Origin: Girardia tigrina
Taxonomy: Eukaryota
Length of the DNA stretch: 58,011 nt
Assembly (NCBI GenBank): GCA_001938485.1
Contig: MQRK01226581.1
Span: 1 to 58,011 of the forward strand
Direction of reading: 5' to 3'
The notes under the pieces were generated by a model. It was given only the letters and a program-made list of their open reading frames with translations, was not told where the DNA came from and did no database searches. This document shows positions 1 through 58,011 of this stretch, piece after piece. The position numbers and the translations under genes are program-made. Positions within the stretch are counted from its first letter, which is position 1, and every line of letters starts with the position of its first letter.

Positions 1-1116
1 AATAATAAACCTATCGTAACTGAATATTATTTTAAAAAATAAAGAATAAATTTTGGTGTTAAAAATGAATTCTGATATTGATATTGCAACCACTTCTCAC
101 ACCCTATATTTATGTTTTATAAAATCTTTGTGGACAACAAACCAATTTTACTCAATGATATAGATTAAATAAGACCAAGTTCTCGTGGTGTTCTTTGAAG
201 GCGAGATGGTCAGATTCAAATCAGAAGATTATGAGAAAAATGAAACGGTTTATTAGGTTGACGAGGACGCCATGAGAAAGGAGATGTAGCAAGTGGAAGG
301 AGTCTTTGACACGGTGATTGATGAGAGTGAAGTAGACTGATTAACTGTTTGCGATATGACATATTGAACCATGCTATTGATATGGCCAAAACCATACAGA
401 CCGACAAAAAGATCAATAAAGATTATTCCAAAATTATCAGAAAAAGTAATCAAATTGAATAAATTACAACTATATTACGAATTTTTCGTTTAATTATAGT
501 TTCTAATTATAAATTGTGAGCATAGTTCCTTGCGGGCCCAATGAAACATGAAACGATGACAATATGATTTGGGTCAAGAATTTCTAAATCTTAATTTCTG
601 AACAAAAATTTATACAACTGATTCTNCTAAAATCAAAATTTCAAAAACATAATTTCCCAAAATCCAATTTTCTAAAAGCAAAATATTTGAAAAAAAATTT
701 TTAAACCTAAACTACCTTTTTATGTTCGTCTACATATTTTTAATTTTAAGCAAATTAAAGCATGCAAAAATTACCGACATAATGGTATTTGTTTTACTGA
801 TATTCAGACATTTTAAATTTACATTTCAAATGAATCGCAAAACGCATCGGAGGAGTCTCAGTGAGTTCATATAGTTTTCGTGATGATTTCGATATTTTTA
901 ATAACTATTATTATTTATTTTTATTCTTGATTATTTTTAATAATAACTATTTATTAATAATTTTAATAACTATTAATTAGCTATGATTACTTTTGTGCAC
1001 TGTAAAATAATCCCAATGAAATTTTGTTGTGGATTTTGGGATTTTTATGACTTTAAATAATGTTTTAATTATGGTTCATATTTCTCCATAAAACACCAAA
1101 GGACGATTTGTCAGGC

Positions 1117-2090
1117 TGTCGCTCTGACTGCAGAATGCATTAGGTTGTTCGAAAATGTAATTTTAATCAATAAAATATATAAAAAATCATAAAATCAATT
1201 AAATCAAAATTGTAGAAAGACTATTATACAACCCCCACAAATTTACAAAAATTATAAAAGCTTACAGTTTGTGTTGTGACTGTATTGATTTGATTATGAT
1301 ATTTTTCTGGATTTTTAATGAATTAAATGAAAAAGTAAAATTTTTACTGTGGTGTCAAAATTAATATTTAAGTGTCATTTATTAATATCAAAAATCCATT
1401 CGTTAATAGAAAACCTGGATTTTTATGCTGATTTTTTATTTTTGGAATCAAAATATTTTATGTGAATATTTATGAATTAATTTGTGATTATTTATGAATT
1501 AATTTGTGATTATTTATGAATTAATTTGTGATTATTTATTAATTAATTTGTGATTATTTATTAATTAATTTGTGATTATNNNNNNNNNNNNNNNNNNNNN
1601 NNNNNNNNNNNNNNNNNNNNNNNNNNNNNTGTCGCTCTGACTGCAGAATGCATTAGGTTGTTCGAAAATGTAATTTTAATCAATAAAATATATAAAAAAT
1701 CATAAAATCAATTAAATCAAAATTGTAGAAAGACTATTATACAACCCCACAAATTTACAAAAATTATAAAAGCTTACAGTTTGTGTTGTGACTGTAATGA
1801 TTTGATTATGATATTTTTCTGGATTGTTAATGAATTAAATGAAAAAGTAAAATTTTTACTGTGGTGTCAAAATTAATATTTAAGTGTCATTTATTAATAT
1901 CAAAAATCAATTCGTTTATAGAAAACCTGGATTTTTATGCTGTTTTTTTATTTTTGGAATCAAAATATTTTATGTGATTATTTATGAAATAATTTGTGAT
2001 TATTTATGAATTAATTTGTGATTATTTATTAATTAATCTGTGATTATTATTTAATTAATTTGTGATTATTTATGAATTAATTTGTGATTA
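1117..2090. repeat. ~0.5 kb near-identical tandem duplication (1117-1579 vs 1630-~2090) spanning an N gap
   Basis: TGTCGCTCTGACTGCAGAATGCATTAGG... recurs at 1117 and 1630 with scattered SNPs; each copy runs into the 22-bp satellite. May be a haplotype or assembly duplication. Confidence 0.8.
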
Positions 2091-3871
2091 TTTATGAATT
2101 AATTTGTGATTATTCATTAATTAATGTGTGATTATTTATTAATTAATTTGTGATTATTTATGAATTAATTTGTGATTATTTATGAATTAATTTGTGATTA
2201 TTAATGAATTAATTTTTGATTATTTATGAATTAATTTGTGATTATTTATGAATTAATTTNNNNNNNNNNNNNNNNNNNNNNNNNNNNNNNNNNNNNNNNN
2301 NNNNNNNNNNNNNNNNNNNNNNNNNNNNNNNNNNNNNNNNNNNNNNNNNNNNNNNNNNNNNNNNNNNNTGAATTAATTTGTGATTATTTATTAATTAATT
2401 TGTGATTATTTATTAATTAATTTGTGATTATTAATTAATTAATTTGTGATTATTTATGAATTAATTTGTGATTATTTATGAATTAATGTGTGATTATTTA
2501 TGAATTAATCTGTGATTATTATTTAATTAATTTGTGATTATTTATGAATTAATTTGTGATTATTTATGAATTAATTTGTGATTATTCATTAATTAATGTG
2601 TGATTATTTATTAATTAATTTNNNNNNNNNNNNNNNNNNNNNNNNNNNNNNNNNNNNNNNNNNNNNNNNNNAATTAATTTGTGATTATTTATGAATTAAT
2701 TTGTGATTATTTATGAATTAATTTGTGATTATTAATGAATTAATTTTTGATTATTTATGAATTAATTTGTGATTATTTATGAATTAATTTTTGATTATTT
2801 ATGAATTAATTTGTGATTATTTATTAATTAATTTGTGATTATTAATTAATTAATTTGAATATTTATTAATTAATTTGTGATTATTTATGAATTAATTTGT
2901 GATTATTTATTAATTAATTTGTGATCATTTATTAATTAATTTGTGATTATTTATGAATTAATTTGTGATTATTTATTAATTAATTTGTGATTATTTATGA
3001 ATTAATTTGTGATTATTTAGGAATTAATTTGTGATTATTTATGAATTAATTTGTGATTATTTATGAATTAATTTGTGATTATTAATTAATTAATTTGAAT
3101 ATTTATGAATTAATTTGTGATTATTTGTGAATTAATTTGTGATTATTTATGAATTAATTTGTGATTATTTATTAATTAATTTGTGATTATTAATTAATTA
3201 ATTTGAATATTTATTAATTAATTTGTGATTAGTTATGAATTAATTTGTGATTATTTATTAATTAATTTGTGATTATTTGTGAATTAATTTGTGATTATTA
3301 ATTAATTTGTGATTATTAATTAATTAATTTGTGATTATTTATGAATTAATTTGTGATTATTTATGAATTAATTTGTGATTATTTATGAATTAATTTGTGA
3401 TTATTTATGAATTNNNNNNNNNNNNNNNNNNNNNNNNNNNNNNNNNNNNNNNNNNNNNNNNNNATTTGTGATTATTTATGAATTAATTTGTGATTATTTA
3501 TGAATTAATTTGTGATTATTTATGAATTAATTTGTGATTATTTATGAATTAATTTGTGATTATTTATTAATTAATTTGTGATCATTTATTAATTAATTTG
3601 TGATTATTAATTAATTAATTTGTGATTATTTATGAATTAATTTGTGATTATTTATGAATTAATGTGTGATTATTTATGAATTAATTTGTGATTATTTATG
3701 AATTAATTTGTGATTATTTATGAATTAATTTGTGATTATTTGTGAATTAATTTGTGATTATTTATGAATTAATTTGTGATTATNNNNNNNNNNNNNNNNN
3801 NNNNNNNNNNNNNNNNNNNNNNNNNNNNNNNNNNNNNNNNNNNNNNNNNNNNATTTGTGATTATTTATGAA
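1468..3871. repeat. 22-bp AT-rich tandem satellite (consensus ATTTATGAATTAATTTGTGATT), interrupted by gaps and by the duplicated unique block at 1630-~1970
   Basis: Directly visible period of 22 (e.g. GTGATT at 3331 and 3353); variants such as TTATTAATT and TTAATTAATT; dozens of copies; several N gaps. Confidence 0.97.
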
Positions 3872-4709
3872 TGTTAGGTTATATAGAAAGGGTAGAAAAA
3901 ATCCGAAAAAACTTCATCACATACTCACAATACACTCACATGACTTCAATACACGCGTGTATAAATACATAATTTAGAAGAAATACATAATTTGTAAGAA
4001 TCATAATCATTTCTTTATGGCACTGACACGTTATAGAAATTAATAAATAATTGCAAATTAAATAATATTTATAAATTAATTAACTAAAAATATTACTTAA
4101 ATAAGCGTAAAATGATATGAAAGTCATTAAATCATATGTATGTTGCCATTCGTAAATGCCTAAGTGGCATTTCTAATCGTGAATATGTGTATGTATGCAT
4201 GGTTTTTTTTAGGGTAAGAGATTTTTTTCTATGTATAACACAACCTTTAAGTGCAGATTGCTATTTTTATATTAGGTTTACAGTTATTTTATAATTTTTA
4301 ATTGGCAATTTATTTTTAGATGGTCAATTTTTGTATAGAATTTTGAAGTCTTAACTGCAAGCAACTGTATTATAAATAATCTTACTCAAAGAATCGCGTT
4401 TCCTTCTTTAGAAAAGAATGAAGTGAAGGTAAAATTGGAAATTTAAAAATATTAAAAAAACAAAGTTTAAAAAATCATGAAAATATTTTAAGAAAAAATA
4501 TTTTTGAATAAGTTTTCTCAGGTATTTTTTATTGATTTATTCAAAATAATATTCGATCTATTTTCTGTTAATTTACAAATAATATTTAAAAATTTTATGA
4601 TAATATTTTATTTTCATTATTATAATTCATAAATATTGATTGAACGTGGTAAATGGGACATTTACATATTTCTTACAATTGGTTTCACTGCTAATGCACG
4701 AATTACCTT

Positions 4710-4870
4710 TTTGAATTTTCCGCCGGAACTTTTCAACTCAACGCTAACTTTCTTTGCATTTAACTGGTGTTTTTATCCTCCGATTACTCCTACTGAAAGT
4801 GTTCCGTCTTTTCTATTTAGTTCCAGCTCCTTGACGACCGTTTCACTGATTTAGGTTCCAGGAACTGTTC
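4710..4870 (-). mobile_element. Decayed retroviral-type aspartic protease remnant (BEL/Pao-like LTR retrotransposon)
   Basis: Minus-strand translation GT*ISETVVKELELNRKDGTLSVGVIGG*KHQLNAKKVSVELKS resembles the segment after the DSG motif of BEL/Pao proteases; a TGTAACGA LTR-like end lies at 5542 (minus strand). Confidence 0.3.
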
Positions 4871-5559
4871 TTAATGCCACCTGATGATTTCTATTGTTCG
4901 ATCCAGCTCCTCTGGTTACTAAACTCTGTACTCATTTCCCCGACCAGTCAATTCTATCTACAGAGTTCTCATTTCTTTCATAGTGGACAAGCCAATGATG
5001 TTTATTCGGTAAAGAAAACTTCTAAGGAGCTCGGGTCTATAAGCGATACGGTGATCGGTTGGCGGCGGTGTTGTGCGCATACACCCAGAGTTGCCAGGGG
5101 CTCGGGTCGGCCTAGCAATTTAAAGAAGAATTGGACTCTTGACTGCAAGTTGCAGGGTTTGTTGTATCTCAGCAGAGGTTCTTTTGTTATTTGATTGATT
5201 GCTTCCCATTTTACGGGTGATATTGTCGAGGTTCTCGGTGACATCGGGATCATTTGAATTTTCATTTGAATCGATAGATGCATTATTGTTGTTGAACAGC
5301 AGTCAGAATTTTTTTTTTTTTAATATCAAAATTTTTATTTTGTTTTTTTTTTCACATTTCAAATCAATTCAAAACACACACACGCAATTCCTCACTCACC
5401 ACACACACATACATGTACGTGATTGGTCCATTTAAAATGGACAAAGAAAATCACTCCATTATCACACACACACACACGCACACATTACACACAGAGGCAG
5501 AAAGCAGTGAACAAAACGAAATTGAGGCTCACAATCGTTACACCGCTAAATCATCGATC

Positions 5560-6300
5560 ACTTATTGTCGGTGTGTCTCCAGAAGGCTATGATCAAGAGT
5601 GCGTGTTCTGAATACAGTTCGTGATAAAAATACAAGACTCGAGTTTGCTTCACATGATTAGCTCCAATTTAAACTTTTTTATTAAACATTCGTTTATGTC
5701 AAAGAAAAACTATGATTCTTTTTGAAAGGTGTAGGGGCCGCCATCACATTCGCAAGTAATCTTGGCACCGACATCGTTCATCGGGCTATACACAATTCTT
5801 GTTTATAAAGTGTTTAGATATCGAAAAACTGGCTGCTGCAATAAAAATCCATTGTCTTCTCTATTGCCACGGGGCAATAATAATTCCTAATTAAACTGTA
5901 GATAGCTGAGAAGAAATTCGGCGATTCTACCAACACAAATTTTTCGGACTTGTTTTTTATCATCAGATGAATAGCATTTTTTTTACCCTTGAAATTAAGA
6001 ATTTATTATTTATAATTAAATATCCTAAACTAAAATAAACATTATCACCAAAGCGATTTTTTTAGGCATACTTTGTGTTTGATTCGCATTTGTGGGGGTG
6101 ATACAGTCAATCTCACCAGTGCAAATTGGGCATATGTGAAGCGCATCAAAAGTATTGAAAATGACAAGATTATTCGCGAACTGATAACAACATTTTTGGT
6201 AGCAAGTGTGACCACAGAGTTATAAGATAAAGATAAATGTAAAAGTATTCAGGGAAAAAAGTGATGGATACCAACAAATTTACATGTATGGTCGGTCAGT
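5560..6300. pseudogene. Decayed EGF-like repeat coding fragments in both orientations
   Basis: Minus strand ~5690-5790 reads ...KITCECDGGPYTF...FFDINECL (Ca-binding EGF D-I-N-E-C). Plus strand ~6110-6220 reads HQCKLGICEA...NIFGSKCDH. Many stops. Confidence 0.3.
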
Positions 6301-6439
6301 CAATAAGATTAAATCAAACAACACTCAGTTCATATTTACACTTCAAAAAAAGCAGTTCTCGAAAAGTAATTCGTAAAAAAACAATTTGCAGAAATCAAAT
6401 TTATATAAAAACAAGTTTGTACTACAGTTTGAATTGTTT

Positions 6440-9330
6440 TAGATGAATTCCCATATTAAAAGTGTGCTTACAGAAAAGCTTCGGAATTACATGTTGAGTT
6501 CATCCAATTGGTAACTTCTTCCATTTACCAAATGCTAAAAGATTTTTGAATTGTTCGAAACTTGCTTTTTATATTTCACTTTTCATTTACTTTCTCCGTG
6601 ACACCACACGGTATTTAGTTCACTCGTCTTGGGCCTTTCTCATCACCAATGATATCTTTTGAAGATTTAGTCCATTGATAAGACTTTGTCCATAGATTCA
6701 AAAAAATAGTAGGTTCTGAGGCGAATAGTTTGGCATTAATCTTAGTTGGATTACGTTCAATGAATATAAAAAATTTAATTATTTGATTTACTAGTATTTA
6801 TTTTTATTTATTATCAAATATATATTTATAATTTCAAATAACAAAAATATATTTTTTAATATATTTATTCAATAATTTATTATTCAACATGTTTTTAATA
6901 CATTCAAACAAATATGCAGAGTCAGCGACATCTCTTTCACCAAATCACAGTTTCAAATTTCTTCATTCACTAATGTTGCTTTCACTGATATCACGAACTC
7001 TGCCTAACGCAAACTGTTATTAGTTCAAAATTTTTTGAAGTGTACCTAGATTGAAGATTATTAATTTTCCCCGTCTATATGGAGTACTTTGGTCCTAAAA
7101 TTAATTTAAAATTGTATAAACCTTTTACTGTTTTCTTTTGTATGTGATTTTAATCATTTAATTCGGGATTAAGTGAATTAAAAATTTTTTTGTATGTGAT
7201 TTTAATTTATGTGATCTGTAGTGTTTTTATTTACTTTATTTTTTTTATCACATATTTTACAAAGAAAACCGGTGATTTATCGGATTATTATGATCTAGCT
7301 AATTTATCGAGTGAAAATATCGAAAAAGACAAAAACATAACATAAAAACGATTTCGGTTTTATTATTTTATTTTATTTCAAACGATTTATTATTCAGTAT
7401 TATTTATTATTCGATTTATCAATCAATTTGCCAAAATTTGAAAATCAATTTGATATTTTTTTCGGCGTTCAAAATTTTATCGTTTTTTTAATTGAAGCCC
7501 AATGGAATTTAAATACGGAAATTTGATTTTCTCTTCGAATTTTGTTTCGGGTAATGTATTGAATGTGAATCGAGTGTCGCTTGGTGAGGATACCGCGAAG
7601 GAAAAGACTTTATTTTGGTGAAAGAAAAATAAATATCAAATTTAATGAAAATTCATGTTGTTTGAATATTTGAAAAAAATCTTGAAAACAGAACTTGATT
7701 ATTTACCGCGCAGAGATATTTCGCCTCAATTTATATGCTGTAAATGACATTAAATAAAGTTTATGATTAATGTGGTAATTTTTATTTATTTTTATTTCTC
7801 AAAATTGTAATAGCGATATTCCTGTTAAAAGTTGTTAATTTCGTTAAATATTTTTATTTCTTAGTAAAAAATAGACATTTGAAGATCAGTTCAAATCCCT
7901 ATTTTTTTTTCAAAGATAATAAAAAATTAAGACTTATATCCAATATTCTGTCTGCATAAATAATGTGTATGTAAAATTAATTTTTTTGATTTACTAGTTT
8001 TTTTCTGTTGTGAAATATGACTGAACGAAATAGGTATTGTCGTTATTGATAGTAGAACTGGGTGTCCCACTTTTCGTGTTTTTAGATGAATTCGTCTCTC
8101 CTGATATATTCTTATGGTATATATTTTAACGAATACAAAATACATTTATTCAAATTTATCATAATACATCTAAATCGATTTGTAAACACATCGATAAAAC
8201 ACGTATTTTATTAAATGTTTTTTGCTTTTCTAAAATAATAGTATTGTGGCTCGGCATTGTTTTTTATTGTGCCACCGTGTCTCTTAATAAAGGCCTGGAC
8301 GTCATCATCGATTTGGCCACCCAGCGATATTATTGTGTTGTGTTGATAGAATATATATTCGATAGAATATTGTTGATGGAAAAATTGAGAAATTCGATCG
8401 ATGGAGAGTCAAAATTCGTTGTGCGCATATATTTCAGCGCGTGGGTCAAGAAATGTTTTAATATATCGATTGATTGAGTGATGAATCGTTAATTTTCTGT
8501 TTTTGTTCTTGATTTGTCGTTTTGTTCCTAACGATCATTCGTTCTGGTTTTTCGTCTAATTCTATTTCCAATGTTTTGAACATCTCGAAATATGTCCTTT
8601 GTTCATTGAATTTGCGTAGTCCCCAGAAATAGTAGAGACAATGCAACACACATTCTTTTCGAAGCACTTGTAATATGTCGTCGTCGTCGTCATCATTGCA
8701 CTTTTAATTACTTTTAATTCTGTCTGCATAGATAATGAGTATATACAATTAAATTTTTTGATTTACTAGTTTTAATTTTATATTTATTATCAAATATATA
8801 TAATTTCAAATAACAAAAATATTTTTTTAATACATTTATTTAATAATTTATTATTCAACATGTTTTTTAACACTTATGCATTTTTTAATTCACTTTTTTG
8901 TTTTACTGAATTGATTAAAATTACTCAAAAAAATACAAATTATGCAACAAATTCAAAATTTTTCCATAAAAATTTTCAGTTCATAAAGAAAATGAATAAA
9001 GCAAAATTTAAAGGAATCGGAAGTAGATATTGGATTACGTTCAATGAATATAAAAAAAATATTTGATTTACATTATTTATTATCAAATATACATTTATAA
9101 TTTCAAAAAAGAAAAATATTTTTTTAATACATTTATGCAATAATTTAGTATTCAACATGTTTTTAACACATATTCAAACAAATAGGCAGAGTCCGCGATA
9201 TCTCTTTCATCAAATCACAGTTTCAAATGTCTTCATTCACTAATGTTGATTTCACTGATATCACGAACTCTGCCTAACGCAAACTGATATTCGATCAAAA
9301 TTTTTTGAAGATTATTAATCTTCCCCGTCT
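6440..9330. repeat. Mosaic dispersed repeat, copy 1 (homologous to 33538-35610)
   Basis: 6440-7110 matches 33538-34213 and 7918-9030 matches 34216-35484 at high identity; 9030-9330 re-copies 6746-7077. Contains decayed minus-strand ORFs of unknown function. Confidence 0.9.
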
Positions 9331-9646
9331 ATAAAAACATAAAATTTTTTATCGTCCTCCTCCAATTGTCCATGAGCAGGTCAGTGCACTTTTTGAAAAT
9401 ATCCATCCACTCGTGGTCAAAAATTGATTCAAATTTAATCCCAAATCCGAAATGAATCCCAAATTGATTGTATCGCTCGAACGCATTGTTGTTCAGGTTC
9501 TCGAGTGCGTCGATGCCCTGGGCAGCCCTAAACTCCGCCATGCACTGCTCCCGCTTGCCGAAGTTGTTGGCGCACTGGAACCACTCTCGCACGGCGTCCT
9601 GCGGAAGCATGGTTATCTTGTTGTCGTCACTTTCACAAACTTTCAA
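9329..9646 (-). pseudogene. GC-richer ORF of unknown function (105 aa), probably the 5' part of the decayed gene carried by the mosaic repeat
   Basis: Protein-like composition (MKVCESDD...EWFQCANN...DHEWMDIF...NWRRTIK). The frame continues past the stop as TGKINNLQKILIEYQFALGRVRDISE, into a block repeated three times. Confidence 0.4.
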
Positions 9647-9854
9647 TTTTAATGGCTTCTTAAAATAGCAAAGAAAAATTTCGCACAGGACAATATTTTT
9701 ATTTAATTGAAATTTAAAATCATAAGGGTGACTTAGTCACATTTAAATTCAAAAATTTCGCGCCAACCAAAATTCATTAATAATTCAATAATTTATTCCA
9801 ACAAAACTCGATTGATTAAAATTCACACATCATCACTTTTTCAAAATTTCGCCC

Positions 9855-12800
9855 TGTTACGGTCCAATATTGAGTAACCTAGACTTAGGCAATTCCATGC
9901 AGTCATTAACAATAAAATAATAAAGAAATAAGAGGAAAACATTAGTGTGTAATACATATTTAAATCACCAAAATTGTTCTCGAAGTTGTTCTCGATTTCC
10001 CGAGGACAGTGGAGCATTGTGGATGCCGCGTAGAGGCTAAAATAAAAAATAGAATAAAAACTCACCCGTTGAGAAAAATCAAACAACCGCCCCTTCCCCG
10101 AGAGAGTTTCGTTAGGCGCCTCAGCAATAGCAACTCGTCAGAGGATTGCGTGGCCCTGGAAAAAGTTATTCACCCTAAAAGCATCAAAGTTAATTCAAAA
10201 TGAACCCAAAAAATTAATAAAGTTACTTACAGGATTATCTAGTGGAGCTGAGAGGTCACCCAACCCCCTCCGTGTAGCCCCTCACAAGATGAGTCCCTGA
10301 GCAGAACTCGTGGGACGTCGACAGATACCTGGAAAAAGCTATTCACCCTGAAAAAGAAAAAAATAATCAAAATTCGACCAAAAAACAACAAAGTCCCTCA
10401 CCGAGATATCCAATGGAGCTACGGGGTCAACCGACCCTCCCACGAAAGATCTTCGCGCGGTCAATCCGTGGGCGAAACCCGCGAAGCCGTAGGACCTCCC
10501 TGAGAAAATTTATAGCCCCTGAAAGATCAAATAAATAATTAAGAAAAATAGAAAATTAATTAATTTTACCATGAGTCAACCCAGAATCCGAGAATAATCG
10601 TCAGCTGATGATTCCGTGTGAATCAACCGTAAATCAGCAGCAGGCATGCCTGAGAAATATGGAAGTGTGTAAAGGCACACGAGACTGGATCCTATAATAA
10701 AATAAAATTTTTATAAAATAATAAATAAAATAAAATAATAAAATAAAATTAAAATACCGACAAGCCCGACAAACCAGCATTGCAGAATTTTCAGACGACT
10801 GGTTGGCGGAACCTGGTTGGCCAAGAGAAGACAACAGGACAACCTAGATGAAATATAAAACAGAAATCATTTTACGACGAAGTCGCACAAAAATTTAAAA
10901 ACGAAACCGAATCCGCGCTTGCACGTTTTTCGACGATACAATTTACACGCAAATTCCGAGAAGAAATAACCGATCCGACGTCCAGTATACGGCCGAGCGA
11001 TAACCAATCCATACACTGCGAACGAGAATCCGTAGACGAATTACGAGAAGGCGACAACCGAAGCCGAGAGCCTAATTCCAGTAGAGCGCTTCAATCGACT
11101 GATGCACCGACGAGCGAAGATTACCGCAGACTCATTCACGACTGATCGACTAGCGATTTGCCCGTATCCTCCGGATCCCGTTGGACTTGTTTCTAATTGT
11201 AAATTTTGTTATTTCGCTGATGAATATTTATTACCAACCAATTTATTAAATTAAATAAACGTGTTTTACGATAATGGTTTTTCACTTTTAACGTAATTAA
11301 CTTGTGAAACCAAGTTCCGGCCGTCTAGCGCTTCGATCTAGGCGGGTTCCCTTCCCGTCGTCGCCGCCGTCCCATGAGATCCCGCGGAATTGTGTATGAG
11401 TCCAGCGATCCGTTAATGTCGACCTTGAATTTAAATCCGAGGGTCGCTTCGAAGATTTTAACTAATAAATTTAAACAAGCAAAGTTTCGAGGACGAAATT
11501 CTGTCGATTAACAATTTTTTTTATAATTGCGTTTTTAATAAGTTTTTTTTCTTCCTTAGATTTTCTTTTGCAGTTAAATATAATTCACTAAAGTTCTAAC
11601 GTTAACACCGCGATTTTCAACTTATTCCGTCAGTTTTATAATAAATTTATTAATCTTATAATTTTAATTTCGTAATGAATCAATTTTTCACAATTTACTT
11701 GTCAATTCATCAATTTACTTGTTAATTTTTACGAACCATTTTTATGGATCAAGCTTACTTATCAGTTTACTATTAATTTTACTTATCGATTTTACAAATT
11801 TTAATGAATTTATCAATCCTATAATTTAGTGAATGAATTTTATGAATGAATTTTTTTTACAATTTTATCTGTACGAATTTATCGATTTTTAATGAATTTT
11901 ATCATGAATCTATTTTACCATTTTGAGCTTAGGAATTTATCAATTTTACTTTATAAAGAATTTAATGATTACGACGAAATTACCAGTTTTGCCGAAAATT
12001 ACCATTTTCGAAAATTGCCGATACTTTTGTAACGAATCCTGAAAAGTTTACGAAATTATCAATTTTATAGAGTAGGAAATGGAGATTAGAGAGTTGTAAT
12101 GGATTGAACTGTTAATAAACGACTAGTGGGTTGAGAAGTGTAAATTTGAATGAACCAGTAACTGCAAGTAATTAGGTCCGTTGTTGATAAGTCCATATTA
12201 CCTTAAGATAAATCTGCCGTTGACATTAAATGATGACCCTTTGGCGTAATTAAGTAATCTTGAGGTGAATCTGTATGAATTGAACAAAGTACGATTGAGA
12301 GAGATGTGGTCGATGAAAACGACAATAAAGTCTAATAGTCGATACGAATTACTGTTGAGACGAATAACAAATATACACTACATAATGATATATACTACTT
12401 TCAGGAGGGATATACTGCATAAATATGTTTACGACAGTGCCACAAGTTTATTATCATGCACATCACAGTACCACAAGTCACATCACATTGTCGCAAGTTC
12501 GACGCATAACATCAGCGTCGAAGTTATAGACTGATACAACAGTGCAACAAGTTTTACGATACACATTTACCATAGAGGTGATAAAATTGTTGAGGAACGT
12601 AATATATAAATCATCCCCGAGCGACACTAATCTAGGTGGGTCCATAGCCTATCCAGTCTTTAACCGAACCCGAAGGCTCCTTGAGCTTGGCACTGGTAGG
12701 CAGATGTCAGGCAAGATAGGAGGCGTCCGACTCTACTATACAACCGCAGCGTTTAAAATGGGAAACAGTTTAACGTTTAAAACCGAAATAAAATTATAAT

Positions 12801-12877
12801 GGGTTGTGGTTGACCCTTAACAATCACTGGGGGCTCATGAGCTTTTAAAAATGTTTGCACTCGAGAGGGTCGTGACA
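9855..12877. mobile_element. Element A: 3.0-kb solo-LTR-like element with 4-bp TSD
   Basis: Starts TGTTACGGTCC and ends GGGTCGTGACA (imperfect 11-bp inverted ends); flanked by GCCC at 9851-9854 and 12878-12881; no coding capacity; homologous to 18365-21021 and 52110-54910. Confidence 0.85.
9950..11450 (-). ncRNA. Predicted multi-exon non-coding transcript in element A
   Basis: Minus-strand GT-AG introns at 10037-10065, 10175-10230, 10348-10401, 10519-10569 and 10692-10757. Exons 10402-10518 (117 nt), 10231-10347 (117 nt) and 10066-10174 (109 nt) are paralogous repeats. Structure is conserved in element B. Confidence 0.65.
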
Positions 12878-15800
12878 GCCCAATGCACAAACAAAAATTG
12901 TTGTTACTTAAAAATAAATACTTACAAATAGAAAAAACTTGAATTACACCTAAAAATTTTATTACAATAAATTTTATTTTTAAAAATTAAAAATCTTCTT
13001 TTCTGACTCCGAACATCTTGAAAATATGCACAAAAATACTTTTCACATCTATTTTATGATTCAAAAATAATTTCAAATTAGGCCATTCTAATTTAGATTT
13101 TGGAATATTAAAATAAAACGAAAAATTTTAAATTTAATGATTATACGATTTTTAAACCATGTTTTAATTATTGTACATCTCATGATCTGATTAACCATCC
13201 AGAACAAAGAACAAATAATAAAGAAATATAGATTTTTGAATATTTAAACAAAATGAAAATTTATAATCATTATTTATAACTTTTTTTTCTATATAAATCT
13301 TATCTTTTTTCTATATAAATATTTATAAATATTGAGGGTGTAATAAAAAAATGTGAGTTACCGTTACAAATTTACTTTTTGTCCTAATCGTTTGATAATA
13401 ATTATCGATAGTTAAAGTTTTAGGAAATTGTGGATCTCATCCTGTAGCACCATCAATATATGTAGAGAAGTGAGTATACCATTATAAGTTTCTTCACCAG
13501 GAAAAGTTGCTGTAAATATACTTAACACTCATCGTACATCATCTGAAACACAAATTCCTAGGCAGCTAACGGTTTTAATTTTAACCTGATTTCAATGTCA
13601 GTCTCAAACATATTTTTAACCCAACACTTCCAATTTTTCTCACGAGGCTCTTTCTTTTTTTAAACATGGGAAATTCAAATGTGGTAAAAATGTCGTTGAA
13701 AATAAATTCTTCAGATTTCTTACTTTTTTAATTTTTAAATTGTAATCGAATTAAATCGAGCGGACCAGAGCTGCCGCCGCATTATTCAGCGACAACCCAC
13801 TTGGACGCATCGAGTGGACCACCGAGCAATGCGACGCCGCCAACAGAACCAACACACTTCGGCAAGCCGTTGTGGAACGTTTGCAGCGCCGACACGCGCC
13901 CGCGTATCGACCGTTGGACACTGGAACAGACCGATCATGTCCACCAGCGACAATTTCCCGCACAATTAAGAGGTGCTGGTTGCCGCTACTCGGTTCGGCA
14001 GTACTACATAATTTACCACAACATAATCTTACTTTCGTGATATTTTCTTATAGTTCTTTTCATTAAATGTTCACGATTTCTTACCTGCTTTTCCAAACAT
14101 TTATTTGATGTTAAAGTAGTTGCAATGGATTTCTAAAATAAATATTTTATTTATAGATTTTTAAAAAAAATTTTTAATTAATTCATAATTCTTTTGTAAA
14201 GAAAAAAAATTATCGATTATTTTGATATAAAAACAATTTTTTTAACATTTCCAAAGTTGCATTGGATTAAAAATATCAATGACATAAATACCCCTTTGAG
14301 AAAAGTGATGATTATCTCTTGTGCATTGTATGTTTTCGATTGAAGATATTGCTCGAACACGAACTCAAATTGTGGTTGTACACAACATACCATAATAACT
14401 TAATCAATATATTGTAATTTTATCATATGGATCAAAAATAACCGCTACCACCTTTGTTAGCTTCTTTTGTTTTATGAAACAAATATTTTTTTAAACTAAA
14501 ACATTAAAATATGTTTTAAAGTAAACGCAAATATTTTCAGGTGAAACTAAGTTAAACATCAAACGTAAAACGAATTATAATTATAAATGGTAAAATTACA
14601 ATTTACAAAATAATAATTTCTAGAAATATCTTACAGCGCAAATAAAGATTTTTTTTGAAAAATTCTCTACAACAAATTTTATATTTTGAGACATTAAAAA
14701 TTACGATTAAGGAATCGTAAATAAACTATTGTATAAATCATATGTAATTATTCAAACCGTAAAGGGCTTTAATCCGTCTTCTCAGGCAAATGTTAAAGTT
14801 TCAAATAATTTAATCAATCAGTTGATTTAAAAGTCACCAAACATGTTCCATCTCGATTGAATTCAAAAAGAAGAATCTTTATTTCACCACAGATCAAATT
14901 ACTACAACATTCAAGATTTTATCACTGATAATCAATAGATCGACAAGTCTTCGAAAATTCGATCCGACGCTGCATCAAATCATTTTATATAATTCTTCAA
15001 ATAATATGTACCGATCCCAGATTGATCGCAAATGGAAATTTCTGGGTATTTTGAAAAATAGAATGACATTAAAAAAATTTGACTTTAAAAAACAGTTTTG
15101 TCACGTAGACAATTCAAAAACTCGTACCCTGCTCAATTGATGCAATAAAACAAACTTATTTTTAATTTAAAATTTACAATTATTCCCCTTCTGGAACAAT
15201 TATTATATTCGATTAAGAATAAATGAACCTTTAGCGAGGTTGTGCAGAGTGAGTGGTATGTTGCTACTGAACATCTTTTATTATGATCTGTATATTTTAA
15301 GTATTGAAATATCATTTTAACTATGAAATGCCTATTTCTTGTATCTAGGACTGGGTCAACTTGCTTAAACAATTAAGTCATTGCGGTCATTAGTTTTACT
15401 TAATTATTTTTCATAATTAAAATAACAAATAAATAATGTACAATAATTTGGGTACAAAGAAGAATTTGTATCACAGGATAGGGGGAAGTTAAATCAAGAG
15501 TTGTGAAAATCAGCCTCAAGGTCACCGATTGGATCAGGGCGTTCATGTGCTCGGTTGTCGATGCCGGATTCTGTAAAGCGAGGGGGAGAGGATTCTCAGT
15601 GGTACTAAAATCTTACTGGTTAGGGATGGTGTTCGTATAATAATACAATGGCCATCATTATGCCCGTCAGCGGCACTTTTGATATTGAAAACATCAAATT
15701 TAAATGCGGCGCAAATTTTATTGATTTAAATAATCGATAATCGAATGGTGTTTCCTTATTGAGTGATCCATGAAATCGCTAATAGCGGCTCATACGCGAT

Positions 15801-18054
15801 TGCTTGATTTCACTGTGTGGAATGTGCCGTGCTTGTGTATGTTATCCTGAAGTACTTTGTGGTGAATGTGCAGTGATTATTGGATGTGTGTTCTGCGCAA
15901 CAACTACATTTAGAAAAACAATCGTATCCATTTACGCGAATAGGATGTCGCTATCCCACTTCTGACAACTATATGGTGCTAGCCCCGTGATCCGGCTGTA
16001 GGGGCCAGCACATGTTTTTCGTTCGCGAAGCATCCGCCGGTTCAATGTCGACTGACCCTCGATCGGATCCGACTGGCACCGATTGGCGTCCGACGGATAA
16101 TGACCATCGGTCATAGTCGTCGCGGCTTCCAGAAACACGGACTCATATTCGTGGCCGACAGGAAACTTCAAGGCAGTTTGCGATCGACCAAGCTCGTAGA
16201 CTTTCAACCCTAAAGCGCGACTGGGGCGGCTGCATGTGTGTGCCGGACACCACCGAAATATGTGATGAGGTGGCGTTGGTAGACCGATCGATTGAGGCCG
16301 CTGTCATACAGTGTAGTTCGAATTATAACCCATCAAAATTTATAACCCTAAATTATAACTAAACAAAAATAGAATCGAATCGTCACATTTATTTCAGTAA
16401 ATTACAAAATTGTTCCACCTTACTCAAAATTTTTCAAACAAAATGTAATAAAATAATAAATTTTTATTTATAATTGTTTTTTTTTAATTTTCGAGCACCA
16501 CAAGCGTTTAGTAACTATAAATTAATAAATTTTAATACCAGGTCTACTTTCATCATTTAATTCTAATACTGACATTGATAATAACTGTGGTAAAATATTG
16601 GGTTAAATTTTATTTATAGTTACTAATAGATAATAGTTATTAAATTAATAATAAAGATTTTGTAAAATAAGGAAAATATAAACTTGAAAAGGAGTATTAA
16701 ACAATTAGGAGTACTAATCTCAAAAGTCTTTAAAGAGCCGTTCCTCTAAGGTGTTGTCCGTAAAAAAAACTGAATATGTTTTTCAGAAACTGTAATTTTT
16801 GTTTCATGCATTTAAAATTATTCTATTACGATTTTTTTATTATTTGACCCTTAATGATTATATACACTGACTTCCATAATTGTATACTTTTTCGATTTTT
16901 TACTAAATCGTGAATTACTTAGGGAGTATAAATCGGTTCATAACTTTTAGATGTTTGCCTGAAAGATAATTTTAAGCTGTACAAGATGATATGTACATAA
17001 AAAGTTTAACTATTAATAAAAAATTCTTCTGTTTGAAATCTGGCGTTTCTTAATATACTCAGAACAAAAAATAAATAAATAATTACAGTAATATATAAAT
17101 ATTGTTACATTCAATACCTAAAAAAATTAGTCTCCAAAGATAATTGAGATATATAATGTTAAGTGCATTAAAATTTTTTACTAATTTATAATTTAATTTA
17201 TTTTTTATATTCTTGTTCCATTCGATCTCTAAGCCGCCGAAAGATCGAACGGTGCTACCAGAGTCGCAATGATGCATTTTTGCTCGTGCATTTCATAATC
17301 GTAATCGTACTATACCCATTTTAGTGTTCATTATAATTTTTTTTCAGTCCAAAACAGAAAGCAAAGTCGTTTTTATATTTAATTTTTTCAAATTCGTCAA
17401 AAAATCGCTTTCACAGAATTGGAAATTTAAAAAATTAAGACTCGTTCACAATGTAATTCCATGAAATACTCAAAAAAATTCGTCTCAAATTTTTGTTGAA
17501 CAAATATTCGTTATTTTGTTTTCAATAAAATCGTTTTAACAGTCAAATTAATTCGTCTATGTGGTGACTCTCATTTGATCAAAATATTCGTTTACAACTT
17601 TGAATCGTAACTCGATAAACATTCAATCAAGATTAGCAAATCGTTTTAATTGTAACTCAACAAAATTTTACGCAGCAAAAGAAACAAATCGATGTCGATC
17701 GGTAATTTTATAATCGTTTTCAAATTAGAGACTCGAAAAAATTAAATTCAAAATTGTCTTTTGAATAAATTTGTCAAAATAGCAAATAATCAGCTTTTGA
17801 ATGTAGTCGATTGAATGGCTTTAGAATTTTTTTGATGTTTCTTACTGTTCAAATGTTTATTGATTGTTGATTGACGTTCGTTACACAATTAATACTACAG
17901 TAGCAAAGCTCACAGTAAAACCATTCGTCCCCTTTTTCGCTTCGCTTGATGCATTTGTTATTCAAATACTCTTCTTTAAACCTGCAGTTTCGCTTAGACA
18001 ATCTAAAAAGTAACATTTTAAATTTATAAATTGGTAAAATTGAGTATAAAGTTT

Positions 18055-18364
18055 AAACAAGAGCAATACAAAGACTACTACAATAAAACTGCAAAAGATC
18101 ACACCTTTAAAATTGGAGATATCGTACGAATGTTTACTCCTGAATCAAAAAAAAGGCAGAAGTCCCAAACTGAACAGGCTATATAAAGGACCATATGAAG
18201 TAATAAAAGCTTCGGGAAAAAATTTACAGCTAGTGAATATAAAGAATAAAAATAAAGATCTAATCATTGTTCATGTCAATAGATGTAAGTTAGCAGAAAA
18301 CAATAAATACGATAATAAAAGATATAACCTTCGATCAAACATGAAATATCCAATAGAAACTAAT
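18055..18364 (+). mobile_element. Ty3/Gypsy integrase C-terminal (GPY/F) remnant, frameshifted and interrupted by element C
   Basis: QEQYKDYYNK...FKIGDIV / SPKLNRLYKGPYEVIK...VHVNRCK...RYNLRS. The frame resumes at 21026-21079 (IDEETLSPYLIGYQALF*) once element C and one TSD are removed. Confidence 0.85.
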
Positions 18365-21021
18365 TGTTACGACCACGATTTGAAGGAAACCCTCCTTCAC
18401 AACCCCCATCCTGTACGCCCGAGATCATTGGAGAAAGTTTTGAGGACAGTCTAACTCGACTGTCTTCGGTTAAGTTTAAATTGATCCCGAGCTTCTTGGG
18501 ACGAAGGGTCGTTCGGGGGGTTCCCTGATTCCGACTGGGGGTTCCTTGCGGTCCTCCGGGGCTCCTTTGAGGCCTTCTAAAAAAACAAAAAATTAGTGAT
18601 TTTAATTAATTAATTAATTAAAATCTTACTTGAAGAATNNNNNNNNNATAGTGGGTGGCCGACCTACAATGAGAAAGTAAAGATAAGATAAGATAAAAAA
18701 GATAAAAGAATTCTTACCCATAAACATGCCAGGAAGGTGCATCCTGGCGTCCTCGCTTTCTGACAGGTATTCGCTTTAAAAAACTATGTGAAAGTGCACT
18801 CTGGCGCCTTCTTGTGTATTAGGTGCAAATCAAAGGTATAAATACCAATGATTTCCAGCACGCAACTTTACCTTTTTTATTATTCTCACAAGACGATAAA
18901 AATTTATTCGTAAGAATTATTTCTTTATTTTATTATTTTATTCATTGTATTAATGATTTTATTATTTTTATTACTGTTTGATTATGTCATTATTTTATTG
19001 TAGAAATGATTATTGTCATCATAATTTTTATTTAAAAATAAATTTTATCATTTTACTATTTTATCTTTTCCTAACAAAAAGGGTAATGGAATTAAATATT
19101 TAATTAGTTAACTATCAAAAAAAAAATTTTTTTTTAATGTTTTAAAATTATTCATTTTCCTTTAGAAGTACTGATTGACTAAATTTTATTTCAAATATTT
19201 GTATTTGTTTCTACGAAAGTTATTCTCTAAATTTTTAAATAAGCGTAGAAATTATCACAAATTTATAAATTCTAATAAAATATTAATACTATTCACTCTT
19301 TCATTTTGCAAAAATAATAATCAAATTTTTGCTTTTTATTATTAAATAATTTACTTAAAAAAAATTAATTATACGAATTGGAATTTACTCGTTATACAAT
19401 TTACTTTCATTTATTTTTTTGTAAAAATTTAAATAACTATATTTAAGAATCACTGATATCCTCTGGAACATCGAGTTTCGAAAACCATTGTATTTTACAT
19501 TCTAGTAAAAATAATTAGTAAAATAAATTTATACAACATTAAACTATTGGGAGAAATTTCGTAAAAGAAATAATTGGTGGTAGTTTCCTATTAAGTCTCC
19601 TATGTCAAAAGTTACCGCAACACAAAAACTTGGTCCTTCGGAATTATAAAAAGGGGTCCGTTAAAATCCACAATCTTTTAAAAGTTGTTCTCTTTGCATT
19701 TATAGAGTGTAGTACATTAAATATAATACATTGATCGCTTGAAAAGAGTACTATTTGGGGAGCTATTTATTAAATCGTAATAGTGTTCCCTATTTAATGG
19801 AAACTTTTCATTTAATACTGGAATTCGAGTGTCACATTTTGGAATGCAATTTTCTTTCACTTCTAACGCCCCCCATATTGTTAATTTCCAAAAATTACAG
19901 TTTAAAATTAAACTGGACGAAAATAAATATCTTTTTTTTTATAAAAGAAAAGGAAAAGCAATTCACTAAGGAGAAAAAGGTTTTTTTTAAATAATGAATG
20001 TTAATTACTCGCGTTTGAGTCAGACAATTGTTGAAAGAAATCAGAAATTAAAAAATGTTCTATCACTTTAGAGCCTTTTATTCAATGAACTTTGTCCTGT
20101 CAATCAATAACAATATCCTTTAAAGTATGGATCATACAATAATCAGTCGAAGCGATAGTATAATCACCAACAAATTGAACTGGTATTGATTTCATAAGTA
20201 TAAACTGAGCTAATTTATTTAAAGTTTTACTGCCACAATCGGACTGTTGATTTATAATATATAATGAATTAATTTAAAATTATTTAAGGAGTGTATACGT
20301 TGAGTAGTTGTGATAAACGAGACGTACTTTTATCTTCGATGTCTAACTCTATAACATAGTTAATTATTCTCTTCAAGTTAAATTTTGTCTATTTCGTTCC
20401 AAAATACATTTACAAAAGTTTNNNNNNNNNNNNNNNNNNNNNNNNNNNNNNNNNNNNNNNNNNNNNNNNNNNNNNNNNNNNNNNNNNNNNNNNNNNNNNN
20501 NNNNNNNNNNNNNNNNNNNNNNNNNNNNNNNNNNNNNNNNNNNNNNNNNNNNNNNNNNNNNNNNNNNNNNNNNNNNNNNNNNNNNNNNNNNNNNNNNNNN
20601 NNNNNNNNNNNNNNNNNNNNNNNNNNNNNNNNNNNNNNNNNNNNNNNNNNNNNNNNGGGTCTAGAGAGACGGTGCAGGCGGCCCATAGCATGCACAGGGG
20701 CACGTGGGCTGACCGTCACTTGTGGCTCTAGGGTGCCTTTGTCTGATGAAGAAAAATAAATGAATTTCAAATAAGCATAAATAAAGTTCGCATCTACCCC
20801 TCCAGAAACTCAGCTACCAGTCGGGTCACCCTCGGTACTGGTCAAGAACCCGAAGGCGCTCCAATGTGCACACAACTTGTTGATGTGGACAAAGGAGGCG
20901 CGTTGGCTCCCCAAGCTTAAATTGAAATGGATTGAGTTGGTAACAGAGTTGCCGTTTAACTCTAAAAGTGGATGGGGGCTCTGAGCTTTCAAAAATGTTA
21001 TCTATAAAGAGGAGCACAACA
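18365..21021. mobile_element. Element C: ~2.7-kb solo-LTR-like element with 4-bp TSD, relative of element A
   Basis: TGTTACGACC...GGAGCACAACA flanked by TAAT (18361-18364, 21022-21025). Right end shares GGGGGCTC-TGAGCTTT.AAAAATGTT, AACCCGAAGGC and AGGAGGCG with the right end of A. Minus-strand GT-AG introns at 18577-18629, 18664-18717 and 20743-20797. Confidence 0.8.
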
Positions 21022-23962
21022 TAATATAGACGAAGAAACACTATCACCATACTTAATAGGCTATCAAGCATTATTTTAACAAAAAAATTGAGGGAATTGA
21101 CAATTATATCGCTCATGAGTAAAGTCCAATAAATTTTGATAGAAACAAATTCTCATTTGTTGATTATTTGTTATTGATTATTATACTCAAACTAAGTTAG
21201 CTTCATTACAAATAAAAAGACAACGATAATTATGTTGTTGATGTTAATGAATTATAAAAAAATGACAGAACTACTGTAGAAATTGCTCAAGAAACACTTC
21301 CTTCAAAACATAAAATTGTAAGTGCATCGTTTAGATATTGAAAAAGCATCGACACTGCATAATTATAACAAATTAAAAATACCATTTTTTGCTGTCCAAT
21401 TCATCACCAATTTCCGTCTGGATTTCTCTGATCGTGATCGTCGACTTCTAGAGTTGCGCCAATAGACTGGCCTGACTTGCAATCCGCTGAAACACATCGT
21501 CCAATTCATCACCAATCCCCAATCACAAATTTTGGCCCTGAAGAGGGCCGTATGTCTTTCACAATTAAAAATTTATTTTATTTTCCAATTTTAATAAAAT
21601 TATTAATTCATTCTGAAACTCCATTAATAAAATTAGTTTTGATATTTATTTATATTGTCCAACATCTTTAAATTCGTCCAGACAAATAATTTAACAAATA
21701 ATTTGAAAATTATTAATATATACGCATAGTTTAATAAAATAACGTTTTTCTTATCCGCTTTTGAACAGTATACTGACAAAATATGTATTAAAAATGTTTT
21801 CATTCAGAGGGAAAAGAGCCGCTCATTTTCACAAATCTAAAAACAAATCACACCTTTTTATTTACTATTTCTTTTCACAAAATTCAAAACAATATTACTA
21901 CTCGCATTCTTCTCAATACGAATGGAGATATAAACTTTATAGATCATAACCCATGGAAAATCGATAATACGTCGCAATTTAAAGTATATAGAACACCCGG
22001 CGACTTTATTTATCAAATAATTCTGGAAACGTGGAAAATTTATATCCATGGACGAAATTTATCTCAGACGAAATTCTCCAAAATCCAAGCTCCAAACAAC
22101 TGCTCCATTAATTATTATTTATGAACAAATAAATTAATCACATGTAATCCCAAGATTTATCGTTACTAAAAAAATAATTAAGGTTAAGAATTTCAAATAA
22201 ATCAACAAAATAATCACTCTTAAATCAGCAAAGTCACGACTATATATACAAAATAATTCCAATTTTAAATTAGAAAAGTCATGACCTTCATTCAATAATA
22301 ATTATTGCAAGGTTAAGAATTTAAAATCAGTTGAAAAAATAATCAATAATAAATCGTAGTATGGATAGAATAATAATAATTTTTTAACTTATTAAATATG
22401 TTTATATTTTTATAACAATGATTATAACAAGCAAGCGAAACAAAATAATTCAGTGAATTGTCATTCAAATCTGAATCTTGAAAATGAGACAGGAAAATTC
22501 TGTTCAAATCAAATATAATTTCTTCAGTACTTGAAATGAGTGTTCCGTCCGATCCTCGATTTGCCACGAAAACCGGATGGTAGTAGCAGAAATTTTATCT
22601 TGTTAAGATTTTTTATTCAAAATGATCCCTTAAAAATTTTTTTCAAGAGTAAACTATTATTTATTCAGCAAAACTGAGTTCTCTTATTAAGCAAAAAAAG
22701 GCAATGAGTTTCAAATAAAAATCGAGAAATTGAAATTGACAAGCAATCGAAAAATCAAGAAATCAAATTGGAAATTAACATTGTTCTATTGAGGCAAAAT
22801 ATTTTTTTATTTACGCGATGTTGATTACTCTCATGGTTTTGGTTAACCAATCAGAGTGAGTTTATATTCTTAATATCTCACCACTTGATCTTTCTCGATA
22901 CAAATTCGGTACAAGCATGCTCTGACAATTAATTTGGTTCGTTATAGCTCTCTAAAATTAAATCAAATTCTTTGCATTTGTCTTGATTTTTTTTACTGAT
23001 AGGATAATTTTTCTTAAAAAGCATGATGTTTTTGGGGAGTAGTGAAACAATGGATGGTGAAAACACGAGATGATACTGTCTTCATGTATTCAAGAAAATC
23101 TCGGTAGTGGTCAACCATGATGAAGTTCATTGGATCGAGGTGCTCGTGTGGAGAGTCAGGTGAAAAAGAGTAGCCAACCNNNNNNNNNNNNNNNNNNNNN
23201 NNNNNNNNNNNNNNNNNNNGGGTCTTTTCAGATTGGCACCATCGTTCGTCGCCAACTGCGGAGCGATGGAAATTACTCGAACGATGAGCAGCATGCTGGA
23301 TCCCCTCACACAAGGTTCGCTGTGTCGGCGGGGTAAAGTGTGCCAATAGTGCACCGCTTCATACGTGGCGGTATTAAGTAAGGCCGCATTGATTTAGCCC
23401 GCCGTCGAATATTGTGGTTCGGCTGACTCCACATTTTGATTATAAAATTGTTACTCGTTTATTTCAGTCACAAGATTTATTTATTAATTCCAATTGTTTG
23501 AATTATTATTACTTCTATTATTATTTAAACGAGGTCATTGTGTTTTTAATTTTACAACTGTTTTTTAAATCATTTAAATTTTTGGATACCACACATGACA
23601 AACTCAAAAGGATCAAATTGTGAAAATGATCACGAATGGAAGGTAGATATTCTTAAAGACGTCTTTAATTTACTACAAATTGAGTTAAGTGATGTACCAG
23701 TTATAATGTTTTTAACAAATACCATCTTCATGAATGGTTTCATCATCGTCGTAATAGCAGACATTCAGAAATAGTTTCAAATTCAAATTAATAATTCACA
23801 AAACAAAAATTTCTCTTCATTTAAAAAAACTCTTTATTTTCTTTCTATCATAAATCCTAAATTGCAATTGATTCATTTTAAAGAAACACAAAACGAATAA
23901 ATAATTTTAGGTGTCTAAATTTTTAGTCTAGAAAAATTATAATAAAATATTTTTATGCTAAT

Positions 23963-24161
23963 TCGGATAAGGGGTAGATAAGCAAAAGTTAGTATGCAAC
24001 GTAAAAAACTAATCCTAATTCGGAACTCTTTGTATGTAGTTTACAGCACAAAAACAATGTGTATATTATGTTTCCAAATATTATCATATTTGATTTTCTA
24101 TTTCCTCTTAGGAAGTTTTTAACGTTGCATACTAACTTTTGCTTATGTACCCCTTATCCGA
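23963..24161. mobile_element. 199-bp MITE with ~50-bp terminal inverted repeats
   Basis: TCGGATAAGGGGTAGATAAGCAAAAGTTAGTATGCAACGT...ACGTTGCATACTAACTTTTGCTTATGTACCCCTTATCCGA; no clear TSD. Confidence 0.8.
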
Positions 24162-26841
24162 TCGACAATAACGTTAAAGTGTATACAAACATGTTAGTTG
24201 TACTAATTTTTGTTTCGCTAGATGTCAGAGCCGCTTTTAATGACCTGAACAACAGTAGACCAGTCTGTCTCGAGAATATTTATAACTATTTGAAAGATAA
24301 CTATATTTTTCACTTGAGACGCAATCATAGTGTTCAACGGATTTTTCATATCACTATATAGAAATACGTTTAGTCTATATTATAGACTATGCGAGAACGT
24401 ATTTCTGAAGGCTTGTCTCAAGCTTATAACTCAGTTGAAATTTGGTAAAATGCTTTTTATTTATCGGCTTTGCACTGACAAACTTCTTGGCATTTTTCTT
24501 TTGATATAGTCATTGCATCCACATTTATATTTTTGATGCAGATGTCGTTGATTATATTATTACGCCTTTCTTCAGAGTTATCGGCAGCTGTTTTCAATTC
24601 ATCCACAATTGTAAATTTATGCCGGTATAAAACTTGCACGAGAGAATCAATATTAGTTTTGGCAGTAGAAATAGAACAATTTGTATAACAATTGTTATTG
24701 GAATAGATGGATAATAATTGTAATTCTCATCCTATTCTTTATATCATAATAAATCAATTCTGTTGTGGACAAAACTTGATGTATCACAAAGTATGATTTG
24801 TGAAATATTCTATAGGTTGCCATTCCGTACTCATCAATCGTATTCACTATCAATGGAATTTGACATTATTTTTTCCCTTCTCTACCAACACTAAATTACT
24901 TAGATTTTAACTTTGCTTTAAAATTTCTCGGTTGATATTTAATAATTTTATTTTTAATTAATATTTGTTTAATATTCAAATTATTTATATTTTTTACACC
25001 TTTCACAAAATCCAAACAGTGATCACCCCCATCAACCACACACTGCATTACCCTGAAAACCAACAAAATACATACAAAATTGAAATACACGAATCAGAAA
25101 GTGTTATTGAACTAACATTCGGTTTTGTCAGAGTCCTTTTTTGTAAGCAACTTTGATCTCACTGAGACATCCTGCCCTTTGTCACCGACTCGAATCAATG
25201 CGCCTCGTCTCAAGATTGGACCATATTTCTCGATATTGTTATTATGTTGAATGTACTTTTTGATCAATTTTGACATTTCTGTACGATCTTGGTTCGATTT
25301 GATTGCAGCAGTATTTTTAAAATTAATTGATAGGACACGGCCCTTCAATTTAAAAAAAATATCAGTTTAATCATATCCATGACCAGTGCATGGTTAGTTA
25401 TGCTTTTGTTCTTGATCAACTTGATATTGATGGAACACGGTCCCTTGATTTAGAACTTTTGGGGACATGGCCCCTTGATATGAATTATTGAATTATATGA
25501 AAAAAAAAGAATATGAAAATATTGAATTATTTTATTGAAAGTATCTCTTTAAGGTGATAGTATGTTAATGAGAGAAATGTTTGAAATGATTTTGTTATTT
25601 TCTCTCATTATTATGTATACTTCTACATGCAAATGTGGAATATTGTGCTGTTGATGAAATTCTATTTGGAATCAATTTAAATGTTTTGTTCCGATTTTAA
25701 AGAAAAATTTTAATCAACAGACAACAATTTATCAATATGCACGATTCTGAAATGTATTTGAAATTTTTTTATACATTTAGTAAATATAAAATATTGTGCG
25801 CAGAATGCCCGACTTGGCCAGTAAAATAGTATCGGAAACCGTGCCTACACTATTTGATCGACTTTCACAAAAATTTTTTGAATTACAGATACTCGATGCA
25901 TTTTAACGTTATTTAAATTGTAGAAATTTTTTCGAAACCAGAAATCCTTCTCGATCGTGTGAGAAAGGATATACGAAAGTGTTCGCGTCATTTGCTGCGT
26001 TCATAATAATTTTATTTTCAATGATAATAAAAATTCCAACAACGAGTATATCAACTCCACAATTTTTTATTTTTAACACATTTTTTCTTTTGAATTGAAC
26101 TCACAAAAAACCCGATCGTTTTCATAATTATTTTATTTTTTTACAACCATTTTGATTTCTCTTTTGTACACATTATTTGATTGACACACATTTGATTGAA
26201 AACATAAATATTTTCCATCATGTTCTGAGATTGATATCTGAAGGTACATTTCTTGAATGTCCGACACTAATGCTATGGAATATTTCCTAAATTTTAATAA
26301 AACTTCTAAGAGGTCGTTCTGTAAAAAAGAATTTAAAAGAATTGGAATATAAATTAAAGCTGATTATTACCAACTTTTTACTTTGACACATGCACGCAAT
26401 GGTAATCATACACACATATCGATTAGTTAGGTGATTATTATTCAAATTATTCATCATTTTTTACATCAGCTTTAGATTTATTTAAAGTTAATTTCAATAA
26501 TGAAATTCAAAATATATTCCGAGTGTATTCATGGGTGATTCAGGCTTTGACTCCTTCCAAGATAACTCTTCAACAAATTAATGAACTTACAGAAAAATTT
26601 CAAATCTCTTGAAGAATGCGCTGATAAAATTATAGAATTGTTCAAACAATCGAGATGCAGAAAGAAATGCAGCTCAACCCAAAACATCAAAACATTACAT
26701 CACAAAACCATATGAATGTGATGGTTTAATTTAATTGCGATATTCTTTAATAAATAATTTAATAAATAATATTCTTTTGCGATTATAATAAATAATTTAT
26801 TTAATTATTTATTTTAATTTAATTAATTTACTTATTTAATA

Positions 26842-27103
26842 CTCCCTCTGTTCCGAAATAATGTTTACATTTGGGATAAATCTTTCCGATTATCAGGATA
26901 GATAACGATCTAGCACGTAAGAACCAACAAAAATTTCCATGGTTACGGGTCGCATTTTTTAACAACATTTATGTCATGCTTTCCTTTTCTCGTTTTCGGC
27001 ACTTCATAAAAGAATTTTTATCAAGTTAGACCTTTTTAGTAAAGAAAATTGTAGCATTTAACACAAATTAGAAAATGTAAACATTATTTCGGAACAGAGG
27101 GAG
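26842..27103. mobile_element. Stowaway-like (Tc1/mariner) MITE
   Basis: Perfect 31-bp TIRs CTCCCTCTGTTCCGAAATAATGTTTACATTT with TA on both sides; 262 bp. Confidence 0.92.
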
Positions 27104-28599
27104 TATTTGAATTCAATCGCTTTAATTACTTTATTTAATTTGGTTATTTTATTAATTATATATTTTATTTAATTAATTTATGCATTTTCCAAAAAATGTT
27201 CGGTCAATTATCTAATTTTCCGCTGCAAGTTATTTACAATAATATAATAATTATTTTATAGATGTGAATCAAATGTTTATTATTATATTTAAATAGGTTT
27301 AAAAAATATAAGATGGTTCATGATCATCACATAATCTTTTTTACTTACAATCAGAATATCGTCATATCGGATATCACTTTCCTTTTTTTAATTGTGGCAT
27401 GAACAGTCGGACTAACGATATCGCTAACGGCAGAGAAATTTTGGATAGATTGCTATTTTCAGTTCAATTGCTAAATGAAGTAGAAAGTTAGACGCTTTTT
27501 TTGCTTTGATATTGCCACAGAACCACTCAATATATTTGACCCCTAAATATCAAATTGTCTTCGGTGTTTGCATTTTTCGACCGAGGAAATTATTTACATA
27601 CACACGTTGCGTTAGTGTAACCAAGGACAGATTGTGAAAATAATAATTCAAAATTCAGCTCATTTTTGTAGTGTTTAATGCTTCATGATAAAAATTTTAC
27701 AGGTTTGACATTTCTAGCGCGTGCTATCATTTTTCACTAAATTGATGCGAAAAAAACAAATTGAATCATTCAGGTAATCAAACGGATTTAATGTCCAAAA
27801 AAAATTTATTTAAACGAGAAAACTTACAAGGATCATTTGATATTTTAAAGGATAACCTTGATAAATTGATTAAAAGTGAACAATACGATTACCAGCAATA
27901 ATATTTATTCCATTTATTTGTTCATGAAAATTATTTTACAGACAGAACTCAAAATAATGATTATAAAACTCCAATAGATAAAAATTATTTTTAAAAAATA
28001 ATCAAACAAATGTTAAATGTTTTGTGCAGTCCCAAGGTTGCCATAGAGACTGACTGATTGTAGCAGAGTCATGGCGTTTGTTATTATATGAACGAATAAA
28101 TGAAAATCGGTTGTATATTAATTAAATTTATTTTACAAATCGTTAACAATAATCAAATTTCAATGAAATAAATCGTATAATTTTGTCTAAATAAGTCTTA
28201 CAATTTATCTCGAAAGTTTCAAATAGTAAATTCACTAAATCAAACGCAATTTTAATTTGTTAATCAGTAACTTCAAAGTTATAGAAATCAGGAAATTAAT
28301 TCAGAAATTTACACTCAGACAAAGTTCGTTCGTAAAATGAAAATCAAATTCATTCAGTAAATTCATATTTCGTAATATAATTTGAAATTGGTAATTGACA
28401 ATAAAACTCGTAAAATGACAGTCGTTCGTAAATTTGAAACTTGAAATTCATAATTTTAGTAATTGTACAAATTTTGAAACATAAAAATTCTTTTTCTTCC
28501 AGTTTCATTGGTAAACAGTATTTTGATGTGGGTCCCTTCACTTATAGACATTAGTCTAATATTGCGGGGTTAACCAATATTGCAGGATGCGATTTTTTC

Positions 28600-29050
28600 A
28601 CTCTCGTAATAAAAGGAAAAACAGATAATGGCGTAGAGAATTGTAATTATGTAATGCCAGGTAGTTATCAAGGTTATTTATCTCTATAACAATAGAACAC
28701 AAGACATGTTTCACGACCAGAAGAGCATCGAAAATTCAAGAAACTACTACAGTTGGTTTCGATAATTACACCACAGACTTCAAATAAGATAGTAACAGTT
28801 AAGGTTCTGTAGCTACAAATAAAGCAAAAGATGAGCAATGAGGGTATACAAGCTCTCTAAATATCTAGATGACCATGTTTGATCTAGATATCATGGGGGA
28901 GTGTAATTAAGTAGTAGTTATTATATTTTTTTAAAATAAAACATATTGTAGATATAAATGCATTTATTTTAAACATCTTATTATTTAATTGTTATAATAA
29001 ATAATTAATAAACATCTTATTATTATATAAATTTATTTATATTGGTCTGA
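28600..29050 (+). mobile_element. Possible 3' end of a BEL/Pao-like LTR retrotransposon (PPT plus LTR start)
   Basis: GGGGGAG followed by TGTAAT at 28902 fits a polypurine tract/LTR junction; the decayed upstream peptide LVSIITPQTSNKIVTVKVL weakly resembles a BEL integrase tail. Confidence 0.25.
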
Positions 29051-29220
29051 AAGTGGACAAAACCATGGAAATCGATGATGTTATACTTGAAGTAGAGCAA
29101 AGCATTTAAGCAACTTATTTAACTGTCGAGTCATTTGGAAAATATAAAAATATATTTAGAGCAAAATAATGACGTAATACAAAAATCACCAATGTCGAAT
29201 TATTTAAAAAAAGGTTTATA

Positions 29221-29878
29221 TAGTTTGGAATTATTTTCGACTCGAGTATTTCTTAACCTATTTGATTATAAAATAACTTCAATTCAGTGTTATGAAATCC
29301 TTTTTCATTTATAGTGTAGGTACCCTTTGTGCATTTAGAAAATCTGATAGAATGTATTTAACGTAACAGAAAATCATTTCAAAGTAGAACGGTGTAAGTA
29401 GATCGAACGTTTGGTTTATAAAAGCTAAGCGCTCAGACAGTCTTCTGCTGTTTTTGTTACTTACATACTTTCATATTTTGGAATACTGCAATCTTTTTGC
29501 TCAGATCTACAAACTGTTTGTATCAAAGGCAAGAATTATTTTTTAGAAAGTTCTCTTCGACCTTTTATGGATATGGATAAGATTTGTGAAAAGTTTGGTT
29601 GAATTTAGTTCTACCATCTCCAAATATATAATAAACAGACAAACATACATTCTTTATATTTAAAATATCTTGTAATATTTTCAAAGACATTTTTTTAACA
29701 AAAGCATTTAGTAAACGAGACACAAATCTAGACAGTTTTATTTTTCAAGTCGAGTCAATATATTTTTAACGAATATAGAGTCGAGTCATTTTCATAATTT
29801 TTCGAGTCGTCTGAGTCGAGTTGGTTTGAAGACTTAAGGCGCGACTATGGTCGAGTCACATTACTTGATTCGAAACTA
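29221..29878. mobile_element. Possible decayed hAT-like non-autonomous element
   Basis: Ends TAGTTTGGAAT ... ATTCGAAACTA, with clustered GTCGAGTC / GACTCGA subterminal motifs; no matching 8-bp TSD. Confidence 0.3.
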
Positions 29879-31439
29879 ATATTTTTTTTCTTCCAAATTT
29901 ATGTTAATTTTGGTTATTTGAGTTCGAATAACATCACGTAAATCTTTCATCTATGACACTTTAAAAATGCCGAAAAAATAGTATTTATAATTTAACTAAT
30001 TATCGTTATTAATAAGATTAAGTGGGAATGTTTAAGGAATATATTCGATTTTTCATTCATCAAAAATGAGTCACGCATTGATTTCGATCACTTAAAATCA
30101 ATGTGATTAACATTTTTTTCGTATATTTAGATAATATTATTTATGATTTTACAAAAGTAAAATTTAAATTTAATAGAAGAAATTTAATAACTCATTGCGT
30201 GCCGTGTTACTCAAATGTGAATGACGGTAGCTGTAGTCTCAACGATATCATCAATCAAATATATATGACGGTTAACTTTTACGTTTAGTCATTGTCATTC
30301 TTAAATGCATGACAAAAATATATTTTCTACGATAAAATTCGATCTGTGTTTCACACTTTAGCTTTTTAGAGTTTTATTGATAGAAAAAATTAAAATAAAG
30401 TGAATTTCTTTGATAATAAAGTCTAGCAATGTTTTTTTAGGTCAATTCCACGGTCTCCCTGCTAATAGCGTAATTTTACAGAAATTCCTTCGAAAGTTTT
30501 GATATAAGCGTTAGTTGTATAAAAAAAGCTTTAAAAATTAGTGTAGAATCTACACTAGAATTTTTATTGCTTAAAAATATTTTGAATAATGCGTTGGTTT
30601 GCCGTTTAAGCACAGGACAATATTTTAACTCCACCGACTTAGGCTGCCTATTCGAGGCCGATTTCTTTAAGGACCTTGTTAAATGAATATAAACATCGGT
30701 GTGCAACACGCATGTAAAACGTTTTCATCACTCCATAAAACATAACTTCGAATTTTTATGGAACACATCAACATTTAGATTGGTATCCTCGTGTTCGGTG
30801 GTAGACGAAAAACACCATCTGCCGTTGCACGACACCCGCACTAGCAGTTTATGGTAAAAACTATTTAGAGTAACGTATCAAGACCCACCTTTCTGATTCC
30901 TCTATTCAGGAAACAGAAAGATTATAAAAAGAAAACTGAGGATCATAGAAAAATCAAATTATGACATCTTTAAGTGAAAACCAAATTTAAAATAATAACG
31001 ATATCAAATAATGAGGGTTTTCCAAAGTATTAAATTTTTTCAGTCAAAGTTCTTCATTAAATATTGTTTTTTCGATAAATCTGTCGTATATAACAAATAT
31101 ATATCCGATCATAATAATTTAAAGAAAACTAATATTCAAATAAGGATTGATAAAAAAGAATTTAGAAAAAAATTTTTGTCTTAATGTAGGTAGCAGCATC
31201 ACTCCGATGATGCGATTTATTTAGACTTGTTTGTCGTCAAAAATTTGGAATTATCATTTGATGTTTTTCAATCAAATGTTGATTGATTTATAGTTTCAAG
31301 ATAACTGTTTCAATTTGTTTGGCACTTCTCTATATAAATCTTTCCGATCGTTTTTATATGACTTGCGGACCGACGGGCTTTAATAAAGTCTCTTGAAGTA
31401 TTATAATAGCTGAAAGTTTCAAATGATCGAATATTGTTG

Positions 31440-32010
31440 TTAGGGATTAAATTTGAAGCTAAAATTTTTGATGTAATAAATTAATTAAAATGAATAATAC
31501 TAAAATGAATAATGAAAGCATGTTTTGCAATAAATCTCCAATGCCATTGGGATTGTGTTCGGATCTCATTTACCAATATACATGTAATGGGTGTAACGCC
31601 ACATACATTGGAGAGACTTCACTTCATCTCTGTAAGAGAATCCAGGAACACAGTCGCAATGAAGGTGGAAGTAACATTGCATGACATAGAAGACATTGTA
31701 AAGGAGATATAACTTCATAACACTTTAAAATTCTGTGCACTCAATTTAAAAATTATTGGGAGAGAGTGACATGTGAAGCGTTATATATAAGATCTTTGGA
31801 TCCTAAAATTAACGTTCAAACTGTCCTCTCTACAACTTTGTTGAGAGTTTTTAAATGATGTACTGATTACGTATTGATTGTATAATCATTAACTCCACTA
31901 TATAAATAAATTTCGTTTGAAAAATCATTTGTTCTGACGATGACGGTTAAAACGTCGAAATTAATAAATATTTTCAATTGACTTTCGAATTTTGATTTTA
32001 ATAATCTGCC
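31440..32010 (+). mobile_element. Penelope-like element 3' fragment: GIY-YIG endonuclease plus pseudo-LTR
   Basis: LIYQYTCNGCNATYIGETSLHLCKRIQEH...H...FKIL...EALYIRSLDPKINVQ is the CCHH-type GIY-YIG of Penelope elements; internal stops. Confidence 0.92.
31927..31972 (+). ncRNA. Minimal type I hammerhead ribozyme of Penelope pseudo-LTR
   Basis: UGUU-CUGACGA-U-GACG(guuaaaa)CGUC-GAAA-UUAA-UA^AAUA: intact CUGANGA/GAAA core, 4-bp stem II, palindromic vestigial stem III, short stem I; lies just 3' of the GIY-YIG ORF. Confidence 0.75.
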
Positions 32011-33537
32011 AATTTTTTTTCAATTTATTCACGAATAATAATAACGTAAAATTCTTTAAGAAAATTTATCATAAAAATTAAGTTAAATAATTAAACTATT
32101 TTTATGTATATAAATATTTGTACTATATATGGTTGGTAATTATAGTGACAAGTGAGTGAGAATTTGAATAGAAAATTCGGGAAGAGTCGATCTGTGTATG
32201 AATTTAGTGGAATGTTGAGAGTTCGGTTCGATGGGCGATCTGTTAGACGCGACATGATGATGTAATGATTATTCGTAGTAGATTCTTATCGAAAAAAATC
32301 CATATTTCTCACAACTTTAAATCACATCTTTTCCGCGAATAATTTCATCATAATATCACCGAGATACAATAAACCTGTTCAAATTTTTTTCATCAAATTC
32401 ATCCTTTGCACTTCTAATTTAAAAACTACTCAATTTCAAACAATAGCCAAATCTTTCAAAACTCTAAATGCAAATGTTTTAAGCTCACTTACAAATTTTA
32501 TGTAACAATACTTGATTCCATAAAACTAATTATCAGATCAATCAAATGATTTAATCAATTTTAGACAAATAATTCATTTTTTTTACAAAATTTATTTTTT
32601 TTACTTCTTCCAATTTTTCATATAAAAGTTAATTACTTTTTAATTACTTATTTAATTAACTCATTATTTAATTAACTTATTCATTTACTTTTTTAACTAT
32701 TTACACGAATCACACAAGAAAAAAGGCTTAACATTAATAGGTTAGTAAATAAATAACTAATTTATCAGCAAACTTAGTCGAGCAGTAAAAAATTATATAA
32801 TATTAATAAAAAATGATTAAGATTAGTAAAAAATTATATGTACCTTTTCTTATATGTACCTACCGCGTTTTCTTTTTTCGCCAAGAACTTCTTTAGTTAT
32901 TGCTGGTCATTTGTGTAAAAATCGGTTTAACCCAGTAAGAAATGTTCAGAGAACTGTACAGTGTTAATTGCACGAGTTTTTTACTATCAAATATTTCACA
33001 GACGCAAAAAATCACTTAATGTAGGAAAAATATATTGTTAACAACAATCCAACATAAATTGATAAACAAAATTAAATAAAAACCTCATGATATAATCAGA
33101 CGCGAAATGATCAAAAAATGAATAATAATTTTTATTGTTAATATAATGGATGCCAATAGAATTACAATTGTGAATAATACTTCAAAGAGAAAAAGTCACG
33201 TGAATCGAAAAATCTTCAGATGTCTTGGCGAAAATTTGGGATTTGTCAATTGTCAGTAAATAATCACGCCGTAATTATAACCGCAATTTTCAATTAATAT
33301 CAATATTGATTTTTTTGTATTTAAATTACCCTTGGTAATTTGATAATAAAGTATTTATAATTTAATTTAGTGAAATTATTGGGGGAAATATAATACACAG
33401 TTTCGTTTCTTTTTTTTCATCGCTGACTTGATGACCTTCACTTTTATTTGACTTGACTAATTAGTCTTTTAAATGTCGTTAAAAAATAAAAAAATCGGAA
33501 ATGTGAGAAAGTCACACTACTAGTTTTCATTGTTTTG

Positions 33538-35610
33538 GATGAATTCCCATACCAAGTGTGCTTACAGATGTAATCCTTCAGAAAAGCTTCGGAATTACAT
33601 GTTGAGTTCATCCAATTGGTAACTTCTTCCATTTACCAAATGCTAAAAGATTTTTGAATTGTTCGAAACCTGCTTTTTATATTTCACTTTTCATTTACTT
33701 TCTACGTGACACCACACGGTATTTAGTACACTCGTCTTGGGCCTTTATCATCACCAATGATATCTTTTGAAGATTTAACCCATTGATAAGACTTCAAACA
33801 TAGTTTTAAAAAGATAGTAGGTTTTGAGGCGAATAGTTTGGCATTAATCTTAGTTGGATTACGTTCAATGAATATAAAAAATTTAATTATTTGATTTACT
33901 AGTTTTCATTTTTATTTATTATCAAATATATATTTATAATTTCAAATAACAAAAATATATTTTTTAACACATTTATTCAATAATTTATTATTCAACACTA
34001 ACATATTCAAACAAATAGGCAGAGTCAGCGATATCTCTTTCACCAAATCACAGTTTCAAATGTCTTCATTCACTAATGTTGCTTTCACTGATATCGCGAA
34101 CTCTGCCTAACGCAAACTGTTATTCGTTCAAAATTTTTTGAGGTGTACCTAGATTGAAGATTATTAATCTTCCCCGTCTATATGGAGTACTTTGGTCCTA
34201 AAATTAATTTAAAACAATAAAAATTAAGATTATTATCCAATATTTTGTCTGCATAAATAATGTGTATGTAAAATTAAATTTTTTGATTTACTAGTTTTTT
34301 CTGTTGTGAAATATGACCGAACGAAATAGGTATTGTCGTTTTTGATAGGAGAACTGGGTATCCCACTTTTCGTGTTTTTTGATGAATTCGTCTCCTGGTA
34401 TATTCTTATAGTATATATTTTAACGAATACAAAATACATTTATTCAAATTTATCATAATACATCTAAATCGATTTGTAAACACATCGATAAAACACGTAT
34501 ATTATTAAATGTTTTTTGCTTTTCCAAAATAATAGTATTGTGGCTCGGCATTGTTTTTGATGAATTCGTCTCCTGGTATATTCTTATAGTATATATTTTA
34601 ACGAATACAAAATACATTTATTCAAATTTATCATAATACATCTAAATCGATTTGTAAACACATCGATAAAACACGTATATTATTAAATGTTTTTTGCTTT
34701 TCCAAAATAATAGTATTGTGGCTCGGCATTGTTTTTTATTGTGCCACCGTGTCTCTTAATAAAGGCCTGGGCGTAATCATCGATTTGGCCACCCAGCGAT
34801 ATTATTGTGCTGTGTTGATCTCATATTCGAATATTGTTGATGGAAAAATTGAGAAATTCGATCGATGAAGAGTCGAAATTCGTTGTGCGCATATATTTCA
34901 GCGCGTGGGTCAAGAAATATTTTAATATATCGATTGATGGAGTGTTGGAATCGTTAATTTTCTGTTTTTGTTCTTGATTTGTCGTTTTGTTCCTAACGAT
35001 CATTCGTTTTGGTTTTTCGTCTAATTCTGTTTCCAATGTTTTGAACATCTCGAAGTATGTCCTTTGTTCATTGAATTTGTGTAGTCCCCAGAAATAGTAG
35101 AGACAATGCAACATATTATTTTCGAAGCACTTGTAATATGTCTTCTTTATTCGTCGTCATCATTGCACATATTATTGCTTTTAATTCTGTCTGCGTAGAT
35201 AATGGGTATATAAAATAAAATGTTTTGATTTACTAGTTTTAATTTTATATTTATTATCAAATATATATTTATAATTTCAAATAACAAAAATATTTTTTAA
35301 TACATTTATTCTATAATTTATTATTCAACATGTTTTTTAACACATGCATATTTTTTGTTTTACTGAATTGATTAACATTACTCAAAAAAATACAAATTAT
35401 GGAACAAATTCAAAATTTTTCCATAAAAATCATCAGTTCATAAAGAAAATGGATAAACCAAAATTTAAAGGAATTGGAAGTAGAGGTCACTGAGGCACAC
35501 CAATCGCTCCAATTTCACCCTCATTCAACGAAAAATAATAAAAAATTAAGACTTATATCCAATATTCTGTCTGTATAAAGGATGGAAATATAAAATTTTT
35601 TGATTTACTA
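33538..35610. repeat. Mosaic dispersed repeat, copy 2, with an internal ~180-bp tandem duplication (~34375-34735)
   Basis: Direct similarity to 6440-7110 and 7918-9030; shared decayed ORFs (e.g. LHCLYYFWGL.KFNEQRTYFEMFK). Confidence 0.9.
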
Positions 35611-36925
35611 TTTTACTGATAAATTAGTTATTTATTTACTATCTCCTATTTTATATTTTTTACGGAATTAAATTAAGGGATTAAGTTTTTTTATTTATTA
35701 TTTGGTTATTTAATTATTAAACCATTCATACTTTTTTACTATTCAATTAAGTTTTTTACTGATCAATTTATTATTTTTTACTGACATTAATATTTTTACT
35801 GATCAATAGATTATTTTTTACTTACCTATTAATATTCAGTCAATTTAATTTGTAGTTTACTGACCATTTTATTGCATTTATTTCCCTATTAAATCATAGC
35901 TAAAAACAAGTACAAATCTCTGCAAACAAAAAATATCACATAATTCGCTGCAATAATTTGAATAATACTTTTTCATAGAAGTCACTTGATTAAAGAGAGA
36001 CAAAACATAATCTATGAATACTGTTTCGAATCACTTCATTTGAATTATGGATACTTGACTGATCACTTTTTCTCTACCAATACTGTTCATATATTTATAT
36101 TTGATAAATTTAAATAAATTATAATTTGTAAGATGCATAAAAATATATACTTTATAATTTTTTAAAAGATTATATAAAGTTGCACAAATGATATACATGT
36201 ATAGGTAAATATTTACTTTTAGCTGTTATTTTTTAATGTATAGTTACAATAACTGAAAGAAAAAATAATTCAGTTTAAGGTAAATCAAAATAAGAAATAA
36301 ATATATATTATAATAAACTTTGTATTAAAATTATACCTTTATACATAGCGATGTAATATGAATTTTTTTTACATGTCCTATGTAAAAGTATATACAATTG
36401 TAACATTTTCGTTCATATTTTAATTTCGTTATAAGTGCATATTTTGTTTAAAATTAAAACCAAAAAGAATCAAAGTGTATTTGCATAGCTAAATTTAATT
36501 TATTAATTTGCCCCTTAACAAGTGTTTGAGATTCAAATAATTTGACTATTAGAATTTAAACATTTAAAAATTAATTTTTAATTACAATCAAAAACAAAAT
36601 TATGAAAAAAGAAAAATTAAGAATTGAAAATTTTCTCGAAAATGGACTTTCGTTTGACTGAATCATTTGATAGAAACGTGATGGATCAATATTGGCTATT
36701 TTTTTGAACTTTGTAATTTTCGTGTGAATTGTTTATATAATTTTTTTGATTATTCGGTGATCAATTTGAAATAACAGTTTGTTAAACAAATTTTGGATTC
36801 GAAAATTAGGTTATTCATAAATCTTTTGGCAAAAATTTTGATCTGAACGAATTTAAGTTCACTTTACGTTTTGGTTGTGATTTCGGAAATTCGGATAAAA
36901 TCTTAGTGATAAAAATAAATAAAAA

Positions 36926-37438
36926 ATGATCGAAAGTGATCATAACGTCGAAATGAGGACGAAAGAAATTCCGAGAGAAATAAATGTCGAAGTTGTTAAA
37001 GAAAAAACGAGCACAGTTAAATGCGAATATTTCGAAAATCATATAGTTTTGTTTCTCCAACATTTCGGTTCTGCATATGCTCCGATTCGAATTTTGAAAG
37101 AGAATGTTATCAATAACGGATTTCTCGATAGAAATGTCCTTTCGATTTCTTTTATTTATGAAGACGAAATAGATAGCGGTTTATTAAATTTTAATAAATA
37201 TCAATTACGGATTCATATTTATCAACTAAACGAAACTGATGAAATTTACGAGAAGGAATTTGATCATGATGGTGAAAGCGTAATCGCAGTCGATAACTGG
37301 ATATTACCGTTCCCGGCTTTTGAAAATCTATTGAACTCTCTTGTCTATTCCAACAACATCAAAACAATTTTAAATACAATATGGGCCCAGCAATTCATCC
37401 ACAAAATTTCCCTGCGCAACCCTGCTACCTCCATCTGA
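36926..37438 (+). pseudogene. TRIP13: Truncated TRIP13/PCH2 (pachytene checkpoint AAA+ ATPase) N-terminal fragment
   Basis: INVEV...ST...FLDRNVLSIS...IHIYQLNE...ESVIAVDNWILPFPAFENLLNSLVY...K matches the TRIP13 N-domain (VHVEV..., FLTRNVQSVS, LHIFQLNE, AANHWVLPAAEFHGLWDSLVY). Similarity stops at ~37365, before the Walker A motif. Confidence 0.85.
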
Positions 37439-40094
37439 TTCTCGGGGTGACCCGAGAGTTGTGCGGAACACTATTGTAAATTAAAAATGTCAAATTTTAA
37501 ATCTCGATGGGTGGGAAGTAAGGCTAATTCTGTTTTACTGAACTAGTCAATATTTAATTATTATTTTTTGAAATTCTTTATGTGCAACTAGCGTAAAATC
37601 TAAAAAAATAGATTAACTTAAACTAGTGAAAGGTACATAAAATAGTTCTTGGCCGAATTGCACTTAGAAAAATGAATATTTGAGGACTAAGGACTAATGC
37701 AATTCACAAGCGAGAATATTATGGAGTGAATGTTATTTATATCAGTTTTCTTTTTTTGAAAATCGTGTACTGACAATTATTTTGAAATATGTTTGTAAAT
37801 AATATTTGATTTCCTGGAAAATATTTGATTATTTCTCAGATTAATATTACTAGAGGATCGACGCTTTTATCATTCGTAAGAAGGGCTTATGCAATTTTTA
37901 AATATATACATATTAAAAGTATAATATTTTGGTTTCTTAATTTTCTGCTCTTAATTAGTAAAACAATCATTGAAAAATTTGTGTGTTGTTTGTTTCTCAA
38001 ATAATATTTCAGTTCCCAATTAGTTACTTTTTATACAGTCTACAAATAGATTTAATATTTTATATCTTTTTATTCTATACCTTTTCATCTGTTATTATAT
38101 CTGTTTGGAATTCAATCTTTAAAAAACATTTTATTTTAAATTGTATTGATATTTATATGAAACGATTGAATCCCTTCATCTCTCTTTAGTGTTGAAAAGA
38201 TCTCTTGACAATTCAAAATCAAAGAACATTTAATTTTTGTTCTCCTTGCTTGCTTGATTTATATAATCGATATGTATATAAAGAATATGTTAAAAAAATA
38301 GCTAAATAACCTAACAAAAGATAAATAAAAGAAATTAAATAACAAAGAATAAATAAAATAAAAAATATCTAATTTTAAAATAAACTGAGTTTAACTTAGT
38401 TATCGCTATTAGTTTTTATTATTGAATTCGAGTCAGGTGACTCTTTACTTTGTTTTGCTACCACCGATTGAAGTCAATTGAGTGTGTGGCTATTTTTGCT
38501 TATTGGTTGAAATTGTAAAATACTTATTTATAAAAAAATTAAATATATGCTTTATATATATATATAATATGATAAATTCTGGGGTTTCCTTCCCTCTTCT
38601 GTGTACATCGTGATCGCGCTTATATATAGAGTGAATTTCGTGAGAAAGAAATTCAAACTTTTGTGAGAAGTGTGTAAGGGTCCGACCAAGTAATTCGATC
38701 GAGAATTTGAAAAAAGAAAGTGCATAAGAAAGTAGGAATCCCTCAAACACTTCACAAGATACATCTAAGAAGTTATCACTCGCTAACTTGTTGCGAAATT
38801 CAAAAAGGCGACCACAGTACATAGTTGGGTTAAATGGAGGGAGTTCAAATTCCGACAAGATCTTGTAAGGCGAACACAAAAAGAGAATATTGAAAATAAA
38901 ATTATCAATGGCTCAAAATTTAGTAATGAAAGAAATTTGCGAGAAAACATAAACAAGACGGTGAAGAGAGGAATAAGAAGTTTACGAAAAGACAATGAGC
39001 TATTTAAAGGAACTACTAGAAATTAAAGAGTAAAAAATTTAACGAAAGAAATTCTCAAAATTAAAGAGGAAATTTAAACAATAAAGAAAAGTTTGAAGAA
39101 TTTGATAATATGATGAGAAAAGATGTTTCGAGCTTCATCATAACTTATCCTCTTGACATTGAATCTGAATCGAAATGTTAGAAAAGCTAAAAATATTCAT
39201 TTCATTAAGGGTTCCTGTCCTCGAAGAAGTCACAGAGTTATGTAAAATGAAGATCAACCTTCAAGATGTGTATTGAAGACACTGATGGCTCTCACGAATA
39301 AAAGCTACTTAATTTAAGACAGTCACCTGAACAACCTCTTAGACTGATCGAAAATAACTCCTCTATCGCTAATTGTATTCCTATTTAAACTTATGTATCT
39401 CTGTGGGCCACAAGTATTTCACCAATCCATACAAGTACATCACCAATCTCTCCATCGACCTTCCGTATAAACATTATCGACTGTTTATACATAAAAAATC
39501 AAATGCTAAAAATAATTACATTACTAAATATCTATTAAAAATATCTTTAACATATTAATAAACTAGCTTTAGTAGTCTGATGTTGATAAACAGTTTGTAT
39601 TATAAGGTATCTATTATAATTACAGTAGTTTTATATCCTATGTTAATCGTTTTTGCGTTTTGTTTGGCATTCTCTTACATTTCTAAATGTAAGTGCACCA
39701 CAGTTTAAAACTTAATCATATAATAAAATTTAGATGCGTTAACGTATGAAGTTTCTAAAACTTACCGTTTATGACGACGCAAAAGAGACTTATATACTCC
39801 ACTCATCCGAAAGTCACCGATTACCTATGTATTTACCAGTAATGTATGCTTTTATCACCTCTTCCATTCTTCCGGGCATATTTTATCATGAAGATGCATA
39901 GCAAGTATCGATTTAAATTAAATGATTATAATTATAATTATTCATTTTTCATGACTGCGTTAAGAATACATTATATACACCACCAATAAAAATTCAATTT
40001 TCAAGAACATAATAGCAACTGCAGCTCATGTAATTATGTTCGCTCGATTAACATGAGACGAAAATATAATATTTTAAAAAATGCAAGTTTAAAT

Positions 40095-40135
<41 letters not shown>

Positions 40136-40389
40136 TGATAATAGTTTATTAAATTAAAAATTTTTTTAATTAAAAACGTTTAAAATTAAATAAAATACAA
40201 AATTTCGAAAACAGTAAATTTATATGTAAATATATTTACAATTATTTTGATATTATTGGTTTGTGCAAAAAAAATGAAAAATCGTTCCTCAGAAATTTAC
40301 TTAGGCGAAACTTGTTTAAATAATATGTATATTGTTGTTAGTAAATAAAAATTTCTAAAAATATCTTTATCTAATATATCTCATCTCTA

Positions 40390-40585
40390 TATATTCCCGA
40401 ACCTATCAGAAGTTATAGAAGTGTGTCAAAGACACCCTCAACTGTCTTTTCTTGCTGTCCTAGCAGAATAACTACGGGAAGAATGGCGGAATATTCATCT
40501 AGACTTTTTAGCAAGTGTCGTAGAGTCGACATCCGATAGAGTGAAGGATGTGATTAAATGCAAAAGAAATTGTACAAAGTATTTA
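40390..40585 (+). mobile_element. Tc1-like transposase C-terminal remnant
   Basis: LREEWRNIHLDFLASVVESTSDRVKDVIKCKRNCTKY matches the Tc1 tail (EEW..I...L..LV.SMP.R...VI..KG..TKY). Confidence 0.75.
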
Positions 40586-40600
40586 AAATTCATTAATATA

Positions 40601-42066
40601 TACTGTTGGAAAAATATTTTAATGATTTAAAATTGTTGTAATTTAATCTGTTTGTTTAATTTATTTTCATTACTGGTTATAATTTTAATTAACCGATGAC
40701 ATTAGAGTGAACTTATTAATTACATATAGATTAAATATCTATTTTAGTTTTAATAAAAATTGCAAATATGCGTAATTTAAATAATATGAAATGGATAATA
40801 TTTTTAACAATTTCAAGTCATAGAAGTCAGATCATTTATTATATCAATTTCTTATAGTATCATATAATTTAAAATTGATTTCTTTGCAGGTAAATTTATT
40901 CTTCGTATTGCAAGTATTATTTTTCGCTTCATTTCATTCTTTGTACGACAAGTCATTCATTTCATTCTTTATCTGATATCATGTTTCAAATGTCATCGAT
41001 AATGCTCAAATCTGGACATTTCGCCAGACACGAAAAAACATACTTTATCTACTTCCATGAATTTTTGTATGATTTGACTTTGTGAACACTGCAATTGTCT
41101 TCCTGGTAATAAAATTTATTTCCAAAATTTAAACGCAAAATTGATAGTGTTCTCTTTGAGTAACTTTGCAATAAATTTAAATAAAAATTAAAGTCCATTG
41201 CATTAAATTTACCGTTTATTATTCTGTAAGCTTGAAAACCATTCGGAAATATCATTAATCAAACCATACCAACACCTACGCATAGCCTTTTCTCAAACAA
41301 TTTTCTCACTTTCTTTGATATATGATCTCTAATCATCAGGACCGTCTAATTAAAATCGTTTCTCGTTTCAGAATACAGACATGATTTTCTTCAATCAAGT
41401 TGGTTATTATTTCTAATCGTTTTTCCTTATGTTTCTTTGACCGAATTATTTCTTTACTTGCTCTTCTGTATTTCATATTTATGCGTTTCATATCTTTTTA
41501 CTACTTTCTTCTATAGTTTGAAATTGCATTCTGCTTTGATTTTAGTGAAATTTATCTTCTGACTATCAGTCCATGCATTTGATAAATACCACTTTATTGT
41601 TAAGCTATCTATTTTACTAAAAAGACGGTTACGTACCAGTTTCCTAAGATGGACACATTTTATTCACAATTATTCCACGAGCAGTGTGCACAGAAATAGT
41701 CATAATGCTTCCCATTTGAGAAGATGTGACCGTACTTATTAAGCCTTCTTGTCATAACCGTATCACTTTCTGGTTTTATTTCAATGTCTATAATACAATT
41801 TCTTAGTATAAAATCAACATTGATAAAAAATAAATAGAAATAAATTCAGAATAAGTAAAATCGTTAAAAATATTTTCCGTTTCAGATTATTTAAATTATG
41901 CATATTTGCAATCCTTAATAAAACAAAAGAGATGTTTAATCTATAAGTAATTCATGAGTTTTCTCTAATGTAATCGGTTAATTATAATTATAACCGGTAA
42001 TGAAAATAATAAAAGAAACATTAAATTGCAAACATTTAAAATCGTTAAAATATTTGTCCACCAGTA
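40601..42066 (-). mobile_element. Decayed full-length Tc1/Tc3-like DNA transposon with ~200-bp TIRs
   Basis: TIRs TACTG(T/G)TGGA.AAATATTTTAA.GATTT... at both ends, TA flanks; minus-strand motifs NEKRF*LDGPD, YQEDNCSVHK and AKCPDLSIIDDI* (DDE remnants). Confidence 0.9.
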
Positions 42067-43186
42067 TAATATATAATATTTGTTTTGTGATTAAAAAGTA
42101 AATAATAAAAAATAAAAAGAAAAGAAAAATAAAGTACATTTTGAAAATATTTAAATTAGAGAGCTTTCAAAATACAAAAAACTAATCGAAAACTTTTTTG
42201 CTTTTTGTTTATCGTATTAAGTGTTTAAAATTCTGTGTAATGGAGCTGGTACTAAATGTTAGTTTAAAACTGAATGCAAATATTTGATAAGAAATTGAAA
42301 TTATAATCGAATAAAAAATGGAGCAATATCATTGAGCTTCATTATTCTTTCTAATTCATTATTTTTTGACATGAAAAAATGGCTTTGGAGATTAACAGAA
42401 AATCCACACCATTGGCGGAACCGATCCAACGGAGTGCGACGCCTGTACCTCTCCACACGCGGTACATTATCGGCACGGGTTGCACCATCAACGAGACCGC
42501 CAACGTTTTCAAGCGGGACCCACCGCCCAACATTCGTTGGTGGACGACGAAGTCGCGCGAACCGGCCGCAGTACCGACCCAAGGCGACCCACCGAATGAC
42601 GACCTCTTGACACCCGGGGATCACGACCGACGATGAAGCGGTTGGATGTTTTTCCCGCTGGTGAACCTCCGCACAAATAAGATATACTGACTGACCCTGC
42701 TCGATCCGATGGTCGTATATCACTAACCAAATCGCACTAAAGTAGTTCGATGTAACTCCCTATTAAGAATTCCATAATAAAATAATAAATAATAACAATA
42801 ATTTAATTTAACGCCATTGATATGAATAACAATTCCAGGAAATCTTCTTTATTTAATCTTTATAATAGGAAAATATGAATCGTCTTGACAGGAGAAATGT
42901 CACGTGTAAAACTTTTTCCGAAGCATGACTAGGTCAATCCAAAAAACATCTGACAAAACATTTTCAAAGACATTCGTCGTACATGTTTTGATCCTAATTG
43001 ATAATCATTAACAAATAATTATTTTGCTTTGAGCAAATACATTATTCTTTAAGTTTAGAATTACAATGAATCATTTTTAGGATTAATTTATTGAATAATT
43101 ATTTTTGTTATTTTTCATTAATTAATTGATAATTGTAGTGACCCAGTCAATTATTATATATAAATTATATATAGTAAATTATATAT

Positions 43187-43189
<3 letters not shown>

Positions 43190-43228
<39 letters not shown>
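43190..43228. repeat. (TA)n microsatellite (others at ~40098-40130, ~45608-45640, ~46036-46070, ~48139-48165)
   Basis: Directly visible. Confidence 0.9.
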
Positions 43229-43234
<6 letters not shown>

Positions 43235-45604
43235 TTATATATATAAAAACAATCATTAATATTACTGTTTACAATAACACTATATTGCCAGCGGAGCGTT
43301 TTCTTGTAAAATCGGTTCGTAATGGAATTTTCTGCAAACCAATTTATCAATATTCCCCTGAAAGTGTTCCTCTTCATGTCTATCTATCTTCTCAAAATCT
43401 CGTTGTGCAACCGAATGATTCTCTGACGTTTCCATCGATATTGTTACAACAGAAGATCATTACTTGAGACTTTTGAACAACAAACACAAATCGAAATCGA
43501 GATTTATCTGTGCGGTTCTCTCTCGTATGTGATTTTTTTTGTTGTATATGTTTATTTATATTGTATAAAAATAAAAATTTTATACATATTTATCTTTATT
43601 TTGTTACGTTAAAGGAGTTCACTGAAACAAATTTTCAGTTAGCACTTTTACAATAATGTTTAAATAAAGTTCTAGTTCAATTTTTCAAATCTACAAAATC
43701 AATACTAAAAATTAGTACTTTCAGTATTACATGAATAAAATTTTGTTCTCCTTCGTAAGCGTTTTGATTTCTTGGCTTCAAAAAATTATGAAATTAGAAA
43801 AATTGAGATAATTCTTATATATTCATGTTTTAACATGTTTTTAACAATTAGTTAAAATATTAAATATTAATTAAATATTAACTATTAAATATTAATTTCT
43901 GTTATGACTATTATCGATATAAGTGGTATCAATTTTTTAATTTTATTAATATTATTTTATAACTTGGCTTAACACAAAATATTTGATGAACTCTGTTAGA
44001 CTTGTAGGAGAAAAAAATAAATATAATGTTTTAATTTAATAATAATAACAAGTGATGAAAGAAATTATGCGTGACTAATCAGGCTTTTCAAGGATGTTGA
44101 AAGATTGAGAATAACTAAAGAACAAAAATAATTTAAATTATTTCGCAGAATGAATGCCACTAGTCTAATTAACATAATATGGAGATAGTTCGAATAGTAA
44201 AAGTTGAATTGCACGAGCATAATAGTAGGAATTTAATAGGTTTAATTCACCTTTTTTGGATCCTGGTCCGGATCCGGATTTAGGATGTGATTTACAAATT
44301 GTAAGATGCTTTTTTCGATATTAAAAACGCGCCGTGTATTGGATTCGTTTTGATATTTTTCGTGATTGTCGAAGAAGTAACCTATAATAACTCAGTTTTT
44401 GATAGTGATAATTCATGGGTTTATAGGTGGGCGTATTAAGCGAAAATTGCGCCTTTACTGGTTTTTAATAACCCAAAGCGATTCTCAATTATTTTAATCA
44501 TATAATAAAAAAAATCAATACATTAAAATGGCTTTTTTAATTATAATTTAAAAATCAATATTTACAAATATTTAAAATATTTGTAATATAAGAGTGAATG
44601 AAAGCTGTCCTAGATTTTCTATTAATAATATTTCACATTAAAATAGTGACCCGGAAAGCTTTCTTCACTCTATATTAGCTAAAAACCAAAAAATATATAA
44701 AAAATAAATCGAGAATTAATGTAAACATATAATGGTAAAGCAATGATAACCGTTTAGTATAACGAAATCCAACAAAGATAATCTAGATTAACAATAAATG
44801 TAATAAATTAATGTTACTTATACAAGATCACATTAATTTGATAGGAATTTTTCTCTAAAAAATATTGTCTATTACGGTATGATATTAGGACTTTTATGAT
44901 TTAGACAATTATTCGTTTCTATAACTTAGTGATGCTTCGTACTAATGTTTTCGATTCACATGATAAAGTATTTGGTAATAATGGTATAATGGCCACCAAT
45001 ATAAATAGGAGACTATCGTTTCGTTGCTGAGGTAATGAATTACAAAATAGTACTGGATAAGTCACAACCAAAATAATAATAACAGCCAATCTTGGATGGT
45101 ATAAATAAATTTCGTTGACATTTTTTTGTAATTTGACAGTACATAATTTGCATTATTAATTTGTGATTATTGTTTTATGGATTTTTTTGAATTTTCGTAT
45201 TTATTGTTATTTGCAGTCAAATTAAATTATCATTATTGGAGTAAGGAAAATAATGGGGGGGGGGAAATATAATCCATAATTTTTTATCCTTTCTTTTCTA
45301 TCATTGCTTTATAATTTTCTTGTATGTGATAAAACCAAAAAAAACAAAGCATCCAAATATACAACAAAATAAAAAGAAATATGGTTAACATAGAAAAAAA
45401 AATCACAAATCACAGTCTACGAGTCTCTCACACACAAGTAACAAAATCTACCACTCAGCACCAAAGACAGAACACAAAAAACACGGAGTAAGCATTAAGA
45501 ACAAGTCACACAAGTAAAGTAAGAAAAAGAAATTGTCACATCCAAATTATACAACCAAAAAATTTTGAAGATTTATTAGAGTATTATTAAAAATTATTTT
45601 TATA

Positions 45605-45642
<38 letters not shown>

Positions 45643-45813
45643 AATTATTTTTGAACTCGCGATCTTTCTCCATTCTCATTACAATTCGTAAATGAAATAA
45701 TACTCAAATCATCTCTCGTTGGAGACAAGGACATTTTGTTGAAATTAATTCAAAAAAATTCAAAAGTCAAATTCTCGAACCAGTTTCTGATTTATTTAAT
45801 TCAAATGGTAATA

Positions 45814-46031
45814 CACTCATACCTCGATATACGGCCTAGATACGTTCCAGGAAAGTTGGCCGCAAAGCGAAATGGCGCATAACGAATCAATTATTTTGAT
45901 ACAATTCCATACAAATTCAATAGGATTGGTTCCATTTTTTTATAAAATAACGTAGTTTTTAGTTTAAAATGCATTTTTTTCTTTTTATTTCATTTAAAAA
46001 TGCTGACATATAAAATAAAAATAAATAACAA

Positions 46032-46071
<40 letters not shown>

Positions 46072-46606
46072 CATAACAATAAACTGAAATCATAAAAACA
46101 AATTCATTAATAAAATTTAAATTAATAAAATTCATACATAATAAAATACATAAATTCAAATTTTTAAAGACTAATCTGAAGACGAAGAAGAATAATCGGC
46201 AAGCTTCAATATAATGTCATGATCACTTTCCGCTTTTGTAGATGTAGATGGACCTGGTTTAAGATATTTATCCAACGTTGTTTGTCTTGCCTTGGTTTTT
46301 GCTTCCTTTTGCAGTTCTATATAACAATTAATGGCTGAGTTAATTCCTAACGTTAGCGCTGCGTTCTACTTCGGGATCATTTTGAAGAAGGATGTTTATT
46401 CCTTGTTCGAAATGAGAAAGAGCATTGCACAAGTTTTTTATGGTTAGCTGTTGCATGTATTAATGTTTTTTTTCACACTTTTCAAAATTTTATTTTGGCC
46501 GTATAACGAAAAATTATAGGCCGTAAATCGAAAAAGTGCCATAATTAAAGTAGGCCGTTATAACGAAAAGCCGTATAAAGAGCGGCCGTATAGCGAGGTA
46601 TGAGTG
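45814..46606 (-). mobile_element. Internally deleted Tigger/pogo-like element
   Basis: 23-bp TIRs CACTCATACCTCG(A/C)TATACGGCC, TA TSD, subterminal GGCCGTATAACGAA repeats; minus-strand transposase tail remnant ...NDPEVERSA...KARQTTLDKYLKP. Confidence 0.88.
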
Positions 46607-48138
46607 TACCTCAATTAAAAGAAAATATTATATAATATAAATAATTAAAAAAAATCAATTATAAATATTAATAGTAATAATTACCCTCAATACATTGTTG
46701 GAAATAATCGTAAGCCACAGCATCTGAATATTTCATCACAAATGAGCATTTTTTTTTAATTTACTACGAATTATTTACATTTCTTGGGTTAAACAAGAAC
46801 AAATTTTATTTACCCAGATTTATAATTCAGAGGTATTCGCAAAAATTATCCTCAATTCTAACAATATTCTTAATTTCTCTATATTTCAATCCCACCTTCT
46901 ACAATTCTATGAAAAATTTTCATCCTCGATAAAAACGAATAACTAACTTCAATTAGCTGATTATATCAATCAAATGTATCAGATTTAAAAGAAAAATTTT
47001 AAAATATCTGAATTTTAATTAATGAATATTTAAACAAACCTATTATATTTTTTTCCGGGGAATTCACCCTGTATAATCCTAGTAATGATAATTTTACGTT
47101 TGGAATTTATGCAATATTTTTCGAGTGTCGAACAGAAATTTTTTAATGGAATTTTCTCTATCGAATAAATCATAATTCGAGAAATATGATAAATCATATT
47201 TCTCTTCCCAAGAAAATCCGAAGAAAAAATTCTATCTTAACTCATTTTTATTTATTTCCTTAATAATTAGATGGAAGAAACATTTAAATAAAAATTTCTT
47301 TAAAAACAAATTTTTTAAAATGGATGATCAAAAGGAAAGTATCACGGAAACTTAAAGAAAAATAAAAGCATAAAATACGAAAACACTGAAGTTTACGTTT
47401 CGTCCCATATCCGAAAATTATCAAATTTTACCGAATCTTCTCATCAATTTAACATTTTTACAGCTAGTTATTTGTTGCCTTCGATATATTCAAGTAACGA
47501 TAATTTATTTATTAACAATCAAACGATATTTCTATTATTCAATTCCGATCAATCATACTATCTATAACATTAGTTTCAATAACCGAAATACGAATTAGAT
47601 TTAGTTTAACTCTTGTGATCCAAAATTATTTTATTCAAGAATATTGAAATTATTCACACAATAACCTTTATCGAGATTTTAAGTCTCCTAAAAACGGTTA
47701 TCATACTTTATTTATCAAACCTATTTTCAGCATTAGAAAAATCTTCGTTAATTTAGTTTATAAATAGTCTTTTAATATTTTATTAAAAATTAATTCATTA
47801 GAGAAACTTTAAAAATTTTGATTTTTTTACTTAATACATTTTGATATTACGGGGCTTTTGTAGATGTTATAATGTTTTTTATTATAATGTTTTGTTTATA
47901 TAACTTTGTTTATATAATCAAATCAATACCGAACTATGATTTTTATGATAATGTTTTGTTTATATAACTTCATATCAAATCAATACCGCTTAGATAAGAT
48001 TGTANNNNNNNNNNNNNNNNNNNNNNNNNNNNNNNNNNNNNNNNNNNNNNNNNNNNNNNNNNNNNNNNNNNNNNNNNNNNNNNNNNNNNNNNNNNNNNNN
48101 NNNNNNNNNNNNNNNNNNNNNNNNNNNNNNNNNNNNNN

Positions 48139-48168
<30 letters not shown>

Positions 48169-48169
<1 letters not shown>

Positions 48170-48770
48170 AAGGTTATTGCAAAAGCAATGCAGGTTTTTT
48201 AACCTAAATTTTAAACAAATGTAACTCAGTACAGAATAAAATTTATTAATCGAAATAAAAACCATCAGAATCAATACATTTTCGGCAAAGAGAAACAAAT
48301 TTATTGATACCCCTAGTGTGGAACTCCTGAGTTCTGAATGCAAAATAAGCCTTAAAGGCGTCTTTGGTGTCGTCTTTGTTTTCCAAGCATATTTCCTGGA
48401 GGAAGTTGTCCAAATGCTTGAAAAAATGGTAGTCGGTGCCACCGACTCGGTGGGCGAGAAGTCCGGAAAGTAGGGTGGATTAGGCAGAGTTTCGTAGTCC
48501 AATTCCTTTAGATTTTGTAGGGTCGATTTTGCGATGTATGGCTGGGCGTTGTCGAGGAGAATTGACCCCTTCATATTGACTAATCTCTTACACATACTTC
48601 GGAGCTCGTAATGCATTTTGTCAATTTGTTTGCAGTACTTCTCTTCAGTGATATTTTTACCCATATTCAGAAAGCTGTGATGGATGAGACCAGCTGCAGA
48701 CCACCAAAGAGTCACCAAAACCTTCTTTTGGTGGTGTTTCGGTTTCGGAAAGTTGTGAGGAGCCTGATCA
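48169..48770 (-). mobile_element. Mariner (SETMAR/Hsmar1-like) transposase 3' half with right TIR
   Basis: KPKHHQKKVLVTLWWSAAGLIHHSFL...ILLDNAQPY...YETLPNPPYFPDFSPT (YSPDLAP motif), then frameshifted DYHFFKHLDNFL. TIR TAAGGTTATTGCAAAAGCAATGCAGGTTTTT follows TA. Confidence 0.93.
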
Positions 48771-50854
48771 ACTTTATTTAGTTTAATTTAAAATTTTAAG
48801 CTTTGAAACGTCTTTACTTTGTCTATTTCGAATGTTTATCAATGGATTGTTGTGTCGTATTAATAATGATTCATAGAACTGCTACTCAAAGTGTGAATCT
48901 AAACCCCTCTGTGAAACAGAAAACTCATCCTTTAAAATGGAAGAGATTCTATTTTTACTGTGTAACTAATGATCAAGAACCTTACACGATCGATTTGATT
49001 GTGAAAGCTCACTATACCGGGTTTTAAAATGGCGATTGTCTCTAATGTACGAGTTTTTACACCCGTGACAATCAAATTTTTAAACCAGATTATCCTTTAA
49101 TCCACAAATCATTTTTGATTTATTCGAGAGGAAGCATCGAACTTTGGGTGTAAAGTATTTGCAAGAATATAAGTAAAGTCAAATTAGTTTCAATTACATT
49201 TTTTTCAATTGTTTTGTTTTTGGTTCTTTGAATATATTTTATTTATTGCATGTTTTTCTTTTGTAATGGATAATTGATAGTTCAGTTCAAAATAGGATGG
49301 ACTGTTGGTCCGCACAAGAACAGGATATGAAAGCTTATGAAAGATAAGGACCACACAAAAAAATTTCCTCATATGAAACATACACACCACAAAAATGATA
49401 CTGTTAAAGAGATATTACAATAGGAGACTAGAAGTCCTTAGCGGAAACAAAAAAATTACGCTCTTATTTCTTGACTATCCAATTAAGAGAAATCTAAACA
49501 CAAAATTACGACTCCTCTGCAAAAATTTCTTAAGTGAAATTCAAACCAGACTTACAATTTAAAAGTAACCTAGTATATTGTTCTTTTTAAAGTTCTTTTT
49601 GAGTTTGACAATTATTTTACTAACTAGTTTCTTGTTACAGGTATATTTTAATAAATAGCCATTTTTTATCCTTTGCTATTGCTATTGTAGAATATAATAT
49701 TTATTAAGTAATATGATTTTATTGACTTCTGATAAAAAATATAAAAAAATAACATAAACTATTTTAAATTTGGAGAATTAATAAATATTTTAGTTGAGTT
49801 TTGACAAAGCCTCAATCTTTTAAGGATATATTCCACAACTTTAGTTATAAGTATTGGTTCTTTAATTTTGCAATAACAATAAAAAATTACAATTTCGATT
49901 TGTAACGAAATTATTAGTAATTAATTTATTAGTTTATTACAGAAATTCGTGATAATTTTGATAATTCAATGATGATTGATAAATCAGTTAATAATTCTAG
50001 GAATTATTTTAAGAAAAAATGTCTTTAATATTCCTTTTTAAGAAATTAAGATAATTATTATTAAACAAATAAAATTAATTAACACGAAAGTGAAACGACA
50101 ACATACATTAAATTTATTTTGAAAGTGGTCTAAATCCATATATACTTAAATTAAGATATTTAAGGTTGTGTTTTCGAAAAATTGTTTCGAAAGTAATCGT
50201 ATCACCATTTTAAAAATTTTATAATTAACGTTTGAATCCGTTAATAATTCCTTTATAGAATTAATTAGACTGCGTTATTTATAGTATCGCTTGTTTGTTA
50301 ATTATCAGATATCATATTGCACATACCGATAAGAAGAAACGCGAAGAACTTTTCCAAATTAAATTATTCTAAATATTTAAGTCACTTAGAATAAATAATT
50401 TGGAGGAAACACACTTTATTTGTATCACACTTAACACGGAATAATTTTATTATCTGATTGAAAAATTCTCAATTGGAACATTCGAAACATTTAGTGGTGC
50501 GAGAACTAGATACGCTAATGATTGGAAGATAGTCTTCTTGGACTTTATAGAAAAGTCCCACAAATGGTCCTTGTGGCTATCATAAAATTGATGATAGTCA
50601 CCACTACTTGCATTTGGACATACTGGACAAATGTAGAACTCACATGTCTTAAGCGCACATCCATAGTAACGCTGCATTGTATCATGACAAATTTGTGGAT
50701 TGTGAACATTTGTCATGCAGCATCTATATAATGAACATTGTTGAATTTTCGTGTTGAAAATTGATAAATAAATTTTAATTATTATATATATTAAAAAAAG
50801 GGAAAAAAATTATAGAATTAAATTTTGTTAGATTATAGTATATATATATATATA

Positions 50855-51159
50855 CAGGGTGTCCCAAAAATATGTATAAACATTAAAAATTTAATTTTAT
50901 TGATTAAAAAAGTAAAAATAAGTATGATAGGGACTGAATCTACAAAAAACCTATTTATGTTAAAAAAACTATTTATATTAAATATAATGAAAGTTAAANN
51001 NNNNNNNNNNNNNNNNNNNNNNNNNNNNNNNNNNNNNNNNNNNNNNNNACCTATTTATGTTAAAAAAACTATTTATATTAAATATAATGAAAGTTAAACA
51101 TAAATAAAATTCAATAAAATTAAATTTTTAATGTGTATACATATTTTTGGGACACCCTG
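50855..51159. mobile_element. Tc1/mariner-type MITE (CAGGGTG ends) in a TA run
   Basis: ~50-bp TIRs CAGGGTGTCCCAAAAATATGTATA.ACATTAAAAATTTAATTTTATTGA; TA flanks; internal gap. Confidence 0.9.
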
Positions 51160-51194
51160 TATATATACATATTGAAAATTTGTTTGAATGGAGT

Positions 51195-51207
51195 GTTGCA
51201 TGGCAAC
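51195..51207. promoter_or_regulatory. Candidate RFX X-box upstream of the PSMD5-like fragment
   Basis: GTTGCATGGCAAC fits GTNRC(C/N)-N0-3-RGYAAC and lies ~100 bp upstream of the ATG at 51310. Confidence 0.35.
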
Positions 51208-51309
51208 GTGTTGTTGATTCAATAAATATAGATTTTTGCCGACGCGGTTTTGAGTTTTGAATATCTTTTCGGAAATTCTTGTTTCATTTTGTTGGAGAAA
51301 AGGAGAAAA

Positions 51310-52109
51310 ATGAGGATTGAAAGCGATTTGTTGAACATTGCAGTCACTCGGCAATTGAGTGTCGATGAGTGCAGGCGAATTTTCATATTCCTCTCGAACA
51401 CTTCTCACAATTGCACCATTGATTTGCTGTCACCGATGGACATCATCAAAATTTTATCGTTTCTAAATTTCTACGATGAAACGTTGTATGAAATATCTCG
51501 ATATCTCGCTCGAGTTTTATTGAAATATTTCCCGGATGAATTCGCCAATAATTCATCGACATTGTTGAAGTCATTGATTAGCGCCGACAACGTTCTGACG
51601 ATGATGATCTTCGATGAACTGACCCATAGCATTGATACGAACAAGGACAATTGTGAAGTCATGAAATGTACAACGGAATTTATCGAGGCCATCTTCGAAA
51701 TGGAATTTATCGACAATCAAATTTTATCGAGTTCTGCTCAGAAATTATTAATCGATTATTGTAAACAATGTCGAGAACTGTGTTCCGAGGCTTTTGGAAC
51801 CATTTTTAAACCGAAATTTTCGAAAATCTCATTGAATATGATCAATTTCTTTCGTTACATTGAGATGTGTTTGGATATTGGATCGAATACTTGTGATAGA
51901 CAGTTATAAGAGATGTAACTGAGAAATTGACAAATATAATTATCGGTGACGATCTATTGGCACATGTAAATGTACTGGAGACGATTGGAAGACTTGTCGA
52001 ACAACAGCTCGGGTACGAACTCATGACAAAGAGCGGTATTCTCTCCAAATTGAACTCGGGACTCCTCACTGTTTCTCAACAACCTCTTAACGTTGAAATT
52101 CTTCTACCT
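51310..52109 (+). pseudogene. PSMD5: PSMD5 (proteasome assembly chaperone S5b)-like 5' fragment, frameshifted near 51905 and truncated at element B
   Basis: HEAT/ARM-like helical ORF; GDDLLAHVNVLETIGRL...GYELMTKSGILSKL...QQPLNVEILLP resembles PSMD5 GEDVLVRATCIEMVTSL...GRQYLAQEGVIDQI...SDPFSSFYLP. Two frames (51250-51909, 51927-). Confidence 0.7.
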
Positions 52110-54910
52110 AAAAATTCGATAGCGATGAATTTCGATTTGATTGTGCAGAGAAATTTGCCGTATGACGTTCACGAATATCGACCGTCGACTGGCAATCAGA
52201 AACAAGAGGGATCATCCCTATGGGCCCAGATGCTCCCTTCAGTCGGACATTTCGAAAACATTTCGTAGGAATTTTCTCTTGAATCACCATAAAACATATT
52301 TTCTTTGAATATATTCTTTTTCGATTTGGTGAAAGGAACTAGATGTGTTTATGGTCATTGTAAAATTCTTCAAAACTAGTTCTGTACACTGCTTCACATG
52401 TTGGAGTTATAAAATATTCTTGTGATGAAAAATTGTATTTGTAGTATTGGGATAAATTTGAATTCTAAAAAAATTATTTATTTACGGAGCTGAAAAAAAC
52501 TCACCATTTTCTTAACAGAATTTTACTATCGGCCTGTACTAAATGAAATCATCAATCCGCTTCCTAGCCGTTCATTTTCATTACTAAAATATCATCAGTA
52601 TATTTACCATGGACTTATCAACAACAGGATTATAAGTTTATTCACATTTACTGGTTTATTTAAATCTGAACTTCTTCAATTTTATTTGTTAATTATTTAT
52701 TTATCGAACAATCATTTATCATAAATTATTTATCATTAATTATCTTTAATTATTTAGTCAAATCTACCTATTATGAAACTCATAAAACTTCCATTTGCAG
52801 CTCGTAAATCATAAAACCCATTACAAATTTCTAATTCTAATAATCATCCCTTATGAAATTGATAATTTCCTTATAAAATCATTTCATTATAAGATTAATA
52901 AATTCATTATAAAATTAACTTCTTAAAAGAAAATGATAAAATTTCAAATATTAATCGGCTGAGATTTCTCATTAAGATCCGCTTAGATTCAGGTTAAACT
53001 AAATCGAAACCGAACTCTCAATCCAAATTAACTCAATTAAGTCATAAAATTATGTAATTTCTAAAAATTTTAAATTCGCCGATTAAACATTGGTTAACTT
53101 CAAGAGTTACTAATTATAAGATTTCTATTCTATAATTCATACTGATAAAAGGTAATAAAGAAAATTTTATTTTATAATTCATATTGATAAAAATCAATTT
53201 AAAAATTCTATTTTGTATAAAACTGTTAATCAATAAAATTTAGTTCTCAGAAAATTTTATTTGTTTAAATTTGCTAATCTGGATTCCCAACGTGACACTC
53301 GGATTTGAATTGAAAGTCATTTTCGGCGGATCGCCGAAGCTCATATGAAACTCCGTGAAATCTCATGGGACGGCGGCGACGACTGGCAAGAAATCCGCCT
53401 AGACCGGGGCGCTAGACGACTGGGACTCGAATTTACAGGTTATTGATATTTAAAAGGGAGAATCATCATTATAGAATACATTTATTTAGTTAAATAAATT
53501 AAGCAATAAATAATAAATAACCAAAAAACAGAAAAATATTTACAGATAGGAGTTCAATGGGATCCGGAGAATGTCTCGATAAACGGTGTCTGTCGATTTA
53601 TTCGTCTTCTTCACTCGTCGACACGTCGGTTAGCCGAAATGTGTTTCTCGGTCGTTCTCTCGGTGCTGTAAATTCGTCAGTGGATTTTCCGCTCGGTGAG
53701 GCCATCGGTCTTCACTGATAATTTATCGTTCCTTTCGTTTGCGGTGTGCTCGTGGATCAACTGTTCTCACTCGAAGTTTCTTTGGTAACGTGATATCTCG
53801 ACGTAATGCGTAAACGTAAGTTCGGTTTTTATTTCAAAATGTGCGACTTAATTGACAAATGATTCTCATTTTATACCGTAGATGGGTTGTCCTATTGTCC
53901 CTTCTTGGCCAATTGCATGCTGCCAGCAAGAAGTCTGCAAAATTCTACGATGCTGGTTGGTCGGGCTTGTCCGTGTGTCTCCAAAAATTTTTGGTAATTT
54001 ATGATTTACTATAGAATTTTGTAATTGTCTTTTGACACATACGTTATTATTTTCAGCACGCACGCGCGGATTCACCGGTGATTCATACGGAATCATCACC
54101 TGATACCTATTTTTGGAGTCGCGGCTGACTCATGGTAATTTTAATTAATTCTCTATATTTCTTAATTAATTATTTGATCTTTCAGGGGTTATATCTTAGC
54201 TCGGGAAGGTGCTAGGGCCTTGTGGTTTTCGCCCCGAAATTGCACTTGCGATGTTCTTTCATGGGAGGGTCGGTTGACCCCATAGCTCTATTGGATACCC
54301 CGGTGAGGAACTTTGTTGTTTTCTGTCTGTTTTGTAATTAATTATTACTCTTTCAGGGTCAATAACTTCTTTCGGGGATCTGTTATGGTCTGACGAGTTC
54401 CACTCAGGGACTCGTCTTGTGAGGGACTATACGGAGAGGGTCGGTTGACCCCCCAACTCTACTGGGTATTCCGGTAAGAGGCTCCATCATTTTTCTATCC
54501 AATTATTAATTAATTTTTTATTCTTTCAGGGTTTATACTTTTGCTCCAGGTGATGTGACCAGCTGATGGTTTATCGTCACGAATTCACTTATCGATGTTC
54601 TATCTCGAGGGGAATATTCGATCGATTTCTTCTATCAGGTGCGTTTTTATTTAATGTCGTCTATTTGTTTTAGGTTATGTTTGTAGTTTCACTGCGACGT
54701 CCTCACTGCTCCGTCAGACTACGAAGGTGTCGAAAATGGTCTCGGGATTTATCCGGTTAAGACTTTTATCTGGTTATGATCTATCTGGTACCTTTTGAAT
54801 ATATGTATTATTTTTTTCTCTCTTTCTTTTTCCTCTGTTTGCTGAGTGCTGTGTTTTGCGCGTTTATGTCAATATGCTGGAAGATGTAAATAGGTTTTTC
54901 GACCGCAACA
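52110..54910. mobile_element. Element B: inverted, diverged copy of element A (left boundary uncertain)
   Basis: 53290-54750 aligns to the reverse complement of ~9960-11455; ends GACCGCAACA (A: GGACCGTAACA); weaker matches (CTATGG.CCCA) near 52220. Confidence 0.8.
53280..54800 (+). ncRNA. Predicted multi-exon non-coding transcript in element B
   Basis: GT-AG introns at 53439-53545, 53816-53881, 53994-54056, 54135-54185, 54303-54356, 54474-54529 and 54639-54686; exons 54186-54302 (117 nt), 54357-54473 (117 nt) and 54530-54638 (109 nt). Confidence 0.65.
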
Positions 54911-55329
54911 AATTATATATACTCCTTTATGCAAATCCATATTCTCTTGTATGCAAATCTATATTCCAATCACAAAAAAATTGATAACCTAATTTTATGA
55001 TAAATAAACAATTTACATCAATAACAAAAATTACAAGAAAAGTAACAATAAAAATAATATAAATACCAAAACATTAAATTAAAAATAATATTTAACATAA
55101 CTTTTAACAAGTAATTTTTAATTATATAAATTCTTTCGACAAGCTGCTTTTTCAAGTCAGTGCTTTGTATTGCTAAAGAAATTATGACATAAAGTCGTGT
55201 AATTATTTTCCGAGGCGAGAACCATATCCAAGCATTCCATAATTTGGTTGACTATTTTAGCAGTAATATATCTCCCCTTTATCATTGTAAAATAATTCTA
55301 AATAGGATTCGATTCAGTAAAATCTTTTT

Positions 55330-55520
55330 TCTTCCTTTTGGACCATAGCCGTTGGACCGTGGGTCCACCTAATTATACACAAGCCTTTGCCACATCTCTA
55401 TTTGAAGCCTCTCTTCTAAGACATTCCATGTTTAATTCCCTCCATTCTTTGAAGTCGTCTGTCGATTGTCTGTTTAGTCTTCCTCTTGGTCTTTCTTCTT
55501 CCACTCTTCAATCGACAGTT
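55330..55520 (-). mobile_element. RTE-clade LINE 3' tail
   Basis: Minus-strand RVEERPRGRLNRQSTDDFKEWRELNM...ASNRD matches the typical RTE ORF end (G.RPRGRP..RW.D...EW.....A.DR). Confidence 0.65.
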
Positions 55521-56499
55521 TTTGAAGAGGCTATATCGAGATATTTTATTTGGTTGAAAATCACAATTTAATGTTCGTCAAGTCGATCTCGATATTTGTT
55601 ATTGAAAATCACTATTTATTATTAAAAATTGAATTGCCATGTTGGAATCGAGATTTTAAAAAACAAATTGGAGACAGCTCCGTAGCCAGCTTTTTTTTCA
55701 TAGGGAGCTTTGTAATTTTTAAAATTCCTTGGGGGCTTCAAAACCAAGGTACATACAATTTTATAGAGAACTGTAAAAATAGTTATTCGCGTGCGTGAAC
55801 GGATAACTATTCTTACCAAAAAAAAGAATAATTTATCAAATTAACAACGTTTAACTGTCAACCAGGAACAGTGTGACGCAAATAAAGTAAAAATAAATAA
55901 AAAAATCACCTTAGATTATAACGAATTTATTAAAACCACCAAATCTTCCAAAACAATAGTTCAAAGCAATAAAATCACAGACGGAGATAATAAATCATAG
56001 AAGCAGATAAATATCAACGGTAAGTAATTATATACATTTTTTATATCAATTTATTTATTGATTTTTACAATCGATATTCCTATTGCTTTATTTTAATATT
56101 TATTTATTCACAGACCATGTCAATTCACACTCCGCCACGCACAACAACTCTACTTGACTCTATCCTGACCACGACATGAGCGACACTAAAAAAACGGCCA
56201 TCTCAACACTATTGTAAGTCTCCGATATGACAAGAAAAATCCAACCATCTATTAAATAAAAGCCAACAACAAGACTTGTTGTAAAAAAAACAAAAACACA
56301 TCGTGCTTAAACACGATAAAAAAATAACAAAATGATTACAAAAAACAAATTACTAACGAAGCACACACAATCACCGTACATAAAAAAATAAAATCGAATA
56401 AGTTCCGCATATCAAAAGTGAGGTATCACAACAACAAATCCTTCGCCATTTGACGCGACTGCATCTCCAATAGCTAAAATATCAATAGTGAAAGCATAT

Positions 56500-57420
56500 T
56501 TTCATGACCAAGTTTTTTTATTTTAAAAAAATTTACAGCCACAATCTTCGAGAAGTTTTTAAAAACATTTATAAAATCGTCAAATGCTATGCCAGCCACA
56601 AGTTGTTTTTCATAGCCAAGTAGCGTTAGGTTGGAAAGTCTGTCACATTTCATTGACATTCTAGTAGAGCAACTGGATTCTCGAAAGGGTAGATAAACCT
56701 TTTTTGCATACTGCATTAGAACTTCCAAACGTGAGAGCAGCAGCCATTGTTTGGGACAAAGTAGGAAAAACCTCATGCCAAATTTGAAGCTTTGTATATG
56801 CTTTCAACAGACTTTGATCAGGTTGCATAACCTCTAGTTGTTCATTGTCCAAAAGAAGTTTTTCTGCAACTTTCATTTCATTGACAAACTTTTCAACATC
56901 TGTACCAGCTACCTCGCAGATTGGCCGGACTGCGCTGCGATCCATGGGAGGAATAATACTTCGCATTGACTTAATTACTTGAGAGAATAGTGTGAAACGA
57001 TAAAGACCTAATAATACATATTTACAACGACTATTATGCATCTGGATTAAAAATGTTTTGATATCTCTCACTGACAACAATGTACTTTTTATCCATCACA
57101 TTGATAAAGCAAAATACGGATGTTGTTGGAGTGATTGCTATTTGAGGTTTATAATACAAACATAAGAAGTACTTACCTGTAATACTCGCTCAGAAAATCG
57201 TTTTTCTAGCTCTCCCATGGCAGAATCAATTGCAGAAAAATAAGGAACTCGTAAACGTTGTTTAAATGTACTTAAACCTGGCATATCCGATGATCCAATA
57301 GGAGACATGATGACTCTATCTGCATGTCTGAAGCGAGATGAAATGCAAATAATGTAATTATCGTAGAATACAAGTCCTAAGCGAATTATTTACTTCCTGT
57401 TTTCAAGACGCTTCCTTTTC
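56500..57420 (-). mobile_element. hAT (ZMYM1-like) transposase C-terminal remnant with dimerisation domain
   Basis: RVPYFSAIDSAMGELEKRFSE ... EVFPTLSQTMAAALTFGSSNAVCKKGLSTLSRI / RMSMKCDRLSNLTLLGYEKQLVAGIAFDDFINVF; frameshifted. Confidence 0.88.
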
Positions 57421-57539
57421 ACTTTTGACTCATTGAAAATAATTTGACAAAATTAAAATTATTCAAAAAGATCAAAAAGATAAAAAGGAAAGCAAAAATG
57501 CTCTGGACTCTTCAGAATCAAAAATTGACAAGACAGAAA

Positions 57540-58011
57540 AACAACCACCGATTCAAGATATCATAGGCTATGTATTAAAAGACAAACAATTTGAATTGAA
57601 AAAGGCTACACATATTTACATTACTAACAATAAGAAAATGAATAATAATGAAGAAAAACATTAAAGGATTTAAGAAAAAAAGGACATTTATTACAAAATT
57701 TGATAAAGGTAACGGCCTCGTCATACATAACAAATCAGATTACATAAGTAAAATGAATGACATATTAGGAACAGATAAATTCAGTAAATTAAGTTTAAAA
57801 GAAAATAGTAAACCGTTACCGATGAAGAATGAAACCGAATTAAAGGATATATTAAAGTGTCTTCTTAAGAATAAAAGCATCGATCAGAAATTTGAAAAAT
57901 TGTTGACATGCCAGGGTTCACAACCAGCTAAACTGTATGGTCTAACTAAAATACATAAAACTGGTCATCCACTCCGCCCTGTTTTATCAATGATTGACAC
58001 GGTTCAGTACA
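57540..58011 (+). mobile_element. Penelope-like reverse transcriptase N-terminal region, running off the window
   Basis: ITKFDKGNGLVIHNKSDYISKM...PAKLYGLTKIHKTGHPLRPVLSMI carries the DKG and LYGLPKIHK..PLRP motifs of Penelope RTs. Confidence 0.92.

What the first reader, a model, noticed from the sequence alone, without database searches (positions are those of the whole stretch)
9950..11450. Retroelement-borne spliced non-coding RNA with exactly conserved exon/intron architecture
Seen: element A (minus strand) and element B (53280-54800, plus strand) each carry a chain of GC-rich exons separated by short AT-rich GT-AG introns. Lengths match exactly across the repeated block: intron 51 / exon 117 / intron 54 / exon 117 / intron 56 / exon 109 in both copies. 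Yet the first 117-nt exon differs at 28 of 117 positions by hand count, with no indels. It has stops in all three frames in both copies, and its substitutions are not third-position biased, so protein coding does not explain the conservation. Established: an intron in the sense strand of an LTR is purged by reverse transcription unless the unspliced RNA is the replicon. Inference: the family makes a length-constrained spliced ncRNA, either antisense or as a heavily spliced leader. It might regulate export or packaging, feed or decoy small-RNA pathways, or yield circular RNAs. I do not recognise it as a described system.
Basis: partly seen in the sequence, partly recalled or inferred. Interest (0 to 1): 0.9.

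Follow-up and report, generated by a model that had tools for sequence, protein, structure and literature searches.

The report
Duplicated spliced non-coding gene, not retroelement
Two old, inverted copies of a 1.6-kb unit look like paralogous multi-exon non-coding RNA genes built from a repeated exon-plus-intron module, and nothing ties them to a retroelement, so this is a decent lncRNA candidate rather than a new kind of system.

Summary
Copy A (minus strand, about 9982-11551) and copy B (plus strand, about 53186-54743) align. Both carry intron 51 / exon 117 / intron 54 / exon 117 / intron 56 / exon 109, all GT-AG. The first 117-nt exon differs at 28 positions without indels.

The exons are non-coding:
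- Every frame of every block exon has stops in both copies, and some stops are shared.
- No frame runs from one 117-nt exon into the next.
- There is no synonymous excess.
- The joined exons give no ORF longer than shuffled sequence does.

Substitution rates vary tenfold along the block, which has no gap over 590 columns, so the pair is under selection.

The four units are diverged tandem copies of one ancestral exon-plus-intron module of about 170 nt.

"Retroelement-borne" is not supported. There are no terminal repeats and no adjoining gag/pol domains. Homology fades gradually at both ends, and the window holds only these two copies.

I found no sign of conserved RNA structure, mirtron hairpins or any Rfam family. 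The claim of length conserved without sequence rests on intron 56 plus exon 109, and there it is only marginal (P about 0.03-0.06).

Transcription and splicing are untested. No further copies could be retrieved, and the organism is unidentified.

The best reading is a pair of lncRNA genes with repeated exon modules, analogous to Firre.

The parts
11519..11525 (-). Copy A: TATA-like motif at the position homologous to that of copy B (possible promoter; weak)
   Evidence: One search finds it at homologous places in A and B, and the alignment agrees. The motif occurs at chance frequency in this AT-rich window (76 found, 77 expected), so this is inference only.
11302..11495 (-). Copy A exon 1 (5' end inferred, not mapped)
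   Evidence: 24-25 of 30 identical in its core. The donor was placed. It sits one alignment column away from the donor of B, so this donor is less certain.
11325..11375 (-). Copy A short ORF of 16 codons in exon 1, same length and position as in B
   Evidence: By reading the two sequences, 7 nucleotide differences fall in 5 of the 17 codons and only one of those codons is synonymous, so it is not evidently translated. The first six codons are identical at the DNA level.
11193..11301 (-). Copy A intron 1 (109 nt, GT-AG, weak donor)
   Evidence: AT-rich.
10758..11192 (-). Copy A exon 2 (435 nt), poorly conserved, with many indels against B
   Evidence: No ORF of 62 aa or more.
10650..10757 (-). 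Copy A intron 2 (108 nt; alternative acceptor at 10692)
   Evidence: A low-complexity AT tract lies inside it.
10570..10649 (-). Copy A exon 3 (80 nt), first unit of the tandem module array
   Evidence: Stops shared with B in all three frames.
10519..10569 (-). Copy A intron I51, the best conserved piece (46/51 identical, K2P 0.11)
   Evidence: It is not a hairpin.
10402..10518 (-). Copy A exon E117a
   Evidence: 28 differences, stops in all frames. Fold z-score -1.4.
10348..10401 (-). Copy A intron I54
10231..10347 (-). Copy A exon E117b, tandem duplicate of E117a
   Evidence: (73.7% over 114 nt between the two units).
10175..10230 (-). Copy A intron I56
   Evidence: K2P 0.65.
9792..10174 (-). 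Copy A last exon: the 109-nt unit (10066-10174), a relic donor followed by only 29 nt, and a tail to the first AATAAA (9792-9797)
   Evidence: K2P is 1.04 over the 109 nt. The 3' end is inferred.
53216..53222 (+). Copy B: TATA-like motif homologous to that of A (weak)
53246..53438 (+). Copy B exon 1 (5' end inferred)
53365..53415 (+). Copy B short ORF of 16 codons
53439..53545 (+). Copy B intron 1 (107 nt)
53546..53972 (+). Copy B exon 2 (427 nt)
53973..54056 (+). Copy B intron 2 (84 nt; alternative donor at 53994 and alternative acceptor at 54014)
54057..54134 (+). Copy B exon 3 (78 nt)
54135..54185 (+). Copy B intron I51
54186..54302 (+). Copy B exon E117a
54303..54356 (+). Copy B intron I54
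54357..54473 (+). Copy B exon E117b
   Evidence: Unit spacing of 172 and 172 nt.
54474..54529 (+). Copy B intron I56
54530..55008 (+). Copy B last exon: the 109-nt unit (54530-54638), a relic donor followed by 35 nt, and a tail to the first AATAAA (55003-55008)
   Evidence: The 3' end is inferred.

Best explanation
A and B are two old paralogues, made by DNA-level duplication, of a gene for a spliced long non-coding RNA.

**Proposed product (inferred).** Each copy would be transcribed from the strand on which all AT-rich segments read GT...AG. Five short introns would be removed, and the RNA would end at a downstream AATAAA. That gives an RNA of roughly 1.2-1.3 kb with no reading frame.

**Architecture (shown).** The 3' half is an array of four diverged tandem copies of one exon-plus-intron module of about 170 nt. 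The module is a GC-rich exon of about 117 nt plus an AT-rich intron of about 54 nt.

**What selection has kept (shown).** It has kept the splice signals, the exon-intron GC contrast, the last 45 nt or so of each module exon, the whole of intron I51, and the register of the block. It has let the rest drift.

**Most likely mode of action (inferred).** The repeated exon modules would be reiterated binding sites for a protein or an RNA, as in other lncRNAs with exonic local repeats. Alternatively, efficient splicing of the locus is itself the selected property.

**Shown:** architecture, non-coding status, uneven constraint, tandem origin.
**Inferred:** transcription, splicing, transcript ends, function.
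For: - Exact shared architecture with canonical GT-AG and TTTCAG/TTTTAG ends.
- Branch-point-like motifs 10-25 nt upstream of each acceptor, read directly from the sequence.
- Strong T-over-A excess on the inferred sense strand in both copies, although they lie on opposite genomic strands.
- Non-coding now and in the ancestor.
- Rate heterogeneity along the block: chi-square p = 5e-8, K2P from 0.11 to 1.04.
- Flanking DNA is no longer alignable.
- A gap-free run of 590 columns where 7-10 indels are expected (P about 8e-4 to 4e-5).
- Splice signals are better kept than the rest of the block, and all real GT/AG are kept.
- Exon GC is held at about 50-57% in a 28.8% GC genome, with balanced strong-to-weak and weak-to-strong changes in exon 3 and the two 117-nt exons. 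The 109-nt unit is the exception.
- The modules are tandem duplicates.
- Local repeats that make up exons are a known feature of lncRNA loci (PMC4820808).
Against: - There is no expression or junction evidence of any kind.
- Only two copies could be studied, so every conservation test has low power.
- No thermodynamic or covariation signal for RNA structure. Z-scores run from -2.4 to +1.4. Covariation controls were reached by 94/500 and 121/500 shuffles.
- No Rfam family matches even at E <= 1.
- The neighbourhood is rich in repeats and carries only N-terminal pieces of two host genes. Non-functional duplicated fragments are therefore common here.
- Patchy gene conversion could mimic part of the uneven conservation.
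- The intron 1 donor is weak and offset by one column between the copies.
- The GC of the 109-nt unit of B has dropped to 41%.
Confidence: 0.5

Rival explanations
1. These are non-functional relics. A piece of some multi-exon gene (untranslated exons, or a long-dead pseudogene) was duplicated within a repeat-rich region, and both copies are decaying. The apparent constraint comes from uneven mutation rates or from patches of gene conversion between the inverted copies.
For: - The window carries other gene fragments. The PSMD5-like gene matches only residues 1-295 of 516 of its nearest relative and has one change of frame.
- The TRIP13-like gene has its N-terminal domain only, with no Walker A motif anywhere in the window.
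- There are satellites and transposon remnants.
- No RNA structure signal was found.
- The most 3' unit is close to saturation.
Against: - Neutral decay does not predict a tenfold range of K2P across adjacent pieces of 50-117 nt.
- It does not predict a 590-column gap-free run next to flanks with 18 gap openings in about 1040 columns.
- It does not predict retention of all splice dinucleotides.
- It does not predict GC held near 55% in a 28.8% GC genome.
- The best-kept stretch still has about 8% differences, so it is not a fresh conversion tract.
- Composition alone does not explain the rates. I56 at 23% GC has K2P 0.65, while I51 at 14% GC has 0.11.
Confidence: 0.22
2. The unit belongs to a mobile element. 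It could be a solo LTR or leader of a retroelement. It could be the pseudo-LTR of a Penelope-like element. It could be the internal part of a non-autonomous DNA transposon that captured a spliced transcription unit. On this reading the uneven conservation reflects selection on master copies.
For: - Two diverged copies lie within 58 kb of a transposon-rich region.
- Both copies share a start of alignable sequence close to a TG.
- Penelope-like elements are known to keep spliceosomal introns (PMC4209133, PMC2377424).
- A sub-threshold integrase C-terminal remnant lies 6.5 kb from A (E about 0.05).
Against: - No terminal inverted or direct repeats and no convincing target-site duplication round either copy.
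- Similarity fades gradually at both ends and continues upstream of the TG.
- No reverse transcriptase, integrase, gag, protease or transposase domain adjoins either copy.
- No hammerhead ribozyme or any other Rfam family at E <= 1.
- No further copy or fragment in the window, even with the most sensitive nucleotide search.
- The copies are in opposite orientation, so they cannot be the two LTRs of one element.
Confidence: 0.15
3. The conserved pieces act as DNA, for example as a cis-regulatory module or a phased chromatin element with a period of about 171 bp. On this reading the GT...AG boundaries are inherited from the ancestral repeat unit without being used for splicing.
For: - The best-kept piece is an AT-rich segment (I51), not an exon.
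- The units recur every 171-173 bp.
- The three downstream GT-AG pairs are copies of one ancestral pair, so they are not independent evidence.
Against: - Upstream introns 1 and 2 are not part of the repeat, yet they also have conserved GT-AG ends on the same strand.
- Every intron carries a pyrimidine tract, an acceptor and a branch-like motif at the right distance.
- Strand asymmetry follows the inferred sense strand in both copies.
- Real GT/AG are all kept, while about half of the decoys are lost.
Confidence: 0.08
4. The exons encode a repetitive protein (39-residue modules) read with an unusual code, or both copies are recently broken coding genes.
For: - 117 is a multiple of three.
- Tandem symmetric exons are typical of modular proteins.
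Against: - At least one stop in every frame of every block exon in both copies.
- Stops are shared between the copies in all frames of exon 3.
- No frame is free of shared stops in both 117-nt exons.
- No synonymous excess in any of 24 exon-frames on either strand.
- The longest stop-free stretch of the joined exons equals the shuffled mean.
- Host ORFs in the window read normally with the standard code.
Confidence: 0.03

Closest known systems
Firre and other lncRNA loci with exonic local repeats (PMC4820808)
   Same: - A spliced non-coding transcript in which a locally repeated unit makes up successive exons. The RRD repeat makes 7 of 13 human and 11 of 23 mouse Firre exons.
- The sequence evolves fast while the repeat organisation persists.
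- The repeats are thought to act as reiterated binding modules.
   Different: - No sequence relation.
- An unrelated host lineage: an AT-rich invertebrate-like genome.
- Introns here are minimal (51-56 nt) and belong to the repeated unit.
- There are two paralogous loci.
- Nothing is known here about expression, localisation or partners.
Ya family of aphid lncRNA genes (PMC7293609)
   Same: An invertebrate family of small spliced non-coding genes. It has a conserved exon structure and a short conserved ORF that is not needed for function. Members often sit as pairs on opposite strands.
   Different: - Ya genes have three exons and give transcripts of 357-403 nt.
- They are 85-99% alike and lie less than 1 kb apart in tandem clusters of many members.
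- Here there are at least six exons, about 1.2-1.3 kb spliced, 72% identity, two copies 42 kb apart, and internal module repeats.
- No Ya sequence was on hand for comparison, and the organism is unidentified.
Intron-bearing retroelements (Penelope-like elements; LTR elements with spliced leaders)
   Same: Repeated DNA with retained spliceosomal introns (PMC4209133, PMC2377424).
   Different: - No reverse transcriptase or endonuclease gene, no pseudo-LTR arrangement, no hammerhead motif, no defined termini.
- Five or more introns, against the single intron described for Penelope.
Host genes of intronic small RNAs (snoRNA host genes, mirtron clusters)
   Same: A non-coding spliced transcript in which an intron is better conserved than the exons.
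   Different: - The introns are 51-56 nt and 14-30% GC.
- They do not fold better than shuffled sequence.
- They match no snoRNA or miRNA family.

Membership tests
LTR retrotransposon (LTR or leader) | Two LTRs in direct orientation, or a solo LTR with sharp TG...CA ends and a target-site duplication | tested here: not met
   The copies are inverted and 42 kb apart. No terminal repeats or duplication were found. Similarity fades gradually and continues upstream of the TG.
LTR retrotransposon (LTR or leader) | Adjoining gag/pol coding sequence (protease, reverse transcriptase, RNase H, integrase) | tested here: not met
   Pfam scans of 30 ORF translations across the window gave no such domain at or near threshold. 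The only trace is a sub-threshold integrase C-terminal hit 6.5 kb from A.
LTR retrotransposon (LTR or leader) | Dispersed multi-copy family in the genome | not testable with these tools
   The source genome is not in any searchable collection. Only two copies are in the window. Metagenome scans gave nothing real.
Penelope-like element | Reverse transcriptase plus GIY-YIG ORF, and hammerhead ribozyme motifs in the terminal repeats | tested here: not met
   No such ORF. No Rfam match at E <= 1 on either copy.
Long non-coding RNA gene | No protein-coding capacity | tested here: met
Long non-coding RNA gene | Canonical, conserved splice signals on one strand | tested here: met
   Only two sequences, so power is modest.
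Long non-coding RNA gene | Evidence of transcription and splicing | not testable with these tools
   No RNA data can be reached. Exact look-ups of window ORFs in public assemblies found nothing.
Structured RNA family (Rfam) or conserved secondary structure | Match to a covariance model, or folding and covariation above controls | tested here: not met
   Searches gave no match. Searches stayed within controls.
Mirtron or snoRNA host gene | Introns that form pre-miRNA hairpins or contain snoRNAs | tested here: not met
   Intron folding energies run from 0 to -5 kcal/mol with z-scores from -0.6 to +1.3. No Rfam match.
Aphid Ya lncRNA family | Three exons, 357-403 nt transcript, 38-codon ORF, tight tandem clusters (PMC7293609) | tested here: not met
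   The architecture differs. Sequence comparison was not possible.
Protein-coding gene or recent pseudogene | A continuous frame across exons, with third-position or synonymous bias | tested here: not met
Satellite or tandem repeat array | Head-to-tail units detectable as an array | tested here: inconclusive
   Tandem Repeats Finder sees no period near 171. The four units do align, and spacing is 172-173 nt. This is an old, short array of four units, not a satellite.

The most novel reading that the evidence does not exclude
The pair belongs to a lineage-specific class of lncRNA genes in which selection acts chiefly on the splicing architecture of tandem exon-plus-intron modules. That means splice signals, GC contrast, and the exact lengths of exons and minimal introns, with little selection on exon sequence. 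The product or the act that matters would then be the pattern of splicing itself. Examples are loading of junction complexes at fixed spacing, or back-splicing of the two 117-nt exons, whose flanking introns share a self-complementary AT motif.
Probability: 0.12. Interest if true: 0.65.

Novelty: new member of a known kind. Interest (0 to 1): 0.35.

Why it matters
If transcription is confirmed, this would be a clean invertebrate example of a lncRNA built by tandem duplication of an exon-plus-intron module. It has an internal control, two ancient paralogues, that shows which parts selection keeps: the splice signals, one whole intron, and the 3' part of each module exon. That makes the question "what is conserved in a fast-evolving lncRNA" directly testable in this lineage.

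It does not bear on retroelement biology.

Tried and rejected
- **More copies by DNA pattern.** An exact 24-mer of exon 1 gave 0 hits in metagenome contigs. A 17-mer shared by three module exons gave 65 hits, the number expected by chance, and none extended beyond about 25 nt. Those loci were not used further.
- **More copies through ORFs overlapping the unit.** Nothing was found.
- **Organism identity.** The PSMD5-like ORF has a single relative at 45% identity, from a Logan run, with no name and no other kin. The run number is in no paper. The organism stays unidentified. It is an AT-rich animal genome with CpG observed/expected of 1.27.
- **Mirtron, snoRNA-host and structured-RNA readings** were rejected.
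- **A downstream coding exon shared by both copies** (a spliced-leader reading). The downstream ORFs are unrelated.
- **A coding ancestor** was rejected.
- **The short ORF in exon 1.** It is conserved in length but not in a coding manner.
- **Database searches with the joined exons** were left out, because a joined string has no reference. Searches were made exon by exon or on genomic spans by reference. Inside scripts the predicted exons were joined as they stand only to count ORF lengths and folding energies. Nothing joined was printed or saved.
Full report
**What is there**

The window is AT-rich animal DNA: 28.8% GC, with CpG observed/expected of 1.27. The two largest clusters of GC-rich islands in it are the two loci of the finding.

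Copy A, read on the minus strand, and copy B, on the plus strand, align over about 1.6 kb. The spans are A 9982-11551 and B 53186-54743, at about 72% identity, with nhmmer E = 1e-160. Nothing else in the window resembles them, even with all filters off.

**The observation**

- Introns are 51, 54 and 56 nt, and exons are 117, 117 and 109 nt, in both copies.
- Every intron starts with GT and ends with TTTCAG or TTTTAG.
- Exons are 41-57% GC and introns 14-30%.
- The first 117-nt exon has 28 differences, spread 11/10/7 over the three codon positions. It has at least one stop in each frame in both copies.
- The two loci stay in one register, without a single gap, for 590 alignment columns.
- Identity in that register is 49-90% per piece. 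When the register is shifted it is 25-40%, so even the poorly conserved 109-nt unit is homologous base for base.

Upstream of the block lie the following:
- an exon 1, whose 5' end is not mapped;
- an intron of 109 nt in A and 107 nt in B;
- a 435/427-nt exon 2 that has many indels between the copies;
- an intron 2 of about 108/84 nt, with alternative sites;
- an exon 3 of 80/78 nt.

The piece after the 109-nt unit that looks like a further intron is only 29/35 nt long. I take it for an unused relic, so the 109-nt unit is the start of the last exon. The first AATAAA lies at 9797-9792 in A and 55003-55008 in B.

A TATA-like motif sits at homologous places (11519-11525 and 53216-53222). That motif occurs at chance frequency in this window, so the promoter is inference only.

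Exon 1 carries a 16-codon ORF of the same length and place in both copies. By direct reading nucleotide differences fall in 5 of its 17 codons, and only one of those codons is synonymous.

**The modules are tandem duplicates**

Four units align with one another: exon 3 plus I51, E117a plus I54, E117b plus I56, and the 109-nt unit plus its relic. In B they recur every 172 nt. Tandem Repeats Finder does not see them, because they are too diverged.

The chain is therefore an old four-unit array of one ancestral exon-plus-intron module of about 170 nt, and the array was duplicated as a whole. Three of the GT-AG pairs are thus copies of one pair, not independent occurrences.

**Not coding, now or in the ancestor**

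- Every frame of every block exon has stops in both copies.
- Stops at identical positions in A and B exist in all three frames of exon 3.
- No frame is free of shared stops in both 117-nt exons, although 117 keeps the frame.
- None of 24 exon-frames on either strand shows more synonymous change than permuted columns. Two reached p = 0.02, which is about what chance gives.
- With the predicted exons joined as they stand inside a script, the longest stop-free stretch is 98-100 codons. The shuffled mean is 92-95.

I did not search any database with a joined string, because it has no reference. Searches were by reference on genomic spans or single ORFs.

**Constraint is real but uneven**

K2P distance by piece:

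| Piece | K2P |
|---|---|
| I51 | 0.11 |
| Exon 3, both 117-nt exons, I54 | 0.28-0.30 |
| I56 | 0.65 |
| 109-nt unit | 1.04 |

- Heterogeneity is significant (p = 5e-8).
- Flanking DNA is not alignable at all.
- The flanks of the block within the unit have 18 gap openings in about 1040 columns. The block should therefore hold about 10 indels, or about 7 if scaled by divergence. P(none) is 4e-5 to 8e-4.
- In the block, splice-signal positions are 84% identical against 68% for the rest (p = 0.004). All six real GT/AG pairs are kept, against about 47% of other GT or AG.
- Exon GC has stayed near 50-57% in both copies despite this divergence. Strong-to-weak and weak-to-strong changes are balanced in exon 3 and the two 117-nt exons.
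- The sense strand has a strong T-over-A excess in both copies, although they lie on opposite genomic strands.

Together this points to a unit that has been kept by selection on the strand that reads GT-AG.

**What is overstated**

The idea that length is held while sequence is free rests on I56 plus the 109-nt unit. There only about 3 indels are expected, and P(none) is 0.03-0.06. Elsewhere the block is simply conserved.

**No RNA structure signal**

- Introns do not fold (0 to -5 kcal/mol, z from -0.6 to +1.3), so they are not mirtrons.
- Exons have z-scores from -1.5 to +1.4.
- Joined exons have z = -0.7 in A and -2.4 in B. The unspliced block has +0.6 and -2.2.
- Of 139 pairs in the best fold of A, 36 are broken in B.
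- A small hairpin shared by the modules and a consensus fold of exon 1 do not exceed their controls: 94/500 and 121/500 shuffles.
- Rfam gives nothing at the curated thresholds for the whole window, and nothing at E <= 1 on either locus.

**Not retroelement-borne**

- The copies are inverted and 42 kb apart.
- There are no terminal inverted or direct repeats and no convincing target-site duplication.
- Similarity fades gradually at both ends.
- ORFs around both copies have no retroelement or transposase domain.
- The ORF next to A has no homologue.
- The only retroelement trace in the window is a sub-threshold integrase C-terminal hit at 18113-18454, 6.5 kb away.
- Penelope-like elements keep introns and carry hammerhead ribozymes (PMC4209133), and no ribozyme is found here.

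A mobile-element origin cannot be excluded without the whole genome. I give it 0.15.

**Context**

The neighbourhood is repeat-rich.
- A 22-nt satellite lies at about 1.1-4.1 kb.
- A 92-95% repeat pair is at 6421-9333 and 33516-35484.
- There is a mariner transposase remnant.
- There are several foldback pairs.
- A PSMD5-like gene and a TRIP13-like gene are each represented by their N-terminal part only.

This raises the prior for non-functional duplicated fragments, which I give 0.22. That reading does not explain the uneven rates, the gap-free block, or the retained GC and splice sites.

**Comparison with known systems**

- The closest analogue in how it is built is Firre, where a local repeat makes up 7 of 13 (human) or 11 of 23 (mouse) exons and acts as a reiterated protein-binding and localisation module. 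Local repeats are enriched in lncRNA loci generally (PMC4820808).
- The aphid Ya family is an invertebrate family of small spliced lncRNA genes with a dispensable short ORF. It has three exons, 357-403 nt transcripts and tight clusters of near-identical members (PMC7293609), so this is not a Ya gene by architecture.
- No membership in any named family is claimed.

**Limits**

- There is no RNA evidence.
- Only two copies could be studied.
- The organism is unidentified. The nearest PSMD5 relative is 45% identical, from an unnamed Logan run.
- Both metagenome scans found nothing real.
- Exact look-ups of window ORFs in public assemblies found nothing.

I also wrote dot-patterns of identity between the two copies.

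**Verdict**

- A spliced non-coding RNA with conserved architecture is the best reading (0.5) but is unproven.
- The retroelement link is not supported.
- The length-without-sequence claim is marginal.
- Interest is moderate to low: a good lncRNA candidate of a known kind.

Noticed in passing
window 1117-4100: A satellite array with a 22-nt unit and more than 70 copies. Higher-order blocks of about 512 nt are 95-97% alike. Several N runs interrupt it.
   Followed up: no
window 6421-9333 and 33516-35484: A pair of AT-rich repeats in direct orientation, 92-95% identical, with many small indels and internal sub-repeats (6746-7079 against 9030-9333). Their ORFs match no protein family. Copy 1 ends about 500 nt from copy A of the finding, but copy B has no such neighbour.
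   Followed up: partly
window 51310-52178 (+): A PSMD5-like (proteasome non-ATPase subunit 5) gene piece. It matches residues 1-295 of 516 of its only detectable relative (45% identity) and has one change of frame. No trace of the C-terminal half is in the window. It lies about 1 kb upstream of copy B on the same strand.
   Followed up: partly
window 36926-37438 (+): A TRIP13 / pachytene checkpoint 2 N-terminal domain (E = 1e-8 to human TRIP13 structures). No AAA+ Walker A motif is anywhere in the window. This is either a gene fragment or a first exon followed by an intron longer than 20 kb.
   Followed up: partly
window 47990-48718 (-): A mariner-type transposase remnant. Only the C-terminal part of the DDE domain is matched. 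It abuts a masked N run and a (TA)n tract.
   Followed up: no
window 18031-18454 (+): Two overlapping ORFs in different frames. The longer gives sub-threshold hits (E about 0.05) to integrase C-terminal SH3-like domains of Ty3/gypsy-type elements. It is a decayed retroelement fragment with no recognisable partner domains nearby.
   Followed up: partly
window 40661-40813 and 41858-42009: Inverted repeats of about 150 nt, 87% complementary and about 1.05 kb apart, like the ends of a small DNA transposon. A GC-rich 140-codon ORF with no family match follows at 42301-42723 (-).
   Followed up: no
window 50842-50903 / 51111-51172, and 23963-24010 / 24114-24161: Two near-perfect foldback pairs (97% and 96% complementary, with 207 and 103 nt between the arms), like miniature inverted-repeat elements. 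The first lies just upstream of the PSMD5-like ORF.
   Followed up: no
window 10210-10227 / 10550-10567 (A) and 54162-54178 / 54497-54513 (B): Introns I51 and I56, which bracket the two 117-nt exons, share a 17-18 nt complementary AT stretch in both copies (83-88%). The stretch comes from a self-complementary AT motif present in every module intron. It could favour back-splicing, or it could be trivial.
   Followed up: no
whole window: CpG observed/expected is 1.27 at 28.8% GC. So there is no CpG depletion despite the extreme AT richness, and host ORFs reach 1.5-1.8.
   Followed up: no

Follow-up and report, generated by a model that had tools for sequence, protein, structure and literature searches.

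Tandem hairpin-bearing exons inside the LTR of a Burro-type Ty3/Gypsy element of Girardia tigrina: a candidate spliced antisense RNA

What are three consecutive, mutually similar exons that share a short hairpin, and what kind of RNA do they belong to? They were noticed in a 58,011-nt stretch of Girardia tigrina DNA (contig MQRK01226581.1, hereafter the window). A preliminary description made from the sequence alone regarded them as paralogues, amplified as whole exon+intron cassettes to multiply an RNA structural module such as a protein-binding, dimerisation or packaging site. All three exons (e, f and g; Table 1) are present in the sequence where this description had placed them, with AG and GT at their borders, and are separated by introns of 54 nt (e-f) and 56 nt (f-g). 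Their paralogy is borne out by comparison of many copies, with mean alignment z-scores against shuffles of 8.0 for e and f (57 copies), 4.2 for e and g (49 copies) and 3.8 for f and g (49 copies). Upstream exons c and d score 1.1 or less in the same test and are thus not paralogous to e-g. The anatomy of the unit as a whole is, in our judgement, very likely to be correct.

Table 1. Coordinates of the exon unit, its hairpins and the two LTR copies in the window
Feature	Position	Strand	Remarks
Putative first exon a, start approximate	53290..53438	+	GC-richer block before GT; no joint seen
Putative exon b	53547..53816	+	AG/GT ends in sequence; no joint listed
Exon c	53882..53993	+	donor at 53993 joined to exon-d letters in several X1 contigs
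Exon d (78 nt here; 81 nt in 42/58 copies)	54057..54134	+	d-e joints in X1 and X3 on related copy
Repeat unit exon e (117 nt)	54186..54302	+	AG intact in 51/58, GT in 55/58 copies; e-f joints in X1
Conserved hairpin GGGTC-GGTT-GACCC, unit e	54267..54280	+	
Repeat unit exon f (117 nt)	54357..54473	+	AG intact in 52/58, GT in 56/58 copies; exact GT..AG joint to g, 2 contigs
Second (middle) stem, unit f	54392..54416	+	partly kept in other subfamilies
Conserved hairpin, unit f	54438..54451	+	
Exon g (109 nt), degenerate third unit	54530..54638	+	perfect hairpin lost; joined to f and h at exact GT..AG sites
Last exon h, 3' end approximate	54687..54818	+	joint 54638>54687; X1 contig with 0 differences over 54685-54818
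LTR copy B	52522..54910	- (element sense strand)	PBS-proximal (R-U5) end lost; element-sense 5' end 54910
Complete solo LTR copy A (3023 nt)	9855..12877	+ (element sense)	target-site duplication GCCC
Copy A unit e	10402..10518	-	hairpin 10424-10437
Copy A unit f	10231..10347	-	wobble hairpin 10253-10266
Copy A unit g	10066..10174	-	
Inferred R-U5 block of copy A, start approximate	12630..12877	+	sense AATAAA at 12787

Splicing of the units, predicted earlier, is supported by assembled contigs whose joints fall at the predicted GT-AG sites. Contigs of sample X1 contain exact GT..AG joints 54473>54530 (f-g) and 54638>54687 (g-h), together with c-d and e-f joints that have a few diverged letters in between. 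The X1 contig that matches exon h without a difference terminates at 54818, and X1 contig cover begins near 53170, ahead of putative exon a. The exact joints come from this one sample of assembled contigs, whose RNA status is guessed and which carry no strand, start or level. The joints considered are the best-supported 15 of 19 and 15 of 33, with none among those listed for exons a and b. One contig was aligned from X4, none from X5 and one from X6, too few to bear on expression, and contig depth was not counted as evidence. A look-up of recorded RNA listed no holder. The unit is expressed in at least one likely-RNA sample. GT-side joints are found again in another LTR, that of locus L155, where the internal leader contains a CT..AC joint, i.e. 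splicing on the other (sense) strand.

Putative exon b varies between 251 and 382 nt among 29 copies. Exon h contains, near 54804, a conserved TATGTATT(AAA) motif that is likely to mark the poly(A) region; 58 copies yield 40 matches to it, 85-134 nt short of the LTR end. Exon d has an 8-bp hairpin of its own at 54076-54096, GGTGATTC-ATACG-GAATCATC. The intron between d and e (54135-54185) contains an inverted TAATTAATT/AATTAATTA pair and, with heterozygosity of 0.107, is more conserved than exons.

Exons e, f and g sit inside a solo LTR of about 3 kb with TGT...ACA ends. Homology of copy B to other copies begins at about 52522 and stops at a sharp common boundary, ...GACCGCAACA, at 54910. This boundary is matched in 18 other loci aligned there, beyond which the flanks are unrelated except for three duplicate pairs. 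The opposite LTR end is TGTCACGACC, located about 1.5-4 kb from the GACCGCAACA boundary across copies, and the termini form a short inverted repeat, TGTCACGACC...GACCGYAACA. Copy B is without one end; TG...CA ends and target-site duplication were established on two-ended copies, 11 of 15 of which, copy A included, are flanked by a 4-bp duplication (9/13 by pattern search and two that the pattern missed). The sequence RGGGTCGGWTGACCY occurs 1118 times in G000 and its reversed control once, because the unit belongs to a repeat family. DNA searches gave 1011 and 1118 candidates, 40 of each being scored, and the parent retrotransposon is present in hundreds of copies.

Several other features are found in the window. 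Just left of the truncated end of copy B, two overlapping intronless frames (51232-52268, plus strand), the second matching a proteasome non-ATPase 26S subunit (PF10508, 4e-07), look like a frameshifted host-gene copy. A frame with a TRIP13 N-terminal domain (PF23563, 9e-10) is located at 36923-37438 (plus strand), and a similar stretch (70%) lies beside another LTR copy, L013. An array of a 22-nt unit in more than 70 copies spans 1461-3783. Two copies of another AT-rich repeat of about 2.5 kb, 86-98% alike in blocks, occupy 6471-9400 and 33579-35650. There is also a Mariner-type transposase remnant (PF01359; 47990-48787, minus strand) and a small element with 62-nt inverted ends (50842-51172). 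A frame at 57642-58011 (plus strand) without Pfam match resembles, judged by motif, the start of a Penelope-type RT.

To orient the LTR, the position of the primer-binding site (PBS) is decisive. Of 258 matches, the first 30 loci were inspected; in 17 of them GGGTCGTGACA is followed by a PBS-like TGGGGGCTCRGYCGGGA-type tract, which we take to resemble a tRNA-Pro primer-binding site. Around 15 of 22 strict PBS-linked matches, 20 stretches were retrieved, and four of these 20 hold the exon block and the PBS within one LTR. A PBS at the GACCGYAACA end was rejected: 526 matches were found there against 117 for the control, and the recurrent continuation (10 of the first 30 loci) is another repeat. 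The PBS position implies that the element sense strand at copy B is the minus strand of the window, and therefore that the GT-AG exons are antisense to the element. A conserved block occupies no more than the final ~240-270 nt ahead of the PBS, and 20 of 39 LTR ends carry A(A/T)TAAA at a distance of 70-130 nt from the end. From this we infer that the block corresponds to R-U5, which would place the exons in U3. A DNA transposon with TGT..ACA ends and 4-bp duplication, a combination that we assume to be Ginger-like, was also considered; it is ruled out by the PBS and by the link to Gag-Env-Pol.

This link runs via collinearity of two contigs, one of which contains N gaps. Gap-free locus L155 comprises the LTR, the PBS and 6.4 kb of leader, and is collinear (82-89%) with L147/L148 up to about 350 nt before the Gag ORF. 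Pfam matches on the Gag contig are, in order, Ty3 capsid, CCHC, ubiquitin-like, viral fusion protein (Env, 1.8e-72), protease, dUTPase (weak, E 0.019) and RT. Env, protease, dUTPase and the start of RT share one open frame of 1269 aa, and upstream domains are in separate frames. Judged by this domain order, the element is a giant Ty3/Gypsy retrotransposon with Burro architecture: Burro elements are described with Gag-CCHC, a ubiquitin/SUMO-like domain, Env between Gag and Pol, and a dUTPase-like domain between protease and RT, and as having many captured domains (PMC6431247). Burro/GYPSM1, a group of giant planarian Gypsy elements, resembles the present element in Gag-CCHC, the ubiquitin-like domain, in-frame Env, the dUTPase-like domain and many copies, and differs in that the available text of PMC6431247 describes no gene inside its LTR. 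PMC11410931, in the text available, mentions Burro once. No BCL2, MATH or BIR match to Pfam was obtained in the five scanned frames of the Gag contig. The leader measures about 6.7 kb from PBS to Gag, is without a long open frame and contains a 45-nt intron on the element sense strand (L155:3977-4021).

Tandem duplication of whole exon+intron cassettes of about 170 bp, proposed earlier, is supported, with 1-4 cassettes per LTR. Among copies inspected, one unit is found in L240 and L247, two in L203 and L276, three in A and B, and four in L020, and later units in the array are frequently without the hairpin. Since subfamilies with a single unit exist, multiplication of the unit is not required. 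Unit length is 116, 117, 120, 121 or 122 nt depending on subfamily. Subfamilies that are only ~56% alike still share the splice sites and one hairpin motif. Because unit extraction snapped to the nearest AG/GT, splice-site counts were taken from unsnapped e and f copies (n=58).

The units had been described as an RNA structural module, and no frame with a coding signal was detected. Whichever of the six frames is read, 18-22 of the 24 subfamily representatives contain stops; codon positions are flat, and with a synonymous share of 0.23-0.32 no frame displays synonymous excess. Protein coding is thus rejected for all six frames. A decayed accessory protein gene, made of captured repeat-domain exons whose frame was lost, would account for exon lengths of 117 and 81 nt (multiples of three), for frame +1 with about one stop per exon, placed at a fixed position in 45 of 48 e units, and for the many captured domains of Burro elements (PMC6431247). 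The lack of synonymous excess in any frame, a stop common to subfamilies and unit lengths that shift the frame among subfamilies nevertheless make this origin very unlikely, and a present protein function is largely refuted.

What persists is the hairpin. As first described, a perfect GGGTC-GGTT-GACCC stem-loop occurs in three units (GGGTCGGTTGACCC at 54267, 54438 and, on the minus strand, 10437), and the fourth, unit f of copy A, carries the wobble variant GGGTT GGGT GACCT (10266, minus strand). A small correction concerns exon g, from which the perfect hairpin is gone. For structure analysis 292 distinct long units were collected, leaving out duplicate loci, N-containing units, short g-type units, weak profile matches and a further 10 named units regarded as chimeric, deletion-bearing or spurious. 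Among 24 subfamily representatives (56% mean identity), columns of the GGGTC-NGNT-GACC(C/T) core are 0.94 conserved versus 0.66, so that the short hairpin is the most conserved part of the unit. In its N-G-N-U loop, G is kept in 22/24 and U in 24/24 representatives, and the third position varies freely.

The stem has changed in ways that favour pairing in RNA of the spliced strand. Across 21 clusters, the four inner pairs show six cluster-wide changes to G-U on that strand and none to A-C; these six correspond to four independent changes in two lineages. Scattered-copy changes in the inner pairs gave 45 G-U and 26 A-C. The outer pair is GU in 132, GC in 99, AU in 16, AC in 8 and UU in 25 of the 292 units. 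All five pairs are intact in 134 of 213 units; the outer pair is U-U in one lineage, and in one cluster of seven a core pair is broken in register. The one-sidedness of the G-U changes favours pairing in the antisense RNA, and the hairpin, whose sequence is conserved, is probably paired. Covariation, suggested at the outset as the test of the structure, was not found: no pair is significant among 116 units (best E 6.65). An excess of pair-keeping changes on inner branches (81/56 vs 122/163) is similar in most slid controls, and changes from Watson-Crick pairs lean weakly to G-U (39 vs 26 A-C). A metagenome scan for the hairpin motif returned 0 matches, and Rfam has no match at gathering score over 52000-56000 or 9800-12950. 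A hammerhead ribozyme, considered on account of CTGACGA at 54390, was rejected, these letters being copy-specific and without Rfam match.

Absence of covariation would also be expected if the motif acted as DNA, namely as inverted hexamers GGGTCG-NN-TGACCY, which we take to resemble nuclear-receptor half-sites RGGTCA, in a U3 enhancer, the antisense RNA being a by-product of a two-way promoter. The location in U3, the invariant last loop T (24/24) next to a free third loop position, as fits two hexamers, and C/T at the outer position, in agreement with Y of TGACCY, are all compatible with such a site. However, a symmetric DNA site does not predict subfamily-wide changes that are one-sided (six G-U, no A-C), and two lineages (TGGTCC..TGGTCT and AGGTTG..TGACTT) lose half-site letters and keep RNA pairing. 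Moreover, the second loop G is kept in 22/24 representatives and long units keep their splice sites. We therefore consider the enhancer explanation unlikely.

Beyond the short hairpin, evidence for structure weakens. The second stem proposed at 54392-54416 is real, with 10 bp including one G-U, and its counterpart in copy A is shorter. Its conservation does not hold across the family, since 4-9 of 9 pairs are retained across 24 subfamily representatives. The named structure on 60 units beat letter shuffles that ignore kinship (1 of 500), a weak excess for the structure as a whole. Taken singly, the exons show no folding advantage over shuffles (nine folds, z between -1.49 and +1.45), and 35 single units have a mean fold z of -0.21. 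Consensus folding yields z -2.8 on 35 units (1 of 100 shuffles) and z -1.4 on 24 subfamily representatives (16 of 200 shuffles). A larger conserved fold of the whole unit is thus unsupported, its significance being lost on diverged subfamilies.

Strand preference of the folds bears on the packaging or dimerisation site of the preliminary description. Packaging and dimerisation signals of the retroviral type belong to the genomic strand and lie close to the PBS. In favour of a role in packaging, dimerisation or export of the sense (genomic) RNA, that RNA contains U3 at its 3' end, and the hairpin in its Watson-Crick form is able to fold on either strand. On the sense strand, however, the G-U-type changes would be A-C mismatches, and consensus folds are weaker there (-8.9 vs -16.5 and -7.0 vs -13.9 on the spliced strand). 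The splice joints are on the opposite strand, making the spliced RNA antisense to genomic RNA, and the motif lies at the LTR end far from the PBS, about 2 kb away. A role of this kind is thus extremely unlikely.

A different explanation is that splicing itself is selected, many short introns boosting the LTR promoter, export or escape from silencing; the motif would then be a signal for exonic splicing or for processing, and the RNA would have no further role. Introns are conserved as much as exons or more (heterozygosity 0.107-0.230 vs 0.215-0.241), and ATAWCT just past the acceptor (54191-54196 and 54362-54367) is conserved like the hairpin in 24 subfamily representatives, both of which would fit. 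This explanation leaves the G-U bias unaccounted for, and splicing also takes place at exons c, d, g and h, which lack this hairpin, so that we regard it as improbable.

On balance we favour the reading that the unit specifies a multi-exon, spliced, antisense non-coding RNA in a Burro-type LTR, whose motif is likely a protein-bound hairpin and which likely regulates its own element. With the exons in U3, promoter and poly(A) site would both be contained in the LTR, and solo LTRs could therefore still make the RNA. The genomic RNA that is copied would be the other strand, so the antisense introns would never be removed; being copied intact, they would allow tandem slips during copying to duplicate whole exon+intron cassettes. 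The antisense RNA, complementary to U3 and thus to the 3' end of genomic RNA, would restrain or time sense expression, in the manner reported for retroviral antisense RNAs, and the conserved motif would serve as a small RNA hairpin with fixed loop, bound by protein. Regulation of the own element's expression is likely under this scheme. Planarian LTR elements are described as being under PIWI control in the available text of PMC8532177. A complete, intron-rich non-coding gene borne by the LTR, with exon modules that are protein-binding hairpins multiplied in tandem, and whose RNA made by solo LTRs counters host silencing in trans, as decoy or as guide, appears to us a doubtful extension; if true, hundreds of solo LTRs would be active helpers and not dead ends.

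Related arrangements are known from other elements, here compared as far as the available parts of the cited sources go. Drosophila HeT-A also makes a spliced non-coding antisense RNA in a retroelement 3' non-coding end, with splice sites kept across fast-changing subfamilies (PMC3235214). It differs in being a non-LTR telomeric element, for which those parts describe no tandem exon cassette or repeated hairpin (PMC3235214). The unit described here, unlike HeT-A, is LTR-internal and is retained by solo LTRs. BLV AS1/AS2, HIV-1 Ast and HTLV-1 Hbz RNA are similarly LTR-started antisense RNAs with reported regulatory roles; those of BLV and HTLV-1 are spliced, the BLV forms are likely non-coding, and HIV-1 Ast differs in that it reportedly ends in env (PMC10186651). 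Compared with these retroviral RNAs, the present unit has at least six exons and a likely 3' end within the LTR, and carries 1-4 paralogous exon modules. The plant Gypsy elements Retand/Grande share an antisense unit and tandem repeats near the 3' end, but there the unit encodes a protein (TRP28) and lies outside the LTR, in the interval from pol to the 3' LTR (PMC11963269). Burro LTRs with exons were not described in any paper retrieved by our literature search; such a description may exist in the original Burro paper, in its supplements or in Repbase, which lay outside that search.

The unit is a retroelement antisense RNA of new form, with tandem exon modules inside an LTR. In the usual view an LTR is a promoter block without introns and a solo LTR a leftover, whereas here an LTR contains a non-coding antisense unit of six to eight exons. 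This organization may represent a route for a retroelement to keep and multiply introns, on a strand that is never spliced before copying. Spliced LTR transcripts of this kind could be mistaken for host lncRNA genes, and the many copies form an extensive natural collection in which the role of retroelement antisense RNAs can be studied.
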